From: a virus | Lineage: Duplodnaviria > Caudoviricetes | Virus record (IMG/VR): IMGVR_UViG_3300004213_000422 | Coordinates: 7,043-71,042 of that record | Reading direction: 5' to 3' (one strand) | DNA length: 64,000 nucleotides | Shown here: positions 1-64,000 of the stretch, one piece after another | Numbering within the stretch: the stretch's first letter is position 1 | How the letters are laid out: every line of letters begins with the position of its first letter | Notes under the pieces: model-generated | The model's database searches: none | Told to the model about the DNA's origin: nothing | What the model saw: only the letters and a program-made list of their open reading frames with translations | Translations under genes and position numbers: made by a program

Positions 1-1
1 T

Positions 2-115
2 CGCCTCATGCGAAAGGTTGTGTGGTTCGATGATGAGGCGAAGGTGGAGCGGTTCATCCGCTTCCAATGCGTCAAGGTCTTCTCGATAGGTGACGAGGGC
101 TGGGAGCATGACTGA
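2..115 (+). CDS. 3' end of a hypothetical protein running in from before the window
   Basis: Open frame from the window edge (RLMRKVVWFDDEAK...GWEHD*); its stop lies just after the next ATG at 108. Confidence 0.4.
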   Translation, partial: RLMRKVVWFDDEAKVERFIRFQCVKVFSIGDEGWEHD

Positions 116-329
116 CCAGAAAACGAAGGTTTCTGGAACCGGCATAGCCGGCGCCATGGACTACGTCCCGCACACGCCAGGACGGAATGAAAAGGGCGAG
201 CGCGTCTGCTGGACCTGCGGCGGTCCTCTCAAATCCGGATTCGGGGCCCGCATTGGTCCTCCGTTGCAGGAAGTGTGCAGCGAGAAGTGCTCCAATGCAC
301 CCGGCTGGAAGAGGCAAAATACTGCATGA
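108..329 (+). CDS. Small hypothetical protein, possible Zn-binding
   Basis: CWTCGG...CSEKC cysteine pattern; ATG at 108 preferred over the track start at 90. Confidence 0.5.
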   Translation: MTDQKTKVSGTGIAGAMDYVPHTPGRNEKGERVCWTCGGPLKSGFGARIGPPLQEVCSEKCSNAPGWKRQNTA

Positions 330-330
330 A

Positions 331-402
331 TTGCGCATAAAACGCGCAAAAACGGCGTAAAACACGCCCAAATAGTGATAAACTCACGTTGCGCATGCGC
401 AA
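331..402. promoter_or_regulatory. AT-rich region upstream of terS with TGCGCA motifs and a 14-bp palindrome
   Basis: TTGCGCATAA at 331-340 and perfect palindrome TTGCGCATGCGCAA at 389-402. Confidence 0.4.
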
Positions 403-451
403 ATGATACATATTGCGTGTTGGGCAATAAAATACGAAGTGCTGCACGATC

Positions 452-1024
452 ATGCAGCGCGGACCCAAGCCAAAGACCGTCGAGGAGCATAAGGCGCGGG
501 GCAATCCCAGCAAGCGCCCGCTGACGACGCTGGTTCCGGAGCCGATGGCGGGCGCCATGCTGTGCCCCCGCGAGGTCGCCAGCGACGGTCGCGCCCAGGA
601 CTACTGGGATATGTTCCTCAGCAACACCGCGCCCGGCCATCTGCGCCCGCTGGACGCCCCGATGCTGGCCCGGCTCTGCATGTCCCTCTCCATGGCCGAC
701 AAGGCATCGGAGGAGATCACCAAGACGGGGCTGCTGGTCAAAGCCCGCAACGGCATCCCCATGCAGAACCCGTACCTGCCGATCCTGAACAAGCAGGTCG
801 AGATCGCCCGCAAGCTGGCTGCCGAACTCGCGCTTCCCCCTGCCATGCGCAACCGTGTGGGCAAGTACGAGGACGGCAAGGGTGGCCCTTCCGCCTGGGA
901 TGCGCTCTCCGCCCCGGTCAGCGATGAGCCGGACGGCGACGATGGGCCGAACTACGGCCTGGACGAAGATGGCGAGTTAGAGGACGGCGACCCCGTTCCT
1001 GCTGAAGACGGCGAGGAGGAGTAG
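452..1024 (+). CDS. terS: Terminase small subunit (P27-like)
   Basis: RGPKPKT...GNPSKRPL N-terminus and QNPYL...ELALPPAMR motif; directly upstream of terL. Confidence 0.9.
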   Translation: MQRGPKPKTVEEHKARGNPSKRPLTTLVPEPMAGAMLCPREVASDGRAQDYWDMFLSNTAPGHLRPLDAPMLARLCMSLSMADKASEEITKTGLLVKARNGIPMQNPYLPILNKQVEIARKLAAELALPPAMRNRVGKYEDGKGGPSAWDALSAPVSDEPDGDDGPNYGLDEDGELEDGDPVPAEDGEEE

Positions 1025-1026
1025 TC

Positions 1027-2730
1027 GTGTCTGCGGCCACCAAAGAGCACCCTGTGGATGGCGCATTCCGCTACGCACGCGGCGTCATCAGGGGAGACAT
1101 CGTCGCGCCAGTCTACGTCAAGATGGCGTGCAAGAGGTTCATCAGTGACGTCAAGGAAGCGCTTGCCGGGCGCGGTGAGTGGGAGTTCCGGCCGGACCTC
1201 GCTGCGAGACCGCTGATCTTCGCTGGCCTGATGAAGAACATCAAAGGCCCCATGGCCGGGAAGCCGTTGCAGCTTGGCGACTGGCAGGTCTTCATCTTGG
1301 TCAACCTGTTCGGATTCGTTGAGCGTGGAACGACAGCGCGGCGCTTCCGCCAGGGCATCGTCTATGTCCCGCGAGGCAACGGCAAGACAACCTTCGCCGC
1401 GCCCATTGCCCTCTACCTGACGTTCATCGACGGCGAGGGTGGTGCGGAGGGGTATGCGGCGGCGGTGACGCGTGATCAGGCGCGCATCCTGTTCGACACC
1501 GCTCAGGCGATGGTTCGCAAGAGTCCCGAACTGAAGTCGAACTACGGGATCGAAGTAAACGCCAATTCAATCTTGCAGGCGGATAGCGCATCCAAGTTCG
1601 TGCCAGTGTCGTCCGATGCGAAGGCGCTGGACGGCCTGAACGTGCAGGTCGCCATCTGCGACGAGATCGGTTCGCACAAGACCAGCGAGGTCTATGACGT
1701 CCTCCTGACCGCCATGGGCAAGCGCAAGCATCCCATGCTGCTGAGCATATCCACGGCAACCGGCAACAACACCGGCATCGGGAAGACCTTGTGGGACTAT
1801 GGCGTGCGTGTGCTGGAAGGGAAGAACGAGGACGAGCGAGTCTTCGTGCTGATCTACAGCGCCGATGCCGGCGATGATCCCTGGGACGAGAAGACGTGGA
1901 TGAAGGCCAACCCTTCATGGGGCAGCGCCGTCCAGCCGGACGCGATACGCGCCATCATGAAGCAGGCCAGGAACAACCCCGCGCAGGAAGCGGCGGCCAA
2001 GACGAGGCATTTGAACATCTGGGTCGGCGCGGACGAGGCGCTGTTCAGCAGCCGCGCCTGGGCTGATTGCAAGCGCAAGCTGAGCCTGGACGCCTTTGTC
2101 GGCATGGACTGCCACGTCGGCCTGGACCTCGCGACGCGAACCGACCTCGCCGGCATGTCGCTGGTGTTCCCGCAGCGCGACAAGGAGACGGGCAAGATGC
2201 GCTACACCGTCTTCGCGCGCGCCTACATCAATCAGGAGGCGGTGCTGGAGGCGCGCAACCCATCCTATCCAGGGTGGGCTGCTTCCGGCGACATGATCAT
2301 CACGCCGGGGAACGAGACCGACTTCGACTTCATCGAGTCCGACTTGCGCGACCTCGCCGGCAAGTTCCGCATCCAGTCGGTGCGCTACGATCCCTGGCAG
2401 GCGACGCAGCTTTCGCAGCGGCTGCGCGCTGAAGGCCTGAACTGCGTGGAGTTCAGGGCCACCACGCAGAACTTCTCGCCGGCCATCATCGAGCTTGACG
2501 CCGCTATGCGCGGAGGGCGCTTGGACCACGACGGAAACCCGGTGCTGGAGTGGTGCATGGGCAACGTCGTCGGCACGCAGGACCGGCGCGGCAACTTCTA
2601 CCCGACCAAATCCAAGCCGGAGCAGAAGATCGACTTGGCGGTGGCTGCAATGATGGGCATTGCTGGTGCGATGGATGAAGACGGCGACGGCGAGTCCATC
2701 TATGAGACCCGTGGAGTGCTCATGGCATGA
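1027..2730 (+). CDS. terL: Terminase large subunit (HK97/Terminase_1 type)
   Basis: VPRGNGKTT Walker A, AICDEIG Walker B, nuclease motifs GLDLA and KIDLAVA. Confidence 0.97.
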   Translation: MSAATKEHPVDGAFRYARGVIRGDIVAPVYVKMACKRFISDVKEALAGRGEWEFRPDLAARPLIFAGLMKNIKGPMAGKPLQLGDWQVFILVNLFGFVERGTTARRFRQGIVYVPRGNGKTTFAAPIALYLTFIDGEGGAEGYAAAVTRDQARILFDTAQAMVRKSPELKSNYGIEVNANSILQADSASKFVPVSSDAKALDGLNVQVAICDEIGSHKTSEVYDVLLTAMGKRKHPMLLSISTATGNNTGIGKTLWDYGVRVLEGKNEDERVFVLIYSADAGDDPWDEKTWMKANPSWGSAVQPDAIRAIMKQARNNPAQEAAAKTRHLNIWVGADEALFSSRAWADCKRKLSLDAFVGMDCHVGLDLATRTDLAGMSLVFPQRDKETGKMRYTVFARAYINQEAVLEARNPSYPGWAASGDMIITPGNETDFDFIESDLRDLAGKFRIQSVRYDPWQATQLSQRLRAEGLNCVEFRATTQNFSPAIIELDAAMRGGRLDHDGNPVLEWCMGNVVGTQDRRGNFYPTKSKPEQKIDLAVAAMMGIAGAMDEDGDGESIYETRGVLMA

Positions 2731-2748
2731 GCATTAGGGGAACGGTGC

Positions 2749-4044
2749 ATGTCCATCCTTGACCTGTTCCGCAGCAAGCCCGCCGAGAATGCGCAGAGCG
2801 AGCGCAGTCCGCGTTCGGACCTCTCGGATGGTGAGTGGATGGGCCTGGACTTCTCCGATCCGGCTCTTGCGGAACTTCTTCGCTTCGGGATCAGCAAGGC
2901 GTCGCACGCTGGGTCTCCCGCCGACGCAGACAAAGCTATGCTCAACACGACCGTATTCCGGTGCGTGTCCCTGATCTCTGCGACCATCGGCTCCCTGCCC
3001 CTCTACATCCGCAACAAGGACAGCGCGGGCAACATCACCAATGCGACGCAGCATCCTGCCTATGACCTGCTGCTGAACGAGCCCAACGATTACCAGACGG
3101 GCTACGACTTCCGCAGCCAGATGCAAGCCAACGCGCTGATCGAGGGCAACGGCTACGCGGTGATCGTGTGGTCGCGCGGCAGGCCGATCCGGCTGGTTCC
3201 TCTTGATCCGTACAAGGTGAAGGTTATCCAGAACAGCGACTGGACGCTAACCTATCGCTACCGCAGGCCTGACGGCGGATATACCGACTACCCGGCGAGC
3301 GAAATACTCCACCTGAAGGGCTTCTCGCGCGACGGAATTGTCGGCGTCTCGCGCGTGCATATGGCCAAGGAGGCAATCAGCCTCGCCTTGCAGACGGAGA
3401 AGGCAGCGGCACGCCTCTTCACGCACGGCTTGATGGTCGGTGGCGTGCTGAGCCACCCCAAGACGCTCTCTCAGCAAGCGCATGACCGGCTGATCGAGAG
3501 CCTGAACAGGCGTCACGCTGGCGCTGAGAATGCGCATAAATGGCTGATCTTGGAAGAGAACATGGACGTCAAGTCCTCTCCAAGTTCATCCACGGCGCAG
3601 AACAGCCAGATGATCGAGCTTCGCCGTCTTCAGGTGGAGGAGGTCTGCCGCGTCTTTGACGTCCCTCGTCCTCTCGCGATGGTCGATGAGACGTCCTGGG
3701 GCACCGGCATCGAGCAGCTTGGCTTCTTCTTCGTCCGCTACGGGCTCTCTCACTGGTTCACCGCCTGGGAGCAGTCGATTCGTCGCTCCATCTTCACCAA
3801 GCGGGAGCGCGCGGAAGGAACCCTGTTCGCGGACTTCGATGAGCGCGAACTGCTGCGCGGGAGCCTGAAGGATCAGGCCGAATACTACGCCAAGGCGCTC
3901 GGCTCCGGCGGCAGCGGCGCATGGATGAAGCAGAACGAGGTCCGCGACGACATCGGTCTGTCTCCCGACCCCAGCGGCAACACGCTTGCCGCTGCTGCAA
4001 CACCAACCGCCGGGGCGGAAGCCGGCACCACGAACGGAGAATAG
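2749..4044 (+). CDS. Portal protein, HK97 family
   Basis: VFRCVSLISATIGSLPL, LLNEPNDYQT, EILHLKG, WGTGIEQ, QNEVRD motifs. Confidence 0.97.
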   Translation: MSILDLFRSKPAENAQSERSPRSDLSDGEWMGLDFSDPALAELLRFGISKASHAGSPADADKAMLNTTVFRCVSLISATIGSLPLYIRNKDSAGNITNATQHPAYDLLLNEPNDYQTGYDFRSQMQANALIEGNGYAVIVWSRGRPIRLVPLDPYKVKVIQNSDWTLTYRYRRPDGGYTDYPASEILHLKGFSRDGIVGVSRVHMAKEAISLALQTEKAAARLFTHGLMVGGVLSHPKTLSQQAHDRLIESLNRRHAGAENAHKWLILEENMDVKSSPSSSTAQNSQMIELRRLQVEEVCRVFDVPRPLAMVDETSWGTGIEQLGFFFVRYGLSHWFTAWEQSIRRSIFTKRERAEGTLFADFDERELLRGSLKDQAEYYAKALGSGGSGAWMKQNEVRDDIGLSPDPSGNTLAAAATPTAGAEAGTTNGE

Positions 4045-4045
4045 A

Positions 4046-5311
4046 ATGGCCAATCGCAAGAAGGCCGCTGTGGTCAGCCTTCCCCAGGCCCAGCAGGTCG
4101 CCATCGACGCCAAGGGTGGCGAGAGCGTCATCACCCAGCCCGGCATGCGCCCGGCGGAGAAGACCGGCCCGCTGGTGTCCGGCGCCCCGACCCCCATGGT
4201 CTCCGGCGGCGCGGCCATCGGCATGCCCAGGGGCGTCATCGGCAAGGTCCAGGGGATGGCGGATGAGCCTCCCGCCGCCAACGCAGAGACGGAGCAGACC
4301 GCAACCCAGCGCCTGGAGGACAGCCTTGCCGCGCTGCGCACGGAGGTTGCCGGCATGCGCGCGGAGGCTGCCAAGGGAGCCACGCACGGCCGTCCTGCGG
4401 CCTCTCAGGCGCGTCCTGGCACCATCGGGGGGCTGAGCCTCCCCAGCGCCGCCCGTGGGGCCTCTGCGGTGACGCGGCCGTCCGCTTTCGAGCGCTGGAA
4501 CGCCGGGCTCGTGGTGGCCAGCGACACCAACCCCAACGTCATTACGATGTACGACGTGATCGGGGAGGACTACTGGTCCGGCGGCGGCGTCACGGCCCGC
4601 AGCGTGACCGCGAAGCTGAAGGAGATCGGCTCGGAGGCTGATCTGGAGGTCCACCTGAACTCGCCGGGCGGCGATATGTTTGAGGGGATCGCGATCTACA
4701 ACATCCTGGCCATGCACCGGGGCAAGATCACCGTGAAGGTGCTCGGCCTCGCCGCGTCGGCCGCGTCCGTCATCGCCATGGCTGGCGACGAAGTGCAGAT
4801 GGGGCCCGGCTCCTTCATCATGGTCCACGACTGCTGGGTCCTGGCGTCGGGCAACCGGCACGGCTTCGCGGAGACGGCGGAGTGGCTGGAGCCTTTCGAC
4901 AAGGCTATGGCCGACCTCTACGCCAAGCGCACCGGCAAGACCCCGGAAGAGACGCTGGCCTGGATGGACAAGGATGGCGGCGAGGGCACCTACTTCGGCG
5001 TCAAGGAAGCCATCGCGGCAGGCCTCGCGGACAGCGAGCTTGGTGAATCCGTGCAGGAGAGCACCAAGGCGGCAGAAAACGGCAAGGTGAAGTCGAATCT
5101 GCTGAAGACGGAGCTTGCGCTTTGTGCAACAATGAGCCGTAAGGACGCGAGGGCCCTGCTTTCGAGCGTGAAGGCCCCCACCGACAGCAAGCCGGACGCT
5201 GCTGGAGGTACGCTCCCGACTGATGGCAAGCCGGACGCTGCCGTCGAACCCCCCGCAGACACTAGCTGGCTTGGTTCCGCGACCAGCCTCCTCGCAACGC
5301 TTCGCTCATAG
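4046..5311 (+). CDS. ClpP-type prohead protease with long N-terminal extension
   Basis: HLNSPGGDMFEG, GLAASAASVIAMAGD, IMVHDCW; ATG 1 nt after the portal stop. Confidence 0.93.
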   Translation: MANRKKAAVVSLPQAQQVAIDAKGGESVITQPGMRPAEKTGPLVSGAPTPMVSGGAAIGMPRGVIGKVQGMADEPPAANAETEQTATQRLEDSLAALRTEVAGMRAEAAKGATHGRPAASQARPGTIGGLSLPSAARGASAVTRPSAFERWNAGLVVASDTNPNVITMYDVIGEDYWSGGGVTARSVTAKLKEIGSEADLEVHLNSPGGDMFEGIAIYNILAMHRGKITVKVLGLAASAASVIAMAGDEVQMGPGSFIMVHDCWVLASGNRHGFAETAEWLEPFDKAMADLYAKRTGKTPEETLAWMDKDGGEGTYFGVKEAIAAGLADSELGESVQESTKAAENGKVKSNLLKTELALCATMSRKDARALLSSVKAPTDSKPDAAGGTLPTDGKPDAAVEPPADTSWLGSATSLLATLRS

Positions 5312-5324
5312 GGAGAGCACTGGC

Positions 5325-6695
5325 ATGTCCATCATGAATCGCGTGGGGCGGCTGATGGCCGGTTCCGCGCTGCTTTCGGCGCCGTCGCGCCCCCCGCTGC
5401 TGGTTCCGGCCACTGCGCGTCCGGCGAGTGTCATCCACAGCCTGCGCGGCGACGCGACCGGCTCGCCCCAGGAAATCCTGGCCGCGCTCCAGAAGTCCGT
5501 CACCGACTTCCGCGCCGAGTACGACACCAAGCTGAAGTCCAAGGCCGATGTGGTCACGGAAGAGAAGCTGTCCCGTATCGACGCCTCCGTCTCCGGCTTC
5601 CAGGCCGCGATGGACAAGATCAACGCGGAGCATCAGGCGGCCATCGACGCCGTCAACGCCAAGCTCGCCGCGATCTCGGCTGGCGCGGGTGACAAGGCCG
5701 GCTTCGGCTCCTCGCCGGAAGACCGCGAGTACGCCACACGCTTCGACGCCTATGTGCGGCGCGGCGACCGCGAGGCCGACGATCATCTGCGTTCCTCGCA
5801 GCGCACCGGCATCCGCGCTGCCATGTCGGTCGGCTCCAACCCGGACGGCGGCTACCTCGCCCCGGTGGAGTGGGACCGCAGCATCACGGATCGGCTGAAG
5901 GTCATCAGCCCGATGCGCCAGATCGCGCAGGTCCAGAACATCACCAGCGCGGGCTTCATCAAGGTCTTCAACGACCGTGCGGTCGGCAGCGGCTGGGTCG
6001 GTGAGACTGCCGCGCGCCCGCAGACCACCAACCCGCAGTTCGCCACGCAGACCTACACGCCGGGCGAAATCTACGCGAACCCGGCGGCGTCCCAGCAGCT
6101 TCTGGATGACGCGGTCATTAACATTGAGGAATGGTTGGCGAACGAGGTCGAGGCCGAGTTCCTTCGCCAGGAGGGTCTTGCCTTCGTCAACGGCGATGGC
6201 GTCAACAAGCCGAAGGGCATGCTGACCTACACCGCCAGCAACATGCACCCCTGGGGCGCGGTGCAGCAGACGGCCGTCGCCAATGCCGCTGCGCTGAACG
6301 GCGATGCGCTGATCGACCTCGTCTACAGCATCGACCCGGCCTATCAGGACAACGCGCGCTTCGTCATGAACCGCGCGACGCAGTCCACGATCCGCAAGCT
6401 GAAGGACGGCAACGGCAACTACCTCTGGCAGGCCTCGGTGCAGGTCGGTCAGCCGGCGTCGCTCCTCGGCTACCCGATCACCGACATGGGTGCGATGCCC
6501 AACGTCGGCGCCGGCAACCGCCCGATTGCGTTCGGTGACTTCCGCCGCGCGTACCTGATCATCGACCGGATGGGCGTGCGTATGTTGAGGGACCCCTATT
6601 CCAACAAACCGTACGTGATGTTTTACACCACGCGCCGTGTCGGTGGCGGCCTCCTCGATCCCGACGCCATCCGCTACCTGTTCGTCACCGCCTGA
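5325..6695 (+). CDS. Major capsid protein, HK97 fold
   Basis: DGGYLAPVEW, GDGVNKPKG, GNYLWQ, AFGDFRRAY, RVGGGLLDP. Confidence 0.97.
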   Translation: MSIMNRVGRLMAGSALLSAPSRPPLLVPATARPASVIHSLRGDATGSPQEILAALQKSVTDFRAEYDTKLKSKADVVTEEKLSRIDASVSGFQAAMDKINAEHQAAIDAVNAKLAAISAGAGDKAGFGSSPEDREYATRFDAYVRRGDREADDHLRSSQRTGIRAAMSVGSNPDGGYLAPVEWDRSITDRLKVISPMRQIAQVQNITSAGFIKVFNDRAVGSGWVGETAARPQTTNPQFATQTYTPGEIYANPAASQQLLDDAVINIEEWLANEVEAEFLRQEGLAFVNGDGVNKPKGMLTYTASNMHPWGAVQQTAVANAAALNGDALIDLVYSIDPAYQDNARFVMNRATQSTIRKLKDGNGNYLWQASVQVGQPASLLGYPITDMGAMPNVGAGNRPIAFGDFRRAYLIIDRMGVRMLRDPYSNKPYVMFYTTRRVGGGLLDPDAIRYLFVTA

Positions 6696-6709
6696 GCGGT
6701 CGGCTGGAG

Positions 6710-6737
6710 GAGGCGCCTTCGGGCGCCTCTTTCTCTT
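6710..6737 (+). terminator. Intrinsic terminator after capsid gene
   Basis: GAGGCGCC-TTCG-GGCGCCTC followed by a T-rich run. Confidence 0.75.
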
Positions 6738-6775
6738 CCATCCCCTTCAACCCTGATCAGGAAACAGGAGGCCAC

Positions 6776-7123
6776 ATGGCCGCTTCCACGCAGAACACCG
6801 CTCCGGTCAGCGGTGCGGTCAAGACCAGCACCCCGGCGACGGGCGGCGACCTGAAGCAGCAGGAGGTCACGGTCGGCGGCTCCGCCCCAAAGGGCGAGAA
6901 CGGCGAACCCGCCTCCGACGTCGAGAAGCAGCGTCTGCACGAGGCGAACGCGGCCGGCGACGTCGGCCAGGGCGACGGCTCCGATGCGCTCGGCAGCGGC
7001 GCCATCATCGAAGAGGGCGTGCGTACCGCCATCGACTTCGAACACCCGGCCGTGGACAACCGTCCGCGCTTCGGGCTGCCGGAGCACAGCAACCGCATCG
7101 ACTTCAACGACCCCTACGCCTGA
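6776..7123 (+). CDS. Hypothetical protein, possibly head-associated
   Basis: GGAGG RBS, high-GC codon usage, position after capsid. Confidence 0.7.
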   Translation: MAASTQNTAPVSGAVKTSTPATGGDLKQQEVTVGGSAPKGENGEPASDVEKQRLHEANAAGDVGQGDGSDALGSGAIIEEGVRTAIDFEHPAVDNRPRFGLPEHSNRIDFNDPYA

Positions 7124-7136
7124 TTGATGTGGCATC

Positions 7137-7168
7137 GGCCGGGGGCTTCGGCTCCCGGCCACTCTTTT
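7137..7168 (+). terminator. Intrinsic terminator
   Basis: GGCCGGGGGC-TTCG-GCTCCCGGCC then ACTCTTTT. Confidence 0.65.
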
Positions 7169-7189
7169 GCCTGATGCAGGGAGGCATGA

Positions 7190-8521
7190 ATGACGTCACG
7201 CTATGGCCGCCGCATCGTCATCGACACGGCGGATGCTTTCATTCCTGGGCATCAGGGGGGGGAGGCAGTCCAATACCCAGCCAATCTCCTCAAGGGCGCA
7301 AACAGTCGCTTCCCGCGAGTGGCGGTTTTCGGGGACAGCATCACGTCCCCGATAAATAGCTACGGCTACTGGATGTGGATGCGATTCTTCCTGCGGCACC
7401 GTATCTATCTTCCGGAGAGCCATAACTTCGGCGTCGCTGGGAATACGACAGCCCAGATGATCGAGCGCCTTGATGGCGTTCTCGCCGTTCAGCCGGATAT
7501 TGTCGTCTTTCTCGGCGGAACGAACGACATCAGCGGCGGTTCATCGGCGGCCACACTCGATAATTACCGTGTTATCTTCTCGCGCATTCTGCAATCTGGC
7601 GCGCAGATTGTCGTTGTTCCTGTCCTTCCTCGCGTTGGCGGACAAATGTGGGGAGTTTCCGGACTTAATTCATTCCTTTTCCAGTATTGCTTGATGACGC
7701 CAGGAATGTTCTACGTCTCGGGCCTTTCCGGGATGTTAACTGATTCGACAGGCGCCCTCCTGCCGAATTATTATCAGGCGGACGGCTTGCATCCCGCTCC
7801 GGCGGGAGCGTGCGAAATAGGTCGCGCCATTGCGAAGACGATGGCCGTCTTGATTGATCCGATTGAGACTGCCCTGGACTATGTCGTCCAGGATCAGTGG
7901 CACGGTAGCTATGCCCCCTACGGCAACCTTCTCGCCAACCCATCCCTAACTGGCACTGGAGGAAGTGTCGGGGCGCCCTCAACGGGAGCGGTCGCGACTG
8001 GGTGGGGGCACTCCGGCGGAGGCGGAGGCGGAGGCGTTACAGGTTCGTTGGTACTGAGCCAGCAGGCCGCCCAGGATTCATCGGGCGATTGGCAGGTCAT
8101 GACCTTGACCAACCGTGGATTCGCGAATGCATCGGACAGCCACAGCCTATCTCAAAGCGTGCCCTACTCCCTCGGGAAGTATGCCGCAGGAGATTCCGTC
8201 GTGGCCTCCATCGAGGTCGATGTTTCAGACAACGTCGGCTTGTATGGCTTCACACTGAATATGACGGAGCAGGCGGGGTCAGGGACCACGAATGCCGTAA
8301 AGCGTGATCTCCGCATTACGTCTTTCGCTCAGCTTGGATCGACCAAGGCGATGACTGGTCTCTTGAAGACTGAACCTTTGGTTATTCGGCAGCCGTCCGG
8401 CTCCGGAGTGCAGCAGCTTGACTTCAACTTCACCTATGTGCCGAACGGCACTTATCCGGGTGGGGCCAACATGACCATCAAGGTGCGGCGACCTTCTCTG
8501 CGAAAGGTGGTCACGGCCTGA
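7190..8521 (+). CDS. SGNH/GDSL hydrolase (esterase) with C-terminal beta-rich domain
   Basis: FGDSIT, GVAGNTT, LGGTND, DGLHP blocks all present; more A/T-ending codons than neighbours. Confidence 0.88.
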   Translation: MTSRYGRRIVIDTADAFIPGHQGGEAVQYPANLLKGANSRFPRVAVFGDSITSPINSYGYWMWMRFFLRHRIYLPESHNFGVAGNTTAQMIERLDGVLAVQPDIVVFLGGTNDISGGSSAATLDNYRVIFSRILQSGAQIVVVPVLPRVGGQMWGVSGLNSFLFQYCLMTPGMFYVSGLSGMLTDSTGALLPNYYQADGLHPAPAGACEIGRAIAKTMAVLIDPIETALDYVVQDQWHGSYAPYGNLLANPSLTGTGGSVGAPSTGAVATGWGHSGGGGGGGVTGSLVLSQQAAQDSSGDWQVMTLTNRGFANASDSHSLSQSVPYSLGKYAAGDSVVASIEVDVSDNVGLYGFTLNMTEQAGSGTTNAVKRDLRITSFAQLGSTKAMTGLLKTEPLVIRQPSGSGVQQLDFNFTYVPNGTYPGGANMTIKVRRPSLRKVVTA

Positions 8522-8541
8522 CGGCCCAGGAGGAGACTGCC

Positions 8542-9180
8542 ATGCTGGAGATTATCACCCCCGCGCCCACGAACGACCTGACGACCTTGGAGGTCGTGAA
8601 GGAGGAGTTCGGGATTGCGGCCGACGATACGTCAAAAGACGGAAAGTTGCGTCGGCTGATCGCGGAGGCCTCCTCCATCGTCGCGATGTACTGCAAGCGC
8701 GAGGGCTTTGGCCGCGCCCTCTACCGCGAGACCTTCCGCACCGGGCCCGGCTCCTCGTGGTATCGGCGCGGCGTGATCCTGACCGAAGACGTCAACGTCC
8801 AGATCAGCAGCGTCACCGTCGATGGCGTGCCGGTTGACCCGGCCGGCTACGCCTATGACGGCGTGCTCCTGCGCCGCATCGTCGGCAACGCCGCCACGAT
8901 CTTCCTGAGCAACTTCGGCTGGTCCTGCCGGGCGCTCAGCGTGACCTACTGGGCCGGCTGGGATGCGATGGCGGGCGTGCCTCCTGCGGTGGAGCGCGCG
9001 GCCTTGGACGTGATCGCCTCCATCTACAGCACTCCCGGCACACGGGACCGCTCCATCCGCAGCGAGGAGGTCGCGGGGGTGGGCACCATCACCTACGGCA
9101 CCCAGGCTGCCGGCGCGGCGCTGCTGAGCCCTGAGCGGTATCCGGGGCTCGACCAGTACCAGCGGCAGATTCTGATCTAG
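8542..9180 (+). CDS. Head-tail connector/adaptor (gp6-like)
   Basis: LTTLEVVKEE, YWAGW...PPAVERAAL pattern and position. Confidence 0.75.
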   Translation: MLEIITPAPTNDLTTLEVVKEEFGIAADDTSKDGKLRRLIAEASSIVAMYCKREGFGRALYRETFRTGPGSSWYRRGVILTEDVNVQISSVTVDGVPVDPAGYAYDGVLLRRIVGNAATIFLSNFGWSCRALSVTYWAGWDAMAGVPPAVERAALDVIASIYSTPGTRDRSIRSEEVAGVGTITYGTQAAGAALLSPERYPGLDQYQRQILI

Positions 9181-9190
9181 GGGAAGCGCG

Positions 9191-9673
9191 ATGGACTACG
9201 ACAGGCTGGGAGAGGAAGTAGCAAGGTCGGAATACGCGGAACTTGACGCGCAGGCGGTCGCGGACGCGCTCAATGCGCGCAACCTGCCGGTCGTGGTTGA
9301 CGTGCCAACCTTCGACGCGCGCGGCTTGCTGCTGGGGACGGGCGAATGGGGCGCGCTCTGCATCTTCGCCGTGCCGCAGCCGGGCGACGCCCAGGAGATA
9401 CTTCAGGCGCGCGCCGTCGCCATCACCGCCCGCGACACGCTGACGCTCACCCAGTCCCTGGAGACCAGCAAGCCGGCCTATATGGGGGCGGTGACGCAGA
9501 TGCTGGGGCTGCTTACCCAGGTCGGCGTCATCAGTGCAGGGACCAGGGATGCTCTCCTGGCTCTGACGCAGTCCAGTCGTTCACGCGCTGACGAACTGGC
9601 CATCGGCCCCGTGACGGATCAGGACGTCCTCACGGTCCGGAAGATGGCGCAGATGGCAGAGGGCGCTTCCTGA
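9191..9673 (+). CDS. Hypothetical protein, probably virion-associated
   Basis: Coupled ORF inside the structural operon. Confidence 0.6.
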   Translation: MDYDRLGEEVARSEYAELDAQAVADALNARNLPVVVDVPTFDARGLLLGTGEWGALCIFAVPQPGDAQEILQARAVAITARDTLTLTQSLETSKPAYMGAVTQMLGLLTQVGVISAGTRDALLALTQSSRSRADELAIGPVTDQDVLTVRKMAQMAEGAS

Positions 9674-10146
9674 TGGCGTCCGTTCAGTTCTCGTCCCCGG
9701 TCGCGATAGAGGCCTTCACCCCGGCGTCGCTGAGCGCGATTGCCTCGGGCGCGGCGGCGGCGAACTGCGTGCTCGGCAGCGAGATCGACAACTTCAGCGC
9801 CGGCAACCGCTTCCTCTACGGAGACCTGCTGGTCAACTTCTCCGCCGCCATCGTGGCCACCGGCTTCGGGCCCTTTCTGGACTGCTTCCTGCTGGCCTCG
9901 CCGGATGGCGTCACCTACCCGACCTCGACGGGTGCTGCGGTCGCTGAGATCGTCTCACCCATCTACTCGGTGGGCCCGGTTCCGGCGGCGGCCAATGGCC
10001 TGACCAAGAAAGCCTTCCTCTTCCGGGGGATCGTGCTGCCACCGACGAAGTTCCGGCTCATGATGAACAACCAGCTTGGCGCAGCCTTCCCGACGTCCAC
10101 CACATCCACGGCCACCCTCTACCGCTACGGCGAAGAGGCTTCCTGA
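9673..10146 (+). CDS. Hypothetical protein, probably virion-associated
   Basis: TGATG overlaps on both sides. Confidence 0.65.
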   Translation: MASVQFSSPVAIEAFTPASLSAIASGAAAANCVLGSEIDNFSAGNRFLYGDLLVNFSAAIVATGFGPFLDCFLLASPDGVTYPTSTGAAVAEIVSPIYSVGPVPAAANGLTKKAFLFRGIVLPPTKFRLMMNNQLGAAFPTSTTSTATLYRYGEEAS

Positions 10147-10898
10147 TGGCGTTCATCCACCGCGCGCGCAATCCGGGCCTCTGGCTGCCGAAGCGTCAGC
10201 CGGTGGGTGTCCACGAAATGACGCCGGCCCTTCCCGCAATCAGCTTCCAGGCGCGCAGCCAGCGGAACCATGGCGTCGCATCGACCGGACTTATCGTCCG
10301 TGGCGATAGCGCGATGCCGCCGCGTGTCATCGGCCAAGCTGGCGTGTGCTGGGACTTTTCGGATGGCGTAAACAGCAATGCGCCGACGACGCCACGCACG
10401 TTCTACTCACAAACCAACACGACGAACCTCAGATCGACCATCGAAGCGGTCATATCCATTCGACCGAACGGGTTTTCGCAGTGGTTCGGCGGCTTCTCCA
10501 ACCAGTCCTTTGGGCGTGGCGGCTCCTATGGCCGCATCCTGGGGGTCCATGCGGACGGAAGGCTGTTCTATTACACCTATGACGGAGGTCTGAAGACCAC
10601 CTTCAGTCGTGCCGCTGTGCCGACTGGCGAGCCTCTGCATATCATCGCCGTGTCATCGACCAACAGGATCGAGATATACGTCAACGGTGTCTCGCAAGGT
10701 GCTCTTGGAACGGCGAATGCGGGGGAGTGGACGAACCCGAACTACGCCGTGGTTGGGCATGGCAACACGCCTTACCACACGCCAGGGCAGTGCTGTTCCC
10801 AGATATACTACATGAACTGGTTCTTCGACGCCCTAAACCTCAGTGAGATCGCCCTGCGCGGCGCCTCTCCCTGGCGCTTCCTCCAGCCGGCGGGGTAG
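10146..10898 (+). CDS. LamG/concanavalin-like beta-sandwich virion protein
   Basis: PLHIIAV...IEIYVNG pattern typical of LamG folds. Confidence 0.55.
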   Translation: MAFIHRARNPGLWLPKRQPVGVHEMTPALPAISFQARSQRNHGVASTGLIVRGDSAMPPRVIGQAGVCWDFSDGVNSNAPTTPRTFYSQTNTTNLRSTIEAVISIRPNGFSQWFGGFSNQSFGRGGSYGRILGVHADGRLFYYTYDGGLKTTFSRAAVPTGEPLHIIAVSSTNRIEIYVNGVSQGALGTANAGEWTNPNYAVVGHGNTPYHTPGQCCSQIYYMNWFFDALNLSEIALRGASPWRFLQPAG

Positions 10899-10903
10899 GC
10901 AGC

Positions 10904-12031
10904 ATGGCTCGGATCAGGAACTACGGCGTCCTCTTCGCGGTCCCGCCAAGCGCAGCGGTGACGCTCTCTCCGGCAGGGATCGTCGGGGCGCCGGCTGTCC
11001 TTGATACCCCCGTTCTCGGGCAAGGCCACGCGCTGGCCGCCGTCCCGCTCGCCGGCAGCCCAGGCCTGCTGGATAGCCCGGCCCTCTCCGTCGTTGGCGC
11101 CCTCGCTCCCGTGCCCATCCAGGGCGCCCCTGGCGTGCTGGCTTCCCCCACCATCGCCCAGCGGCACGTCCTGGCGGCTGCGCCGATTGCCGGCGCTCCT
11201 GCGGTCCTCGGGACGCCAGCGGCGGTCGTGGCGCGGAACCTCTCAGCCTCGCCGCTGACCGGCTCTCCGGCGGTCCTGGGCGCCCCTGCCATCGCCCAGG
11301 CCCATGTCCTGGCCGCCAGCCCCATCCAGGGCTCCCCAGGCCTTCTGGCGTCGCCCCAGGTCGGTCAGGCGGGGGTGATGTCGGCCACGCCGCTGCTGGG
11401 CTCTCCCGCCGTGCTGGATCGCCCGGTGCTGGGCCAGCGCCACGCCCTGGCGCCGCTCCCGCTCAGCGGGGAGCCTGGGGCAGCCGCGCGCCCGCCACTC
11501 GGGCAGGGGCACAGCCTGATCGCGGTGTCGGTCAGTGGGGCTCCCGCGATCCTCGCCACGCCGACGATGGTGCGGGTGGTCGTGCTTGGCGCGAACCCGA
11601 TCATGGGGTCGCCGCCCATCCTGGGCAGTCCGCTTCTGTCCGAAGACGATGTGCTGGCCCCAGTGGAAATCGTCGGTGCCGGCGCAGTCCTGGCGCGGCC
11701 GGCGCTCGCACAGAACCACGCCCTGGACGCGCTGCCTATCGAGGGCGACGAAGCCGTTCTCGATGTGCCCTCGATCAGCAGCCAGGATCGTCTTGAAGCA
11801 GTCGGAATCGTCGGTGAGCCAGCGGTGCTGGACATGCCGGTGTTGCACGGCGCAGGAGTGCTTCTCCCGCAGCCCATCTTGGGCGCCGCTCCGATCCTCC
11901 CGCGCATACCGTTGTCGCAGACCCGGCGATACGCGACGCCGCGCCCGAACGGAAGCGCGGCGACACCGCGCACGGAACGCTTGTCCGCAACCCCACGGCC
12001 GCCGTATGCGGCTGCCACACCGCGAGGATAG
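10904..12031 (+). CDS. Virion protein built from about 14 degenerate 23-aa repeats with four C-terminal ATPR motifs
   Basis: Units such as RHVLAAAPIAGAPAVLGTPAAVV recur with 23-aa period. Confidence 0.7.
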   Translation: MARIRNYGVLFAVPPSAAVTLSPAGIVGAPAVLDTPVLGQGHALAAVPLAGSPGLLDSPALSVVGALAPVPIQGAPGVLASPTIAQRHVLAAAPIAGAPAVLGTPAAVVARNLSASPLTGSPAVLGAPAIAQAHVLAASPIQGSPGLLASPQVGQAGVMSATPLLGSPAVLDRPVLGQRHALAPLPLSGEPGAAARPPLGQGHSLIAVSVSGAPAILATPTMVRVVVLGANPIMGSPPILGSPLLSEDDVLAPVEIVGAGAVLARPALAQNHALDALPIEGDEAVLDVPSISSQDRLEAVGIVGEPAVLDMPVLHGAGVLLPQPILGAAPILPRIPLSQTRRYATPRPNGSAATPRTERLSATPRPPYAAATPRG

Positions 12032-12034
12032 CAG

Positions 12035-12418
12035 ATGCCCGCATACCTGAATGACCGGGTCATCGACCTTGGTCTCAACGTGCTCGACACCGAAGCCAAT
12101 GAGCTTTGGATCGTCTCTGGCGCCGTTCCCACGACCTATGCCGGCGCCAACACGGCGAAGCTGGGCACGAAGGCTCTGGGGGCCGGCAGCATCAGCGCAC
12201 CGGGCCCCGGCACTCCCAGCGGACGCGCCGTCACCGTCGCGGCTTTCACCGATGGGTCGGTCACCGCCAGTGGCACGGCCGCCTGCTACGCCATCGTGGA
12301 CACGGTCAACAGCCGGCTCCTGGCAGCGAACCCGCTGTCCGCCACTCAGGGCGTGACGGCGGGCAACACCTTCACCCTGCCTGCCTTCGCGGTCACCCAG
12401 CCCGCGCCGACGACGTAA
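12035..12418 (+). CDS. Hypothetical protein, probably virion-associated
   Basis: Ala/Thr/Gly-rich 127 aa in the structural operon. Confidence 0.65.
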   Translation: MPAYLNDRVIDLGLNVLDTEANELWIVSGAVPTTYAGANTAKLGTKALGAGSISAPGPGTPSGRAVTVAAFTDGSVTASGTAACYAIVDTVNSRLLAANPLSATQGVTAGNTFTLPAFAVTQPAPTT

Positions 12419-12427
12419 GGCCACGCG

Positions 12428-12757
12428 ATGACGGAGTTCGCGGACAGCAGGCGCCGGACTATCGGGAGGTTCGGTCGGCCCATGAGGCTGCGCCGGACCG
12501 TGCCGAACGCGCCCGCGCAATTCGTCAACCTGACGGGCTTCGCGACCCTCTACCAGCCCGGCGAGATCGAAGGGCCGATCCAGCAGGGCGATGAGCGCGT
12601 GCTGATCACCAACGACGAGATCAAGACCGCCGGCTGGACGGAAGTGCGGAGGTCGGACTGGCTGCTGAAGGACGGAAAGCAGCAGACGATCCAGGGCAGC
12701 GTGCCGGTGATGGAAGGTGACGTCTGCATCGGTCACACCTTGTGGGTCAGGGGATAA
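12428..12757 (+). CDS. Head-closure / head-tail joining protein
   Basis: Size, position and IQQGDERVLI...SDWLLKDG pattern. Confidence 0.6.
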   Translation: MTEFADSRRRTIGRFGRPMRLRRTVPNAPAQFVNLTGFATLYQPGEIEGPIQQGDERVLITNDEIKTAGWTEVRRSDWLLKDGKQQTIQGSVPVMEGDVCIGHTLWVRG

Positions 12758-12758
12758 T

Positions 12759-13205
12759 ATGAGCAGCCCGGAGGTATACGACGACGCGCGCGCCATCATC
12801 GAAGCGGCAGCGCTTTCGCTGAACCTTCCGGTGGCGTGGCCGAACGAAGAGTTCCTTGAGCCGCAGCCTTTCGATAACGAAGGAGTCCCTTCCGTTTGGG
12901 TAGCGGTCGAATTAGAAGGTGACGTGGGCGATCCGGTCGAAATCGGAGGCGTCCAATGGGACGAGCAAGGCGTCGTCCATTTGTCGGTGATGATCCCCTT
13001 GAACACTGGCGTCAGGGAAGGGATGGCGAAGCGTAAGGCGCTTGCTCTCGCCTTCCGTGGATTGCCGCCCGGTGTTGTGCTCTACGGCAGCAGCAGTCTC
13101 GATCCGGGCGGGCCGAGTGAGACTGACGGACGCTGGCGCATGCTCGGTCTGCGCGTGGCGTATTCCTTCCAAGACCGGGTTGAACTGAAGGAGACGCGAC
13201 CGTGA
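12759..13205 (+). CDS. Tail terminator-like protein
   Basis: VAWPNEEF...WVAVE...EQGVVHLSVMIPLNTG; directly upstream of tail tube. Confidence 0.6.
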   Translation: MSSPEVYDDARAIIEAAALSLNLPVAWPNEEFLEPQPFDNEGVPSVWVAVELEGDVGDPVEIGGVQWDEQGVVHLSVMIPLNTGVREGMAKRKALALAFRGLPPGVVLYGSSSLDPGGPSETDGRWRMLGLRVAYSFQDRVELKETRP

Positions 13206-13399
13206 GCGAGAAGCAGATCACCTACGACATCATGGAGAACGGCAAGAAGGTCGGCACGCAGACGCATCCGGAGCAGTACGCCCCGGTGTTGCAGAGCGGG
13301 CAGACCGTGCGGGTGGCGCAGGAGGAGAAGGTGCGCGAGGCCGCGCCCTCCGAGTCCAACATGAAGTCCGCGACCGCGACGCCGACCAAGGCGAAGTAG
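13202..13399 (+). CDS. Small hypothetical protein
   Basis: GTGA overlap, consistent codon usage. Confidence 0.5.
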   Translation: MSEKQITYDIMENGKKVGTQTHPEQYAPVLQSGQTVRVAQEEKVREAAPSESNMKSATATPTKAK

Positions 13400-13451
13400 A
13401 CCGCAGTCCATCATCAATGCAGCGCATCGTGCGCACATAAGGAGATAGCCG

Positions 13452-14402
13452 ATGACGGCCACCAGCGGATACCGCGCAGGGGCAGAAACGTCCCTGATGC
13501 AGGTCGCGTATGTGCAGGAGAGCGTCTACGGCGTCACGCCGTCGCCTGCCGTCGCATTCAAGCAGCTTCGCCTCACGAGCGAGAGCCTGACGGGCCGCGA
13601 GACGCGCCAGCGCCCGAACGAATTGAACGGCCGCCGCGAAGCGTCCTCCTCGGGCACCATGGAGCGGTCGGCCGGCGGCGACATCGGCTTCGTGCTCAGC
13701 TACGGCACCTTCGATGACTGGCTGAGCGGTCTCTTCGGCGGCGAGTGGACGGCGGACGTCCTGAAGCCGTCCGACGTCTTCAAGTCCTTCCTGATCGAGA
13801 AGCGCTTCGCCGCGAACCAGCTTCTCAGCTACCCCGGCTGCTTCATCGGCGGCGCCTCCCTGACGATGGCGCGCGGCCAGTTCCTCAGCGGCACCTTCAA
13901 CATCATGGCGAAGGACGAAGTGAAGGGGGTCGCGACGCTCTCCACGGGCGCTTACACCCCTGCACCGCTCGGCCGCGTCATGGACCCGGTCACGGGCGTG
14001 AAGGACGTGATGATGGACGGTCAGGCCATCGCCGCCGTCTGCAACACCATCACCCTCAACATCACGAACGAAGGCGCCAGCCAGGACTTCGGGCTCGGCT
14101 TCGAGTCCGCGCAGGGTATGCGCATGGGCCTCTTCACGGGCGGTGGAAGTGCCGAGTTCTACTTCCGCGACTTCACCGTCTACGACCGCGCGCGTTCGCG
14201 CATGCAGGGCCCGCTGTCCTTCCGGACCGTGGACTCGGACGGCAACGCGTACAAGTGGGAGATTCCCAACGCGGTGCTGACCGATCCGCAGATCACGGCC
14301 GGCGGCCCCAGCCAGCCCATCATGGCGCGCTTCAATCTGGAGCCGAACCCGCACCCCACGGACGGCACCATGCGCGTCACGCGCCAGCCGGCCGCCGGCT
14401 GA
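13452..14402 (+). CDS. Major tail tube protein
   Basis: AYVQESVYGVTP, SAGGDIGFVLSYGTFD, YPGC; position before chaperone and tape measure. Confidence 0.85.
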   Translation: MTATSGYRAGAETSLMQVAYVQESVYGVTPSPAVAFKQLRLTSESLTGRETRQRPNELNGRREASSSGTMERSAGGDIGFVLSYGTFDDWLSGLFGGEWTADVLKPSDVFKSFLIEKRFAANQLLSYPGCFIGGASLTMARGQFLSGTFNIMAKDEVKGVATLSTGAYTPAPLGRVMDPVTGVKDVMMDGQAIAAVCNTITLNITNEGASQDFGLGFESAQGMRMGLFTGGGSAEFYFRDFTVYDRARSRMQGPLSFRTVDSDGNAYKWEIPNAVLTDPQITAGGPSQPIMARFNLEPNPHPTDGTMRVTRQPAAG

Positions 14403-14527
14403 CCCCAGATTGCGCGCAGCCCGGCGCCGGGCCGCGCGCATAGGGGGAGGCATTGCGTGCGGGCGTGGTGCCTCCCCCGCCTACCGCTCCGCAGCGGTCC
14501 CGCATCCCGTAGAAACGAGAGGGCCAC

Positions 14528-15013
14528 ATGGCCGATCTGGAAAACTTCGCCGCAGACATCAGCGCGATCCGCGAGGGCGCCTGGGAGAGCCCCGGCCCCG
14601 AGTGGGGCGACATGGAACTGAAGGTGCGCGGCTTCGGCCCGCACTACACGGAGCCGCAGGCCAAGGCGCAGAAGGAAGCGGTGCGCGCCGCGCGCTTCTC
14701 CGGCGCCATCAAGAACAATCAGGACTGGGAAGACCTGCCGGTCTCCGAGAGGAACGACGTCAATGACAAGATGATGCTGAAGCACATCTTCATCGACGTG
14801 AAGAACCTCAAGCTGAACGGCCAGGAGGTCACCAAGGAAGAGTTCCGCGAGCTTGCGCGCGTTCCGAAGTACCGCGACCGCCTGATCGGCGCGCTGTACG
14901 AGTGCGCCGTTGCCGTCACCACGCGTCGTGAGGCGACCAAGGAGCATGCGGTGGGAAACTCACCACAGTCCTCCGATACCACCTTGAATGGGCACAGCAC
15001 GCAGACTTCCTGA
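14528..15013 (+). CDS. Tail assembly chaperone (gpG-like)
   Basis: Between tube and tape measure; ELKVRG motif; slippery site near the 3' end. Confidence 0.8.
   Translation: MADLENFAADISAIREGAWESPGPEWGDMELKVRGFGPHYTEPQAKAQKEAVRAARFSGAIKNNQDWEDLPVSERNDVNDKMMLKHIFIDVKNLKLNGQEVTKEEFRELARVPKYRDRLIGALYECAVAVTTRREATKEHAVGNSPQSSDTTLNGHSTQTS
14953..14959 (+). promoter_or_regulatory. -1 ribosomal frameshift slippery heptamer G GGA AAC
   Basis: X XXY YYZ correctly phased in the chaperone ORF; the -1 frame is open to 15297. Confidence 0.85.
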
Positions 15014-15297
15014 ACACGATCCCGGAAGAGGATCGTCCGGAGAAGCCTGCCGTTCTGGTGGAATATGGCTGGTTGTGGAGGGCCTGGGTCAGGCTCTCCC
15101 GCGACCGGCCGCGCCACGGCGGCGGCTTCTCGGCGCCCGTTCCGGGATATATACCCTGGACAACCATCATCGCTTGGGCCGAAAAGCACAGGCTGGACGA
15201 CGACGAAACAACCTTCCTTGATGAGGTACTGAACAGCCTATCTGACTTCGACCTGAAATGGACGATTGATAGGCAGAAGGAGAAGCCAGAGAAGTGA
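14953..15297 (+). CDS. Frameshifted extension of tail chaperone (gpGT-like)
   Basis: -1 frame reads GKLTTVLRYHLEWAQH...EYGWLWRAW, in frame with track ORF 15058-15297. Confidence 0.8.
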   Translation, partial: GKLTTVLRYHLEWAQHADFLNTIPEEDRPEKPAVLVEYGWLWRAWVRLSRDRPRHGGGFSAPVPGYIPWTTIIAWAEKHRLDDDETTFLDEVLNSLSDFDLKWTIDRQKEKPEK

Positions 15298-15983
15298 GCG
15301 GTTCGCGCGCATTCAGGCAGCAAGTCAACCTGATCGTCAACCGCCGCCTCTCTCCGGAGGCCATTTCCGCGCGACTTGCGGAGTTCGCCAAGCAGGAATT
15401 GGCACGCCACATCCAGGGTGGCGCGTCACCGGAGTACCAGCGCTTTGTGGACGGCAAGCGCGGCGCTCCAGAAGAGCGCGTGAAGCCAAACGGAATCATC
15501 GTCTATCGCTTCAACCTGATGGCCATCGCCGCGCGCATGGCGCTGGAGGAGCTACGCAAGCGCTCCCCAAGGGGCCTCACGACGGACCGTCGCCGCATGT
15601 TCCGCCCTGCCTACATCGACAGCTTCTTTCTCGGTCTCAACGGCACGTTCGTGCTTGCCCGCAACTTCAACCCGCGCACGGCAGGCGACCTGAGCAACGT
15701 GGTGATCGGCAACACGGCGCCATACTCGCGCAAGGCAAACGTGCAGTTCGTCGGCAACAAGCGCCTCAACTACAGCATCGAGCCGCAGTTCTTCCGTGCC
15801 GCTGCCAGGGTCGTGCAGGCGAGGTTTCCGAACCTTGAAGTGAAGGACGTCTACACCGTCACGTTCCCAGGGCAGTACAGGCTGAAGCAGCGTCAGTACC
15901 GGAAGGGCAAGCAGTCCCACCGTATCAAGCGTCACACGGGTGAATTGGTGGAGAGTCCGTCCATCATCATCAAGCCCAGGTAG
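15294..15983 (+). CDS. Putative neck/tail-completion protein
   Basis: Basic 229-aa ORF with NTAPYSRK motif between chaperone and tape measure. Confidence 0.5.
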   Translation: MSGSRAFRQQVNLIVNRRLSPEAISARLAEFAKQELARHIQGGASPEYQRFVDGKRGAPEERVKPNGIIVYRFNLMAIAARMALEELRKRSPRGLTTDRRRMFRPAYIDSFFLGLNGTFVLARNFNPRTAGDLSNVVIGNTAPYSRKANVQFVGNKRLNYSIEPQFFRAAARVVQARFPNLEVKDVYTVTFPGQYRLKQRQYRKGKQSHRIKRHTGELVESPSIIIKPR

Positions 15984-15991
15984 GTCATCGC

Positions 15992-18900
15992 ATGGAACTC
16001 GAAAACACCGAAAGCCTCGCGATCACCGCTAAGCTGGACGATCAGGTCACTGGGCCTGGGGTTGCTGTCGCTACCGCCCTGAACAAGGTGGCGGACGGCG
16101 CTGAGCGCATGACCGAGACGCTGACCCGGAAGGCGACGCCGGGCATTGTCGCCACGAGGAACGCGGTGGAGCCGCTGTCTGGCTTGCTGGACAAGCAGGC
16201 ACAGATCATCGAGCGCTACAATGCCAGGGTCGCCACCCTGCAAAGGGCGGGAGGGGATGCTGACAAGCTGGCGGAAGACATCCGCCGCCTCGGCATTCTG
16301 CGCGACCAAGACCTTGAGAAGGCTCGGGCTGCGGCGACGGCGCGCGAGCAAATGTTCAATGGAGGCAAAGTCGATGCCTACGCCCAGGCGCTGAGCCGTG
16401 CGGCGGTGGTGGGCAAGAACCTTCAGGACGTGATGCAGAACGGCCTGAGCGCGAACGCGTTCAATGCCGCCAGCGCGGGGATCACCCGCACAGCGCAGGA
16501 GCTTTCCGACCTGCGGGCGGAAGTGGACTCCGTCTACAGGGTCTCTCGTGACTACGAGAAGGCGTTGAACAGCCTTGGCGAGGCTGCTGACGTGCTGGGT
16601 ATCAGGGGCAAGGCCCTTGAGAACATCATGCAGGAGCTTAACAACGCCTACACGCGCCAGCTTCAGCCGATGCGCGAGGTCAACGCTGAAGCGGCGCGGA
16701 TGGCAGCGGAGCGCGACAAGCAGGCCAAGGCGTCGCGAGACCTCCAGAACGCCTACAATCAAGAGCGGGCGGCGCTTGATCCCCTGTTCGCCCTGGAGCT
16801 TCGCCACCAGCAGCAGCTTTCCCGCATCGGTGACCTCCAGAACAGGGGCCTCAACCCGGCCAGGGCGCAGAACCTGACCACGATGGCGACCGCCTCCTAT
16901 GAGGCGGAGGCTGCAAGGATCAAGGAAGCGGCCGGTCAGGTCGATGCCAACGGCAAGAGGATTGGCCTTTCGCTGGGGCAGCAGCGCCAGCAGATGATCA
17001 ACTTCGGCCAGCAGGTTCAGGACGCCTTTGTCCAGATCAGCAGCGGTTCTGGCCTGTTCTACCCGCTGGTCCAGCAGGTTCCCCAGGCGGTGTCCGCTCT
17101 CGGCGGGATGAGCGATGCGTGGGCGAAGCTGAAGGGGTTCGTGCTCAGCGGCACCGGGGCCTTCACCATCGCGACTGCCGCCTTCGCTGGCTTCGCCTAC
17201 ATGGCCAATTCGCGCATCGGAGACCTCAACGGACTCTCCGTCCGCCTGCGGGGCGTGGGCGACGACGCCATGCAGATGGCCAAGAACGTGGAGGAGGCCG
17301 GCAAGAGGGCCGCCAGGAACACGCCGGGGGTCAGTGCGGCTGAGGGCGTGGGGATGGTGGAGGGCTTCGTCACGGCCGCTCGCACCAACCGCCTGCGCGG
17401 GGACGTCGATACCGTCGCGCTGGTGCGTGACACCGCTGACATCGCGGCCCGTGTCGGGCAGAGCGTGACGGACGTCTTCGGCCAGATCAAGGGCGGCATG
17501 GCCGACCCCCTCGCCATGCTGGACCAGTTCGTCAAGCAGGGCCTCCTGCCGCTGGACGCGTCCTTCCGGTCCTCGGTGGAGGCGGTACGCGCCTCCGGCA
17601 ATACCTGGGCTGCCTTCGTGTCGGTCATGGATCGCGCGCGGCTGTCCGCAGCCGGCGCCGCTGAGCAGGGACTGTCCCCGCTTGGCAAGGCCATGCTGGA
17701 GTTCAAGCGCGAGTTCGGTTCCTTCTGGGACGACTTCGGGCGCGATCTGGAGAGCTTCGCCACTCGCCTGATCCGGATGGTGTCGGAGACCAGGGCTGCG
17801 GCCCGGCTCTCCGCCATGGCCGATCCGGACTACCGCGAGAACGAAAACCTGATCATGCGCATCGCGCGCCGCCGCACGCGCGAGGCGAGTGGCGGACCTG
17901 ATCTGCCAAACACAGGCATCCGCAACGCAGCCCTGCTGGACGCCATTCAGGTGACGGAGGGCGGGCGGAACTCGGACACGGCCTTCAACACCTTCCTGGG
18001 GCAGAACTCGGTCGGCGGGCGGACGTGGACCAACCCCAACCCCGTCGTGAATGGTCTTGAAGAGAAGACCATGCGCGAGGTCATCGAAATGGGCCGCGCT
18101 CTCCGCGCCCAGCAGGCGGCCATCGGCATTCCGGAGAACAAGACTTCCAGCGCGGCCGGCGCGTTCCAGATCACCGGCTCCACCATGGAGGAGTTTGCCC
18201 GCCGCCTGGGCATGAGCCTGGACGAGAAGTTCTCGCGCGAGAACCAGCGCCGGCTGGCGCAGGGCATCGTGGATGACGCGGTCCAGCGCTCGGGCGGAGA
18301 CATGAATGCTGCGGCCGGCTTCATCCGGCAGCGCTGGACCGGGCTGGAAGGCCTGTCCAATGAGCAGATCATCAACAAGCTGACCATCATCGCGCAGAGC
18401 ACGAGCGTGGAGGCGCAGGGGCGCGTCAGCGTGGAGGGTGCCGGCGCTCAGCAGCCCACCACGGCCGCTGGAGCGGAGCCGGGAACGCAGCTTGCCAACG
18501 GCATCTTCCGGCCCATCACGGACAACCCCAACCCCGGCTGGGACGACTGGGAGCGCGCGCAGCGCATCCTTCAGGGCCTTCAGGGCTACACGCCCCAGAT
18601 GAGCACCGCCGCCGGCCGACGCACGGAGCTTCCGCAGTACATCGGCGCCCTAGAGAGCGCGCTTCGCCCGGAGAACATCCCGTTCGGCGCGACTGAGGAG
18701 CAGATCGACAAGGTCAAGGCTCGCCTGGACGAGCTTCGCAAGGCCTATGTGGATAGCCGCGACCCCATTGCGGAAATGATCCGCCTGGAGCGCGAGCGAA
18801 CGGAAGTCCTGACGTCGCAGACCCCTGCCCAGGCCGCCATCACGCAGAAGATGCGCGAGTACGATCAGCAGTTCGTGGATGACCCTGCCAAGCAACAGTA

Positions 18901-21900
18901 CAACACGCCTGAGAACCGCCGGAGCTACGAAGCGGCGGTGATCACGCAGATGGCGCAGCCTGTCAGGGAGCAGCTTCAGGACACGGAGCGCGCCATCATG
19001 GCGCAGCGCCGCATGACGGCCGCCGTCGCGGAAGGATCGGTGGCCGTTGGGCAGGCCACGAATTACGAGCGGGCATTCGAGATCGTCCGCAGGCAGGGCA
19101 TCGGATCGGATGAGGCTCGCGCCAAGGCGGTCGATGAACTGCGGGCCAAGTACGACCTCCTCCAGCGCGCCCAGAACAACGATGCGGTGACCAAGAGCAT
19201 CGAGCAGCGCCGGGTCGAAATCGGCCTCATGGAGCAGGAAGCCGCCACCCTCGGCATGGGCATCACCGCGCGCGAGCAGGAGCTTGCCGCGATCAAGGCG
19301 ATCTCCGATGCGCGCAACCGGCCGGGCGGCACAGACCAAGCCTATGTGGATGCAGCGGCGCAGTCGGCGCGGCAGGCGGTCTCTGTTCGCCAGGGCCTGG
19401 AGCGTCAGAAGGCGGCCTATTCCGAGATCGAGAACTTCGGCTCGCAGGCCTTCGACCGGATCGGTGAGGCGATCACTCAGAACCTCGCCACGGGGGAGAA
19501 GAAGGCCGTCAAGTTCAAGGACGTCCTGCGCGGCGTCGTGAGCGAAATGACGCAGTGGCTGCTGAAGCTGGCCCTGCTGAATCCCCTGAAGAACTGGCTG
19601 ACGGGGGCGAATCTGCCGACCCTTGCCGATGTGGGCGGCATACTGATGGGCGGCGGTGGCGGCGGCGTAGCCTCTGGCGGCGTGGCAGCCAGCGGGATCA
19701 CGGCGGTCGCTGGCGCTCTCGGCGGGGGCGGTGGTGGCGGTGGTGGCGGGCTGCTGAGCGGGATCGGCAGCATCGCGTCCGCTATCTTCGGCGGCGGCTC
19801 CTCGGGCACCAGCAGCCAGGGCATCTTCAGCCGCCTTTTCGGTGGCGGAGGCACGTCGGCCGCCGGCAGCACGGCGGTTACGTCAGGTGACGGAACACTC
19901 AACTCCCTGACCAGCCTCATGTCGGCCGGCGGCCTCATGATCGTCCCCCAGGGCAACGGAACCAGCCGCGACGCCAATGCCCCCGCCAAGGAAGAGGGCG
20001 GGATCATGGTGATGGGGCAGAAGGGCCTTCAGGCCTTCAACGCCTATCGCCAGTTCGCAGGGACGGGCGACACCGGGGGGTTCTTCTCCCGCCTGGAGGC
20101 CAACAACCCCACCAGCTACATCAACGGGACCACGTCCTTCTCCACCGGCTGGAGCGCGGCCGACAGCTTCCTCAACACGCCCCTGATCTCCGGTACGGCA
20201 GATGCCGGAATCAACGCCACGGGCGCGGTGACGAACTCGGCTGGCTACGGCTCTATGGCCCAGAACTCCATCGACGCGGCGGGCAGCGCCAGCGCGGCGG
20301 GCGTGGGCACGAATGGCCTGACCGTGGGCGGTGCGGCCGTGGGTGTGGCGGGCGTGGCCGGCGGCATCTACGGCATCTACAGCGGCATCCAGAAGGGCGG
20401 CGTCGGCGGCGGCTTCCAGGCGGCCGGCGGCGCCGCGACGGCAGGCCTGTCCGCAGCCGCCATGGCGGGTATGGCCGTCCCCGTCTACGGCTGGATCGCC
20501 GCAGCGGTGCTGACGATCATCGGCGCGCTGCTGCCCGGCCAGAAGCCATCCGACCGGACCGGCACCTACACCTACAACACGGCGACAGGAGAGGAGAGCG
20601 TCGGCGGCCTGACGGGCGACCGCTTCTCCCAGGAGACGCGCGATCAGGCGAAGACCATGTCGCAGGGCTTTAAAGACCTCGCGGCCACCGTTGGTGAGAA
20701 GACGGGGCTTGGCCGTGCGGTTGAGGCTCAGTTCCGGGTCGGCGTGGGCGCGCGCGATGGGCTCACCTTCGACCTCAACAACTGGCATGCGCAGGGTGCG
20801 CTGGACGAAGAGGGGATCGGCGCGGTCACGAAGGCGGCGACCGCCTACTTCCTCACCCTAGCCGGCGAGCAGACCACCGATCCGCTGATGAAGCAGGTCA
20901 TCGGCTCCTCGGGCACGGGCGACATCGAGAAGACCTTCGCCAACATCGACTGGTATCAGAACACCTACCGGCCGTTGGTGATGCCGAACGACTATGAGCG
21001 CGGCATCAACGACGTGCGGAAGAAGTGGCAGGAGAGCATCGACAAGGCCAAGGAACTGACCCTGCCTGTGGATATTCTTGTGGAGAACAGGGAGAAGGAA
21101 ATCCGCGCGCTCCAGCGCAAGCGCGACGCCGACGTCACGACCTATGACGCGGAGCTTCAGGCGCGGCGCGCGGCCCCGAACGGCGGGCTGACCGGGCAGG
21201 CCGGCGCCGACAACGCAAGGCGGAAGGCAGCGGCGGACTCGGAGCGAGAGCGCATCGACTTCGAACAGAAGATGAGCAGCCTTGGCCTCACGGGATCGGA
21301 GCGTGATGACCGCCTGACGCAGCTTGTCGAGGCCCAGAAGGCGGACTGGGCGGTGGCGGAGCGGAACTACTGGCGCGGCGAAACGGACCGGGGGTTCAAC
21401 ATCCGCAACGCGGCCGATGCCCCCTACATGCGCCTGCTGAATGCTCAGGGCGCGGCCGGCGACGTCAGCGCCACCAACATCGCTGAGCGCTGGAGCTTTG
21501 AGAATCAGGCCGTCCAGTCCCTGGAGCAGACCCGCCGCTCCCTGGAAGACCTGGGTGTGTCCGCGACCGACATTTCCCGGATCATGGTGGTGGCGGCGCA
21601 GGCCATTGATGCTGAGCGCACCAATCTGGAGCGCACGGAGACGCGTCGTCTACAGGACCGCGACTTCACGGCGCGCGACGTCCGCGAGCAGCCGTTCCTT
21701 CGCCTCTACTCGGCCCTCGGATCGCAGGGAGACATCGCCGCCACGAACGAGGGGGAGCGCGCAGCCTTCGCCACGGATGCTGAGCAGTCCATGCTGAGCC
21801 TCCTCCGCTCCATGGAAGACCTCGGATACTCCTCCGACCAGATGGCGGCGCAGATGGCGGTGGCGGCTCGCGCCATCGACGTGGAGTGGCAGAACCTTGC

Positions 21901-23428
21901 CCGCACTCAGCAGCGGCGCGGCGAGGACCGCGACCTGAACAACCGCAGCGTCAGGGAGACGGCCACCCTCCGCCTCTACTCCGCCATGGGCGCCGCCGGG
22001 GGCGTCGCGGCGACGAATGAGGGGGAGCGCGCGGCATACGAGACCAACGCGACCCAGTCCATGGTCACGCTGCGCCGGAGCATGGAAGACCTGGGGTGGT
22101 CGGCGGAGGCTATCGCGGAGCAGATGGCCATTGCGGCGCAGGCCATCGACGTGGAGCGGTCCAATCTTCAGCGGGTTCAGGCACGCCGCCTGGAGGACCG
22201 CTACATGCAGGAGCAGCAGGTCGGTCAGCAGCCCTATGTGAAGCTCTACGGGGCCCTTGCCGCCACCGGCAATGTCGCGGCGGCGAACGAGAGCGAGCGC
22301 GTCCAGTTCGAGGCGGGCGCCACGCAGAGCATGATCAATCTTCGCCGGAGCATGGAAGACCTGGGCTGGTCTGCCGACACCATCGCCGGCCAGCTTGCCA
22401 TAGCCGCCCAGGCCATCGACGTGGAGCGCCAGAACCTTGGCCGGGCTCAGGCGCGTCGTGCCGAAGACAACGCGTTCCAGAACCTGAACGTCGGCCAGCA
22501 GCCCTGGCTCCGGTACTATGCTGCCGCTGGTGCCGCCGGCAACATCGACGCGCAGAACGAGGCTGACCGCGTTCAGTTCAACACCAATGCCAGCCAGTCC
22601 CTGGCGACGCTTCGCAGGTCCATGGAGGACTTGGGCTGGTCGGCGGAGGCGATTGCCAACCAGATCGGCATCGCCAGCTATGCTATCGACGTCGAGCGGG
22701 ACAACCTCGAAAGGACGATTGCCCGCCGCACGCAGGATCGCGCATACGCCATCACCGACCTCCGCGTGGGGCTGGACGCACGCTATCAGCGCGCCACCGG
22801 CAACAATGAGGCTGCGGATGCCATCGCATTCGAGTGGCAGGCCCAGCAGGACCAGCTACAGCTTCAGCGTCAGATGCAAGACCTGGGGTTCAGCGCGTCG
22901 GAGACGGCGGCTCGCCTGGAGCAGTTCGGCGCCATCGTGGATGCGGAGAGGGAGAACATGGCGGAGCAGCTTCAGGATCAGCGCGCCGGCACGGCCCTCG
23001 GGCCGATCTCCGGCTTGGTGGATTACGCCACCAGCCTCCGCTACAGCGATGCCTCCCCGTTGTCCTTGCAGCAGCAGCTTGAGTCGGCGCAGGCCGCGTT
23101 CAACGACACCGCAAGCAAGGCGGCCGGCGGTGACTACAGCAGCATCCAGGGGCTCCAGTCCGCCTCCGACACCTATCTGGGCCTCGCGCGGCAGGTCTAC
23201 GGCTCGGGCGCGGACTACGTCGATGCCTTCAACAAGGTCACCACGGCCCTGGAGAGCGTGTCCGGCATGTCCATCGAAGCGCTGACGGCTTCGGTCTATA
23301 TCGAGGAGCAGCGGAGTTCCACGCAGCAGCTTGTGGATGAGCTTCAGAAGCTGCGCACGGAAGTCGTCAACCTGCGCACCGAGACGACCCAGTCAACGAG
23401 CGCCCCGACCAGGGTTCAGGACGCATGA
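15992..23428 (+). CDS. Tape measure protein with internal lysozyme-like domain
   Basis: 2478 aa, Ala/Gln-rich helical; AIQVTEG...SSAAGAFQITGST segment at about 17920-18360; Gly-rich hydrophobic middle; 90-aa C-terminal repeats. Confidence 0.93.
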   Translation: MELENTESLAITAKLDDQVTGPGVAVATALNKVADGAERMTETLTRKATPGIVATRNAVEPLSGLLDKQAQIIERYNARVATLQRAGGDADKLAEDIRRLGILRDQDLEKARAAATAREQMFNGGKVDAYAQALSRAAVVGKNLQDVMQNGLSANAFNAASAGITRTAQELSDLRAEVDSVYRVSRDYEKALNSLGEAADVLGIRGKALENIMQELNNAYTRQLQPMREVNAEAARMAAERDKQAKASRDLQNAYNQERAALDPLFALELRHQQQLSRIGDLQNRGLNPARAQNLTTMATASYEAEAARIKEAAGQVDANGKRIGLSLGQQRQQMINFGQQVQDAFVQISSGSGLFYPLVQQVPQAVSALGGMSDAWAKLKGFVLSGTGAFTIATAAFAGFAYMANSRIGDLNGLSVRLRGVGDDAMQMAKNVEEAGKRAARNTPGVSAAEGVGMVEGFVTAARTNRLRGDVDTVALVRDTADIAARVGQSVTDVFGQIKGGMADPLAMLDQFVKQGLLPLDASFRSSVEAVRASGNTWAAFVSVMDRARLSAAGAAEQGLSPLGKAMLEFKREFGSFWDDFGRDLESFATRLIRMVSETRAAARLSAMADPDYRENENLIMRIARRRTREASGGPDLPNTGIRNAALLDAIQVTEGGRNSDTAFNTFLGQNSVGGRTWTNPNPVVNGLEEKTMREVIEMGRALRAQQAAIGIPENKTSSAAGAFQITGSTMEEFARRLGMSLDEKFSRENQRRLAQGIVDDAVQRSGGDMNAAAGFIRQRWTGLEGLSNEQIINKLTIIAQSTSVEAQGRVSVEGAGAQQPTTAAGAEPGTQLANGIFRPITDNPNPGWDDWERAQRILQGLQGYTPQMSTAAGRRTELPQYIGALESALRPENIPFGATEEQIDKVKARLDELRKAYVDSRDPIAEMIRLERERTEVLTSQTPAQAAITQKMREYDQQFVDDPAKQQYNTPENRRSYEAAVITQMAQPVREQLQDTERAIMAQRRMTAAVAEGSVAVGQATNYERAFEIVRRQGIGSDEARAKAVDELRAKYDLLQRAQNNDAVTKSIEQRRVEIGLMEQEAATLGMGITAREQELAAIKAISDARNRPGGTDQAYVDAAAQSARQAVSVRQGLERQKAAYSEIENFGSQAFDRIGEAITQNLATGEKKAVKFKDVLRGVVSEMTQWLLKLALLNPLKNWLTGANLPTLADVGGILMGGGGGGVASGGVAASGITAVAGALGGGGGGGGGGLLSGIGSIASAIFGGGSSGTSSQGIFSRLFGGGGTSAAGSTAVTSGDGTLNSLTSLMSAGGLMIVPQGNGTSRDANAPAKEEGGIMVMGQKGLQAFNAYRQFAGTGDTGGFFSRLEANNPTSYINGTTSFSTGWSAADSFLNTPLISGTADAGINATGAVTNSAGYGSMAQNSIDAAGSASAAGVGTNGLTVGGAAVGVAGVAGGIYGIYSGIQKGGVGGGFQAAGGAATAGLSAAAMAGMAVPVYGWIAAAVLTIIGALLPGQKPSDRTGTYTYNTATGEESVGGLTGDRFSQETRDQAKTMSQGFKDLAATVGEKTGLGRAVEAQFRVGVGARDGLTFDLNNWHAQGALDEEGIGAVTKAATAYFLTLAGEQTTDPLMKQVIGSSGTGDIEKTFANIDWYQNTYRPLVMPNDYERGINDVRKKWQESIDKAKELTLPVDILVENREKEIRALQRKRDADVTTYDAELQARRAAPNGGLTGQAGADNARRKAAADSERERIDFEQKMSSLGLTGSERDDRLTQLVEAQKADWAVAERNYWRGETDRGFNIRNAADAPYMRLLNAQGAAGDVSATNIAERWSFENQAVQSLEQTRRSLEDLGVSATDISRIMVVAAQAIDAERTNLERTETRRLQDRDFTARDVREQPFLRLYSALGSQGDIAATNEGERAAFATDAEQSMLSLLRSMEDLGYSSDQMAAQMAVAARAIDVEWQNLARTQQRRGEDRDLNNRSVRETATLRLYSAMGAAGGVAATNEGERAAYETNATQSMVTLRRSMEDLGWSAEAIAEQMAIAAQAIDVERSNLQRVQARRLEDRYMQEQQVGQQPYVKLYGALAATGNVAAANESERVQFEAGATQSMINLRRSMEDLGWSADTIAGQLAIAAQAIDVERQNLGRAQARRAEDNAFQNLNVGQQPWLRYYAAAGAAGNIDAQNEADRVQFNTNASQSLATLRRSMEDLGWSAEAIANQIGIASYAIDVERDNLERTIARRTQDRAYAITDLRVGLDARYQRATGNNEAADAIAFEWQAQQDQLQLQRQMQDLGFSASETAARLEQFGAIVDAERENMAEQLQDQRAGTALGPISGLVDYATSLRYSDASPLSLQQQLESAQAAFNDTASKAAGGDYSSIQGLQSASDTYLGLARQVYGSGADYVDAFNKVTTALESVSGMSIEALTASVYIEEQRSSTQQLVDELQKLRTEVVNLRTETTQSTSAPTRVQDA
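21421..22960 (+). repeat. Five 270-bp (90-aa) tandem repeats plus one degenerate unit
   Basis: C(A/C)TGGA(A/G)GAC anchors at 21541, 21811, 22081, 22351, 22621; degenerate copy near 22873. Confidence 0.9.
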
Positions 23429-25110
23429 GCGAGGCTTCGTCAGACGTCGAGTACGTCGGCAACGGACGTCAGTTCGTTACAGCAGAGATCGAGACCTACC
23501 AGCCGGGCTATGGCGGGGAGGACGAGGACGCTGAGGCGCCGCGCGCCTGGGGCACCGGGCCCTGGGGAGTCCGCACGAGGGCGTTGGGATCGCTGGAGAT
23601 CACCAGCACCATCCGGGTATCCGACATCGGTTACCGGACGGCGACCACCGACAACCCTGCGCTGACGCCATATCCGCCGCTCCTGGCGGAGGGGTTCGCC
23701 GTCAGTCGCAAGGTCCCCCTGGCGCCATCCCAGGCCTCGGCTGGGGCTGCCTGGGGCGCCCTGAAGCTGCTGAACGGCGACCGCATGCTGGACGTCTACC
23801 TGCCCAGCAACAGCGACGCCCGCCCGGTGCGGATCAGGATCGGCAGGAAGCAGTGGGACGAGGCGCGCGGGTACGAGATCGACCCTCCATACGCGCTGAT
23901 CCGGCAGGTCTTCGCCGGAGTGGCCACGCCATGGGCCTTCGGGGAGGGAACGCTGGAAATCCCTCTGCGGGATGCGACCTACTGGATCGAGAGGCCTTAC
24001 CAAAACAACCTCTACGCAGGCACCGGGGGCCTGGAAGGCCCCGATGAACTGAAGGGGCGGCCCAAGCCCCGCACGCGCGGCGGGACCGCCCAGGCGCCCG
24101 TCCAGAACATCACCCCCGTGCTCGTGGACTCCGTGAACCGCATCTACCAGTGGACGGACGGGCCCGGCACGGTGGTCAACCTCTACGAAGGGGGCGACGC
24201 GCAAATCCCCTATGACGGCGACACCGGAGACCTCTACTCCGGCGCGGTGGCGTCCGGGCACTTCAGGACCGACAATGCGCGCGGCCTGTTCCAGCTTGGC
24301 ACGCGGTCCTTCCGCACCATCACCTGTGACGTCACGGGCGCCTTTCCGGTGGCCGGCGCGAAGTCGTCTGCCATGGATGTCGTGATCGGCATGCTGAAGG
24401 AGGACATGCAGCTTCCTGAAGACTTCCTTGACCTCACCACCCTTCTCACGGTGAACGAGGACAATCCCGCGCCAACCGGCTGGTACTGGTCCGGAGAGGA
24501 GCGTGTGCAGGGCGTGGATGCGATCATGCCCTTCTTCACGTCCATCGCCGCCAAGATGGTGCCGCTGCGGGACGGCCGCCTGTCATGCCTCCTCCTGCGC
24601 CCGCCGGCCGGCGGAGGAATCAGCCGCTTCACATCGGCCGACATCATCAAGATCACCCCCGTCTCCCTCGGCGCACCGCTGGACCCGCCGGCAGCCGTCT
24701 GGCAGGCCGGATATGCGCGGAACTTCACGGTGCAGATCGGCGAGCTTGATCCGGACGTGACGGAGGAGCGCCAGGGCATCATTGGCGAGACGTGGCGCTC
24801 GGGCACCTGGGTCGGCAACGATGTGATCGCGGCTTATCGTCGCCCCAGCACGCCGGATATTGTAGAGACAGCGCTTCTGGTCAAATCGGATGGCGACAAT
24901 CTCGCCGCGATCTGGGGAGCGCTATGGGGAGTCCGGCGCCGCTGCTATGAGATCGAAGTTCTGGCGGACAGGGCATTTGCCCACGACATCGGGGAACAGA
25001 TCACCTTGGCGTACCCGCTGGACGACCTAGACGCCGGAAGGACGGCCCTGATCGTCGGGGATGCTCTCCGCACGGGAAGCCCGACCGCGACGCTGCGAGT
25101 GCTTGTCTGA
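23425..25110 (+). CDS. Distal tail / hub-like protein
   Basis: ATGA overlap with tape measure; LKGRPKPR...VQNITPVLVD pattern. Confidence 0.65.
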   Translation: MSEASSDVEYVGNGRQFVTAEIETYQPGYGGEDEDAEAPRAWGTGPWGVRTRALGSLEITSTIRVSDIGYRTATTDNPALTPYPPLLAEGFAVSRKVPLAPSQASAGAAWGALKLLNGDRMLDVYLPSNSDARPVRIRIGRKQWDEARGYEIDPPYALIRQVFAGVATPWAFGEGTLEIPLRDATYWIERPYQNNLYAGTGGLEGPDELKGRPKPRTRGGTAQAPVQNITPVLVDSVNRIYQWTDGPGTVVNLYEGGDAQIPYDGDTGDLYSGAVASGHFRTDNARGLFQLGTRSFRTITCDVTGAFPVAGAKSSAMDVVIGMLKEDMQLPEDFLDLTTLLTVNEDNPAPTGWYWSGEERVQGVDAIMPFFTSIAAKMVPLRDGRLSCLLLRPPAGGGISRFTSADIIKITPVSLGAPLDPPAAVWQAGYARNFTVQIGELDPDVTEERQGIIGETWRSGTWVGNDVIAAYRRPSTPDIVETALLVKSDGDNLAAIWGALWGVRRRCYEIEVLADRAFAHDIGEQITLAYPLDDLDAGRTALIVGDALRTGSPTATLRVLV

Positions 25111-26153
25111 TGGTCGCCACGATCATCCGCACGAGCGGCAATGCGCTGTTCGGCCATAAGAACTACGTTCTGACCGCATCGCTCGGCGCGAGTTCTTCCG
25201 TCGCATCCCTCGGGGTTGGTCAGCTTCAGAACGCGCAGGGGAGCGCGGCCAGCGCGTGGCAGACGCCCTACGGCACGACGAGCGCATTCCTTGTCATAGA
25301 CGCGGGCGTGGTGATGCCGTGGCGCCTGTTCGGCCTGATGAGGTCAAACCTGACCAAGACGGCGAAGGTCCGGTGGCGGCTCGCCAACAACCGCGATATG
25401 TCCGATCCGGTGCATGACACCGACTGGATCGACGCGATGGTGCAGCCCGGCTACCAGCAGCACATCCATGCGCCGCTCATCGAGCCTTTGGTGCTGCCTG
25501 ACCCCGGCCCGGTCCTGATAGACGAGTACGGGGAGATCATCATCCGCGAGGACGATGATGGCGACGAAGACCCGGAAAGCCTCCTGATCGGCATGGGGCC
25601 GTCCGACGTGCTCTCGGTCGATGCCACGGACGATCCCATCGTGGACGAGTTCCTGGCGAGCGAAGAGGGCGTGCTGATCGTCGGAGAGGGCACCGGCATC
25701 GCGGAGGGCGGCCCCCTGAAGGCGCAGTTCTGCCGCCTGGACATCAACGATCCCGAGAACCCGGACCTCTTCCTCAACATCCCTTTCGTGTACGCCGGGG
25801 ATGCCTGGGAGCCGGGTCGCCAGATCAGCAGCGACAGCGCCTGGGGCGTGGACTCAGCGGTGGATGAGGTTGTGGCCAAGAGCGGCCAGGAGTACCCGGT
25901 CTTCCTCTACGAGAAGCGGCGCTGGGAGATCGCTATCTCAGCCCTGCCGGACGACGAGGTATTCTCCGGGCTGGCGGAGGTCATGCGCGTCGCGCGGCGC
26001 GGAGCGAACATCCTCTTCGTGCCCTTCCCGCGCGGCGACAGGAACAATTTCGAGGCGGTCTATGGGCGGCTCGCGCTCAAGTCGGACGTCACGCACCCAA
26101 GCTCAAACAAAATGTACCGCGCATTCCGCGCATCGGTGACGGAGAGGTTGTAG
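25110..26153 (+). CDS. Minor tail protein with acidic internal insertion
   Basis: Coupled ORF; D/E-rich block at about 25490-25710. Confidence 0.6.
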   Translation: MVATIIRTSGNALFGHKNYVLTASLGASSSVASLGVGQLQNAQGSAASAWQTPYGTTSAFLVIDAGVVMPWRLFGLMRSNLTKTAKVRWRLANNRDMSDPVHDTDWIDAMVQPGYQQHIHAPLIEPLVLPDPGPVLIDEYGEIIIREDDDGDEDPESLLIGMGPSDVLSVDATDDPIVDEFLASEEGVLIVGEGTGIAEGGPLKAQFCRLDINDPENPDLFLNIPFVYAGDAWEPGRQISSDSAWGVDSAVDEVVAKSGQEYPVFLYEKRRWEIAISALPDDEVFSGLAEVMRVARRGANILFVPFPRGDRNNFEAVYGRLALKSDVTHPSSNKMYRAFRASVTERL

Positions 26154-26154
26154 C

Positions 26155-27258
26155 ATGATCCGGAACCGCGTTGAGGAAGTGCTGAACAATCCCGGCTCCG
26201 ACTTGTCGGTGCTGCTGGGCGGCGCGTCCGGCGCCGGTATGCGCACCTTCTCGCAGGCCTTCGGCGGCGAAGTGGACTCCTTCTACTTCATCGAGTCCGG
26301 CGCAATGTGGGAAGCGGGCATCGGCACCGTCACGGTAGGGCCGCCAGCGAAGTACAACCGCAACACCGTGCTGGACAACAGCACCGGAAGCAATTCCAGG
26401 CTGAACTTCACGGGCGCATCGCGCATCTACAATTACATCCCCGCCTCGCACGCAGCGTACAAGCAGCAGCTTGATGCCGAGATCGAGGCGCGCAAGGCGG
26501 CGATCACCGAGACGAAGGAACTCATCAAGGGGGTGGCTGAAGGCCGCATCACCTTCGATGAGACGATCTCGGGATACCTGAGCAATGAAACGAAGCTGAG
26601 GGAGCAGCAAGATGCCCTCCTGCTTGCCTGGGCCAATTCCATTGACGCCACCAGGGCGAGCGAGGATGCGATCCTCAGCAAGGCGATTATAAAGGCAAAC
26701 AACGACCGCGTTGACGCAGACACGTTCAATCGCAAGCTGCAAGTCGATGACGATGCCTACTACAGGCAGATTCAGATCAATGACGACAATGCGCTGGCCT
26801 CCACCCTCCGACAGGAAATGAGCCAGCAGCCCGTGAGCCGCATTCTTGGCGCTTCAGGCTTCTGGGCGAATAATGGTGGCCGCTACGATCCGATCTGGGA
26901 GACCGAGTTCTTCAGGGTGGCGCTTCCGGGGGCTGCTGGGTTCCCTGCCGTTCGTGTGTTCTTGATCATGAGGATGACGGCGCGACACATCGGGCCTGAC
27001 GTTGGCGATCAGGCGATGGTCACGCGAGCACGCCTCTTCGGTCCAGACAGCCGCGCCATCGGGACTTCGGTGCCGCTGTTCAGCGCGTGGGCAGGGTACG
27101 GGCAGTACGGCACCATCACGGAAATGATCCGGTTTGAGCAGACCGGCATTCCGCCCGGCTCATTCGTGCAGTTCACGGCGGAGCGGTCTTGGAAAGAGGG
27201 TGGGCCCGGAATGCAGGTCGTGGACTACCACGCAGACGGCTTCGTGGTCATAGGATAG
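26155..27258 (+). CDS. Minor tail / fibre-base protein
   Basis: WEAGIGTV...RNTVLDNSTG N-terminus followed by coiled coil. Confidence 0.55.
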   Translation: MIRNRVEEVLNNPGSDLSVLLGGASGAGMRTFSQAFGGEVDSFYFIESGAMWEAGIGTVTVGPPAKYNRNTVLDNSTGSNSRLNFTGASRIYNYIPASHAAYKQQLDAEIEARKAAITETKELIKGVAEGRITFDETISGYLSNETKLREQQDALLLAWANSIDATRASEDAILSKAIIKANNDRVDADTFNRKLQVDDDAYYRQIQINDDNALASTLRQEMSQQPVSRILGASGFWANNGGRYDPIWETEFFRVALPGAAGFPAVRVFLIMRMTARHIGPDVGDQAMVTRARLFGPDSRAIGTSVPLFSAWAGYGQYGTITEMIRFEQTGIPPGSFVQFTAERSWKEGGPGMQVVDYHADGFVVIG

Positions 27259-27262
27259 GAAC

Positions 27263-27706
27263 ATGGCAAGCGCAGAATGGGCCAACGCTGAAAAGACCTT
27301 CGTCCTGTACTTCGATGATGGTGGAACGCGGTATGTCGTCCTCCCGGATGACGTGCGCCTGAACGGGCTTGTGCTGGAAGATATGCGCATAACGGACGCA
27401 ACGATTGTCCCAAGGTCGGTGACGCGCTTCCAGGCGCTCAGCGTCATGCTGCAAACTATCCGCTCCAGCGGTCGCAGCATGTATAGTGAGGCACTGGAAA
27501 TGCTCACGGGTGCTGTGGCACAAGTCTCATCGTTGCCTGAGAGTGACCCCGCGAGGCGCGCGGCGGACCTCAACCTTCTGGCGTTCACGGCGGCCGACAC
27601 GTTTGAGCGCTCCAGCGCGCTGATCAGCAGCATCGGAGCCGCGCTGGACTTGGACGACGGCCAAATTGACCGTCTTTTCATACTCGCCGCTTCGGTTGCG
27701 CGGTAG
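27263..27706 (+). CDS. Tail fibre assembly-like protein
   Basis: SVTRFQAL...FERSSALI...GAALDL..QIDRLF pattern. Confidence 0.55.
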   Translation: MASAEWANAEKTFVLYFDDGGTRYVVLPDDVRLNGLVLEDMRITDATIVPRSVTRFQALSVMLQTIRSSGRSMYSEALEMLTGAVAQVSSLPESDPARRAADLNLLAFTAADTFERSSALISSIGAALDLDDGQIDRLFILAASVAR

Positions 27707-27715
27707 GAGGACGAC

Positions 27716-27898
27716 ATGACGGTATCGAACGCAGACCTGCTGAAGGCGCTAGAGGCGCACTCTGCTGCGGTTCAGGCGGAAATTCGCTCCGGCTTCGACC
27801 GCCTTGTCGGGGCGGTGGACAAGCTCTCGGAGGCGACGAAGAACAGCATCCTCATGGAAGATGGGTCTGGCATCGCCGCCCGTCGAAAGGAAGGTTGA
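27716..27898 (+). CDS. Small hypothetical protein
   Basis: GGAGG RBS. Confidence 0.5.
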   Translation: MTVSNADLLKALEAHSAAVQAEIRSGFDRLVGAVDKLSEATKNSILMEDGSGIAARRKEG

Positions 27899-27902
27899 GC
27901 AT

Positions 27903-28964
27903 ATGGCCAACATCAAGATCAGCGCTCTGCCTGCCGCGACGGACGCGACTGGTGTGGAGTTGCTGGGCATTCAGAACGGTGCCAACAAGCGCGTTCCAGC
28001 CGACCTCATCAAGGGGTCTGGGGCCGCAGTATCCTTCTCGAACGCCAATCCCAGCGCGCCTGGAACGCCAAACCCCGGCTCCTCGCAGCAGGTCGCGCGC
28101 GCGGACCACGTTCACCCGCCGGACGACACGAAGCTGGCGGTGACGGGCACGAAGACGGTGGGCCGCATCCCTACCGTCGAGAACGACATGAGCGTGGTCT
28201 GGAAGGACCCGCCGGCCGGCGGCGGTGCGGGAGGGGCCGGGCTCGCCGTGACCAAGCCCCTCATGAACGGCGTGGCTGCGGTCGGTGACGCAACCACCGC
28301 AGCGCGCGCGGATCACGTCCACGACACCGACACCAGCCGCATGGCGAACCCGACCGGCACGAAGGCTGCCGGGAAGGTGCCGCTGGTCACGGCGGACGGC
28401 AGCACAGTGTCCTGGGCGTCCCCGCCGACCGATACCAGCCGCATGGCCAACCCGACCGGCACCATGGGGCCCGGCAAGGTCCCCACCGTCAGCGGCGACG
28501 GCGCCACGGTCGCCTGGACCGACCCCCCCACGGGGAGCGCCCTCACGGTCGGCGGCAACCGCCTCATCGGCTCCGACGCGCAGGGCAACATCGTCCCGCT
28601 GCGCGCCACCACCACCGTCATGCAGAGCTTCATCGGCACCCCGGTGGTCGGATCGAAGCTCGTCTTCACCGGCAACGCGCCCTGGCCCGGAACGGTAGAT
28701 CAGATCGCGGTATCGGCAGAAGGCGCTGGCAGCCCCACCGTGACGCTGAAGCTGGAGAAGGTTACCTCCGGCACAGGAACGGTCCTCGGGGGTATCAGTG
28801 CCCTCGCTGCTGCCGGCGGCGCACCGGACAACCCGAACAGGACCAATGTGAGCGGCGCCCGAGACTTCTCCGCAGGCGACGCCCTGCGAGCCACCGTGAT
28901 GGCCGTCTCCGGCACGATCACTGGCTTTTCCGTGGAACTGACGCTTAACCGCGTCGCAGGATAA
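27903..28964 (+). CDS. Tail fibre-like protein with internal repeats
   Basis: KISALPAAT N-terminus; ARADHVH twice; DTSRMANPTGT twice (102-bp period). Confidence 0.65.
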   Translation: MANIKISALPAATDATGVELLGIQNGANKRVPADLIKGSGAAVSFSNANPSAPGTPNPGSSQQVARADHVHPPDDTKLAVTGTKTVGRIPTVENDMSVVWKDPPAGGGAGGAGLAVTKPLMNGVAAVGDATTAARADHVHDTDTSRMANPTGTKAAGKVPLVTADGSTVSWASPPTDTSRMANPTGTMGPGKVPTVSGDGATVAWTDPPTGSALTVGGNRLIGSDAQGNIVPLRATTTVMQSFIGTPVVGSKLVFTGNAPWPGTVDQIAVSAEGAGSPTVTLKLEKVTSGTGTVLGGISALAAAGGAPDNPNRTNVSGARDFSAGDALRATVMAVSGTITGFSVELTLNRVAG

Positions 28965-28970
28965 TCGCGC

Positions 28971-31900
28971 ATGTCCGGCACGACCTACCCGCTTGGTGCT
29001 CGCACCGGCACGAAGCTGCTTATCGGCTCCACGAAGCTCCGCGAGGACTTCAATGGCGTCCCGCTCCTTACCGAAGGCGGCAAGGTGGCCGGCTTCACGG
29101 ATCAGGACGTCGGTCCGGTCACCGTCTTCCAGGCGAATGCCGCGCTTCGCCCCACCTTCATGCCTGCGCTCGCAAGCATGAATGGCCTGGACGCAGCCGA
29201 GTTCGATGGGACCACCGGCCAGTTCTTCGCCACTCAGGGCGGCATCATGGCGCTGGAAAGCGCCAACTTCATGATCGCCATGAGCACGCGCGTTCGGACG
29301 GACCCCGTGGCCGCGCATGGAAGTTTGGTTAGCTTCATGCCGGACGAGGCGGTGGCCGGGCAGGACTTCTACTATGATCTCGAACGGGGCGACGATGCGT
29401 GGTCCCTCAACGCGAGTTGGGATGCGGGCGTCACGGGCACGCCAGGGAAGGGCCTTTACGTGGGGCGCGCGCCCGCCGCAGCCGGTGGCGCGGACCGGCA
29501 CATGCCCGGCGTCTCTTACGCATTCTACGAGAAGGCTGTCGTCCTTCTGGTCGTAGAAAACGGCATCGCGCATGTCCGCTGCAACACGCGCGTCAGTCCC
29601 GACTTCGCTTGGCCCTTCGCCTTCAACAAGCCCGGCCGCCTGACTTTTGGTCGAGCGGTTCGCGCGAGCGACCTGAATTACGTTATCGGCGGCGGGAAGC
29701 CGAACGTCTTCAAGGGCCATCTGGAGGCGGTCTACATCAGCGCGGAGCCGAAGGACGAAGGGTACGTCGGCAATCGCCTGGGTTCGCGTCTGGGGCTCAA
29801 TCTCGGCCTGACAGAGCGCACCGTGGTGGCTCCGGGCGAGCTTCCAGACCCCGATCCGGAGCCTGATCCCGAGACCGATCCCGGCACGGGCACGGGGGGG
29901 ACCATTCCGGACCCCACGACCGGCAATACCGTGACCGTCACGGACGACGGCGGCCTGCCCACGCCGACATCAGGCGTTGGCGCCACGGCCGTGCCGAACT
30001 ACGACTGGCGCGCATGGGCCAAGCCCGTCCCGCCCGCGACGGCGGCTTCAGGCATCCTCATCGCCCCCCGCATGCCCGCCCTGGCGACCACGGCGGAGGT
30101 CGCGTCCTTCATCATCCAGAACGGCTCAGGTTCGGCCCTCTCCGGCCGCTGGGATAGCTGGGGGGAGGTCTTCCCGCCCGGTGTCATGAAGGCCACGCAG
30201 CACCTGAAGATCAGGCGTGCGGGCGTCGAGTACCCGGCGCAGCGGACGATCCTGAGCCGGCACAACGACGGCAGTGCCTTCCACGTCGAGATCGCCGCCC
30301 AGCTTCCCGATCTGGCCGTTGGCGTCAGCCAGCCCGCCAAGCTGGTCCTAATCGCGGCCGGACCAACGGGGGAGAACAAGACCTTCGCGGGGCTCGGGGA
30401 CAAGAACCTTTCCGTGGAGTTCACGGTCGAGGGGACTGTCTACAACAAGGCCGTCACGACCCTGTACTCCGAAGCCCTTGCCAACGGCACGCTGAAGGTC
30501 TTCCGGCAGGGCCCGTTCAAGACGCAGATTCGCGTTCCCGCCTTCACGCACAAGCGTGTCCGGGGCTATCTGGACCTCACGGTGTGGTTCGACAACCACA
30601 TCACCATGACATCGCATCTGCGCGCCGATCTTCAGCGCATCACCACCACGCTTGCGACGAACTGGGCGACCCGCATGGTCGTCAAGCGCGGCACCGTGAC
30701 GCTCTTTGATAGCGGCACGCTCACGCTGTTCCAGGGTCAGGCATTCCGGAAGACGATCTACACCGGGTGGTCTGACGACATGAACAAGATGAGCCAGCCG
30801 CCGACGCACAATCTTCAGCGCGACGTCGGCCGCTACCAGCAGATCGGCGTGCTCCCGGCTCAGCGCCTCTCGGAAGGCATGCGCACCGGGACCGGCAGCA
30901 TGGTCGAGGCCTGGAATGCCGTGTCGGCGCGGAGCGACTACATGCTCCCGCTCGCCGCCAATGGCGTATACCGATACCTGCCGGGGACCGGCGACCGCGC
31001 CGACATCGGCCTGATCCCGGCGTGGATGGGCGCCTGGGGCATGACCCAGGATGACCGTTTCCGGCGCTGGATGCTCGCCACGGCGGAGGCCAGCTTGGCG
31101 ATCCCCTGGAATCACTGGGACGCCGTTCTGGACAAGCCCCTCAGCATCGCGGACCACAACCGGCTGTGGCTGGATAGCCGTGGGCAGGGCGAGAACCCGG
31201 CGGGGATCGTCTTCGCGCCGAACGGAGACGCGCCCAGCGGCTCCGGCTGGACGCTGAACTTCGCGCACCATCCGTCCCTGGCTTTCCTGCCGTGGATCAC
31301 GACGGCTGATCCGATGTGGCAGGACCAGCTTTGCAATGAAGCGCATGTCGGTGCGGCCAGCACTTGGATCAACCGCCGGACGTATATGGGCGGGCAGACC
31401 AAGGCTTGGTCTCTCGTGACCAACGAGGAGTCCCGTGGCGCAGCCTGGATTCTTCGTGGCGTCGTCCTGGCGGCGAAAGCCCTTCAGGACAACCATCCCG
31501 ACAAGCAGTTCTTCGTCAACCTTCAGGAGTTCAACTTCAACGCTTGGCTGAAGAAGGCGCCGCAGTGGCAGGCGGTTCAGGGTGAGCTTTATGGCTGGTT
31601 CGCTGAGACCAGCGGCTGGAACCAGTCCACCGAACTGAAGATGTGGATGCAGGAGAAGTGCATGAACGTGCTTGCCCAGGCAGGCAAGTTCGGCTCTCAG
31701 CTTGCGCTTCGCGTCTTCAACTGGGCGACGAATATCTACGTCAACGTCGATACATCGCCCTCCACGGTGGAGCTATTCCGGCACTACACTTGGTACATCG
31801 ACCCGACCGTCGATACGATCTTGGAGTCTGGCAAGCAGCCCACTGTCACCAAGTGGTCGCAGCTTCCCAGCAAGGTCGCGGCGGACGTGTCTGGCAACTA

Positions 31901-34721
31901 CGGGCTCCTCGCCAAGGCGGTCTTCGCGGACATCAGCATTCTCGGCAAGGATGCGACCATCCGCAACAAGGCGACGAAGCACTACAACGACCTAACCCAG
32001 TGGGTTCCGATTGGCGCGGTCGATTCCGACGCCAAGGACTGGTGGGGCCCGCTGACGGCCGGCTCCCAGCCGACCCTCACCTACGAGGACGTCGGTGATA
32101 CCGAGACCCCCGATCCGGACCCGGAGCCTGATCCGGACGCAGAGCCCGATCCGGTCGATCCTGATCCGGAGGAGCCGACGACCCCGGAGCCGGAGGACCC
32201 TGCCACCCAGGTCTTCCTGTCTCTCGGCGGCAAGGCGCTCCTCATTCGTGACGGCGGGATCGTCGTGAACTCGGGCGTGACGGAGGGGATCACGCTGACG
32301 CGCCCCTCTATCTCTCCCAGCACGCCGACGTTCAGGGCCGGCACGCCGGGGCAGGTCATTGGGACGTTCAACCAGCCGGCCGCGAGCGACACCACCAAGA
32401 ACGCGTCCATCGTCCGCACCATCACGGTGCTGGGTGATCGCTTCGCGCTCAGTTCCAGCAAGACGCAGCTTCAGGAGGGAGCCACCGCGCCGACCCCCGG
32501 CACGCGCTACAGCCTGACGGTGACGGACACCCTGGAGGGGGCCATCAATTCCCCGCAGAGCCTGACCTTTGACGTGATCGCGGAGAGCGCGGAGGTCATC
32601 GTGACCCCCACCGATCCGGACGATCCCGACGCTGATCCGGACCCGGTCGTGATCGTCCCGACTGGCTCCTTTAGCTCACCCCTCCGCCTCACCGGCACGG
32701 GTGCGCCGGCCGGCTCGGTCATCACCATCGGCCACCCGTTCCAGCGCGGTCACCTGTCACCCGGCGGCGCTCTATGCTTCCGGCGCAGCAACGGCACGAA
32801 GATCGCCACCGCGTGGGAGAACAAGAGCGTCCTCTGGGACGATGGGACGGTGCGCTTCGCCGTCGTCCACATCGCGGACCCTGGCCTGACCAACGGTCAG
32901 GTCGAGGATGGATACCTCGTCCCCGAGGCGCCTCCGTCCATGGGGTCTACCGTCAACCTCGCCAGTTCTCTGTCCGGCCAGACCGTGCAGGTCGAGATCA
33001 AGAATGGCAGCAACGTCTACGTCATGGACGTCGTGGCCAGCCTTGGGCAGAGCCGTTGGTGGCAGACGCCGCTGTCCAGCAGCGCCCGCGTGGAGGCGGA
33101 TGTTCCGCGCGCTGCGGTCGGCGGTCTGACGGACGCTCGCCTCATCGTTGATGTCACCTACTCGTCTGACGGCATCATCGACTGCGACGCGAACCTCTGG
33201 AACAGGAATGCTTTCGAGGCGAACCAGGGTCTTGCCACCTTCGACATGCGTATCATCGGCGCTGGCGGCACGAAGAAGTCCCAGTCGGGCATCAACGTGT
33301 ACCTCTACTGCCAGTACAGCATGCGTGCGCGCTGGAAGAAGGCTGACGGCGCGGCTGCCCCAGCCCTTCCGGCGGTGCGGCACAACACGAAGTACATGAG
33401 CGAGACGGGATGGGTCGCGAACTATGACCAAGGCCTGACCTACAATGCGTCCCTGATCACCGACCTCCAAAGCCAGATGGCTTCGGCCGGGTGGAACGAT
33501 CCGCGTTCTTCGCGCGGCATCGGCACGAGCATGGGCGAGACGGGCGGTCGCGGCGACATTGGCGAAAACACGCACCCCAACGCGCTCTGGCTTGCGACGG
33601 GGCACCCTGTCGCCGCGAAGTACGCGATGGATCAGTCCGACGCCGCCGGGCAAATCCCCTGGCATCCGTGGAATCGGAAGTACGGTCGGTGGATCAATCC
33701 AATTGACCAGCCGTACAACCGCGCCTCTGCCGATCACGATTCGAGCTACCGGCGCTCAGGCGCGGAGAAGAATCCGTGGAGTATGGACGCGGGCCATATG
33801 CCACAGAACAACTTCGTTCCGTACCTCCTGACTGCCCGTCGCGTCTGCCTTGACCGGCTGATGGGGCAGGCTGCCTGGACTATCATGGAGAAGGCGCCGG
33901 CAGGGTTTGAGCGGGGTGTTCCAAGCGCCACCGACGCCGATACCGATGCCGGCAGGCAGGCGCGCAAGGACAGCATCCTTGCCAATGCGGCTGGCGTTGA
34001 CTTCACCTATGGCGTGCAGGTCCGCAGCGGAGCCTGGACGTGGCGCAGCCTGATCGACGCGAGCATTGCGCCCGTGTCCGAGACACCGCACGGCGACTAC
34101 TTCCGCCGCTGTGTGGAAGCTGTGATGAACAGGTGGACGCGCGCCAAGGCTGCGCTAAAGACCCAGCAAGGGGAGCTTTACGGGTTCCCGCACGGGTGGG
34201 TCTACGGCAACCCCTGCAATGGCTGGGGCGCGTCCTGGCAGATGGACATGACGGCCTCGCAGATCGTGCGCGGCGCGTATCTCGGCTACTCCAACCACCG
34301 GGAGTGGCTGCCGCACGCGGACAACTGGTTCTCGGGCCGTTTCACGAACAACTCCAAGGGCTTCAACCCGGCGGACGGCGTCCAGTACAACCTGCGATTC
34401 TCCTCTGTCTGCCCGGTGGGTTACAACATCGAGTACACGAAGACCTGGGCGGCCCTTCAGGCGGCCACCGGGAGCGGCACCTACGGCGCGAACTTCTCCA
34501 AGGTCACCAGCATCGGCAATGACTATGTCATGCGCGCCGTTGCGGTGAACGAGCAGTGGATCGACGTTCTGGAGAAGTTCGGATACAGCAGCACGCGGGC
34601 GAAAGACGCGCAGACCTTCCTGGCAGGCGTTCCCAAGGCGATGACCTTCACGGACCTCGCTTCCTACCAGCGGACTCCGCAAATCAGCATCATCCGTCGC
34701 GGCAAGACTCGTCAGCCATAA
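28971..34721 (+). CDS. Giant tail/receptor-binding protein: LamG-like N-terminus plus two related PcRGLX/YetA-like modules
   Basis: GEVFPPG...RHNDGS and GHPFQRG...LWDDGT paired with TGDRADIG and TGGRGDIG; Pro/Asp/Glu linkers. Confidence 0.65.
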   Translation: MSGTTYPLGARTGTKLLIGSTKLREDFNGVPLLTEGGKVAGFTDQDVGPVTVFQANAALRPTFMPALASMNGLDAAEFDGTTGQFFATQGGIMALESANFMIAMSTRVRTDPVAAHGSLVSFMPDEAVAGQDFYYDLERGDDAWSLNASWDAGVTGTPGKGLYVGRAPAAAGGADRHMPGVSYAFYEKAVVLLVVENGIAHVRCNTRVSPDFAWPFAFNKPGRLTFGRAVRASDLNYVIGGGKPNVFKGHLEAVYISAEPKDEGYVGNRLGSRLGLNLGLTERTVVAPGELPDPDPEPDPETDPGTGTGGTIPDPTTGNTVTVTDDGGLPTPTSGVGATAVPNYDWRAWAKPVPPATAASGILIAPRMPALATTAEVASFIIQNGSGSALSGRWDSWGEVFPPGVMKATQHLKIRRAGVEYPAQRTILSRHNDGSAFHVEIAAQLPDLAVGVSQPAKLVLIAAGPTGENKTFAGLGDKNLSVEFTVEGTVYNKAVTTLYSEALANGTLKVFRQGPFKTQIRVPAFTHKRVRGYLDLTVWFDNHITMTSHLRADLQRITTTLATNWATRMVVKRGTVTLFDSGTLTLFQGQAFRKTIYTGWSDDMNKMSQPPTHNLQRDVGRYQQIGVLPAQRLSEGMRTGTGSMVEAWNAVSARSDYMLPLAANGVYRYLPGTGDRADIGLIPAWMGAWGMTQDDRFRRWMLATAEASLAIPWNHWDAVLDKPLSIADHNRLWLDSRGQGENPAGIVFAPNGDAPSGSGWTLNFAHHPSLAFLPWITTADPMWQDQLCNEAHVGAASTWINRRTYMGGQTKAWSLVTNEESRGAAWILRGVVLAAKALQDNHPDKQFFVNLQEFNFNAWLKKAPQWQAVQGELYGWFAETSGWNQSTELKMWMQEKCMNVLAQAGKFGSQLALRVFNWATNIYVNVDTSPSTVELFRHYTWYIDPTVDTILESGKQPTVTKWSQLPSKVAADVSGNYGLLAKAVFADISILGKDATIRNKATKHYNDLTQWVPIGAVDSDAKDWWGPLTAGSQPTLTYEDVGDTETPDPDPEPDPDAEPDPVDPDPEEPTTPEPEDPATQVFLSLGGKALLIRDGGIVVNSGVTEGITLTRPSISPSTPTFRAGTPGQVIGTFNQPAASDTTKNASIVRTITVLGDRFALSSSKTQLQEGATAPTPGTRYSLTVTDTLEGAINSPQSLTFDVIAESAEVIVTPTDPDDPDADPDPVVIVPTGSFSSPLRLTGTGAPAGSVITIGHPFQRGHLSPGGALCFRRSNGTKIATAWENKSVLWDDGTVRFAVVHIADPGLTNGQVEDGYLVPEAPPSMGSTVNLASSLSGQTVQVEIKNGSNVYVMDVVASLGQSRWWQTPLSSSARVEADVPRAAVGGLTDARLIVDVTYSSDGIIDCDANLWNRNAFEANQGLATFDMRIIGAGGTKKSQSGINVYLYCQYSMRARWKKADGAAAPALPAVRHNTKYMSETGWVANYDQGLTYNASLITDLQSQMASAGWNDPRSSRGIGTSMGETGGRGDIGENTHPNALWLATGHPVAAKYAMDQSDAAGQIPWHPWNRKYGRWINPIDQPYNRASADHDSSYRRSGAEKNPWSMDAGHMPQNNFVPYLLTARRVCLDRLMGQAAWTIMEKAPAGFERGVPSATDADTDAGRQARKDSILANAAGVDFTYGVQVRSGAWTWRSLIDASIAPVSETPHGDYFRRCVEAVMNRWTRAKAALKTQQGELYGFPHGWVYGNPCNGWGASWQMDMTASQIVRGAYLGYSNHREWLPHADNWFSGRFTNNSKGFNPADGVQYNLRFSSVCPVGYNIEYTKTWAALQAATGSGTYGANFSKVTSIGNDYVMRAVAVNEQWIDVLEKFGYSSTRAKDAQTFLAGVPKAMTFTDLASYQRTPQISIIRRGKTRQP

Positions 34722-34730
34722 GGAGGGCGC

Positions 34731-35462
34731 ATGTCGCTCACTCGCCTCAGCACGGGACTCAAGTTCACGGCCGCCGCGATGGCGCCCTACAACACGACTC
34801 CCAAATACGCACTCTTCGCGTTGAAGACGCCGTCGTTCGACAGCTACGCGGCGTTCTTCCAGATGCGTGGCACGGCGTCAGACGGGTATGATGGATACCA
34901 CAACCTGATCCTCCAGTACGGCATGTATGTCGTGCTGGAGGATCGTGGTCGGAATTACGGCGCTCCACTCGGCGTCTCGGTCAAGGCTGACCCAGGCTAC
35001 AACCTGAGCGCGGACGGCAAGGTCAATAAGTGGACGTGGTTCCTGATCCACATCGACAGCCTCAGTGCGCGCGGATTCCGTGTCGGCGGCTCCGTTGACT
35101 TCACGGTTGGCGGAACCTTCAATACGCCGGCAGCCATCAGCCGCATGGAGATTGGTTGGGGTCTGCCTGACAGCGCGAAGATCGCGCACGTCCACTGGTT
35201 CTCGGCGCTTAGCCTGACGCAGTACAACGCCATCGTGGCCGGCACTCTCGATCCGTCCACCGTGGAGACGTTGATTGACGGCTTCACCTTCAAGTCTGGT
35301 ATGTCGTCGGTGAAGGGTCTTCTGACGGCGACGCCGTACAATGCCACGACGCCGCCTCAGATCGACAGCAGTGACGATCCGGTTGTTGGCTCCTCGCCGG
35401 GAGGCGTGACGCCCCCGGCAGGCGACACCCTGATCCGCCGCAGCGGCGGCTTTGGGTGGTAG
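34731..35462 (+). CDS. Hypothetical beta-rich protein, probably virion-associated
   Basis: GGAGG RBS, last ORF of the tail block. Confidence 0.55.
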   Translation: MSLTRLSTGLKFTAAAMAPYNTTPKYALFALKTPSFDSYAAFFQMRGTASDGYDGYHNLILQYGMYVVLEDRGRNYGAPLGVSVKADPGYNLSADGKVNKWTWFLIHIDSLSARGFRVGGSVDFTVGGTFNTPAAISRMEIGWGLPDSAKIAHVHWFSALSLTQYNAIVAGTLDPSTVETLIDGFTFKSGMSSVKGLLTATPYNATTPPQIDSSDDPVVGSSPGGVTPPAGDTLIRRSGGFGW

Positions 35463-35469
35463 GCGGAGG

Positions 35470-35889
35470 ATGCCCAAGAAGATCGTCAACCTGTTCTCCA
35501 GATACTTTCTGGAGACAGTGTCGGGCTGGAGGATAATCCACTGGATGGCCACGGCAGTCGTGCTGTGGCTGTCCTTCCTGTTCTTCCTGCCCGGCGACAC
35601 ATTCAAGCTGAGCCCAGCCTACACCTACTTCGCGGACACGATGAGGGAGGAGCGCTGGGCCATCGCCTTCCTCATCGTCGGCGTCGTCGGGCTCATGTCG
35701 GGAGCATCAACCGATCTCCACCTGAAGATCATCGGCAGCATGCTCCTGAGCATCGCGCATGGCGTGTTCGCCACGCTGCTTTTTCTTGGCGCTCCCCTAT
35801 CGACCGGCTCCGGCACATACGCGTTCATCGCCATCGTAACGACGCTAAGGCTGTGGCGTCTTGTGAAGGTGAAGTCTCATGACGGATGA
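35470..35889 (+). CDS. Multi-TM membrane protein in lysis cassette
   Basis: About four hydrophobic segments; GGAGG directly before ATG 35470. Confidence 0.7.
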   Translation: MPKKIVNLFSRYFLETVSGWRIIHWMATAVVLWLSFLFFLPGDTFKLSPAYTYFADTMREERWAIAFLIVGVVGLMSGASTDLHLKIIGSMLLSIAHGVFATLLFLGAPLSTGSGTYAFIAIVTTLRLWRLVKVKSHDG

Positions 35890-36346
35890 AGCGAGGGACC
35901 TGTACCGAAATCCGACCACGATGACTGGCCGGCTGAAGAAGACCCTGCGTGGCATCTGGGCCAGGGAGCCCTGGTGGGCTGAGTTCTGGGCCGGCGTCAG
36001 CACGGTGCTCTGGGCTGTCTGGCCGTACCTCACGGGTGACGGTATAGACACAAGGCCTACATGGTTCGTCGCTTCCCTGCTGCTGGATGAGCACAGGTGG
36101 CAGTACGGAGGGATGATTCTTGGATGCGCGAAGATATTCATCCTCCTTCAGGACGCCCCCTACGTTCGCTGGCTGAGGCTTGTGTCCTGCTTCTTTGGTG
36201 CGTGGTTCTGGAGCTTCCTGGCGACGTCTCTGCTTATGGTGGACGCGGGCGCTCCCAGCGTCGCGCTCTACATCGTCCCAGCCCTGATCAACGTCTATTC
36301 CATGGTGCGCTTGCAGCCGCATGCGGTGCTTAGATGGGAGAACTAG
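35879..36346 (+). CDS. Multi-TM membrane protein, apparent paralog of preceding gene
   Basis: Shared GD.....P......M/L.E.RW.....G pattern. Confidence 0.65.
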   Translation: MTDEARDLYRNPTTMTGRLKKTLRGIWAREPWWAEFWAGVSTVLWAVWPYLTGDGIDTRPTWFVASLLLDEHRWQYGGMILGCAKIFILLQDAPYVRWLRLVSCFFGAWFWSFLATSLLMVDAGAPSVALYIVPALINVYSMVRLQPHAVLRWEN

Positions 36347-36789
36347 GCCCAGGCGCAGCTTGGTGGGCCGTGGTGATTTCCGCAGTTCCTTCCATCGGTG
36401 CTGGCGCCTTCATGTTGCTGAAGTGGCTGGCGGAGCGCCAGGACACGACGGAAGGCCGGCGCACGACGCGTGAGCAGCAGGAAGCGGCTGAGATCGCGCG
36501 CGACCGCGAGAAGCTGAACGAGCGCACCAATTCTTGGATCGCTCGCCTGGAGGAGGACAATAAGCGTCTCCGTGGCGCCATCGAGAATAGGGACGACGAG
36601 ATCGCCGCTCTCGGCCGCTACCTGACGGACCTGCGTTGGTATGCCTGGACCCTGCGCGGTCTGATGCGAGAGGCCCGGCATATTGCCCAGGCGCAGCAGC
36701 GCATGATGCCCCAGCCCAACGCAATCCCGCCCATCGTCTGGCAGGAGGAGCCCGTTGAGCCTCCCATGATCCAGCCCCCAGGAGAATAG
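36334..36789 (+). CDS. N-terminal TM plus coiled-coil protein (lysis cassette)
   Basis: One TM segment then coiled coil. Confidence 0.6.
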   Translation: MGELGPGAAWWAVVISAVPSIGAGAFMLLKWLAERQDTTEGRRTTREQQEAAEIARDREKLNERTNSWIARLEEDNKRLRGAIENRDDEIAALGRYLTDLRWYAWTLRGLMREARHIAQAQQRMMPQPNAIPPIVWQEEPVEPPMIQPPGE

Positions 36790-36792
36790 ACC

Positions 36793-37509
36793 GTGCCGCT
36801 CCTCGCCTTGCTCCCATTCGCCCTGCGACTGGTGCCAGAACTCCTCACGGTTTTTGCGGGGGACAAGACCGGGAAGCTGGCGGAACAGGCGGCCGATATG
36901 GTGCGCACCGCCACCGGCACGACCGATCCGAAGGAGGCCCAGAACGCCCTGGCCGCAGACGTTGAGAAGCAGACCCAGCTTCGCATCCAACTTGCCAGCA
37001 TCATCGCGCAACAGGAGGCTGCCAAGGACGCGGCCCAGAACGAGGCGATGCGTACTGCGCTGCAAGCGGAAGTGGCGCGCCTTGCGAGCGTGCAGGGCGC
37101 CAGGGACCGCGACACCGCCTTGCGGCAGAGTGGAGAGCGTAATGTGCGCGCCGACGTCATGGTTGGCCTTGTGCTGGTCGGACTCTGCATCGTCGCCGTG
37201 ATCCTCTGGGCCGGGAACTTCCCGCAGGGCGGCTCCGTGGAGGGGTTCTTCCTGGCGGTCGGCGGCGTCTTCCTGGCCTGCTTCAAGGACGCCTTCTCGT
37301 TTGAGTTCGGCAGCAGCCGGGGCAGCATGGACAAGTCGGCCGCCATGGAACGCCTCGCCACAAGCGGCCAGGGCGCGTCAGGGGCGGCCGTCACCACCAC
37401 GGGGGATGTAGCTACCACCGGCAGCGTGACGGTCCAGACGGGCTCCACACAGCCCATGGCGGATACCCTCATGGACCGCTTCAACCCAGGGAGCGTGCGG
37501 ACACCATGA
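36793..37509 (+). CDS. Holin-like protein
   Basis: ARDRD motif, two TM segments and FEFGSSRGS signature; directly upstream of endolysin. Confidence 0.65.
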   Translation: MPLLALLPFALRLVPELLTVFAGDKTGKLAEQAADMVRTATGTTDPKEAQNALAADVEKQTQLRIQLASIIAQQEAAKDAAQNEAMRTALQAEVARLASVQGARDRDTALRQSGERNVRADVMVGLVLVGLCIVAVILWAGNFPQGGSVEGFFLAVGGVFLACFKDAFSFEFGSSRGSMDKSAAMERLATSGQGASGAAVTTTGDVATTGSVTVQTGSTQPMADTLMDRFNPGSVRTP

Positions 37510-38183
37510 ATGATCGTGATCTGGCGTCTCGCCTCGCCTCCATAGCTGCCGATTTGGCCCAGCTTGCGGCCGATCTGGCAGTCCCGTGTCCGGAGGTCTC
37601 CGCGCCGCCCCTGGCGCCTCTTCCTGCGCCCCTACCCACGGTGCCGGTCGTGCCCGTTGTGCAGCCCTCCACGAATGCCCGCTTCCTGGCATGCGTCGGC
37701 ATCGTGTTGGGCCACGAAGGCGGCTATGTGAACCACCCGGACGATCCTGGCGGCGCCACCAACATGGGCATCACCCAGGCGACCCTGGCTGCCTATCGCG
37801 GTCGGGATGTGTCTGTGGCGGATGTACAGCGACTGGCGCTTGCGGAGGCGCGGGCGATCTATGAGACCCGATACTGGCTGCCCAACAGGTGCGACCACAT
37901 GGAGCCGGGCGTTGACCTCGCCGTCTTCGACTTCGCGGTGAACAGCGGCGGAGCAATCAAGGCCATCCAGAAGATGCTTGGCGTGAAGGTGGATGGCGGT
38001 GTCGGCGCCGAGACGCTTGGAGCTATGGCCCAGTACGAGGCAAGCGACCTGATCGTCCGCATCAGCCAAACCCGCATGACGTATCTTCGCGGGCTGAAGG
38101 TGTTTGAGACTTTCGGCAATGGTCTCACGGCGCGCGTGGATCACACCCGACAGGTCGCACTGGCGATGGCTGGATCGAAGTAA
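37506..38183 (+). CDS. Endolysin, glycoside hydrolase family 108
   Basis: HEGGYVNHPDDPGGATNMGIT, FDFAVNSG, DGGVGAETL. Confidence 0.93.
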   Translation: MNDRDLASRLASIAADLAQLAADLAVPCPEVSAPPLAPLPAPLPTVPVVPVVQPSTNARFLACVGIVLGHEGGYVNHPDDPGGATNMGITQATLAAYRGRDVSVADVQRLALAEARAIYETRYWLPNRCDHMEPGVDLAVFDFAVNSGGAIKAIQKMLGVKVDGGVGAETLGAMAQYEASDLIVRISQTRMTYLRGLKVFETFGNGLTARVDHTRQVALAMAGSK

Positions 38184-38186
38184 GGA

Positions 38187-38271
38187 TGGTGGGTAGGGTA
38201 GGAATCGAACCTACAAGCCGTTAGGCGACCGCTTTACAGGCGGCTGATTTAGCCAGTTTACCATCCTACCC
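38187..38271 (-). tRNA. tRNA-Tyr(GUA)
   Basis: Minus strand GGGTAGG...GCCGC-CTGTAAA-GCGGT...GTAGGTTCGATTCCTAC-CCTACCC-ACCA; long variable arm. Confidence 0.95.
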
Positions 38272-38418
38272 GAAACTCTGGGGTGCCTCTCTCCCCCCTG
38301 TCACGCACCCGTTTGTCGTGAGGCTTGGCGTGACCTGGGCGTCCCCAGAAGCCTACCCCATGGGACGTGGACCTTCGCTGATGAACATCTTCGAAGGCTT
38401 GCGTTCAACCCACATTCG

Positions 38419-38530
38419 AACTGGCTGTGTGGCACCACGGAACAGTCGGAAACGGCAGTGCGGGCTTTCGCCAGCGGATTAACAATCCGATGCAACCGTA
38501 ACCTACACCAGTGGTGCCACACAGCCAGTT
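38419..38530 (-). ncRNA. Y-RNA-like RNA with two-hairpin interior
   Basis: Perfect 20-bp terminal stem; UGGUGUAGG..ACGG / CUGUUCC motif shared with two neighbours. Confidence 0.75.
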
Positions 38531-38559
38531 AGCGCGAGCTATGAAGTGAAGCAAGAGAA

Positions 38560-38698
38560 GCGACGCTGCGGAACAGGCGGACACGGTCTTTCGTGCTCTA
38601 TCCACTGAGCTACGGCCGAGTTCCCTCAACCGGGTGGATTCGAACCACCGACCCCGACCTCCATATGGTGAAACCGTACCCTACACCAGCAGCGTCGC
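38560..38698 (-). ncRNA. yrlA: YrlA-type Y RNA (tRNA-mimic domain)
   Basis: 10-bp terminal stem; T-arm GGUGG-UUCGAAU-CCACC precedes D-arm UAGCUCAGUGGAUAGAGC (permuted order); 45 nt from the Ro60 stop. Confidence 0.85.
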
Positions 38699-38743
38699 AA
38701 TGGCCGTATAGCGCATACTATCCGGCCACGCAAGAGGGGAGTG

Positions 38744-40204
38744 TTAGACCTCCTCCTCAGTCTCGCCGGCCGCACTGCCGGTCTCGCCTGTGATGGCGTT
38801 CGCCAGGAAGCGGACCACATTGCCGGACCAGCCGTCGATGCGAACCACCGGGCCCTGGAAGTTCACGCCGCGCTGGTAGGGCGCGACGTTGATCACGAAC
38901 AGCGACACGCCCGGCCAAGTCACGGTGTCATGCGACTGCTCGTCAGTGATGACGACGACGCGGTCCGGCGGCGAGGAGCCGAAGAACTGCATTAGCGCCG
39001 CCAGCGCCTTTCCCAGGTAGGTGCCGCTGTGAAGCTGCGAGCCCACTAGGTCATTCGCCAGCGCCACCCCGCGAGAGGACGGCTCATCCATGACCATCAC
39101 CTGATCCGAGAAGGTGGCCATGGTGCCGAACTCGCAGCGCTCGCGGAGAACGACTGCAAGCCCGGTCGCCGCATCGAAGCGCTTCATTTCACCCTGGCCG
39201 GAAAGAGTCTCGCTCATGGAGTAGGACACATCCACCAACACGAGCGTGCGGCCGGGCAGCATCGGTAGCGCGCCGCACGAGCGGAGCATCAGCGCGTCGA
39301 GGTCGTGGGTGTAGCTAGGCGCGTGCCGGGCAGCCGCCAGCGCCTGCCACGGCCACACGTCAGCCGCCTTGACCCTCTCCATCGCACCCTTCACCAGTGC
39401 GGGAGAGACGCCGACCTGCTCCATGTTGCGGAGGTTCCGCACAAGCGCCAGGGCGCCCAGCTTCCTCTCCGCAAGCAGGCCCTCCCACACCGCGCGCTTG
39501 TCGGCGCCCGGCACGGAAAGCTGACTCTCCCAGGTGTCTGGCGCGCGGATGGTGTCGTCGGCCAGGGCCTTCCACACCGCCGTGCGGGTGTCGAACACGA
39601 CCTGCTGCTCCTCGTCCGGCTTGGCTAGAAGCACTTCGTCCGTCGTCAGCGCCGGGTCCGGGTGCGCCAGGAACATGAGGTCGCGCAGGCGCACGGCCAC
39701 CTTGTCCTTCAGCGTCCCGTACTTCTGAAGCTGGTAGTTGCTCCAGCGACCGAAGCCGTCGCGGATCGCGGCCTTCATGCAATGCGGCAGCGGCGCGCGA
39801 GTCTTCCCAGCCGGCGCGGGGTTCCGGGCCAAGTACATGGCGACCATGTCCATCGCGTCCTTGGGGAGCCGCAGGACCGTCTCCGCCGCCTCGCGCACGA
39901 ACGCGCGGCCGTCCGGGCGCGAGGCCAGGAGGACCAGCAGGAAGACCGGCGTGTGGCGCAGCCCGAGATCGCGGCGCGCGCGGATCGCGAGGTTGGCGAT
40001 GAAGGTGGGGTCCACCTTGGCGGCAACGGTCACGATCTGGCTCTCGATGTCCGCGCCATCGACGTAGAAGGTCTTCTCGCCAAGCAGGGCGCACGACACC
40101 AGCCGCTCCAGTTCCGTCGCCGGGCTGAAGGTCTGGGTGGCGCCAGCCTCATGGATGGGAGGCAGGATGCCAGACACAGAAGTACGCACGTTCATGCGGG
40201 ACAT
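38744..40204 (-). CDS. rsr: Ro60/Rsr TROVE-domain protein with C-terminal vWA domain
   Basis: HEAGA, ELERLVSCALLGEKTFY, RLRDLMFLAHP, TWESQLS, ALVRNLRN, DVSYSM MIDAS, VITDEQ; ATG 40204 with GGAG RBS. Confidence 0.93.
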   Translation of the reverse strand: MSRMNVRTSVSGILPPIHEAGATQTFSPATELERLVSCALLGEKTFYVDGADIESQIVTVAAKVDPTFIANLAIRARRDLGLRHTPVFLLVLLASRPDGRAFVREAAETVLRLPKDAMDMVAMYLARNPAPAGKTRAPLPHCMKAAIRDGFGRWSNYQLQKYGTLKDKVAVRLRDLMFLAHPDPALTTDEVLLAKPDEEQQVVFDTRTAVWKALADDTIRAPDTWESQLSVPGADKRAVWEGLLAERKLGALALVRNLRNMEQVGVSPALVKGAMERVKAADVWPWQALAAARHAPSYTHDLDALMLRSCGALPMLPGRTLVLVDVSYSMSETLSGQGEMKRFDAATGLAVVLRERCEFGTMATFSDQVMVMDEPSSRGVALANDLVGSQLHSGTYLGKALAALMQFFGSSPPDRVVVITDEQSHDTVTWPGVSLFVINVAPYQRGVNFQGPVVRIDGWSGNVVRFLANAITGETGSAAGETEEEV

Positions 40205-40230
40205 GGAGAAAACTCCGGGTTGCCAGGAGG

Positions 40231-40314
40231 GGTGAACGGCGGCCTGGAACAGAACGGCCACGGGGTTTCTTCATGCGGATGAACCCGTGACCTACACCAA
40301 GGCAGCCGCTCGCC
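40231..40314 (-). ncRNA. Minimal Y-RNA-like RNA upstream of rsr
   Basis: 15-bp terminal stem with two mismatches; UGGUGUAGGUCACGG / CCGUGG..CUGUUCC motif. Confidence 0.7.
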
Positions 40315-40389
40315 ACTCCTAACGCTCGGATATGCGCAAGGCAACAGCCGATATGCGCAATGCGTGAGATTTTTTGGAGCGTGTCTGGA

Positions 40390-40465
40390 TGGTGCTGGCA
40401 CGAGGAATCGAACCCCGGACCCGCTACTTACAAGGTAGCCGCTCTACCAACTGAGCTACGCCAGC
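40390..40465 (-). tRNA. tRNA-Thr(UGU)
   Basis: GCTGGCG-TA-GCTCAGTTGGTAGAGC-G-GCTAC-CTTGTAA-GTAGC...GGTTCGATTCC...ACCA. Confidence 0.96.
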
Positions 40466-40657
40466 ACGACGTGACGTCGCGGAACAGTCGGCTGCGGATT
40501 GTGGTGGACCGTAGTGCCGTCCACCCAGCCCTTGCGGACTGGCTCGCCCTTCCGAGACGAGGCGTTCTGGAGGATGAACCCGAAGCCTACACCAGCAACG
40601 TCACCGCTTGTGTGTGGCACTTCCGCGCATGCCACACAAGACGTGCCGCACGCCCGT

Positions 40658-41191
40658 TCATCTTGCCGCCGGCCCCGTCGTCTGCATGGATCGCCACAGG
40701 GTAACCCGGACCACGTCCCTGCCCGTCTTCTCGTCCCGCCAGACCTGAGCATCGCGGATGGAGGCGGAGAGGCTTCCGGCATTCGCTTCGATTAGCCGCG
40801 ACCACTCCCGCGCCTCCGATCCGTCAATCGCCACTGCCCGCCCCAGCACCGTCACGTCATGCTGGGCCGCGCCGCGCCCGATCAGGAAGCCGGCGCCGGC
40901 CGCCGAGAGCACGAGGCTGATGCCTCCCACAACCATGACGGCCAGGAACTTGCGGGCCTGCATCCAGCGCAGTTCCCGCATTCCCTCCTCCACAGCCTTC
41001 CGCACCCCGGCCGCGACGCCCGCCGGCTGGCTCGTCCGGATTGCCGAGACCGCCAGGGGCAGCAGCCCCGCGAACTCCGCCTGGGCCTGGATGACCTGCC
41101 CGATGGGATCGTGCTGGATGCCGGCGACATGAGCGGTGCGGACCAGATCGGCCCGCACCGCCTCGCATCGCTCCGTCAGGAGATCACTCAC
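40658..41191 (-). CDS. Membrane-anchored hypothetical protein, plasmid mobilisation-region type
   Basis: One TM segment; GTGA overlap with upstream ATPase. Confidence 0.55.
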   Translation of the reverse strand: MSDLLTERCEAVRADLVRTAHVAGIQHDPIGQVIQAQAEFAGLLPLAVSAIRTSQPAGVAAGVRKAVEEGMRELRWMQARKFLAVMVVGGISLVLSAAGAGFLIGRGAAQHDVTVLGRAVAIDGSEAREWSRLIEANAGSLSASIRDAQVWRDEKTGRDVVRVTLWRSMQTTGPAAR

Positions 41192-42102
41192 AACAGACAG
41201 TCCTCCACCGGGTGTAGCGCCTCCTGCATGCGCCGCACCCAGGAGGTCATCGCGTTCACCATCAGCCCGCCAGAACCCAGCCTGCGCATGTGCTCGGCAT
41301 AGTTGGAGAACCGCATGCCGTGGTCAATCTCGCTGGCCAGTTCCGGCGCCAGGGCAGGCAGCCGAATGAGGATCGCTCCACGGGATCGGGCCGCCTTGTA
41401 GACCGGGTGGGCCTCCACACGGCCGAAGGCCTCAGCCGGATCAGCCTGCCGGAGGAGGGCGTCGCTCATGACCAGCACCGTGTGAGGCGGCTGGAACTTG
41501 GCCCTCTCCAGGGCCGCGAGCGTCCCCAGGTCTTCCACGCGTGGGGTCAGGAAGTGCCACATGACGGGGCTGAACCCATTCCCCTCCAGGGCCCCGCGCA
41601 GGTCTCCAGCCATCGCCACAAGCCGCTGGAGGGCCGTGTCGCCACCGCCGAACTCCAGCAGCACCGGATGCTTCTCTGGCTGAGCCATGACCCAGTCGAG
41701 GTAACGCATGCACCAGTGGGCGACCACGGCAGGGTCGTTGGTCGGTGTCTCCTGGCCAGACGCATCGGTGGACATTGGTTGCATCACGACGTCAGCGCCG
41801 TAGGTCCGGACAAGCTCGCGCTTGGACGGGTCCATTTCGGCCACAGCCAGGGTCCTGCCGAGTGCCATGGCGTGGTCGATCAGGAACTTAGCGGTGAATG
41901 ACTTCCCGCTGAAACCGCTGCCAGCGAAGATATGACAAGGCGTGCCGGTTGGCTTCGGCAGCTTGGCATGCAGGATGGCGTCAGTGATCTCGGGCCGGAT
42001 AGTCACGACGTTCGTCAGGTCGATGGCCGGTTCCTGACTGAAATCCCTGCGCGAGCGGAAGGGAAGTAAAGCGGCGGTCTTGGGCTTCTCGGGCATGCGC
42101 AA
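41188..42102 (-). CDS. MinD/ParA-superfamily P-loop ATPase-like protein (plasmid mob-region type)
   Basis: GSGFSGKS deviant Walker A, AEMDP, LLEFGGGD; start uncertain. Confidence 0.65.
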   Translation of the reverse strand: MRMPEKPKTAALLPFRSRRDFSQEPAIDLTNVVTIRPEITDAILHAKLPKPTGTPCHIFAGSGFSGKSFTAKFLIDHAMALGRTLAVAEMDPSKRELVRTYGADVVMQPMSTDASGQETPTNDPAVVAHWCMRYLDWVMAQPEKHPVLLEFGGGDTALQRLVAMAGDLRGALEGNGFSPVMWHFLTPRVEDLGTLAALERAKFQPPHTVLVMSDALLRQADPAEAFGRVEAHPVYKAARSRGAILIRLPALAPELASEIDHGMRFSNYAEHMRRLGSGGLMVNAMTSWVRRMQEALHPVEDCLL

Positions 42103-42472
42103 CGTCCTTTGCGGTGATGTTGTAACGCTTGGTTAGGGCCCAGTCGCGTTCGTACTGGGTCATATAATCGCCCAGATACAGAACGAACCGGCTTTGTCCT
42201 GCCAGTTCCAGGCCTGCCAGAATGCCGGCGTACTGTGCCAGTTCTACCGTCTGGGCGATGGTTAGGCCTTTCTGGTGGCCATCATCGCGGGAGCGCTTGG
42301 CACCCACCGGCTTGCCGATGGTGAAATCGCCGTTGGCGGTGATCAGGAAGCACAAGCGCCGCCATCGCTCCGTGGTGATGTCCCTGCCACCACGATCCTT
42401 GCCGGTGACCATCTGATCCATCCACGCGCCGTACCTGAACCTACTTCCAACACCTTGCAGTGTCCCGACCAT
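41981..42472 (-). CDS. Hypothetical protein
   Basis: GGAGG RBS before ATG; overlaps the ATPase ORF by about 120 nt so boundaries are uncertain. Confidence 0.4.
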   Translation of the reverse strand: MVGTLQGVGSRFRYGAWMDQMVTGKDRGGRDITTERWRRLCFLITANGDFTIGKPVGAKRSRDDGHQKGLTIAQTVELAQYAGILAGLELAGQSRFVLYLGDYMTQYERDWALTKRYNITAKDVAHAREAQDRRFTSLPLAQGFQSGTGHRPDERRDYPARDH

Positions 42473-42499
42473 GCGTCCTCCTGCTGTAGCACCCTCATG

Positions 42500-42589
42500 G
42501 CTGAGCCGTGACTTGGACTGACCAATATCCGATAGCCACTAGCGCGTCCCACTATCACTGCGCTAGTGTCCCACACGTCGAGGCTCAGC
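42500..42589. repeat. Nested inverted repeats between divergent genes (candidate oriT/origin)
   Basis: GCTGAGCC 42500 / GGCTCAGC 42582; CACTAGCGC 42537 / GCGCTAGTG 42560; GTCCCAC twice. Confidence 0.5.
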
Positions 42590-42661
42590 GACCGAACGTG
42601 TAGCGCTATTGCTCGCTCGGTGAAAGCCTCATGTAGCGGTTTCTGCGCATAAGGAGGGATC

Positions 42662-42973
42662 ATGGAGGCGAGCCAGAAGTTGCTGGAGGCGCTTGCGGCG
42701 GCGGAAAATGCCGACACGAGGATCAGCGCCTATCTCGTGAGGAACAGGGAATATCTCTTGAAGGTCTGGCATCCCGATCCGGACAGGAAGCGTCCAGCAT
42801 CCGCAAGGATGTGGGCTAAGCGCGCTCAGGTGCTCTCAGAGCAGTTCCCTGGCCTGACCGCGAACGCCCTTCGCATGGCGTGGTACAGGGTGCGAGCAAC
42901 CGCGCCCAAGACCGAGGCGGCCCCTCCGCCCGTTGCGCGTGGCGGCTTTGGGCTTATGAGCCCCAGGGGGTAA
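42662..42973 (+). CDS. Small basic protein, possible relaxosome accessory (TraK-like)
   Basis: YLVRN..YL...W...A..L....LT....RMAWYRVR pattern; strong AAGGAGG RBS. Confidence 0.45.
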   Translation: MEASQKLLEALAAAENADTRISAYLVRNREYLLKVWHPDPDRKRPASARMWAKRAQVLSEQFPGLTANALRMAWYRVRATAPKTEAAPPPVARGGFGLMSPRG

Positions 42974-42976
42974 GAT

Positions 42977-43210
42977 ATGGCAGATGACGTAAAGCAGAAG
43001 ACCTTCTCGATCCGCGAGGATGACGATGAGTCCGAGAGCTATTTTGTGAACGGGGAGAAGGTCGGATATTCCAACCACGATGAGGACGGCTGGGCTGGCA
43101 TGGAGCGGTGCCGGAAACTCTTTCGTGCCACTGCCACCGCGCTAGGAGCGGTCGAGGTCCCGGCGCCTGAGGAAGACGACGAGGGGAACAGCGGAGAGGA
43201 TGGGGCCTGA
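42977..43210 (+). CDS. Acidic hypothetical protein
   Basis: Coupled ORF. Confidence 0.6.
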   Translation: MADDVKQKTFSIREDDDESESYFVNGEKVGYSNHDEDGWAGMERCRKLFRATATALGAVEVPAPEEDDEGNSGEDGA

Positions 43211-43506
43211 TGGCAGATGACGTGAACGGCCGACTGGACCGCATTGAAGTTGCGTTGCAGGCTGTGGTGGCTGGGTGCCAGCAGCTATCGAGAGCCGTCA
43301 TGGCGACGGATGCTTCTGTAAACGTGCTGACCGAGACCGTCCGTGAATTGGTCAACAGCCTGGATAGCGAGGAGGACAGCCCGATGGAGGACGTCATCCA
43401 GGCGCTTGCCAGGATAGAGACCGGCATCAACCAGCTTGTTGAGACAGCCGACGCTGCGACATCGAGGAGCCAGGAGATCACAGGGATTGAAGTGAGGGGC
43501 GGATAA
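43210..43506 (+). CDS. Coiled-coil hypothetical protein
   Basis: TGATG overlap. Confidence 0.55.
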   Translation: MADDVNGRLDRIEVALQAVVAGCQQLSRAVMATDASVNVLTETVRELVNSLDSEEDSPMEDVIQALARIETGINQLVETADAATSRSQEITGIEVRGG

Positions 43507-43599
43507 GCCCTTCATCGCCTTGCGATGATCATGGCAGGCGAGTAGATTGCAAGTGTCTGGCGCCCCGTAGCGCCGACACAACCCGCAGGAGATTAGCTT

Positions 43600-44190
43600 A
43601 TGAGCAGCAGGCGTTCACAGCAGGCGGCACAGGCCGCAGCGCAGCCCGCAGAGCAGCCGGCCGTCGCGCAGTCCGAAGCGCAGGCCCAGGACTACGCGGA
43701 TGCCGCAGCCAACGGCATGTCAGGCGAGGGCGACAACGGCGCCCTGGCGGATGCTGGCGATACCGAAGTCGCGGGCGAGAGCGGCGGCGAGGATGCCGGC
43801 GCGGCGGGCGGCGAGGGCGATGCCACGGGCGGCGAGGGCGAGAGAGCGGATGCGGGCCAGCCCAGCGCCGATGCCGGCTCCGGCGATGCACCCGCCAATC
43901 CTCCCGCCGATCCCCCCGCCGCTGCCCCGAAGGCCCCGAGGGCTCCCCGGACGCCGCGCGTGAAGGCGACGCCCGTCTTCGGTGACATCGAAGAGGACGT
44001 GCCCCTCCCCGAGGAGGCGCCGACCCTGGAGGGCCGCGTTCGCCACCTTCAGGCGAACCAGTCCTTCAAGGTGGACGGGATCAAGGCCCAGACCATCAGC
44101 CGGACGGTCAACGCCATCAAGAAGGGGACGGACATGGAGTTCGTCGTCAAGGGCGAGGGCGAGGGCTTCCGCATCTTCCGGAAGGCCTGA
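43600..44190 (+). CDS. Protein with disordered acidic N-terminus and small basic C-terminal domain
   Basis: GGAG RBS; C-terminal SFKV...RTVNAIKK...FVVK...FRIFR; terminator follows. Confidence 0.65.
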   Translation: MSSRRSQQAAQAAAQPAEQPAVAQSEAQAQDYADAAANGMSGEGDNGALADAGDTEVAGESGGEDAGAAGGEGDATGGEGERADAGQPSADAGSGDAPANPPADPPAAAPKAPRAPRTPRVKATPVFGDIEEDVPLPEEAPTLEGRVRHLQANQSFKVDGIKAQTISRTVNAIKKGTDMEFVVKGEGEGFRIFRKA

Positions 44191-44203
44191 GCCGCCCGGT
44201 ACT

Positions 44204-44237
44204 GGCCCGCGCCGCCCCAGGGTAGCGCGGGCCTTTT
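44204..44237 (+). terminator. Intrinsic terminator
   Basis: GGCCCGCGC...GCGCGGGCC-TTTT. Confidence 0.6.
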
Positions 44238-44238
44238 C

Positions 44239-44667
44239 ATGTCCGCAGGAGAGCGCATGTCCCCGACAGAGAAGGCCGCCACCCTGTTCCGCCAGGGCTA
44301 CAGTGAGGCGGAGGTCATGCGGAAGGTCGTCGGCCTGTCCGCTAGTGATGCAGTCCGGATCGGGGCCGGCGTTCGCGCGGAGAGCGCTTCCCCTCCGGCG
44401 GTCATCGAGCACGAGGCGGAGGCGGCACCGCCGCCTGCGCCGCCTCGCCAGCGCGGCCTGAGCCAGACGTCCATGACGCTTCGGTCCATGCTGTTCGATG
44501 AGATTGCGTCCCTGCGATCCGGCAAGACCACGCCGAAGCAGGCCCTGGCGGTAGCCACCCTGGCCAGCACGATCTGCGACACGGTGAAGCTGGAAATCGT
44601 CGCCGCCCAGGTGGCCGCCACCGGCCGGCGGGCTGATCCCCTGAAGCTGACCCAAGAGCCGGACTGA
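44239..44667 (+). CDS. Hypothetical phage protein
   Basis: Consistent codon usage, TGATG coupling; start may be ATG 44258 region. Confidence 0.55.
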   Translation: MSAGERMSPTEKAATLFRQGYSEAEVMRKVVGLSASDAVRIGAGVRAESASPPAVIEHEAEAAPPPAPPRQRGLSQTSMTLRSMLFDEIASLRSGKTTPKQALAVATLASTICDTVKLEIVAAQVAATGRRADPLKLTQEPD

Positions 44668-45047
44668 TGGTCCTGAAGCTCACCTTCCTGACCTGCGGTG
44701 TCTGCGGCCGGCTGATCGACGGCGCCACGGTCATTGACGATGACGAGGACGCAGAGCCCGCCTATGCCTGGGCGGGGCACTACTCTCTGCCGAAGAGGCG
44801 CTACCGCCGGATGATTGCTCCGGACCTCTGTGACCATTGCTGGTTGGAGCACCAGAAGCAGATGAACAACCGCCGGGGACGGCGCGGCCACTACCACATC
44901 CCCCCTTTCCATGCCGTCTATCTGTGGCAGTGGGTGGCGGACCGGCTCCGCGAGGAAGCCGAGAGGTATGGGCGGGAGGAACGTAGGCTCCGCCCGCACC
45001 ACGCCAAGCTGGCCGAGAAAGGCCTTCAGAGGTTAGTGGGGCGCTAG
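44667..45047 (+). CDS. Hypothetical protein with CxxC pairs
   Basis: CGVCG...CDHC. Confidence 0.5.
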   Translation: MVLKLTFLTCGVCGRLIDGATVIDDDEDAEPAYAWAGHYSLPKRRYRRMIAPDLCDHCWLEHQKQMNNRRGRRGHYHIPPFHAVYLWQWVADRLREEAERYGREERRLRPHHAKLAEKGLQRLVGR

Positions 45048-45262
45048 TTGCGGCCCCGCCAGTTCGTGTTGCCCTTCGGGGCGCCGGGGCCATTCTTGGT
45101 CCGTGGGCCCATCCGGACGCAGCGGGATCGGGCCGTTGCGACCTCCATGCCCCAGGCCTCCGCTACCTCGCGGTAGCGGCCCTTGCGCTTCAGGATGTCC
45201 CGCGCTGTGCGGTAGTCCTCTATGGTCACGCCCCTGGGTAGGCTGTTCTTCGTCATAGCCAT
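45044..45262 (-). CDS. Small basic protein, possible HTH
   Basis: YREVAEAWGMEVATARSR; GGAGG RBS. Confidence 0.5.
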   Translation of the reverse strand: MAMTKNSLPRGVTIEDYRTARDILKRKGRYREVAEAWGMEVATARSRCVRMGPRTKNGPGAPKGNTNWRGRN

Positions 45263-45285
45263 AGCTTGTCCTCCGTCTCGGGCCT

Positions 45286-45738
45286 TCAGGCCCCCGTTGA
45301 TCCGAAACCGCCGGCCCCACGAGCCGCGTCCGGAAGGGTGGAAACTTCCTCAAAGTCAGCGCTGAAGATCGGGCAAAGAACTGCCTGAGCAATCCTCATT
45401 CCACGCTTGACTGTGAAAGCGGTCTTGCTGGTGTTGAGAAGAACGACCTTGACCTCTCCACGATACCCACAATCAATGGTGGCTGGGGCGTTCAGGATCG
45501 TAATGCCGTTCTTTGCAGCAAGCCCAGAGCGAGGGCGTAGCTGCCATTCGTGACCCGGCGGAAGGCATACACAAAGCCCGGTAGGCACGAGAGCCCTGTC
45601 ACCGGGCTGGATAATCAGCGGCTCATCTTCCGGGACAGCGGCGCACAGATCGGCGCCAGCATCGCCTTCATGAGCGTAGCCTGGGAGAGGCAAGTTCTCC
45701 GCGTGAGAAAGTCGAGAGAAGAAGATTTTGAGGTTCAC
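45286..45738 (-). CDS. dut: Trimeric dUTPase
   Basis: All five motifs: AGADL, RPRSG, TIDCGYRGE, RIAQ, RGAGGFGSTG. Confidence 0.96.
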   Translation of the reverse strand: MNLKIFFSRLSHAENLPLPGYAHEGDAGADLCAAVPEDEPLIIQPGDRALVPTGLCVCLPPGHEWQLRPRSGLAAKNGITILNAPATIDCGYRGEVKVVLLNTSKTAFTVKRGMRIAQAVLCPIFSADFEEVSTLPDAARGAGGFGSTGA

Positions 45739-46379
45739 AGGCCGACCGCCTTCTCATCAGACCAGCCAAGTATATTCAATCGAGACCTTAAGGTGCTGTA
45801 AGTGATCCCGAAGCGGCGTGCTGCATCAGCCATCGTGATGCGCTCTCCCTTGATGTTAAGGATATGGTTGTCGGACTTGTTGTTTTGTTGAGTTCGCCAC
45901 GGACGCCATTCGCAGTTCAGTGGCTCATACCCTTTATCGTTGTCTTTTCGGTCTAAGGTTAGACCTTTTGGTCTTTCTCCCATGTCGGCCAAGAACAATC
46001 GAAAGTCATTCCATCGTTCGCAGACAACAATCCCTCTGTCAAAGTAGCGAGAGGCGTCTGGACTTTCTTTGCGGCATCGGCTGTGCATGTTGCACCACGC
46101 GATGTAAGTCGCACTCTGCTCTCTTCGGGTCGCATGCCCATGGCTAGACCGCGAACGACATTGCTCCGTCTTCTGGTCTCGATTGAAGCAGCCGCAGGAC
46201 TTTTTATCACCCGACTGAAGGTGGCCGGTGGTGGCTTTCACCACCGCCCCGCAGGAGCATTTGCAATCCCAAACAGCGCCCCTTTTGGGGACGACATGCG
46301 AGAGAGAAAGAACGGAGAGTCGCCCGTACCGGCAGCCAACCAGAGACCTTACTTTTCCCGGCACTGATCCGTCCTCCAT
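45735..46379 (-). CDS. Free-standing HNH homing endonuclease
   Basis: YGRLSV...CKCSCG...SCGC N-terminus; VCERW...FLADMGERP..LTLDRKDNDKGYEPLNCEW; AT-rich. Confidence 0.88.
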   Translation of the reverse strand: MEDGSVPGKVRSLVGCRYGRLSVLSLSHVVPKRGAVWDCKCSCGAVVKATTGHLQSGDKKSCGCFNRDQKTEQCRSRSSHGHATRREQSATYIAWCNMHSRCRKESPDASRYFDRGIVVCERWNDFRLFLADMGERPKGLTLDRKDNDKGYEPLNCEWRPWRTQQNNKSDNHILNIKGERITMADAARRFGITYSTLRSRLNILGWSDEKAVGL

Positions 46380-46425
46380 AGTTCCTAGAACGTGTGTATT
46401 CGATTCGAACTGCTAAGGCAAGGAG

Positions 46426-46680
46426 TCATTCTGTTGCCTTCCATGTCGGGCAATTTGTGTGGGCTTTCCGCCGGTCGATATAACCGCCAGATGGTGCGGG
46501 AACGTCGCGCTCGGCGTGGCTCCAAGTGTGGTAGTAGAAGGCGCGCGGGATGATGACCTCCGGCATTCGCCACTGGCACTGACCGTCCCCGCTGGGATGC
46601 AGCCGGCCAGTCTTGGTGCGCTGCCACTTGGCCAGCGCACAATTCGTGCAGTCCTGCTTTGCTGCGGTGGTTGTTGTCAT
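46426..46680 (-). CDS. Small Cys-containing hypothetical protein
   Basis: CTNC...C...C pattern. Confidence 0.5.
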   Translation of the reverse strand: MTTTTAAKQDCTNCALAKWQRTKTGRLHPSGDGQCQWRMPEVIIPRAFYYHTWSHAERDVPAPSGGYIDRRKAHTNCPTWKATE

Positions 46681-47112
46681 CTACTGCTCGGTGGACGGCG
46701 CGGGGTGCGTCGCCTTGTTGGTGTCGATGTCGCCCATGCCCATCAGGAAGGCGAAACTCCGGGCGAGCTTGGCGGCCTCTCCGATGGAATCAACGATGCT
46801 GGTAGCGGCGGCAATTCCACGAGAGGCGAGTTCTTCCGGCGTCTTGGTTGCATTAAGCCCCTTCGTGACATGCACCAGATCAAGCGCGCTGCTCCAGTCC
46901 AGCAGGAGCGTCATCGGGTTCTCGCCGCAATCCACCATCGAGGCGAAGACCTGAAGGTTGTGGCCGTCTTCCTGGCCGGCGGGAGGATGGGCAACGCCAA
47001 CGGCAACCCTACCGCCCGCGACCTTATGTTCCGCCGCAGCCATCAGAAACTTCATGATGATCTCGCCGGCCTCTTCGCGGTCAGCAGCCACCTTCACCTT
47101 CGGGTCGTCCAC
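46681..47112 (-). CDS. Hypothetical protein
   Basis: GTG start with GGAGG 7 nt upstream. Confidence 0.55.
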   Translation of the reverse strand: MDDPKVKVAADREEAGEIIMKFLMAAAEHKVAGGRVAVGVAHPPAGQEDGHNLQVFASMVDCGENPMTLLLDWSSALDLVHVTKGLNATKTPEELASRGIAAATSIVDSIGEAAKLARSFAFLMGMGDIDTNKATHPAPSTEQ

Positions 47113-47295
47113 GTCATGTCCTCCTATGCGGTAACGCGACACTATGCGAACGGAAGCCGAGTGCGCAAGGGACAATATGCGCAACATGAGCACGGTTTTG
47201 TGTAGAGACGGTGTCGCGTCACCGTGTCATAGGTTTTGCCTCGGCAGAGGCCGCAGGCTGTACCATTCCGGTGCAACAGACAGGGGACGCAATAG

Positions 47296-47745
47296 ATGCT
47301 TGGTGGATTTTTTGGTGGCGCGAAGGCCGCTGTTGGTCAGGCGATGCAGAAGAACCTCGTGGAGGCCATGGGTGCCGGCGGCGTGTTCATCGCCATGGCG
47401 GATGGAACCATCGAAACGAAGGAAACGCAGGCGATCACGGAGGCGATGCTTCAGGTCCCGAAGATCAACGAAGCGTTCCGCAATGACATCCGGGCGCTGA
47501 CCACCCCAGTCCAGAAGTACATCGAACTGGCCCAGGCCAGCCCGCTCATGGCGCGCCAGCAGTTCCGCAAGGAGATCGAGGACGTCCGCGCCAACCGCGA
47601 CAACGCGCTGCTGGTGGCCGCAGCCTGCTATGACGTCGCGCGACGCAGCGGCGACATCAGCGCGGTGGAGAAGGAGGCCTTCAAGACCGTGCTGGAGTGG
47701 CTGGGTCTGACCCTCAGCGACGTCGGTCTGCCGTCCAGCTTCTGA
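47296..47745 (+). CDS. terB: TerB-family protein
   Basis: IAMADGTIETKE and VARRSGDISAVEKE paired motifs. Confidence 0.82.
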   Translation: MLGGFFGGAKAAVGQAMQKNLVEAMGAGGVFIAMADGTIETKETQAITEAMLQVPKINEAFRNDIRALTTPVQKYIELAQASPLMARQQFRKEIEDVRANRDNALLVAAACYDVARRSGDISAVEKEAFKTVLEWLGLTLSDVGLPSSF

Positions 47746-47782
47746 TCCTCCGGGGCGGGGTGTAGAGCCCCGCCTTCCTCCT

Positions 47783-47855
47783 GGCCCCTTAGCTCAGCGG
47801 ATAGAGCGCCCCAATCCTAGTGGGGAGGTCGAAGGTTCGAGTCCTTCAGGGGTCA
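47783..47855 (+). tRNA. tRNA-Arg(CCU), CCA not encoded
   Basis: GGCCCCT-TA-GCTCAGCGGATAGAGC-G-CCCCA-ATCCTAG-TGGGG...GAAGGTTCGAGTCCTTC-AGGGGTC-A. Confidence 0.88.
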
Positions 47856-47856
47856 T

Positions 47857-47930
47857 GACCCCGTCGTCTAACGGTAAGGCACTGGACTGCAAATCCGGGA
47901 ACGGGGGTTCAAGTCCCTCCGGGGTCTCCA
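47857..47930 (+). tRNA. tRNA-Cys(GCA)
   Basis: GACCCCG...CTGGA-CTGCAAA-TCCGG...GGGGGTTCAAGTCCCTC-CGGGGTC-TCCA. Confidence 0.93.
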
Positions 47931-47951
47931 CCCAAAAGCAAAGGACAGAAC

Positions 47952-48224
47952 GTGTTCGGTCGCATCAAGGGACTGGGTACAGCGGCCATCATCGTGGTCG
48001 GCGGCTCCATGGCAGTGAACCTGATCCAGTGGATCGCCAACAGCGTCGTGGATATGTTCCTGATCCTGATCATCTTCGCCGTCTTCGCCGTTCGCGAGAC
48101 TATGTCGAAGATTCGGATCGGTAAGCTGGAGAGCCGGAACGCGGAACTGGAGCGCGACAACGCTGGCATGCGGGCCGTCTCCTCCTCCATGCCCGGTGTT
48201 CTCTCGCGGCTCAGGCAGGGGTGA
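47952..48224 (+). CDS. Two-TM membrane protein
   Basis: Two hydrophobic segments then coiled coil; AAGGA RBS. Confidence 0.55.
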   Translation: MFGRIKGLGTAAIIVVGGSMAVNLIQWIANSVVDMFLILIIFAVFAVRETMSKIRIGKLESRNAELERDNAGMRAVSSSMPGVLSRLRQG

Positions 48225-48232
48225 GGAACGGC

Positions 48233-48418
48233 ATGACGCGCCTCACTGGAGCCGAGAAGGTCGCGCGCTACCGGGAGCGGAAGGTTAAGAGCGGGCTCGT
48301 GGAGTTCCGCTTCTGGCTTCCGAAAGAGGGCGTCGAGGAAGTCAGGCGCTGCGCGGAGCGTGTGAAGAAGCGCCTGCTGAAGGCGAAGACGGGAGAGAGG
48401 GATCGTGACGGACCTTGA
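48233..48418 (+). CDS. Small basic protein, possible ribbon-helix-helix regulator
   Basis: AEKVARYRERK..SGLVEFRFWLP pattern. Confidence 0.5.
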   Translation: MTRLTGAEKVARYRERKVKSGLVEFRFWLPKEGVEEVRRCAERVKKRLLKAKTGERDRDGP

Positions 48419-48632
48419 GAAGTTCCCGGACGTCGTCATGCACGAGAAGGGCGAGCAAGTCAGGACCCTGATCGAAGTTGTGGCGGAAGCCATGTGGCAG
48501 GAGGAGAGCAGTCGCGTGGCGGGAAGGCGACGCAGGATTTCCTGGGAAAACGAGAACGATACGATCCGCTACAACTGGCGAAATCTGGCAACAGTGGCAG
48601 TTGCCACGGTGGAGGCGCATCGTGCCGAATAA
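48405..48632 (+). CDS. Hypothetical protein
   Basis: Overlapping operon ORF. Confidence 0.45.
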   Translation: MTDLEKFPDVVMHEKGEQVRTLIEVVAEAMWQEESSRVAGRRRRISWENENDTIRYNWRNLATVAVATVEAHRAE

Positions 48633-48972
48633 AGAGGAGAGCTACGACGCGGCGGGGATCAGCGGCATACTCTCCGCCTCCGTTCGCGAGGCTCGCGGGC
48701 AGACGGCCTGGGCCGCGAAGCACGGGGTCTCCGTCTCCTACCTCAACGACGTCATGAACGGCCGCCGCGCTCCCGGCGCCAAGATTCTGAACGCGCTGGG
48801 AGTCCAAAAGGTCGTGCGTTACGTCACACGACGTAATGCCGCCGGTCCGGAGACGGGCGACGAGGAGGCGGCCAAGGCGCGGCGCGAGGCCAACCGTGCC
48901 GCAGCCCGCATGCTGGCGCAGGAGATACGCGCCAAGCGTCCTGGCGCCAAGGGGAGTGACGGTGCGGGATGA
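48622..48972 (+). CDS. XRE-like HTH protein
   Basis: GQTAWAAKHGVSVSYLNDVMNGRRAPG. Confidence 0.7.
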   Translation: MPNKEESYDAAGISGILSASVREARGQTAWAAKHGVSVSYLNDVMNGRRAPGAKILNALGVQKVVRYVTRRNAAGPETGDEEAAKARREANRAAARMLAQEIRAKRPGAKGSDGAG

Positions 48973-49441
48973 CACGAAGGTCGTCCTCTCATGGCGGGAG
49001 CTACAGCTTGCCGCGATGGTCGGCGTCATGCGGCAGGTCGAGAACCTTCAGAAGCAGCGCGTGGACAAGCACAAGGCCGATCCCGCGCGAGAGTGGCAGA
49101 CGCATCTGGACGGGGCCATCGGTGAGGCGGCCGTCGCGAAGTGGTTGGACCGATACTGGAACGGCAACCTGGGCAACCTTGATGCCGACGACGTCGGGAA
49201 GTTTCAGGTTCGCTACACCTATCGGGATGACGGCCGCCTGATTCTCCACAAGGAAGACGGCGACGACAAGGTCTTCATCCTCGTGACCGGCATCCAGCCC
49301 GTGCTGCGGCTGCGGGGATGGATCAGGGGGAGAGACGGAAAGCTGCCGCAATACTGGACTGATCCCAAGACCGGACGCCCCGCATTTTTCGTCCCGCAAT
49401 CGGCGCTGAAGCCCATGAGGAGGAAGGAGGATAAGGGATGA
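48962..49441 (+). CDS. Hypothetical protein, possible PD-(D/E)XK nuclease fold
   Basis: GEAAV...ADDVGKFQVR spacing. Confidence 0.45.
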   Translation: MRDDTKVVLSWRELQLAAMVGVMRQVENLQKQRVDKHKADPAREWQTHLDGAIGEAAVAKWLDRYWNGNLGNLDADDVGKFQVRYTYRDDGRLILHKEDGDDKVFILVTGIQPVLRLRGWIRGRDGKLPQYWTDPKTGRPAFFVPQSALKPMRRKEDKG

Positions 49442-49614
49442 ACCGTCGCCACCTTTGGCGTATCAGCCAGCCGGGCAGAAAGTCTCGGCGTTGGTACTTT
49501 CCGCACCTGTCGTGGGTGCTGGACAATAACCGCTTCGTCCGCTCTCTTTCGCGGCGTCGCACGCTTAGCCGGGAGGCCTGAATCCTAACTTATCGAACAG
49601 GCGCGGCTGGCGGC

Positions 49615-52600
49615 ATGATGGCCGCCACCGCAATGGCGAGCTACTACACGCAAGCCGGCGTGGTGACAGAGCAGGACCACCTTCGGCTTGCCGAGTATTA
49701 CGGTCGCGGGCACGGGGCTGAGGAGGCGATCTCCGCCGGCCTTGGTTGCGTTCCGACCGCGCGCGTGGACATGGACCCGGAGCTTGCGGCTGCACTCGGC
49801 CTGAAGGCGGGCGCGGCCATCAGCGAGAAAGAGGTCGCGAATATCCTGGCGGGACTGCGCGCGGACGGCACGGCCCTGCCGGTGGCGCACGCGTCGGCAC
49901 GGCGGATGGGCGGCGAGAACGGGACCGGCCACCGCATCGCCTATGCGGACCTCTGCCTGTCGGCCCCGAAGGGCGCGAGCATTGCCTATGCGTTCGCGGA
50001 GACCAACGCGGAGAAGCATTCGATCCTCCAGGCCATCCGCGACGCGGAGCGCGAGACCCTGACCTACATCGAAGCCCAGGTGGGGCGGGCGAACCGGGGC
50101 GGCGGGCGCAGTGGCGCTGAGGAGTCCGCCCGCATGGGGTGGATCGGCTTCACGCACTTCACGTCGCGACCGACCGTGGAACTGGTCAATGCCGCCGGGG
50201 ACACGGAGCTTCATCATGTGCCGGTCGCTGGCGACATGAACATCCACACCCACTACATCGTCCCGAACCTCGTGCGCACGGAAAGCGGGCGGCTGGTGGC
50301 GATGAACCGCGACCTCATGGACCACCGCATCAAGGAGTTCGGCGCGGTCTATCAGGCCTTCGTGTCACGCAACCTCCGGGCCATCGGGATCGACGTGGGC
50401 CTGGACGAGAAGAAGCGGCTGGCCTTCCTGCCGGCGATCCCGGAGCACGTCGTGAAGGCCTTCTCCCGCCGCTCCAGCGAGGGCGAGGAGGGGGCCCGCA
50501 TGTTCGCTGCATCGGAGGGGAAGGACTGGGACGCGCTGGACCCCGCCGCCCGCAGCGCCTTCATCAAGACCGCGACCCAGTCCGCCCGGCTGGCCAAGGG
50601 GACCGCCCCTGGCGACGGCGGCATGGCGGAGTGGCGGCGGCGCGCGGAGGCGCTGGGCTGGAAGCACAGGACCGCCATCACCCTGCCCCGCCACGGCCTG
50701 CCGGAGCCGTCCAGGGAGGCGCGAATGCAGGCCTCCTCCAGGGTGGCCCAGGGGGTGCTGGCGGAGGAGCTTGAGCAGCGCGCGGTGGTCTGGGGATCGG
50801 ACGCCCGGCACGCGGCGGCGGTCGGCCTGATCGCGGGTGGGATCGAGAGCGCGCGCGACATCGACGCCATCACCCGCGACATGCGGGAGAACGGCGTCCA
50901 CCACCACGGCCAGCAGACGACGGTGATCTGGCGCGAGTTCAAGCCGGGCAAGACGAAGCTGACCACAGCCCTGCACGAGAGCCAGGAGCGGGAGCTTATC
51001 GCCCTGGTGCGGGAGGCGCGGGAGGATCGGGCGGCGGACCTGCCCCAGGCTGCCCTGGAGGCGGCTGTGGGGCACCTGAGCGTCAAGGGAGGGGTGGACT
51101 TCACCAGCGCCCATGGGCAGGCCCAGAAGGCTTCTGCGGGCGTCCTGGCGGCCTCTGGGCGGTGGGGGCTGATGCTGGGCTCCGCTGGGGTGGGCAAGAC
51201 GTCCCTGGCGGCTCCCCTGGTGGCTGCGCGGCTGGATGCCGGGTGGGAGGTTTGGGGAGCGGCGCTCTCCTGGCGGCAGGCGAGGGCGCTGCGAGACACG
51301 GGGATCGAGGCCGGGAACCTCCGGGCCCTCCAGCCCTTCCTGCGTGCGGTGCAGGAGGGGCGCGTGGTCCTGGGCCCGAAGTCGGAGGTCTGGCTGGACG
51401 AGGTCTCCCAGGTCGGCACCCATCAGCTTCTCACCCTGGCGCGGCTCCAGAAGCAGCACGGCTTCAGCGTCCGCATCCTGGGCGACGACAAGCAGGCGCA
51501 GAGCATTGAAGCCGGGCCGGTGATCGAACTGATGCGCCGCGCCCTGGGCGAGGAGGCCATCCCCTCCATCCACACGACGATACGTCAAGCGACGGAAAGG
51601 GAGCGGGAGATCGCCGGCCTGTTCCGAGAGGGCAAGGCGGCGGAGGCCCTGAAGCTGAAGCTGGAGGACGGCACGGCCGCGATGGTGCCGGGCGGTTACG
51701 GCGAGGCGGTGGCGGCGGTGGCGCAGCGCTGGGCGGAGCGGACGGCGGCCATGGCCGGCATGTCGCGCTGGAGCATCACGGTCTCGGCGCCGACGAATGC
51801 GGCGGCCCACGACGTCTCCTCCGCCATCCGGGCGGCCAAGATCGCGCGGGGCGACATCCAGGCGCTGGGGGAGCGGCGGGTGGAGGCGGCGGACGCGCAG
51901 GGGGATGTGCGGACCCTCACCCTGGCGCCGGGCGACCGCGTGCGGCTGTTCGCCCGGACGCGGGGCGTGTTCGAGGGCGAGGATGGTCGGAAGCACTCCG
52001 CCGTGGTGGGCGACAACGGCAGCGTTCTGGAGGTCCGGCGGGCGGGCGGCGACGGGCTGGTCCTCCGGACGGACGCCGGCAAGCAGGCATTCGTCTCGTG
52101 GGACGCGCTCCGGCCACGCGAGGGCGGTGCGATCCGTCTGGCCTACGGCGACTGTCTGACCATCGACAGTGCCCAGGGCATCACCAGCGATGAGCACATC
52201 ATGGCCCTGCCCGCCGGCTCCAGGCAGGTCCAGGGCTTCAAGGCCTATGTGGCAGCCTCGCGCCACCGGGCGCACTCCTGGCTGATCACCAGCGAGGGGG
52301 CGGAGCTACGCGAGGTCGTGGAGCGGCGGCCGGCTGGAGTGGAGGAGGAACCCAGCAAGGCGGACCTCTGGGCCAACGTCTCGCGCAACCTGAGCAAGCA
52401 AGACCTGAAGGAGTCCGCCATCGGCTTCCTTGAGCAAGCGGCCAAGCAGGCGAACGCAGCGGCGCACACGCTCCAGGCTGCGGCCAGGGTGAAGGAGTCC
52501 TTTCGTGGCGTGACCAAGGCGGCGCGGCAAAGGGTTGTGGCGCGGCAGATCGCGCGGCACATTGAGCGCGTGGCGGACACATTGGGAGAGCGCGTGAGCC

Positions 52601-53643
52601 AGACAGCGGAGCGTCCCCGGATGACCAAGCGGTACGAGGTCAGCGAGAGCGAGGCCCAGGTCCAGTTCATGGATGCCGCGCGCGCCTTCGGTCTCCGGCC
52701 AAAGTCCATCATCATGGATGGCGAATACCATAGCGCTCCCCTGGAGGGTCAGAAGGGAAAGCAGTCCGGCGGCTACCGGGCGATGCTGGAGGGCATCCGC
52801 CCCACGATCATCCTCTTCAACCAGAAGACGAAAGAGAAGGCGACCTTCAGCGCGAACGGCGAGATCAAGGCTGTGTCGCCGGAGGAAGCTGCGGCGGCGC
52901 GCGCGAGGGCGGAAGAGAGCGCGCGGGCCGTGGAGCAGAAGCGTATCGAGAAGGAAGCCGATGGCGCCGCCCGCGCCGCAGCCTTGTGGCAGGGTGGCCG
53001 CCCGGCGGACCCGCAGCACCCGTATCTGGTGAAGAAGGCTGTGGAGCCGCACGGGCTGCGCCAGGACACCTACAAAGGGCAGGAGCGATTGCTGGTCCCG
53101 CTCCGCGACATCAGCGGCAAGCTATGGAACGTCCAGACCATCGAGCCTGACGGGACGAAGCTGTATCTGGCCGGCGCCCGGAAGCAGGGGGTCTATTACA
53201 CCCTGGGGGCACCGCATCGCATGGGCGAGCCGGTCGGCATCGCGGAGGGCTTCGCCACCGCCGCCACGATCCGGCAGGCCACCGGCATGACCGTCGTGGT
53301 GGCGCTGGACTCAGGCAACCTGCCCGTGGTCGCCAACGCCCTCCACAAGCGCGAGCCGGCCCGGCCGCTGGTGGTCTTCGCGGACAACGACGGCTCGCTT
53401 CCGCTCCGCACTCCGCCCCTGCCAAACGTGGGTCTGGAGAAGGCCCAGGAGGCGGCGCAGGATGTCGGCGGGAAGGTCGTGGCGCCTCCGTTCAATCCGG
53501 AGTGGAAGGACACGGACTGGAACGACCACCATGCCCGCCACGGCCTGGAGAAGACGAAGCTGGCGCTCCGGGCAGCTTGGCGCGAGAGTGAGGCCGCGCG
53601 ACCTGCGCAGAAGCCGGCACAGAAACCTGGGATGAGGATGTGA
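49615..53643 (+). CDS. MOBF (TrwC-type) relaxase fused to RecD-like helicase and C-terminal Toprim primase
   Basis: YY pairs; DLCLSAPKGAS; DMNIHTH; GSAGVGKT, LDEVSQ, GDDKQ, TIDSAQG; HPYL, LLVPLRD, IAEGFATA, FADND, TDWND. Confidence 0.92.
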   Translation: MMAATAMASYYTQAGVVTEQDHLRLAEYYGRGHGAEEAISAGLGCVPTARVDMDPELAAALGLKAGAAISEKEVANILAGLRADGTALPVAHASARRMGGENGTGHRIAYADLCLSAPKGASIAYAFAETNAEKHSILQAIRDAERETLTYIEAQVGRANRGGGRSGAEESARMGWIGFTHFTSRPTVELVNAAGDTELHHVPVAGDMNIHTHYIVPNLVRTESGRLVAMNRDLMDHRIKEFGAVYQAFVSRNLRAIGIDVGLDEKKRLAFLPAIPEHVVKAFSRRSSEGEEGARMFAASEGKDWDALDPAARSAFIKTATQSARLAKGTAPGDGGMAEWRRRAEALGWKHRTAITLPRHGLPEPSREARMQASSRVAQGVLAEELEQRAVVWGSDARHAAAVGLIAGGIESARDIDAITRDMRENGVHHHGQQTTVIWREFKPGKTKLTTALHESQERELIALVREAREDRAADLPQAALEAAVGHLSVKGGVDFTSAHGQAQKASAGVLAASGRWGLMLGSAGVGKTSLAAPLVAARLDAGWEVWGAALSWRQARALRDTGIEAGNLRALQPFLRAVQEGRVVLGPKSEVWLDEVSQVGTHQLLTLARLQKQHGFSVRILGDDKQAQSIEAGPVIELMRRALGEEAIPSIHTTIRQATEREREIAGLFREGKAAEALKLKLEDGTAAMVPGGYGEAVAAVAQRWAERTAAMAGMSRWSITVSAPTNAAAHDVSSAIRAAKIARGDIQALGERRVEAADAQGDVRTLTLAPGDRVRLFARTRGVFEGEDGRKHSAVVGDNGSVLEVRRAGGDGLVLRTDAGKQAFVSWDALRPREGGAIRLAYGDCLTIDSAQGITSDEHIMALPAGSRQVQGFKAYVAASRHRAHSWLITSEGAELREVVERRPAGVEEEPSKADLWANVSRNLSKQDLKESAIGFLEQAAKQANAAAHTLQAAARVKESFRGVTKAARQRVVARQIARHIERVADTLGERVSQTAERPRMTKRYEVSESEAQVQFMDAARAFGLRPKSIIMDGEYHSAPLEGQKGKQSGGYRAMLEGIRPTIILFNQKTKEKATFSANGEIKAVSPEEAAAARARAEESARAVEQKRIEKEADGAARAAALWQGGRPADPQHPYLVKKAVEPHGLRQDTYKGQERLLVPLRDISGKLWNVQTIEPDGTKLYLAGARKQGVYYTLGAPHRMGEPVGIAEGFATAATIRQATGMTVVVALDSGNLPVVANALHKREPARPLVVFADNDGSLPLRTPPLPNVGLEKAQEAAQDVGGKVVAPPFNPEWKDTDWNDHHARHGLEKTKLALRAAWRESEAARPAQKPAQKPGMRM

Positions 53644-53831
53644 CCATGGACAAGGAAGTCCGGGCAGTGAAGCGGAAGGTGGAAGCGAAGGCGGCCCAGT
53701 TCTGGGAACGCACCGCTGAGTCGGCGCGCATCGCTCGCGCCTCCGCCCCGCGACAGAACCCGCCGCGTGCGGCTCAGGCTCCGGATGGGGCCCGTCAGCG
53801 CCAGCGCAACGCTCCGGCGATGCAGGCATGA
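53640..53831 (+). CDS. Small basic hypothetical protein
   Basis: Overlaps the relaxase stop. Confidence 0.45.
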   Translation: MTMDKEVRAVKRKVEAKAAQFWERTAESARIARASAPRQNPPRAAQAPDGARQRQRNAPAMQA

Positions 53832-54214
53832 AGGAGCATCCCTACGGGCCCGGCCGCCTCCGGTTCCGCAGCAACGGGACATTCAACGACGGCCATCTGG
53901 AAGCCCTCCAGGCGGACGGGTCGTGGCTCCGGCTGCGAGGCGTCCTGAAGATCGCGGAGCTACGCATAGGGGTGGGTGAACTACCGATCCTGAAGGCGGA
54001 GTTCACCATGGTCGAAGTGGACGTGGAGGTTCTGACCGAGAACGTCACCTTCAACCAGCTTCCGCCGGAAAGGCTGTCGGACGACGAGGAGCAGATGCTG
54101 GCCGCATACCGCAGCCACCTTCGCGACCGTCCTCTCACGGAGGAGCAGGAGGCCTTCCTGAAGCGGCACAAGGAAGGCCTGGAGGAGCTTGATCGAGAGG
54201 GCTCCGCTGGTTAG
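53828..54214 (+). CDS. Hypothetical protein
   Basis: ATGA overlap. Confidence 0.55.
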   Translation: MKEHPYGPGRLRFRSNGTFNDGHLEALQADGSWLRLRGVLKIAELRIGVGELPILKAEFTMVEVDVEVLTENVTFNQLPPERLSDDEEQMLAAYRSHLRDRPLTEEQEAFLKRHKEGLEELDREGSAG

Positions 54215-54374
54215 TATGCGCGGGCTGCGGCGTTGGGGACGGACCCATCCATCCAAAGCGCCAGTGATGGAGTGACGAAGAGGCGGGGAGATAAGCGGGA
54301 TTCGCTGGCGTGGTCCCGGTAATCAGTGATCCGACCTCATGTCGAGCCGGTGTCGAGCCCGGTCCGCAGCACAA

Positions 54375-54449
54375 GTGGGGCTAAGATAGCGGTAGTCGGC
54401 CGGTCTCCAAAACCGTGCAGTCGTGGTTCGAATCCACGGTCCCGCGCCA
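54375..54449 (+). tRNA. tRNA-Trp(CCA)
   Basis: GTGGGGC...CGGT-CTCCAAA-ACCG...CGTGGTTCGAATCCACG-GTCCCGC-GCCA; weak D stem. Confidence 0.85.
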
Positions 54450-54491
54450 AGTTCGATCTGTAGGGGCCTCCGGGCGGTGCGCCCCGCAGCA

Positions 54492-54538
54492 GAAGGCCCG
54501 GCTGGTGAGGGCACATCCTCATAACCAGCCGGGCCTTC
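54492..54538. terminator. Strong hairpin between convergent units
   Basis: 15-bp perfect arms GAAGGCCCGGCTGGT / ACCAGCCGGGCCTTC. Confidence 0.65.
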
Positions 54539-54544
54539 GGTCTT

Positions 54545-54688
54545 TTAGGCAGTCGGCGTCGTGGCCGAACCCTTGATCTTCTCCCAGAGCAGACGCCAGA
54601 AGTTCAGGATGGCGCGGCTGATCCAGGGGGTCGGGAAGATGACGGCGATGCAGTAGCCGACCACGATCCAGAAAATGACGTCGAGCAT
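54545..54688 (-). CDS. Small membrane protein
   Basis: MLDVIFWIVVGYCIAVIFP; GGAGG RBS. Confidence 0.55.
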   Translation of the reverse strand: MLDVIFWIVVGYCIAVIFPTPWISRAILNFWRLLWEKIKGSATTPTA

Positions 54689-54744
54689 CTGATCCTCCAA
54701 AGGGTTGAGGCGACCTTGTATGCCACAACCCTTTGGGGTGCCAT

Positions 54745-55131
54745 TCACATGAACAGCGTGCCGACCCAGCCGATCAGAAGCGTGAGGGTCACAACGAGGA
54801 AGGCAACGCCCATGCTGGCCCAGGGTCCGCGATCATCCTTCGATACTGGTGCGACACGGTAGCGAAGGACGTTCAGCAGGACGATCACGCCGAACAGCAC
54901 CATGATGCCTGGATTGGGCACTCCGAAGCCGGGCACGACATACCAAGCCCAGAGCTTGGACGCGACCCACGCCCGGAACAGCAGAATGGGGAGCGACACC
55001 AGCACCAAGAGCGCCGGCACGAGGAAGACCGCAGCGGCCCCCGCGCCCATCGCCAGCTTTTCGTCGGTCGTCATGTTTTCGTCTTTAGCCAAGTCCGTTC
55101 TCCTGTTGTGTTGGTGGTTCATTGTGCTCAC
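54745..55131 (-). CDS. Three-TM membrane protein
   Basis: Hydrophobic segments; start uncertain. Confidence 0.6.
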   Translation of the reverse strand: MSTMNHQHNRRTDLAKDENMTTDEKLAMGAGAAAVFLVPALLVLVSLPILLFRAWVASKLWAWYVVPGFGVPNPGIMVLFGVIVLLNVLRYRVAPVSKDDRGPWASMGVAFLVVTLTLLIGWVGTLFM

Positions 55132-55616
55132 GCGCCGCCGGCCGCGTCAGCCCAGACCGTCTTGGTCTGGCGGCGGGGCGGATTGGTGCGGCAGGCCATG
55201 AAGTAGAGGCCAGCCGAATAGGTGAAGTTCTCCGCCGTGAGCAGGTAGTCGATGACATCGAAGGCGATGCCGCCGAAGATCAGAAGAAGAATGTTTAGCG
55301 CAAAGAATGCCAGGAACAGCGTTGTCAGCAAGGGCCGTAGCATCCGGTGCATGACCCTGGCGACCGGAACCATTCCTTCTGACGGAGACGGCGTCGCGTA
55401 GATAACATGAAGCACGCAGGATAGGAAAACGGCTTGGGCGAAAGCCATCAACCCGGTCAGGCCGTCATGCGCGTATCTGTAGTAGACCTCCATGATCGTG
55501 AAGACCACAGTGCCAACACAGAGAAAGCGACCAATGGAATCCGGCGTCCTCCACCACGCCAACCTATCGGCCACTGGCTGCGCCACATGGTCGATGATCC
55601 AATCATCCATCCTCAT
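55128..55616 (-). CDS. Multi-TM membrane protein
   Basis: Hydrophobic segments; coupled ORF. Confidence 0.6.
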   Translation of the reverse strand: MRMDDWIIDHVAQPVADRLAWWRTPDSIGRFLCVGTVVFTIMEVYYRYAHDGLTGLMAFAQAVFLSCVLHVIYATPSPSEGMVPVARVMHRMLRPLLTTLFLAFFALNILLLIFGGIAFDVIDYLLTAENFTYSAGLYFMACRTNPPRRQTKTVWADAAGGA

Positions 55617-55625
55617 GTCACACCC

Positions 55626-56318
55626 TCACGATACTGCGCAGCCACGACGGACCAGCGTATCATCGCTGTCCAGCGCCACATGCTGCACGATGCGGCGCAC
55701 GCCATCGGCTTGCAGCGCGATGACCTCCACCGATGCCCGGTAGACGGCAGACGTGCCATCTGGAAGCGGCGTCGTGCCACGGACCAACGGGTCGTTCCAC
55801 TGGTTGTGGAAGTAGCAGGTCACGACGACAGCCGTGTTGTTGTCCTCCAGCACACGCACCCGGCTGCGGGTAGCGTAGAAGCCGGAGAGAAGGAAGGCGC
55901 GGCCCTCGCAGGCCTGGGCAAGCTGGCCCTTGGTGCGGGTCGCGAAGCCGCCCCTGCCATCCTCCGTGACGTTCCGGCGCCCCTCCAGATGGATGAAGTC
56001 GTCGGACAGGTAGGTCAGCATCCGGGCGCAGTGCTCCCGCCTGACGTCGTCCGGCAGGTTCATGCCGGCGACCATGGCGTCCACCCGCTTCAGGTAGACC
56101 AGCAGGGATTCGCGAGCGATCTTCTCGCGCGCCGCCGCGACCTCTGCGGTCTCGCCCGGCGGTGCCATGCGCGAGTAGGCGCGAGCCGCCACCGGATAGA
56201 AGGTCTGGCTTAATTCCGGGTCCAGGCCGGCGCCTGGGATGGCCCCCCACATGGGGCCCGGTTCCGCCGCCTGGACGGCTAAGGGCGCGGCGACGAAGGC
56301 GGCCAGGAGGAGCCGCAT
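55626..56318 (-). CDS. Secreted hypothetical protein
   Basis: Signal-peptide-like MRLLLAAFVAAPLAVQA. Confidence 0.55.
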   Translation of the reverse strand: MRLLLAAFVAAPLAVQAAEPGPMWGAIPGAGLDPELSQTFYPVAARAYSRMAPPGETAEVAAAREKIARESLLVYLKRVDAMVAGMNLPDDVRREHCARMLTYLSDDFIHLEGRRNVTEDGRGGFATRTKGQLAQACEGRAFLLSGFYATRSRVRVLEDNNTAVVVTCYFHNQWNDPLVRGTTPLPDGTSAVYRASVEVIALQADGVRRIVQHVALDSDDTLVRRGCAVS

Positions 56319-56329
56319 GCGGAGCCCTT

Positions 56330-56929
56330 TCACGCACGCCTCCGCACGGCAGCCAGTCCAAGCAGCCCCAGCCCGAACAGCGCGGCGGAGGCAGGCTCTG
56401 GCACCGTCGTGACGGTGGACATGCTGGTGCCACCGGAGACCTCGCAGCGGGCCCAGAAGCATCCGGTCTGGCCCATGTCGCTGCCCATGCTGCCGCTAAA
56501 CCCCAGGCCGCCGAAGGTCAGGAAGAAGTCGGTCTCGGAGTCGTTGATCGAAGCCTCCCCGGTCAGGCCGGCGCCGTCGCCGCTCAGCTTGAAGCCGAAG
56601 CGGTCGATGCTGCTGGCGCCGTCCAGGCGCGCGAGGTCGAAGCTGCGGAAGGTCTCGCCATCCAGCAGGATCGTGAAGCTGATCTCGGAAAGCCAGGGGA
56701 TGTCCCGGACGGGCATGCCACCGGCACCGGAGTAGTAGTCCAGCGAGAAGCCGGACGCGGCGCCGTCCTCCAGGGCGATGCGCCCCAGAATGGAGACGCG
56801 GCCTGGGCCAGGATCACCCGGCCCTGCCCAGCCTGTGGAGGGGCCTTCCTGGGCGAACTGGTAGATGATGCCGGCTGAGGCTGGCGGGGCGGCCAGCAAG
56901 GCTGCGGCGAGGGCGAGAGAGCGGATCAT
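56330..56929 (-). CDS. PEP-CTERM (exosortase-target) surface protein
   Basis: Signal peptide; C-terminal VPEPASAALFGLGLLGLAAVRRRA. Confidence 0.9.
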   Translation of the reverse strand: MIRSLALAAALLAAPPASAGIIYQFAQEGPSTGWAGPGDPGPGRVSILGRIALEDGAASGFSLDYYSGAGGMPVRDIPWLSEISFTILLDGETFRSFDLARLDGASSIDRFGFKLSGDGAGLTGEASINDSETDFFLTFGGLGFSGSMGSDMGQTGCFWARCEVSGGTSMSTVTTVPEPASAALFGLGLLGLAAVRRRA

Positions 56930-56930
56930 G

Positions 56931-57221
56931 TCAGTTCCCTTCAGGAGCTTCGGTGGTGTCCACGGTCAACACGCCACCGTCCGGCGCCGGCTGTTCCGGG
57001 GTTCCTCCAAGGTGACTGGACAGGCTGGCGATCAATTCCTCGCCGTTGGCAAGGACGTGGCGGATCAGGGCGACGCTAGTCTCTGCCTGACCAGCCTGCC
57101 GCTTCTGGAACAGAGACAGGCTCTTGGAGTCATTGCTCGCCACATCAAAATCATCCACCGCATCCGAACTGTCTTGTGCTTCACGAAGAAGATGGAAGAA
57201 CTCGGAAAGACGGTTGTCCAT
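56931..57221 (-). CDS. Hypothetical protein
   Basis: GGAGG RBS, coupled ORF. Confidence 0.5.
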   Translation of the reverse strand: MDNRLSEFFHLLREAQDSSDAVDDFDVASNDSKSLSLFQKRQAGQAETSVALIRHVLANGEELIASLSSHLGGTPEQPAPDGGVLTVDTTEAPEGN

Positions 57222-57253
57222 TCAGACCTCCTGTTGTGTTGTTGCTGGGCTTG

Positions 57254-57568
57254 TCAGGCCGGGCGAATGCCGGTGAACCGCTCCACCCGGTCCCTACCTT
57301 CCTGAGACTTGTCGCCCTCGCGGGCCCGGTCATCGGCCAGCTTCGCGATCATGTCCGGCGGGATCGTGGCGTGCGCCTTCATCGCATCCACCAAACCATC
57401 AACCGTCCCGATGCTGTTGAATCCCTTCCCAACCCACAGGACGGTGTCGTCGTGATCCACGGGGAGAGAAGGGTCACTGACGAGACCAAAGAAGGTTCCC
57501 ATCGGGGCATCCCACCCAACCGCGACCTCGTGCTTCGGGTTCAATCCAGGGATCGTGTGTCGGCTCAT
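57254..57568 (-). CDS. Hypothetical protein
   Basis: MSRHTIPG...VAVGWDAPMGTFF; GGAGG RBS. Confidence 0.6.
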   Translation of the reverse strand: MSRHTIPGLNPKHEVAVGWDAPMGTFFGLVSDPSLPVDHDDTVLWVGKGFNSIGTVDGLVDAMKAHATIPPDMIAKLADDRAREGDKSQEGRDRVERFTGIRPA

Positions 57569-57686
57569 GCTGTCCTCCGTCCGCGACCCGTATGCGCCGT
57601 CTGCGCAGGTTACGCAACACCTTTCTCCACGCTGGCGGTCTCGTGATCCTCGCGGTATTCCGCAGGGCTCAACAAGGAGGCTCACG

Positions 57687-58049
57687 ATGGCTGTTGGCGT
57701 ATCCGGCGGGGCAGGTCAGCCCTCCCTGCTGCGGGAGATCGGGTGGAGGCTGATGGCGGGCGTGGCGCTGTTCCTGGCGCTGATCCTGCTGGCCTTCCTG
57801 GCTCTGGGCTTCATCTTGTTCGGCCGTTCCCAGCGGCGCCTGGAGATCGGCAGGGGATGCAGCCGGGTGCTAAATGGGTGCATGGATGGGACAGGGGATG
57901 TGACCTTCTCCGCCCAGTCCTGGGACGCGATGCTGAAGGGCAAGCCTCTGGGCGCCCAGCGGGTCGCGTTCGTGGACGCCCTGCCCGGCAATGGCGAGGG
58001 GCACTGCCTGGACGCGTGGCGGTGGCATAAGGACCACGACCTTCTGTAG
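57687..58049 (+). CDS. Single-TM membrane protein
   Basis: AAGGAGG RBS; one long hydrophobic segment. Confidence 0.55.
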   Translation: MAVGVSGGAGQPSLLREIGWRLMAGVALFLALILLAFLALGFILFGRSQRRLEIGRGCSRVLNGCMDGTGDVTFSAQSWDAMLKGKPLGAQRVAFVDALPGNGEGHCLDAWRWHKDHDLL

Positions 58050-58058
58050 GAGCGCAGC

Positions 58059-58901
58059 ATGACCGAGGACACATTCCAGCCGCCGCATGGCAGGGGCCTG
58101 CGCTGGGGCCAGGAGGACCGGCGCGACCGGGCCCTCTACAAGACAATCCCGAACGTGGACCTCCTGCCCGCCACAGCCACAGCGACGGGCATCAGGGACC
58201 GTCTGCCGCCTCCGATGGACCAGGGGCCTATCGGGGCGTGCGTCGGCTACGGCACGGCCCAGAACGCCTTCGCCGCCATGGCCAAGGATGGCCGCCGCCG
58301 CCCCTTCATTCCATCCCCCGTCGCGCTCTACCTCTGGGCGCGCGAGGAGGGCGGATACCCGCAGGAGGACGCGGGCGCGGAAATCCGCAACGCCTTCAAG
58401 ATGGTCAATCGGTACGGCCTTCCCGCCATGTCAAACCTGAAGCCGCGTTTCGAGCCGCGCGACCTTCCCGATCCGGAGACGTGGCTGTTTCCTCAGACAT
58501 CCATCTGGATACGGTCGATCAGCCCCAGCAACATGGCGGACGCGGAGCGGCGACAGGTCGTCAGCTATCGCAAACTCCCGCTGCTGGCTGACATGCTCCA
58601 ATGCCTCGCTGACGGTCGCCCGGTGTGCTTCGGCTTCACCATGTTCCGGAGCTTCTACGACGCATACGGCAATGCGCGTAAGATCATCCCAATGCCCCGC
58701 AACGGAGAGCGGGATTTCGGTGGGCACTGCGTCAACGCCATCGACTACGACAAGCCAGCCCGGCTGATCTGGTGCAGGAATCAATGGGGCGAGGAGGCGC
58801 ACGAGGGCGGCCCCGACTTCGCTCTGCCCTTCGATTTCGTTGCGGCCTACGCCAGTGATGCCTGGGTGACGGAGAGCGTCGAAGGAGCGCCGGCTGCGTA
58901 G
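58059..58901 (+). CDS. Papain-like (C1A) cysteine peptidase
   Basis: DQGPIGACVG (Gln/Cys), GGHCV (His), RNQWG (Asn). Confidence 0.9.
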   Translation: MTEDTFQPPHGRGLRWGQEDRRDRALYKTIPNVDLLPATATATGIRDRLPPPMDQGPIGACVGYGTAQNAFAAMAKDGRRRPFIPSPVALYLWAREEGGYPQEDAGAEIRNAFKMVNRYGLPAMSNLKPRFEPRDLPDPETWLFPQTSIWIRSISPSNMADAERRQVVSYRKLPLLADMLQCLADGRPVCFGFTMFRSFYDAYGNARKIIPMPRNGERDFGGHCVNAIDYDKPARLIWCRNQWGEEAHEGGPDFALPFDFVAAYASDAWVTESVEGAPAA

Positions 58902-58911
58902 ACAGCGAAAA

Positions 58912-58939
58912 GGGGCAGCCGCTTCAGGTCGGCTGCCCC
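58912..58939. terminator. Hairpin between convergent peptidase and PurA-like genes
   Basis: GGGGCAGCCG-CTTCAGGT-CGGCTGCCCC. Confidence 0.65.
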
Positions 58940-58962
58940 CACTCGGCTCGCTTCAGGGTAAT

Positions 58963-60201
58963 TCAGGGTAGTGTAGAGCAGACAGAACGCGCATGCGCGG
59001 CGTGAGTTGCAAGCTCCGTCACGTCGTTCCGCGTGGGGCCCTCGCTGACGTAGCGGACCGGCAATCCAAGGTGTTGCTCCAGCCAGTCCAGCAGTTGCCC
59101 CGTAGTAATCCGATGGATCGCGCCTCCCAGCCAGACCAACGCCTCCCCCTTCAGCATCAGCGCGTCTCCCTTCATCTGGTCCATGCAGGTCACGGCCAGG
59201 GCCGCATTCACCTTGATGCTCGGATAGTCATCGGCCTGGGCAATGTCTTTCCAGATGGCCGCGCGCAACAGGTCAAGGTTGAGGGCCCCGAAGCGCAACG
59301 TGCCCTGCCAGGGGTTCGGCTGGTTCGTGGGGTCCGGGTAGGAGAGGTCTGGCGTCTCCCCCGGCATCGGCCCGGCTCCATGCCGCGTGGCGTAGGCGCG
59401 CGTCACATAGACGACGTCTAGCTCGCGGATGGCGTTCTCCTGCGCGATCTTCAGGACGTTGGTCAGCCCCGTGCTGGAGTGCGTGACGTGCGGGAAGAAC
59501 TCGTGGTTCTGATCCAGCAGCAGGCCCTGGGCACCTTCGAAGACGAAGCTGGCTGTGCTGTCCACATGCTGGTCGCTCAGCCCGTTGCTATTCAGCGCCA
59601 TGTCCCGGCAGGCGCTGATGAAGGCGCGCTCCAGGGCCGCGTTGAAGAAACGGTCCTCCCAATCCCCCCGAGGCCACACGCCCTCTTCCTTGAAGCGGCG
59701 AGGCAGCCAGTTGATCAGAATTGCCCCCAGCTTCTCGCGAGGCTCGCCCTTGATCAGGTCACCGTAGGTGATGGGGAAATGCTCGTGCCGAAGCATCGTC
59801 TCGTGGATGCCAGCACCGCAGCTACCATGCCGACTGCCACCGCGCGACGACTCCAGAAACTGGTTCAGCAGCATGTCGTAATGCGTGGTGACGGGCGCGC
59901 GGTAATCAATCGAGAGGTCGGTGTTGCCGTCGATGGCGCGGAGCCTCGCGCGCTCCTCCTGCCAGACCAGTGGGTTGACCAGAAAGAACCGGCTCAGATG
60001 CGTGGAAGCGGACGCCAGGGAGCCGCTACCGAAGTGGCTGAAGACGTGCCGATCCCCGTGCGGCGTCACCACCGTGTGCCCTGCCTGCGCGCCTCCGTTG
60101 AAGCGCACCACGACGCCTCCAGGCTTGCTCAGGTAGTCGGTCATTAACCCTTTTCCCTCGTCACCCCATCCAGCACCGATCACCACGGTTGCGCGCGTCA
60201 T
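58963..60201 (-). CDS. purA: Divergent adenylosuccinate synthetase-like ligase
   Basis: GWGDEGKG, RFNGGAQAGHT, FEGAQGLLLD, PHVT, YATRHGAGP, SEGP. Confidence 0.9.
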   Translation of the reverse strand: MTRATVVIGAGWGDEGKGLMTDYLSKPGGVVVRFNGGAQAGHTVVTPHGDRHVFSHFGSGSLASASTHLSRFFLVNPLVWQEERARLRAIDGNTDLSIDYRAPVTTHYDMLLNQFLESSRGGSRHGSCGAGIHETMLRHEHFPITYGDLIKGEPREKLGAILINWLPRRFKEEGVWPRGDWEDRFFNAALERAFISACRDMALNSNGLSDQHVDSTASFVFEGAQGLLLDQNHEFFPHVTHSSTGLTNVLKIAQENAIRELDVVYVTRAYATRHGAGPMPGETPDLSYPDPTNQPNPWQGTLRFGALNLDLLRAAIWKDIAQADDYPSIKVNAALAVTCMDQMKGDALMLKGEALVWLGGAIHRITTGQLLDWLEQHLGLPVRYVSEGPTRNDVTELATHAAHARSVCSTLP

Positions 60202-60359
60202 CAGTTGCCATCCTTCGGATCAGGGCGGCGGAAATACATCCTTCCTTCCGACACAGCGAATGGCTGCCAGCCTTCGGCCAGTAGAGCCCGGTAGCTCACA
60301 CTTCCGATTCGCGCGTCCTCAACCTGCCACCGGCATCCATCCCAATCCATCGTCCTCAT
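60201..60359 (-). CDS. Small 52-aa protein coupled to the PurA-like gene
   Basis: MRTMDWDGCRWQVEDARIG...PKDGN*, TGATG overlap with purA; below the ORF-track threshold. Confidence 0.5.
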   Translation of the reverse strand: MRTMDWDGCRWQVEDARIGSVSYRALLAEGWQPFAVSEGRMYFRRPDPKDGN

Positions 60360-60413
60360 CCTCGTCCTCAGGTTGCAGATAGGCGGGGCGCGCTCTCACG
60401 CGCCCCATCCCAA

Positions 60414-61349
60414 TCAGAAGTCGGTCAGCGCCGTCCCGGCGGCTCCGGACGTCGCGGCCGGCACCAGCCCGCTCACGGCGCGGCTGACCACCAGGGAGGT
60501 ATCGCCACCCCAGGACTTCGCCACGGCCGCGACGCTCTCACCTTCGGTGACCTGCATGGCGGAAACCACGATCTCCGCCAGCTTCGTGTGGTCCGACATC
60601 CGGATCACGCGCTGACCGAGAATGGCGTTCCAGCTACGCACGACGTGGTCGGCGCCCGCCTGACGGCAGTAGTCGCCCTCCTCCGCCACGATGTGGAAGG
60701 TGTGCCAGTTGCGCTGGACCATATCCAGCAATTGCTGGGTGGTCAGGTCGGTCCACTGGCCGGGGCCGAAGACCTTCTCAAACTCCGACGCGCGCACGAC
60801 CTTCGGGCATTCCTCATCGCCCACAGTGAAGAGGTAGCCCTTCTTCCCGCGCTTCTCGATGGCGTCCGCCGAGACCTTCATCGCAGCGAAGTACCAGGGG
60901 AGCGTGTAGGACTCGCTGTGGTTCCCGCCTCCGCCGCCCTCGATATGCAGGCTGATAAGCTGCTCAGCGAGACGAATGTCCGCCTCGAATTGGCTGACCT
61001 GCAACGGGGAGCGGTCATAGGCGACGTCACCGATGCCCATGAACATGATGTGCGGATCGGTGACCGGCTTGCGGTCATAGATCGCCTCGAACAGCACCTT
61101 CATGCCGCTGTTGGCGATGGTGTGTGAGAGACTGCCCATGCTGCCGGTGACGTCCAGGCCGACGATGACCGGCGTGGACTGCGGGTTCGCCGCACTATCG
61201 CGGCTCTCGCGAACCGCGATGTCCTTCGGGTCCAGGGCCGAAGTCATGGCCCTCGCCGTGAACGCGCTGCTGATCGGCGCGGTGCCGCCCTTCGTCGCGC
61301 TGCGCGTGAAGGAAGCGAAGTCGGTTGCGTCGAAACGTGATCCACCCAT
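60414..61349 (-). CDS. vWA-domain protein
   Basis: GLDVTGSMG MIDAS, GIGD, EGGGGG..ESY, GYLFTVGDE; ATG 61349. Confidence 0.85.
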   Translation of the reverse strand: MGGSRFDATDFASFTRSATKGGTAPISSAFTARAMTSALDPKDIAVRESRDSAANPQSTPVIVGLDVTGSMGSLSHTIANSGMKVLFEAIYDRKPVTDPHIMFMGIGDVAYDRSPLQVSQFEADIRLAEQLISLHIEGGGGGNHSESYTLPWYFAAMKVSADAIEKRGKKGYLFTVGDEECPKVVRASEFEKVFGPGQWTDLTTQQLLDMVQRNWHTFHIVAEEGDYCRQAGADHVVRSWNAILGQRVIRMSDHTKLAEIVVSAMQVTEGESVAAVAKSWGGDTSLVVSRAVSGLVPAATSGAAGTALTDF

Positions 61350-61354
61350 GGGGG

Positions 61355-62389
61355 TCAGCCTCCGTAAATGTCGCTTGGTGTGATGGCCAGTTCGATGAAG
61401 CGACGAGCACCGAATGAGGCCTGAAGGACGGAGGCCCAGTGCCGGTATTCGGCAATGGCGTCTCCGCCACTCGCAAGCCGCAGCCAATCGGCCATCGGCT
61501 TGGGAATGCTGCTATCGGCTGGCAGGCGCATGCCGGACGGGTCGCCCAGCAGTTCGCGGCCCAGAAGCCGAACGAGAGTGAGGTCGGTCGCGGGGCTGGA
61601 GACCTTGCTGGCCAGCACCGCTCCTGGCGCGTTCCGCACCGTCCTGGCGGCTTGCTTGCGGGCCATGCGCTCCCCCACCCTGGAAGCGTGCCACCAGCCA
61701 CCCACGACGCTGGTGGAGTGCTGGCGCGGGTTAATGAAGACCGTGTCCAGCGACAGGTCGTTGTGGGTAAGCCTCAGCACGCCCAGCACGCATGCCCAGT
61801 GCATCAGGTCGGACATGACCCAGGCGACATGGCGGGGATCGAGCTTGCCGCCGACGTGCTCCAGCAGGTCCCGCGCCCGGACGCTCTCCGGGTCGCGCTT
61901 GAGCACCATCAGGATGTGATCCTGCACGGGCGTCAGGGCCACCACCTTCGGGATGCGGGTGTCCATGATCCTGGCCAGCTTCTCGTCCGGGATGATCATG
62001 TCGCTCAGGATCATCGCCGCGCTGTCCATGAGGTCGGCGCAGTCAGGCGCCGCCGCGTAGCTCACCATGGAGGTCCCGATGTAGCCCGGCCCCACTCCCG
62101 CATCGAACTCGCGGAAGTAGCGGACGCGCTTCTCGCGCCCGTCCTTGCCGGTGAAGACCGCCAGTCCAGGCACCTTCCACGAGCCCTTGGCGACGCGGTC
62201 CTTCGCGGCCTGCCAAAGCACGTTCACATGGGCGAAGACGTCGCCGTCTCCACCGCGATCCGGGTGCCAGCGCTTGGCCAGCGCCTTGAACTCGCCCGCG
62301 ACCGCATCAGGGCCGGAGAACAGCCGCTCAGGCTGATCTGCGGGTATGGCCAGCAAGCCCGGACCGTCCAGGGTGTCAGCGTTCGGCAA
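61355..62389 (-). CDS. J-domain + kinase-like (probably pseudokinase) fusion
   Basis: LAKRWHPDRGG (HPD motif); THNDLSLDTVFIN catalytic-loop-like segment; TTG start with GGAGG. Confidence 0.7.
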   Translation of the reverse strand: MPNADTLDGPGLLAIPADQPERLFSGPDAVAGEFKALAKRWHPDRGGDGDVFAHVNVLWQAAKDRVAKGSWKVPGLAVFTGKDGREKRVRYFREFDAGVGPGYIGTSMVSYAAAPDCADLMDSAAMILSDMIIPDEKLARIMDTRIPKVVALTPVQDHILMVLKRDPESVRARDLLEHVGGKLDPRHVAWVMSDLMHWACVLGVLRLTHNDLSLDTVFINPRQHSTSVVGGWWHASRVGERMARKQAARTVRNAPGAVLASKVSSPATDLTLVRLLGRELLGDPSGMRLPADSSIPKPMADWLRLASGGDAIAEYRHWASVLQASFGARRFIELAITPSDIYGG

Positions 62390-62472
62390 GTCTGTCCTCC
62401 GTCCTCGTGGCGGCCCTGGCGTCTTTCCCTCGCCGGGCCTGTTGCAGGCTAGATCACCAAGCCCCCAGCCGT

Positions 62473-62757
62473 CTAATCCGGCGGAGGGATGATCTCCCAC
62501 TGATCCGTCAGGCAGCGGACCCGGTTCTGCCAGCGATCTCCGGCAAGGCGGCGCTTCACCCAGACCCAGGGCTTGCGGTATCCCGGCTGGAAGACGATCC
62601 GCAGTACCTGCCCCTCGTGGCCGGACACTTCCTTGACCACGTCCCCAAGGCTGACCCCGAAGTCTTCCTTCGCGCGCAGCGCCACGAGCCCCGCCCGCGC
62701 CATGTCCAGGCGCCGCTCAAGCTCCTCGACCTCCGCCTCCAACGCCTTCCGGTCCAT
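62473..62757 (-). CDS. Hypothetical protein
   Basis: Coupled small ORF. Confidence 0.55.
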   Translation of the reverse strand: MDRKALEAEVEELERRLDMARAGLVALRAKEDFGVSLGDVVKEVSGHEGQVLRIVFQPGYRKPWVWVKRRLAGDRWQNRVRCLTDQWEIIPPPD

Positions 62758-62987
62758 CAGCCGACCCCTTGTCCTTGCCGGGCTGGGCTCGCCTGGGCCC
62801 CGTGCTCCGATGCCGTCTTCAAATCCCGCGCCTGCTCCAGCCGGAGGAGGGAGGCGGTGCGCTGGTAGCCGGCCGCCTGAGCCCGTTCCGCCGTCTTCCG
62901 CCAGAACTCCGCCGCGACCTCGTAGCGCCCGTTCTCGCGTGCCCTGCGCGCCTCCTGGGCACTCTGGCGGACCTCCTCCAGGGTCAT
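62757..62987 (-). CDS. Hypothetical helical protein
   Basis: Coupled small ORF. Confidence 0.55.
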   Translation of the reverse strand: MTLEEVRQSAQEARRARENGRYEVAAEFWRKTAERAQAAGYQRTASLLRLEQARDLKTASEHGAQASPARQGQGVG

Positions 62988-63187
62988 TCGCCCGTGACCG
63001 CCTTGATGGCGTTGCGGAGGTCGTCCATCCGCTCCAGTATTGGCCGCTCGCCGCCGGTCGTGTGCTGCTTGTGCAGGTCCACCAGGGCCCGCTGCGCCGC
63101 CTCCAGCAGGAGCTTGCCGGGGCTTGGCGGCCGTGGCTCGCTCCGGTGGTTCATCAGCGCGTCAAGCGAAGCGTGCAGATCAGGCAC
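62984..63187 (-). CDS. Hypothetical protein
   Basis: GGAGG RBS, overlap with the next gene. Confidence 0.55.
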   Translation of the reverse strand: MPDLHASLDALMNHRSEPRPPSPGKLLLEAAQRALVDLHKQHTTGGERPILERMDDLRNAIKAVTGE

Positions 63188-63276
63188 TCAGTCCTCCGTC
63201 TCGGGCGTCCCTGCCCTGCCTGAAGGTTACGCGCGACCCGCGCACCGATCAAGCCTTTATGCGCAGATAGGCAAAA

Positions 63277-63999
63277 CTAAGCCGTGACGTTGTAGGTCTT
63301 GGCCACGAACCCCTTGCCGGCGTCGCCGCGCTCGAACTGAGACACCCACCAACGCTTTCCGGAGCAAACCGTGCAGCGGTAGGACAGGTCTGGGTGGTCG
63401 CTCGTGGGGTCCGGCTCCATGGCGTGGACACAGCCGCGCGCCGTCGCTTCGCGGTACGTCACATCGCGTCGATAGTGCCCTCGGACCTCGTGCCGACGAA
63501 GGCCTGCTTCCACACCCCGAGTCATTCCGATGCGGCGCAGCACCGGAGTGGGATCGACGTCGATGGTGACCACGTTGTGCGCGGCGTAAGGGCGTTGCTT
63601 GTTGCCTATCCATCCGCGAGTCAGTGGACGGTCATGAATGTATCGGGTCACGCCTTGTCGGTTCATCAGAAGCAGGATCGTAATGATGTTCCGCAGGTCG
63701 CCGGCAGAACCAGAGAAGAGGGTTAGCCATTTATCCGCCCCAACCCGGTCCATGTCTGAGACGGGCGGAAGAACGACTGAGTGCGATGCGCGAAGCGCCC
63801 GACGATCCTCAGAATCTTCATCGGAGAGGTTCACGACTGCTTGGTAGGCATCATCCACCGTCCCGCCCGTGGGAATCCAGCGCTCCAGACTGCTTCCCCA
63901 AAGAAAGGCATCCAGTTGGCTTCTCGTGGTGCCCAACAACCTGCACGTCCGAAGCTGGCTCTCAATGCTCCAGGGCTGATGCAGCTTGTAGGCGACGGG
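63277..63999 (-). CDS. Hypothetical phage protein, 5' end beyond the window
   Basis: Frame stays open to the window edge; C-terminal RRHEVRGHYRR...C.H...CTVC motif. Confidence 0.65.
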   Translation of the reverse strand, partial: PVAYKLHQPWSIESQLRTCRLLGTTRSQLDAFLWGSSLERWIPTGGTVDDAYQAVVNLSDEDSEDRRALRASHSVVLPPVSDMDRVGADKWLTLFSGSAGDLRNIITILLLMNRQGVTRYIHDRPLTRGWIGNKQRPYAAHNVVTIDVDPTPVLRRIGMTRGVEAGLRRHEVRGHYRRDVTYREATARGCVHAMEPDPTSDHPDLSYRCTVCSGKRWWVSQFERGDAGKGFVAKTYNVTA

Positions 64000-64000
64000 C

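Follow-up and report, generated by a model that had tools for sequence, protein, structure and literature searches.

Why would a tailed phage encode a conjugative relaxase? The question is raised by one long reading frame in the window, the whole 64,000-nucleotide stretch analysed here, which belongs to an IMG/VR virus record from a groundwater metagenome (effectively one sample). An earlier note made from the window alone had described the frame as an intact fusion of a TrwC relaxase, a RecD-like helicase and a Toprim primase in a phage-type setting, and had offered two explanations: a phage-plasmid mobilisable by helper elements, or a relaxase repurposed as a rolling-circle replication initiator.

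The description of the gene was borne out. ORF calling and translation give an uninterrupted frame of 1342 aa on the plus strand (49615–53643, from the annotated ATG), which matches the Pfam domains TrwC (2e-34; 120 bits against a cut-off of 25), AAA_30 (2e-26) and Toprim_3 (1e-10) and the NCBIfam MobF equivalog NF041492 (131.9 bits; cut-off 100), while its primase part is the sole region matched in a PHROGs search. In a 42-sequence family alignment all relaxase motifs are conserved (two Tyr pairs, SAPK and the His...Asp...HxH triad), as are the helicase Walker A and B and motifs III, V and VI and the Toprim Glu and DxD. Numbered from the ATC start proposed below, the tyrosine pairs are 21/22 and 39/40, and His192, Asp218, His222 and His224 are invariant in 25 sequences, with a lineage-wide insertion of ~20 residues between the first His and the Asp of the HUH site. 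Tyr39/40 is invariant across the family; Tyr21/22 is present in both phage-lineage copies (this element and its closest relative, L005) and in the hybrid record G008, and is replaced by His or Leu in many plasmid homologs. An AlphaFold (AF2) model of the relaxase domain (pLDDT 82) retrieved TrwC as the first-ranking structure in Foldseek (E 1e-14, TM 0.72), and the top structures are all TrwC, pKM101 TraI or F TraI (E 1e-14 to 1e-8). At the level of sequence and predicted fold, the ORF is confirmed as a MOBF relaxase fused to a RecD-like helicase and a Toprim primase (Table 1).

Table 1 Coordinates of the relaxase gene, its surroundings and the phage module, in window positions
Feature	Position	Strand	Basis or remark
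Siphovirus packaging, head and tail module	452..36346	+	TerS, TerL, portal, capsid, 2478-aa tape measure, tail proteins
177-aa gene, co-transcribed with P-loop gene	40658..41191	-	ORF; place parallels ~200-aa plasmid genes downstream of P-loop gene
P-loop accessory gene, 304 aa	41188..42102	-	Conjugation-module gene; homologs in plasmids and hybrids
Perfect 9-bp inverted repeat, divergent intergenic region	42537..42568	.	Operator or alternative oriT candidate
103-aa gene divergent from P-loop operon	42662..42973	+	ORF; place of small pre-relaxase accessory gene on plasmids
tRNA-Arg and tRNA-Cys	47782..47930	+	Within the 6.6 kb between accessory block and relaxase
Candidate oriT core, IR2-type hairpin	49503..49519	+	GCACC/GGTGC 5-bp stem, 7-nt loop; 62 nt upstream of relaxase start
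Shine-Dalgarno GGGAGG	49571..49576	+	Read from sequence; 5 nt before ATC
Relaxase-helicase-primase ORF	49582..53643	+	1353 aa counted from proposed ATC; annotated ATG at 49615
MOBF (TrwC-type) trans-esterase domain	49582..50661	+	Residues 1-360 from ATC; Pfam, NCBIfam, motifs, fold
RecD-like SF1B helicase domain (AAA_30)	51082..52431	+	Pfam; Walker A, Walker B, motifs III, V, VI intact
Toprim-type primase domain	52843..53607	+	phrog_2249 5e-65, Pfam Toprim_3, conserved Glu and DxD

Translation most likely begins at an ATC codon 33 nt 5′ of the annotated ATG. A complete relaxase N-terminus needs this start: the 11 added residues match the conserved N-terminus of the family and form beta-strand 1 in the AlphaFold model. 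In L005, GGAGGG likewise precedes an ATT start of the relaxase. An AUC start codon would probably keep relaxase translation low.

The wider context of the gene lies beyond the window. A metagenome contig of 120,393 bp contains the 71-kb IMG/VR record at 100% identity, the record making up 59% of it; a second contig of 120,468 bp is also present, and the CheckV completeness of 59% predicts 120.4 kb, equal to the whole contig. The note's observation that the window lacks a type IV secretion system (T4SS), a coupling protein and a replication initiator holds for the window and fails for the contig, which encodes all three. A VirB1–B11 T4SS with a VirD4-type coupling protein (T4CP) lies 38–51 kb upstream of the window (SLT/VirB1, VirB2, VirB3, VirB4, TrbL/VirB6, VirB8, CagX/VirB9, TrbI/VirB10, T2SSE/VirB11 and T4CP), and a lambda-O/DnaD-like replication initiator (phrog_270, 2e-36) lies ~25 kb upstream of the window, in a lambdoid early region. 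A DUF932 gene is also on the contig. The phage set includes TerS, TerL, portal, protease, major capsid protein, tape measure and tail genes along with five tRNAs, in keeping with the phage-type context described from the window. The conjugation genes are spread over three blocks, between which lie tRNAs and genes of phage type. Searches of the remaining genome found no integrase, tyrosine or serine recombinase, resolvase, ParA or plasmid Rep on the contig; the element yielded no recognisable endolysin, holin or other lysis gene, CI-type repressor or partition system, and Pfam and PHROGs revealed no DNA polymerase, DnaB-type helicase or further primase. Provided that the contig is assembled correctly, the relaxase, the T4CP, VirB4 and the other MPF-T genes share one replicon.

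We lean towards the reading that this ORF supplies the relaxase for conjugation by a complete MOBF/MPF-T system, on one replicon of at least 120 kb that also carries an apparently complete lambdoid siphovirus. From gene content, motif integrity, synteny and relatives we infer a candidate self-transmissible (conjugative) phage-plasmid, presumably circular and packaged as a whole, which, were its predicted activities real, would spread both as virions and by mating. More tentatively, the element may belong to a long-standing natural lineage of temperate tailed phages doubling as self-transmissible conjugative plasmids, with a ~120-kb replicon both packaged and transferred by the T4SS.

The closest relative, L005 (13.7 kb), encodes a relaxase 60% identical to that of the element (0.60–0.63 in the three domains, 0.50–0.57 in the linkers) with the same gene neighbourhood and interleaving, and shows neither virion genes nor T4SS. 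The nearest known plasmid homologs of the element are at most 45–54% identical. The same three-domain fusion, MobF plus Toprim, is the relaxase of the T4SS-bearing Acetobacteraceae plasmids pAC258-29 (Acetobacter pasteurianus, NC_019337) and pOT10-2 (Roseomonas sp. OT10, NZ_CP087721), at 39–45% identity over ~90% of the length, and both plasmids share with the element the P-loop gene, the stem of the candidate oriT hairpin and an MPF-T T4SS plus T4CP. In the plasmids the module is compact, with RepA, a recombinase and toxin-antitoxin genes as neighbours, whereas the element has three blocks and no plasmid backbone; the element further differs in its AUC start, its second Tyr pair and the lack of a small accessory gene between hairpin and relaxase. 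Conjugation genes are all that it has in common with these plasmids, to the exclusion of RepA, ParA and toxin-antitoxin, and the phage block sits exactly where the plasmids have their maintenance region. The fusion also occurs in a compact conjugation module on a 47-kb contig.

Two unrelated IMG/VR records resemble the element in combining head, portal and tail genes with a TrwC-helicase relaxase (37–41% identical), the P-loop gene, a T4CP and the candidate oriT motif: G005 (IMGVR_UViG_3300031472_000015, 107 kb), in which the relaxase is also fused to a primase and VirB4 is also present, and G008 (IMGVR_UViG_3300010396_000045, 94 kb). Unlike the element, both have a capsid of family phrog_264 and a compact conjugation module, and the tail of G005 is contractile. 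Such hybrids with other phage types suggest that the combination arose repeatedly. A VirB4 alignment scan of IMG/VR gave no match, nor did a single-sequence IMG/VR scan. Among 50,697 deposited phages, megablast with the gene and tblastn with the relaxase domain were both without a match; near-identical records may be masked in these collections.

The MOBF prototype, R388 TrwC (PDB 1OMH, 1QX0), has the same fold, HUH triad and two Tyr pairs and a likewise fused SF1B helicase, and the stem of the candidate oriT hairpin is identical to the R388 IR2 stem (PMC4176350). The element differs from R388 in ~19% relaxase identity, the ~20-residue insertion in the His motif, the fused primase, a loop of 7 nt rather than 4 and an unrelated single-stranded stretch beside the hairpin. 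A motif search of the 120 kb found two hairpins of this kind, of which only the one next to the relaxase lies in non-coding DNA; the expectation is 1.39 per 64 kb, and the chance of a hairpin in that 140-nt gap is ~0.003. The same stem adjoins the relaxase in the two plasmids and the two other hybrids. The family hairpin motif is kept in four relatives; the flank of the element's hairpin departs from it, and L005 has no hairpin upstream of its relaxase. A nucleotide comparison with the plasmids to locate oriT (blastn-short) gave no match, the hairpin having come from the motif search alone.

Homologs of the P-loop gene are found in pAC258-29 (2e-30), pOT10-2 (1e-28), G005 (7e-30) and G008 (3e-27), in each case as the gene divergent from the relaxase operon; the protein is without a match in Pfam, NCBIfam, PHROGs and PDB sequences. 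The neighbouring 177-aa gene shows no sequence match to its plasmid counterparts, and homology searches with the 103-aa gene found nothing, its parallel being positional only. The inverted repeat between the divergent operons is an alternative oriT candidate because it occupies the ancestral oriT position.

By analogy with TrwC and TraI, the N-terminal HUH domain would bind the hairpin upstream of its own gene, nick one strand a few nucleotides away and remain covalently attached to the 5′ end via a tyrosine. The fused 5′–3′ helicase would then unwind the DNA, and the element's VirD4 coupling protein would pass the protein–DNA complex to the VirB-type T4SS. Entering the recipient with the DNA, the fused Toprim primase could prime the complementary strand, and the second tyrosine pair could reclose the circle. 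Phage replication would be started by the separate O-like initiator.

The strongest competing explanation, which we judge unlikely while giving it real weight, is that two elements lie in tandem, with a prophage or prophage remnant in or beside a conjugative plasmid or ICE, so that the relaxase serves the plasmid or ICE only and the phage is possible cargo. Prophages on conjugative plasmids are known, and conjugative megaplasmids with prophages have been described (PMC12934698); among 60 PLSDB plasmids with a homolog of the element's capsid, 11 are typed as conjugative. The closest conjugation modules also have plain plasmid-like surroundings, relatives by TerL and by capsid are ordinary prophages in chromosomes, those with related terminases lacking a relaxase, and a plasmid replicon could be hidden among the many genes that have no assigned function. 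Against this, no att-like repeat and no gene for plasmid replication, partition, a toxin-antitoxin or a recombinase was found, the phage block takes exactly the position of the plasmid maintenance region, and the size expected by CheckV is that of the whole contig. The idea that the gene belongs to a discrete insertion with its own boundaries does not hold in its simple form, given three interleaved blocks in an arrangement kept in L005. In the best reading of this gene content, with no integrase, resolvase or ParA, the element would not be a nested prophage. TerL relatives in four MAGs were considered as kin of the element and rejected; they represent mosaic modules, because TerL, joined in one case by a ParB-methylase, is all that they have in common with it.

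An improbable alternative is the earlier note's second proposal, that the relaxase is the sole or an additional nick-unwind-prime initiator of rolling-circle phage replication. Nickase, helicase and primase are joined in one polypeptide, a hairpin adjoins the gene, and no other polymerase, helicase or primase of the kinds sought was recognised. Relaxase-driven replication is known for ICEs. The proposal's premise, that no standard initiator is present, falls with the lambda-O/DnaD-like initiator on the contig, and a complete T4SS and T4CP accompany the relaxase. The fusion is not a phage adaptation, because ordinary conjugative plasmids carry it, primase included.

Still less probable is a misjoining of phage DNA to plasmid DNA of the same community. 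The data are metagenomic, the first base of the 71-kb record is where both that IMG/VR record and a Logan unitig end, and one end of the contig is an Illumina adapter artefact. Both sides of that break, however, are already mixed: to its left the T4SS lies beside RecT, an exonuclease, a Cro-like gene and the O-like initiator, and to its right the virion genes accompany the relaxase, the hairpin and the P-loop gene. Two contigs of ~120.4 kb exist, no att-like or assembly-breaking repeats lie at the record edges, composition is uniform along the contig, and G005 and G008 show the same combination. Inspection of read support, which the earlier note had advised, gave an even depth of 65–78x across the relaxase region. 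Low-depth 'joints' in contigs were disregarded because of their 21–22-nt anchors and metagenome origin. No terminal overlap of the 120-kb contig was found, and a source-run unitig extends 3.2 kb past the end that has no adapter artefact. Exact-word searches for a second assembly or a joined end returned nothing in IMG/VR or JGI metagenomes, and fragments of the element turn up in a second study.

Least probable of all is helper-dependent mobilisation through a defective T4SS: VirB9 is encoded in pieces and VirB11 holds a ~370-aa LAGLIDADG insertion, but every T4SS ORF is open, VirB9 is split in the same way in the relative on the 47-kb contig, and the insertion looks like an intein that would splice out. 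The earlier note's phage-plasmid idea was broadly right; no helper need be assumed, because the 120-kb contig has its own T4SS and coupling protein.

The preferred reading, a conjugative phage-plasmid, has partial precedents. Phage-plasmids of the P1, N15 and SSU5 types are, like the element, temperate-looking tailed phages that lack an integrase and are presumably episomal; the element differs in its full T4SS, T4CP and relaxase and in having no recognised partition system. In E. coli p1002-1, described as a conjugative phage-plasmid that arose when a conjugative plasmid fused with a phage-plasmid (bioRxiv 10.1101/2025.03.14.643293), virion and conjugation genes likewise share one replicon, but it is a cointegrate of two recognisable parent plasmids, whereas the element retains no parent backbone and its modules are interleaved. 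According to a 2025 review, an element spreading both as virus particles and by conjugation had not yet been found. Infection by phage and conjugative transfer count as alternative strategies of transmission that differ in cost, host range and size limit, and an element with both routes would, if real, blur that division: mating could evade receptor-based phage resistance, and virions could evade contact dependence. Virus-or-plasmid classifiers would misfile such an element, of which IMG/VR retained only the viral-looking 59%. It offers as handles a defined relaxase, a candidate oriT, an unusual AUC start and three independent records.

Two minor observations concern a further gene and a possible relative. 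A PurZ reading of a PurA-like gene was not adopted, since the P-loop motif of the gene product retains its Asp. One ENA contig of 110,935 bp may carry both a 61% relative of the capsid and a 45% relative of the relaxase.

The earlier note had described an intact relaxase-helicase-primase ORF in a tailed phage, and this observation holds once its start is corrected. The frame is uninterrupted, Pfam recovers all three domains (see table), and the relaxase scores 131.9 bits against the curated NCBIfam MobF equivalog (cut-off 100 bits). In a 42-sequence alignment the relaxase motifs are complete (the invariant Tyr39/40, SAPK, His192, Asp218, His222 and His224), as are helicase Walker A and B, motifs III, V and VI, and the Toprim Glu and DxD of the primase. 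The phage lineage also has Tyr21/22, a second pair like that of TrwC, which most plasmid homologs lack. The best structural matches of the AlphaFold model are TrwC (E 1e-14), followed by the TraI proteins of pKM101 and F. Between the two phage-lineage copies (this one and that of L005, a 13.7-kb stretch and the closest relative), identity is 0.62, 0.63 and 0.60 in the three domains versus 0.50–0.57 in the linkers. Since the domains are equally similar, none of the three activities appears, from these comparisons, to have been given up. Among PHROGs, phrog_2249 matches the primase part (5e-65), while the first 1000 residues have no match in that database; the relaxase domain has no tblastn match among deposited phages.

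Features of the relaxase region, in window positions unless residues are given
Feature	Position	Strand	Remarks
Relaxase-helicase-primase ORF	49615-53643	+	uninterrupted; 1342 aa from annotated ATG
TrwC domain	residues 56-346 of annotated protein		Pfam, 2e-34
AAA_30 helicase domain	residues 502-686 of annotated protein		Pfam
Toprim_3 domain	residues 1207-1310 of annotated protein		Pfam
Perfect 9-bp inverted repeat	42537-42568		ancestral oriT position
tRNA-Tyr	38187-38271		flanks TROVE + vWA gene
tRNA-Thr	40390-40465		flanks TROVE + vWA gene

CheckV estimates the 71,042-bp IMG/VR record to be 59% complete, implying an element of 120.4 kb. An identical relaxase protein is encoded on an ENA metagenome contig of 120,393 bp, part of which is 100% identical to the record; another contig, of 120,468 bp, also exists. 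Sequence 5′ of the record on the 120,393-bp contig carries phage-type early genes, a divergent junction with a Cro-like HTH gene, and RecT together with a PD-(D/E)XK exonuclease. Approximately 25 kb upstream of window base 1 lies a replication initiator resembling O/DnaD (phrog_270, 2e-36). Further out, 38–51 kb upstream, are T4SS genes for SLT/VirB1, VirB2, VirB3, VirB4, VirB6, VirB8, VirB9 (encoded in pieces), VirB10 and VirB11, beside a VirD4-type T4CP and DUF932. From its sequence and context, the gene is best read as a functional relaxase belonging to a complete conjugation system within a lambdoid siphovirus, which makes this groundwater element a candidate conjugative phage-plasmid. The two readings offered in the earlier note both lose ground to genes outside the window: mobilisation by a helper element is less likely because the element has its own T4SS and T4CP on the same contig, and a role for the relaxase as replication initiator is less likely given the separate O/DnaD-like gene. 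The host is probably Acetobacteraceae-like, judging by homologs and a GC content of 65%.

Two further features lie outside the window. VirB11, the T4SS ATPase (L012:13283-15370, on the same contig), is 695 aa long (328 aa in its closest relative) and contains a LAGLIDADG_3 domain, an insertion that looks like an intein within the conjugation ATPase. Just upstream of the window (L001:4080-5384, genome coordinates), one gene joins a ParB N-terminal domain to an N6/N4 DNA methyltransferase. The element has no other ParB-like domain, and homologs occur in a MAG prophage and in the hybrid record G008 (IMGVR_UViG_3300010396_000045).

On whether this is one replicon or two, several lines of evidence favour one. 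GC and tetranucleotide content are uniform along the contig, and in the source run identical unitigs tile 20 kb around the relaxase at 65–78x with no step in depth; identical fragments occur at low depth in a second groundwater study. Searches that included Pfam found neither a ParA nor a recombinase of the tyrosine or serine type on the contig. When its 156 predicted proteins were compared with two related plasmids, pAC258-29 (Acetobacter pasteurianus, NC_019337) and pOT10-2 (Roseomonas sp. OT10, NZ_CP087721), only conjugation genes had homologs; the plasmids' RepA, recombinase, TrfB-like and toxin-antitoxin genes had none, and the phage block takes the place of the plasmids' maintenance region. 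Three blocks hold the conjugation genes (T4SS and T4CP; a P-loop accessory operon at 40.6–43.0 kb; hairpin and relaxase); the gaps between them measure 6.6 kb, with two tRNAs, and at least 17 kb, filled by other genes. L005 shares the gene order, comprising the upstream gene, the downstream small ORF, several more genes and an NMT1_3 gene that is 82–93% identical at the nucleotide level. More distant relatives (a 47-kb contig, G008, and G005, IMGVR_UViG_3300031472_000015) carry the T4CP immediately 3′ of the relaxase, in convergent orientation. On the 120-kb contig the two genes sit at opposite ends in the same relative orientation, which fits adjoining contig ends without proving adjacency. 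Both the L005 synteny and this orientation favour an arrangement of long standing over a recent fusion.

Against a single replicon, the 120-kb contig has no terminal overlap. One end consists of Illumina TruSeq adapter sequence (L012:19123-19167), showing that untrimmed reads went into the public assembly; beyond the other end, a source-run unitig extends 3.2 kb. The first base of the 71-kb record is a break point in two assemblies, with no repeat there. Even were that join wrong, phage and conjugation genes are mixed on either side of it.

On Acetobacteraceae plasmids, a protein with all three domains is annotated as the MobF relaxase (39–45% identity over ~90% of its length) and adjoins a T4CP and a VirB T4SS. 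The primase fusion is therefore a trait of plasmids and no phage invention. The VirB4 of the element falls in a small clade found only in metagenomes (54–64% identity); among known plasmids, no VirB4 exceeds 40% identity to it. An alignment-based scan of IMG/VR recovered six records with related relaxases. G005 (106,826 bp, CheckV 100%) encodes a compact module of the full fusion (41%), a P-loop gene, T4CP, VirB11 and VirB4, together with a major head protein (2e-57), portal (1e-97), tail sheath, tape measure and baseplate wedge; no integrase was found in it. G008 (93,589 bp, CheckV 87%) combines a TrwC-helicase relaxase, T4CP and P-loop gene with a major head protein (5e-77), head protease and tape measure. 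From this gene content, the combination of conjugation and phage genes recurs on different phage backbones. The 107-kb myovirus-type G005 (L044:6131-7363) additionally encodes an 881-aa primase/helicase and a transposase (phrog_506, 2e-74), and across the ends of its record the portal and capsid genes are adjacent. A 2021 survey used CONJscan to look for conjugation genes (PMC7969092), the E. coli plasmid p1002-1 has been described as a cointegrate "conjugative phage-plasmid" (bioRxiv 10.1101/2025.03.14.643293), and a 2026 preprint names such hybrids as one source of misclassification.

The N-terminus was inspected because the Pfam match opens at profile position 32. In many homologs the initiator is followed by a conserved nonapeptide (Leu-Thr-Tyr-Arg-Thr-Gly-Ala-Ala-Gly), which is missing from the annotated phage protein. 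The same peptide is encoded in frame 5′ of the annotated ATG, starting at an ATC (49582) immediately 3′ of a TGA stop, with GGGAGG 5 nt ahead. The L005 relaxase (60% identity) has this peptide from an ATT behind GGAGGG, with codon differences mostly at third positions, and the upstream-encoded residues form beta-strand 1 of the AlphaFold model (pLDDT 82, pTM 0.84). Based on the conserved peptide, Shine-Dalgarno motif, L005 counterpart and modelled strand, the start is placed at ATC 49582, giving 1353 aa. Both phage-lineage genes appear to start at AUC (window 49582) or AUU (L005:2674), while plasmid homologs use AUG or GUG. The conserved AUY suggests deliberately weak translation and may act as a translational throttle.

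In both plasmids, a conserved 9–11-nt flank followed by a hairpin with stem GCACC/GGTGC lies 5′ of a small gene and the relaxase; in G005 and G008 this flank and hairpin recur, placed between the P-loop gene and relaxase. This is the stem of R388 IR2, whose proximal arm is essential for TrwC, with nic 9 nt past the arm (PMC4176350). The hairpin type occurs twice in the 120-kb contig, inside a tail gene and at 49503–49519, within the 140-nt gap 5′ of the relaxase (chance ~0.003, from 1.39 expected per 64 kb). Because the flank has diverged there, the small accessory gene is absent, and L005 has no hairpin at the corresponding site, we rate this putative transfer origin as plausible, roughly as likely as not. 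The inverted repeat at the ancestral position would be an alternative candidate.

Among neighbouring genes, a PurA-like adenylosuccinate synthetase (58963–60201, minus strand) matches a PHROG family annotated PurZ, of the 2-aminoadenine pathway (2e-62), but keeps the Asp of the N-terminal P-loop motif. A Ro60-like TROVE + vWA protein is encoded at 38744–40261 (minus strand) between tRNA genes; an Rfam search of 37.5–55 kb returned tRNAs only. Between the relaxase and the PurA-like operon, consecutive genes at 54545–58049 encode envelope or secreted proteins, of which one weakly matches PEP-CTERM; parts of this stretch are conserved in L005.

Follow-up and report, generated by a model that had tools for sequence, protein, structure and literature searches.

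A conserved phage and bacterial gene module that pairs a divergent PurA-like protein with a MIDAS vWA protein and, in about half of loci, a J-domain pseudokinase

Organization of the locus

The window analyzed here is a 64,000-nt stretch of a Caudoviricetes virus record (IMGVR_UViG_3300004213_000422). Positions 58963-62389 of its minus strand, on which all features described below are located, contain three intact genes encoding, in order, a J-domain pseudokinase (344 aa; 61355..62389), a MIDAS vWA protein (311 aa; 60414..61349) and a PurA-like protein (412 aa; 58963..60201). A sequence-only reading of this DNA had proposed a tightly linked minus-strand gene set over exactly this span, and both the intact reading frames and the calls of an independent gene caller, which gave the same 344-, 311- and 412-aa genes on a 120-kb ENA contig encoding the identical protein, bear this out. 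The pseudokinase gene has a TTG start with a GGAGGA Shine-Dalgarno sequence 5' of it, and the vWA ATG lies 5 nt past its stop codon. The vWA and PurA-like genes are 213 nt apart. Directly 3' of the vWA stop codon this spacer carries a GC-rich hairpin that can be read directly, GGGGCGCG-N6-CGCGCCCC (60383..60404), which has no T-run and gave no call in a terminator scan. It also contains a doubtful 52-aa ORF (60201..60359), the stop codon of which overlaps the PurA-like ATG (TGATG). This ORF has a weak codon bias (GC3 of 0.64 vs. ~0.82 in the neighboring genes), is absent from the gene calls on the ENA contig, is not conserved (no homolog among 160 loci) and shows no similarity to Sebata gp262, which occupies the same position.

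The J-domain pseudokinase

The first protein combines a J domain (62174..62350), with an HPD motif (KRWHPDRGGD) whose His and Pro are nearly invariant in 34 homologs, and a kinase-fold domain (61355..62167). The single sequence did not reach the PF00226 threshold in a Pfam search; the family profile matched DnaJ J domain structures (E 9e-9) and Aurora kinase (E 3e-7), and PHROG 3043, annotated as 'kinase', matched at 1.4e-6. The AF2 model (pLDDT 95) had a DnaJB1-PKA chimera as its best Foldseek matches, and these results together indicate that both the J domain and a kinase fold devoid of catalytic residues are real. The protein had been described as having H.D without a recognizable DFG motif. 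The loss of DFG stands, as GGWW is found instead, but the H.D is an HND (vs. HRD) whose Asp is not conserved, the family consensus being HNA and LLGGWW. The family thus lacks the two residues expected of an active eukaryote-type kinase, the catalytic Asp of HRD and the Mg-binding Asp of DFG.

J domains recruit DnaK, and the system had accordingly been placed under chaperone control. Such control could only be optional, since only about half of the vWA/PurA-like loci include a pseudokinase gene. Its absence from ~45% of them means that DnaK cannot be essential to the chemistry.

The PurA-like protein

PHROG 1211 matched the 412-aa protein over its full length (6e-63), PF00709 matched residues 6-283 only (E 1.6e-45; profile positions 1-276 of 416), and the archaeal-type model NF003295 matched residues 210-398. 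Scores against the curated purA equivalogs NCBIfam NF002223 and TIGR00184 were 127.9 bits vs. a cut-off of 402 and 116.5 vs. 395.6, respectively, and the PurZ model NF038379 gave 47.8 bits vs. 300. Among structures, PurA matched at E 1e-25 and PurZ only at E 6e-4. Five bacterial genomes contain a canonical purA (585-635 bits) plus a PurA-like paralog (137-216 bits). Phylogeny, which had been suggested as a check, sets the PurA-like family apart from canonical PurA by a long and fully supported branch (2.26 substitutions per site, 100% SH-aLRT).

The motif changes that first drew attention to this protein are all present in the translation. The P-loop GDEGKG (60148..60165), with its catalytic Asp and Lys, and the GHT of GGAQAGHT are kept, whereas RHGSCGAG replaces GTTGRG, VTCMDQ replaces TKLD, and alignments place the rebuilt loop DPTNQPNPWQGTLR (59293..59334) where E. 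coli PurA has TTGRRR (the aspartate-binding TTGRxR loop). This loop is shorter throughout the family, by a number of residues on which two alignments disagree. D14, K17, H42 and Q225 of the window protein correspond to Asp13, Lys16, His41 and Gln224 of PurA, and retention among 229 relatives is complete for the first three and 226/229 for Gln224; Thr239 is kept in 224 and the guanine-binding Asp333 in 211. In contrast, the aspartate binders R131, T301, R303 and R305 are all lost in 229/229. R131 is Ala in the window protein and hydrophobic across the family, T301 is Gln in 226 relatives, R303 is deleted in every one, and R305 is Leu in the window protein and L/F/I/M elsewhere.

The contacts to the IMP 5'-phosphate have been remade as well. 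N38 is replaced by Gln (224/229) and T129 by Cys (200/229), R143 from the other subunit is absent, and T239 is the only one of the four that remains. Also in this group, S240 is R/H/W and V273 is His. K331 of PurA is Cys or His, and the rebuilt pocket has several basic residues and an aromatic one (W/F/Y) that PurA does not have. New invariant residues also appear (RH before GSCG, TN..N..Q.., and H274), and such a combination of invariant catalytic and new invariant pocket residues is what an active enzyme that has taken on a new substrate typically shows. Several homologs carry inteins between the catalytic His and Thr. Inteins usually insert at functionally critical sites, and their placement at catalytic residues is thus a further sign of a working active site. 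Judged from its sequence, the protein is neither a PurA nor a PurZ, with aspartate binding apparently lost and the phosphotransfer residues kept. The sequence-only reading had already set PurZ aside, and the retained catalytic Asp and the low PurZ score agree with it.

The vWA protein and its pairing with the PurA-like protein

No Pfam family, vWA models included, matched the second protein, and its PHROG match (PHROG 2971, 1.2e-42) is of unknown function. However, the vWA fold is well supported by the AF2 model (pLDDT 90.9), which matched vWA and integrin I domains in Foldseek (E 1e-5, probability 1.0) and integrin beta I-like domains in VIA-align (Z 16.4, rmsd 2.6 Å over 189 residues), and by the DVTGS motif (61140..61154), so that the MIDAS vWA assignment made earlier holds. 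All of 45 homologs share the MIDAS D, T, G, S and M, and a metal site is predicted from the motif. NorD/NorQ and the ArnAB complex were also among the Foldseek matches.

Among ~155 loci with room for a vWA gene 5' of the PurA-like gene, all but three have one immediately before it in the same orientation. The reverse search, from the vWA protein, found a PurA-like gene downstream in 71 of 73 loci, so adjacency is ~97% in both directions; the co-occurrence elsewhere that the sequence-only reading had asked about is therefore massive. In many loci the two genes overlap or are separated by just 0-20 nt, and two natural fusion proteins (P0132 and P0133) have the vWA part at the N-terminus with the MG start retained. 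The two genes are an obligate pair and the conserved core of the module, with a linkage far beyond chance.

The vWA protein begins with MGGSRFDATDF, and a conservation profile defines an N-terminal peptide of the form M-G-x-G-R-W/F-D-x-x-D-Y/W/F (61314..61349). Its Met-Gly is near-invariant, being present in 152 of 153 MIDAS-bearing homologs and in 142 of 150 independent representatives of the family clustered at 50% identity. The linker after this peptide varies in length, the distance from the start Met to an RES motif ranging from 31 to 65 aa overall. This near-invariant Met-Gly on a variable-length tether is a new observation. A search for covariation of the enzyme pocket with the N-terminus of the vWA protein gave no signal. 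In the AF2 model the first 20 residues have a pLDDT of ~80 with a helix at residues 9-19, and the N-terminus may thus lie partly against its own domain instead of being free.

Distribution and genomic context

The vWA partner family comprises 1,062 clusters at 50% identity (E ≤ 1e-30), and the module was found in at least 560 viral contigs and at least 590 bacterial species. It is equally common in bacterial chromosomes and phages, with carriers ranging from CPR bacteria to actinomycetes and, among phages, including mycobacteriophages, Vibrio and Rhizobium phages and the 120-kb siphovirus-like phage studied here. A literature search found no paper describing the vWA/PurA-like/J-pseudokinase module.

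An NrtR gene (Nudix plus NrtR winged helix) adjoins the module in 48 of 80 bacterial loci, and palindromes of the TGTTATTTGCAAATAACA type are found in the divergent intergenic regions. Genes for NAMPT and NMNAT-Nudix proteins flank the module in Rhizobium phages and one jumbo-phage contig. These associations argue for a link to NAD/ADP-ribose metabolism. The 71-kb record of this phage contains no NrtR, Nudix or NAMPT gene and no NrtR box matching the bacterial palindrome, and the NAD link therefore reaches this phage only through homology with other loci. The same context, abundance in bacterial chromosomes together with NrtR adjacency, argues against the earlier suggestion that the enzyme makes a modified base for virion DNA.

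Discussion

We tentatively favor a reading in which the PurA-like protein works as a PurA-type ligase, driven by GTP, that joins an amine other than aspartate to a 6-oxopurine nucleotide, in an obligatory complex with the vWA protein, with DnaK brought in by an adaptor and a role in NAD stress. PurA chemistry consists of the phosphorylation of an oxygen followed by the attack of a nitrogen. Likewise, the PurA-like enzyme would use GTP to phosphorylate a purine nucleotide, an IMP-like lactam, on its 6-oxo group, and the amine would then displace the phosphate. Given the changed 5'-phosphate contacts, the acceptor could well be something other than IMP. The product of the upstream gene, the MIDAS vWA protein, would either present the nucleophile or use its metal site to hold a substrate. 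In loci that have the J-pseudokinase, this one included, it would serve as a non-catalytic adaptor that brings in host DnaK, by which the complex would be assembled, reset or released. Bacterial copies of the module would be turned on during NAD breakdown by NrtR, the sensor of ADP-ribose; in this phage, the module would be expressed from a phage operon free of NrtR control, and it probably manipulates the nucleotide or NAD-stress state of the host or counters a defense.

In the version that we prefer, the nucleophile would be the vWA protein's own free N-terminal glycine on its flexible tether. In this 'N-terminal purinylation', the C6 of an IMP-like purine would be activated by GTP and coupled to the α-amino group of the glycine, leaving an N6-linked, adenylate-like tag. 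The tagged vWA protein, handled by DnaK through the J-pseudokinase, would be the effector or signal of a phage-captured response to ADP-ribose or NAD stress. A scheme this specific is rather doubtful as a whole.

A less probable but serious competitor is a small-molecule ligase, which would join a free small amine (ammonia, a non-Asp amino acid or a polyamine) to a purine nucleotide, giving a modified nucleotide or aminating IMP to AMP, with the vWA protein and J-pseudokinase acting only as activase or regulator. The active-site residues fit this possibility equally, and NrtR control would suit a metabolic enzyme. MoxR-vWA pairs service enzymes such as Rubisco or NorB, the vWA protein is a classic adaptor of chaperone ATPases, and NorD/NorQ and ArnB are among the fold matches; the J domain would stand in for MoxR by borrowing DnaK. 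However, the near-invariant Met-Gly would be left unexplained, the constant presence of the vWA partner beside a chaperone-recruiting part that is often absent would have no reason, and none of the conserved neighboring genes encodes a glutaminase or would supply an amine.

It is unlikely that the PurA-like protein ligates nothing and acts instead as a regulatory GTPase, a nucleotide-binding switch or sensor in a vWA/J-protein chaperone machine. The heavily rebuilt substrate half, the partial Pfam match and the chaperone-like partners would be in keeping with such a role, but the catalytic base, acid and Gln are kept in 226-229 of 229 relatives, new pocket residues have become invariant, and inteins insert at the catalytic His. 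Slightly more unlikely still is a route for NAD re-synthesis beside NARP1-3, in which the anomeric hydroxyl of ADP-ribose would receive a phosphate from GTP and nicotinamide would displace that phosphate to give NAD+ in one step. NrtR as the usual bacterial neighbor, the flanking NAMPT and NMNAT-Nudix genes and the gained aromatic and basic residues are all compatible with this proposal, and so is PurA chemistry. Yet it is pure inference: D13, H41 and Q224 suit a purine lactam, the vWA protein and its N-terminal glycine are unaccounted for, no other NAD gene is present in the 71-kb record of this phage, and papers on NARP1-3 mention no such enzyme. Finally, an ordinary auxiliary PurA for AMP synthesis, or a PurZ-type enzyme for 2-aminoadenine or another virion-DNA base, is very improbable despite the database names ('adenylosuccinate synthase', '2-aminooxy adenylosuccinate synthetase') and the PHROG 1211 match, as all aspartate binders are lost, profile scores fall far under the curated cut-offs for both enzymes, PurZ structures match so much more weakly than PurA, the module occurs widely in bacterial chromosomes alongside a genuine purA, and PurZ shows the reverse pattern of a Ser for Asp13 with the aspartate loop kept (PMC8342488).

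The PurA-like family thus appears to be a second, much larger re-tooled branch of a textbook purine-enzyme superfamily. To our knowledge, PurZ is the only known re-tooled PurA relative, and it revealed the Z-genome pathway. What distinguishes the new branch is the combination of a rebuilt substrate pocket, an obligatory protein partner, an optional chaperone adaptor and, in bacteria, a sensor of NAD breakdown. Its reaction, once worked out, would define a new nucleotide-ligase chemistry and possibly a new protein modification, and the module would probably add a player to the NAD-centered arms race between phages and bacteria. Correction would also be needed for the thousands of database entries that now bear the names 'adenylosuccinate synthase' and '2-aminooxy adenylosuccinate synthetase'.

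Comparison with known systems

NrtR proteins were reportedly described by Rodionov et al. in 2008 as Nudix-related, ADP-ribose-responsive repressors of NAD metabolism. Bacterial module loci resemble NrtR regulons in having an NrtR gene and palindromic boxes in a shared promoter region, although none of the module genes is known to act in NAD biosynthesis or salvage.

The PurA-like protein has its fold in common with PurA (EC 6.3.4.4; E. coli 1ADE, 1KJX, 1CG4), to which its N-terminal 280 residues align, and shares with it GDEGKG, Asp13, Lys16, His41, Gln224, Thr239 and Asp333. It differs in that R131/T301/R303/R305 and N38/T129/R143 are lost or changed and in that it pairs with a vWA protein, and in bacteria it is a second paralog beside the real purA. 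PurZ (phiVC8, S-2L; PDB 6FM1) is likewise a phage-borne PurA homolog with altered substrate use, and both PurZ and archaeal PurA have a shortened C-terminal half, as does the PurA-like protein. However, Ser replaces the catalytic Asp13 in PurZ while the aspartate loop is conserved (PMC8342488). The PurA-like family has instead kept the Asp and lost the loop. Neither datZ nor mazZ was found among the neighbors scanned with PHROGs and Pfam, the record of this phage covering ~59% of its genome.

In the TerY-P triad and in archaeal ArnB with ArnC/D, a vWA gene adjoins a eukaryote-type kinase fold, as it does here. Anantharaman, Iyer and Aravind, cited in PMC7824862, are said to have described the TerY-P triad in 2012 as vWA plus Ser/Thr kinase signaling. 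The kinase fold of the present module lacks the HRD and DFG aspartates and has a fused J domain instead, and the conserved neighbors of the module in 160 loci include neither a PP2C phosphatase nor an FHA partner.

A final parallel is offered by the pairs of MoxR AAA+ ATPases and vWA proteins (NorQ-NorD, CbbQ-CbbO, CoxD-CoxE, RavA-ViaA), in which a MIDAS vWA protein presumably bridges chaperone and enzyme, as it may here. No MoxR-type AAA+ ATPase was found among the conserved neighbors in 160 loci or in the window operon. Those pairs have an AAA+ ATPase of their own, whereas the module described here would borrow DnaK through its J domain, and its invariant partner is not the chaperone but the PurA-like enzyme.

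The PurA-like enzyme

Judged from sequence, the enzyme encoded by the last gene of the module is a re-tooled rather than a degraded relative of PurA. Its Pfam Adenylsucc_synt match is limited to residues 6-283, the same part over which bacterial PurA structures align at E ~1e-25, and PurZ structures match it only at E 6e-4. Against the curated cut-offs it scored 128 bits for the purA equivalog (cut-off 402) and 47.8 for PurZ (cut-off 300). When 229 family members were aligned with six canonical PurA sequences (E. coli numbering), the phosphotransfer and lactam-activating residues D13, K16 and H41 proved to be retained in all 229, Q224 in 226 and T239 in 224; the guanine-binding D333 is kept in 211. 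However, the aspartate site is gone in every member: R131 and R305 have become hydrophobic residues, T301 is Gln, and R303 is deleted. The IMP-phosphate site has been rebuilt, with Gln for N38, Cys for T129 and no R143, a residue that in PurA comes from the other subunit. New near-invariant residues have also appeared, namely an Arg-His before GSCG, a His at V273, and Arg, His or Trp at S240. In several homologues from public metagenomes (P0123-P0131 and P0134; ~760-840 aa, with Intein_splicing and LAGLIDADG matches), an intein has inserted precisely at the junction of the catalytic His and the Thr that follows it (profile position 42/43), which fits a functional active site. The sequence-only reading had described an enzyme that keeps GDEGKG and GHT but has its aspartate-binding loop replaced, and all of its motif observations were correct.

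That reading also held that the enzyme is not PurZ, and we agree. The two depart from PurA by opposite changes: PurZ has Ser at the Asp13 position and keeps the aspartate loop (PMC8342488), whereas the family keeps the Asp and drops the loop. Five bacterial carriers possess both a canonical purA (585-635 bits) and the PurA-like paralogue (137-216 bits), and a phylogeny against PurA, which had been proposed as a check, gave a clear separation: in this quick tree, canonical PurA and the family members lie on opposite sides of a fully supported (100%) branch that measures 2.26 substitutions per site. The enzyme would resemble PurA in the first half-reaction, but lacks its defining aspartate and IMP-phosphate features; by its residues and scores it is neither PurA nor PurZ.

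Conservation of the gene set

Searches with the enzyme recovered 319 contigs from viruses, no fewer than 593 species of bacteria and at least 525 contigs from metagenomes, the bacterial carriers including Proteobacteria, Clostridia, Actinomycetes, Chloroflexi, Planctomycetes, Myxococcota and CPR groups. Of 160 loci retrieved, practically every one with room for it has a vWA gene immediately upstream of the PurA-like gene and in the same orientation (three exceptions), typically with a gap of 0-60 nt or an overlap. Starting from the vWA family instead, a search reached at least 560 viral contigs and found a PurA-like gene downstream in 71 of the 73 vWA loci with room; by exhaustive profile search (E <= 1e-30), the vWA family amounts to 1,062 clusters at 50% identity. 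Co-occurrence elsewhere holds for the vWA/PurA-like pair and only partly for the J-pseudokinase, whose gene precedes that of the vWA protein in some 55% of loci. The same cassette has been annotated piecemeal in Mycobacterium phage Sebata (gp260-263, as 'kinase', hypothetical, small ORF and 'PurA-like'), Rhizobium phage Y65 (gp018-019) and Vibrio phage Va1 (038-039).

Two bacterial chromosomes encode an N-terminal vWA part and a C-terminal PurA-like part as one protein: P0132 (776 aa; L340:5001-7331) and P0133 (936 aa; L341:5001-7811), the latter preceded by a kinase-fold (Pkinase-hit) gene. Because of these fusions and the near-universal adjacency of the genes, the vWA protein and the enzyme very likely form a complex. 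Other longer forms of the enzyme, considered as Rosetta stones, were set aside as mostly intein insertions, and Pfam recognises nothing in the extra regions of two homologues (P0128 and P0135). When the ORFs of the 160 loci were clustered all against all, no conserved family emerged beyond the three genes except an NrtR/Nudix gene; the other large neighbour clusters are antisense shadow ORFs. In a Chlorobi MAG, a Metallophos phosphoesterase gene follows the module (L007:9229-9900), but it did not show up as a conserved neighbour elsewhere.

The first gene encodes a protein whose model (pLDDT 95) finds its best structural matches in the DnaJB1-PKA fusion, and a profile of its family hits both J domains (9e-9) and Aurora kinase (3e-7). 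The HPD motif is nearly invariant in the family. HRD reads HNA (HND in the phage protein) and DFG reads GGW, so the protein is a pseudokinase, in keeping with the earlier remark that no DFG could be recognised.

The module in the phage

The three genes (58963-62389, minus strand) are tightly spaced and come last in a series of about 13 genes that share one direction. The J-pseudokinase gene (344 aa) starts with TTG at 62389 and has a GGAGGA ribosome-binding site; the vWA gene (311 aa) starts with ATG at 61349, 5 nt past the preceding stop; and the PurA-like gene (412 aa) follows after a 213-nt spacer, all on the minus strand. No promoter or terminator was detected in a scan of 58700-63300, no informative family was assigned to the operon genes upstream of the module in the window, and a known defence system was rejected, as none of the four ORFs is matched by a PADLOC model.

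A 52-aa ORF lies in the spacer, as does a GC-rich hairpin. The latter, a perfect 8-bp GC stem without a T-run (60383-60404, minus strand), stands directly 3' of the vWA stop codon and may serve RNA stability or attenuation between the two genes. The spacer itself is absent from most related loci. The ORF is doubtful as a gene, since its GC3 is 0.64 compared with ~0.82 in its neighbours, the 160 related loci hold no homologue, and it was left uncalled by an independent gene caller. It is also unrelated to Sebata gp262, and we rejected it as a fourth component.

The element is a tailed phage of ~65% G+C, represented by a 71-kb IMG/VR contig (an estimated ~59% complete) and a 120-kb ENA contig with an identical gene. 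Genes for the large terminase, portal and major head protein were recognised, together with five tRNAs, and a 2478-aa ORF probably encodes the tape-measure protein. Amid the head genes, a 443-aa protein (7190-8521, plus strand) resembles PHROG 6102 'lipase' (E 1e-45). A 505-aa protein similar to PHROG 850 'RNA-binding protein' (38744-40261, minus strand) has tRNA-Tyr and tRNA-Thr genes on either side on the same strand (38187-38271 and 40390-40465), and a 1342-aa ORF (49615-53643, plus strand) joins TrwC relaxase, AAA_30 helicase and Toprim primase domains. In the ENA copy of the phage, a 199-aa ORF (56330-56929, minus strand) weakly matches PEP-CTERM (PF07589), a hint that the host has an exosortase system.

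The vWA protein

Pfam has no family for the vWA protein, and a sequence-profile search of its family against the PDB gave nothing significant. The fold was recognised only through an AlphaFold2 model (pLDDT 90.9, built on 45 homologues), which matches a vWA/integrin I-like domain (Z 16.4, rmsd 2.6 Å over 189 residues). The MIDAS motif DVTGS is invariant among the homologues. Of 153 MIDAS-bearing homologues, 152 have an M-G at a distance of 45-110 residues upstream of the motif, and in 115 of those 152 the longest ORF begins with it. Public gene calls agree: 142 of 150 independent representatives at 50% identity start with MG, the minority being mostly visibly mis-started or truncated. The N-terminal consensus, M-G-x-G-R-W/F-D-x-x-D-Y/W, is followed by a poorly conserved linker (31-65 residues from start to RESRDS), and in both natural fusions the vWA part is N-terminal and starts with MG.

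Methionine aminopeptidase cleaves Met ahead of Gly, so the alpha-amine of that glycine should be free and exposed in the mature vWA protein. Since the nucleophile of PurA is the alpha-amine of aspartate, and the family's aspartate loop is shortened and without its arginines, this tethered N-terminal glycine is a plausible replacement nucleophile. MI with APC on 240 vWA/PurA-like pairs (Meff 199), which looked for coupling between the vWA N-terminus and the pocket of the enzyme, returned clade-defining columns as its top pairs, and clade effects dominate.

Bacterial neighbourhood

The one further conserved neighbour, present in 48 of 80 bacterial loci, combines a Nudix domain with an NrtR winged helix and is therefore an NrtR-type regulator. 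Its gene is usually divergent to the module operon, and in proteobacterial loci the intergenic region between the two carries palindromes of type TGTTATTTGCAAATAACA, which often occur in tandem; such operator-like boxes lie ~100-200 nt upstream of the operon in L098, L090, L095, L096, L109, L117 and L149. NAMPT and NMNAT-Nudix genes adjoin the module in nine viral loci, Rhizobium phages and a 549-kb phage contig. We rejected NrtR control of the phage copy, as its 71-kb record has no Nudix or NAMPT gene and the window lacks palindromes of this type.

Possible functions and relation to known systems

The reading we favour, at a little short of an even chance, is that of an active PurA-type ligase that would use GTP to join a 6-oxopurine nucleotide to an amine other than aspartate, acting only in complex with the vWA protein. 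In loci that encode it, the J-pseudokinase would recruit DnaK, and bacterial copies would be induced when ADP-ribose accumulates. That the amine is a small molecule is possible though on the unlikely side; that it is the N-terminal glycine of the vWA protein is distinctly unlikely. A non-catalytic GTP switch seems improbable. One-step re-synthesis of NAD from ADP-ribose and nicotinamide, a reading set in the NrtR and NAMPT neighbourhood, is very improbable. An ordinary PurA or PurZ has hardly any chance, rejected by the family-wide loss of the aspartate site and by the curated thresholds.

No description of the module was found in the full-text literature, and a jumbo-phage survey does not mention it; NARP3, a PnuC/NadR pair, is unrelated. 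Within the literature searched, this is an enzyme of a known kind in a system without a described counterpart. The pairing of vWA and kinase recalls the TerY-P and ArnB systems, although the module has neither an active kinase nor a phosphatase. Likewise, while it has no AAA+ ATPase, it shares with MoxR-vWA pairs the theme of a vWA protein joined to a chaperone adaptor.
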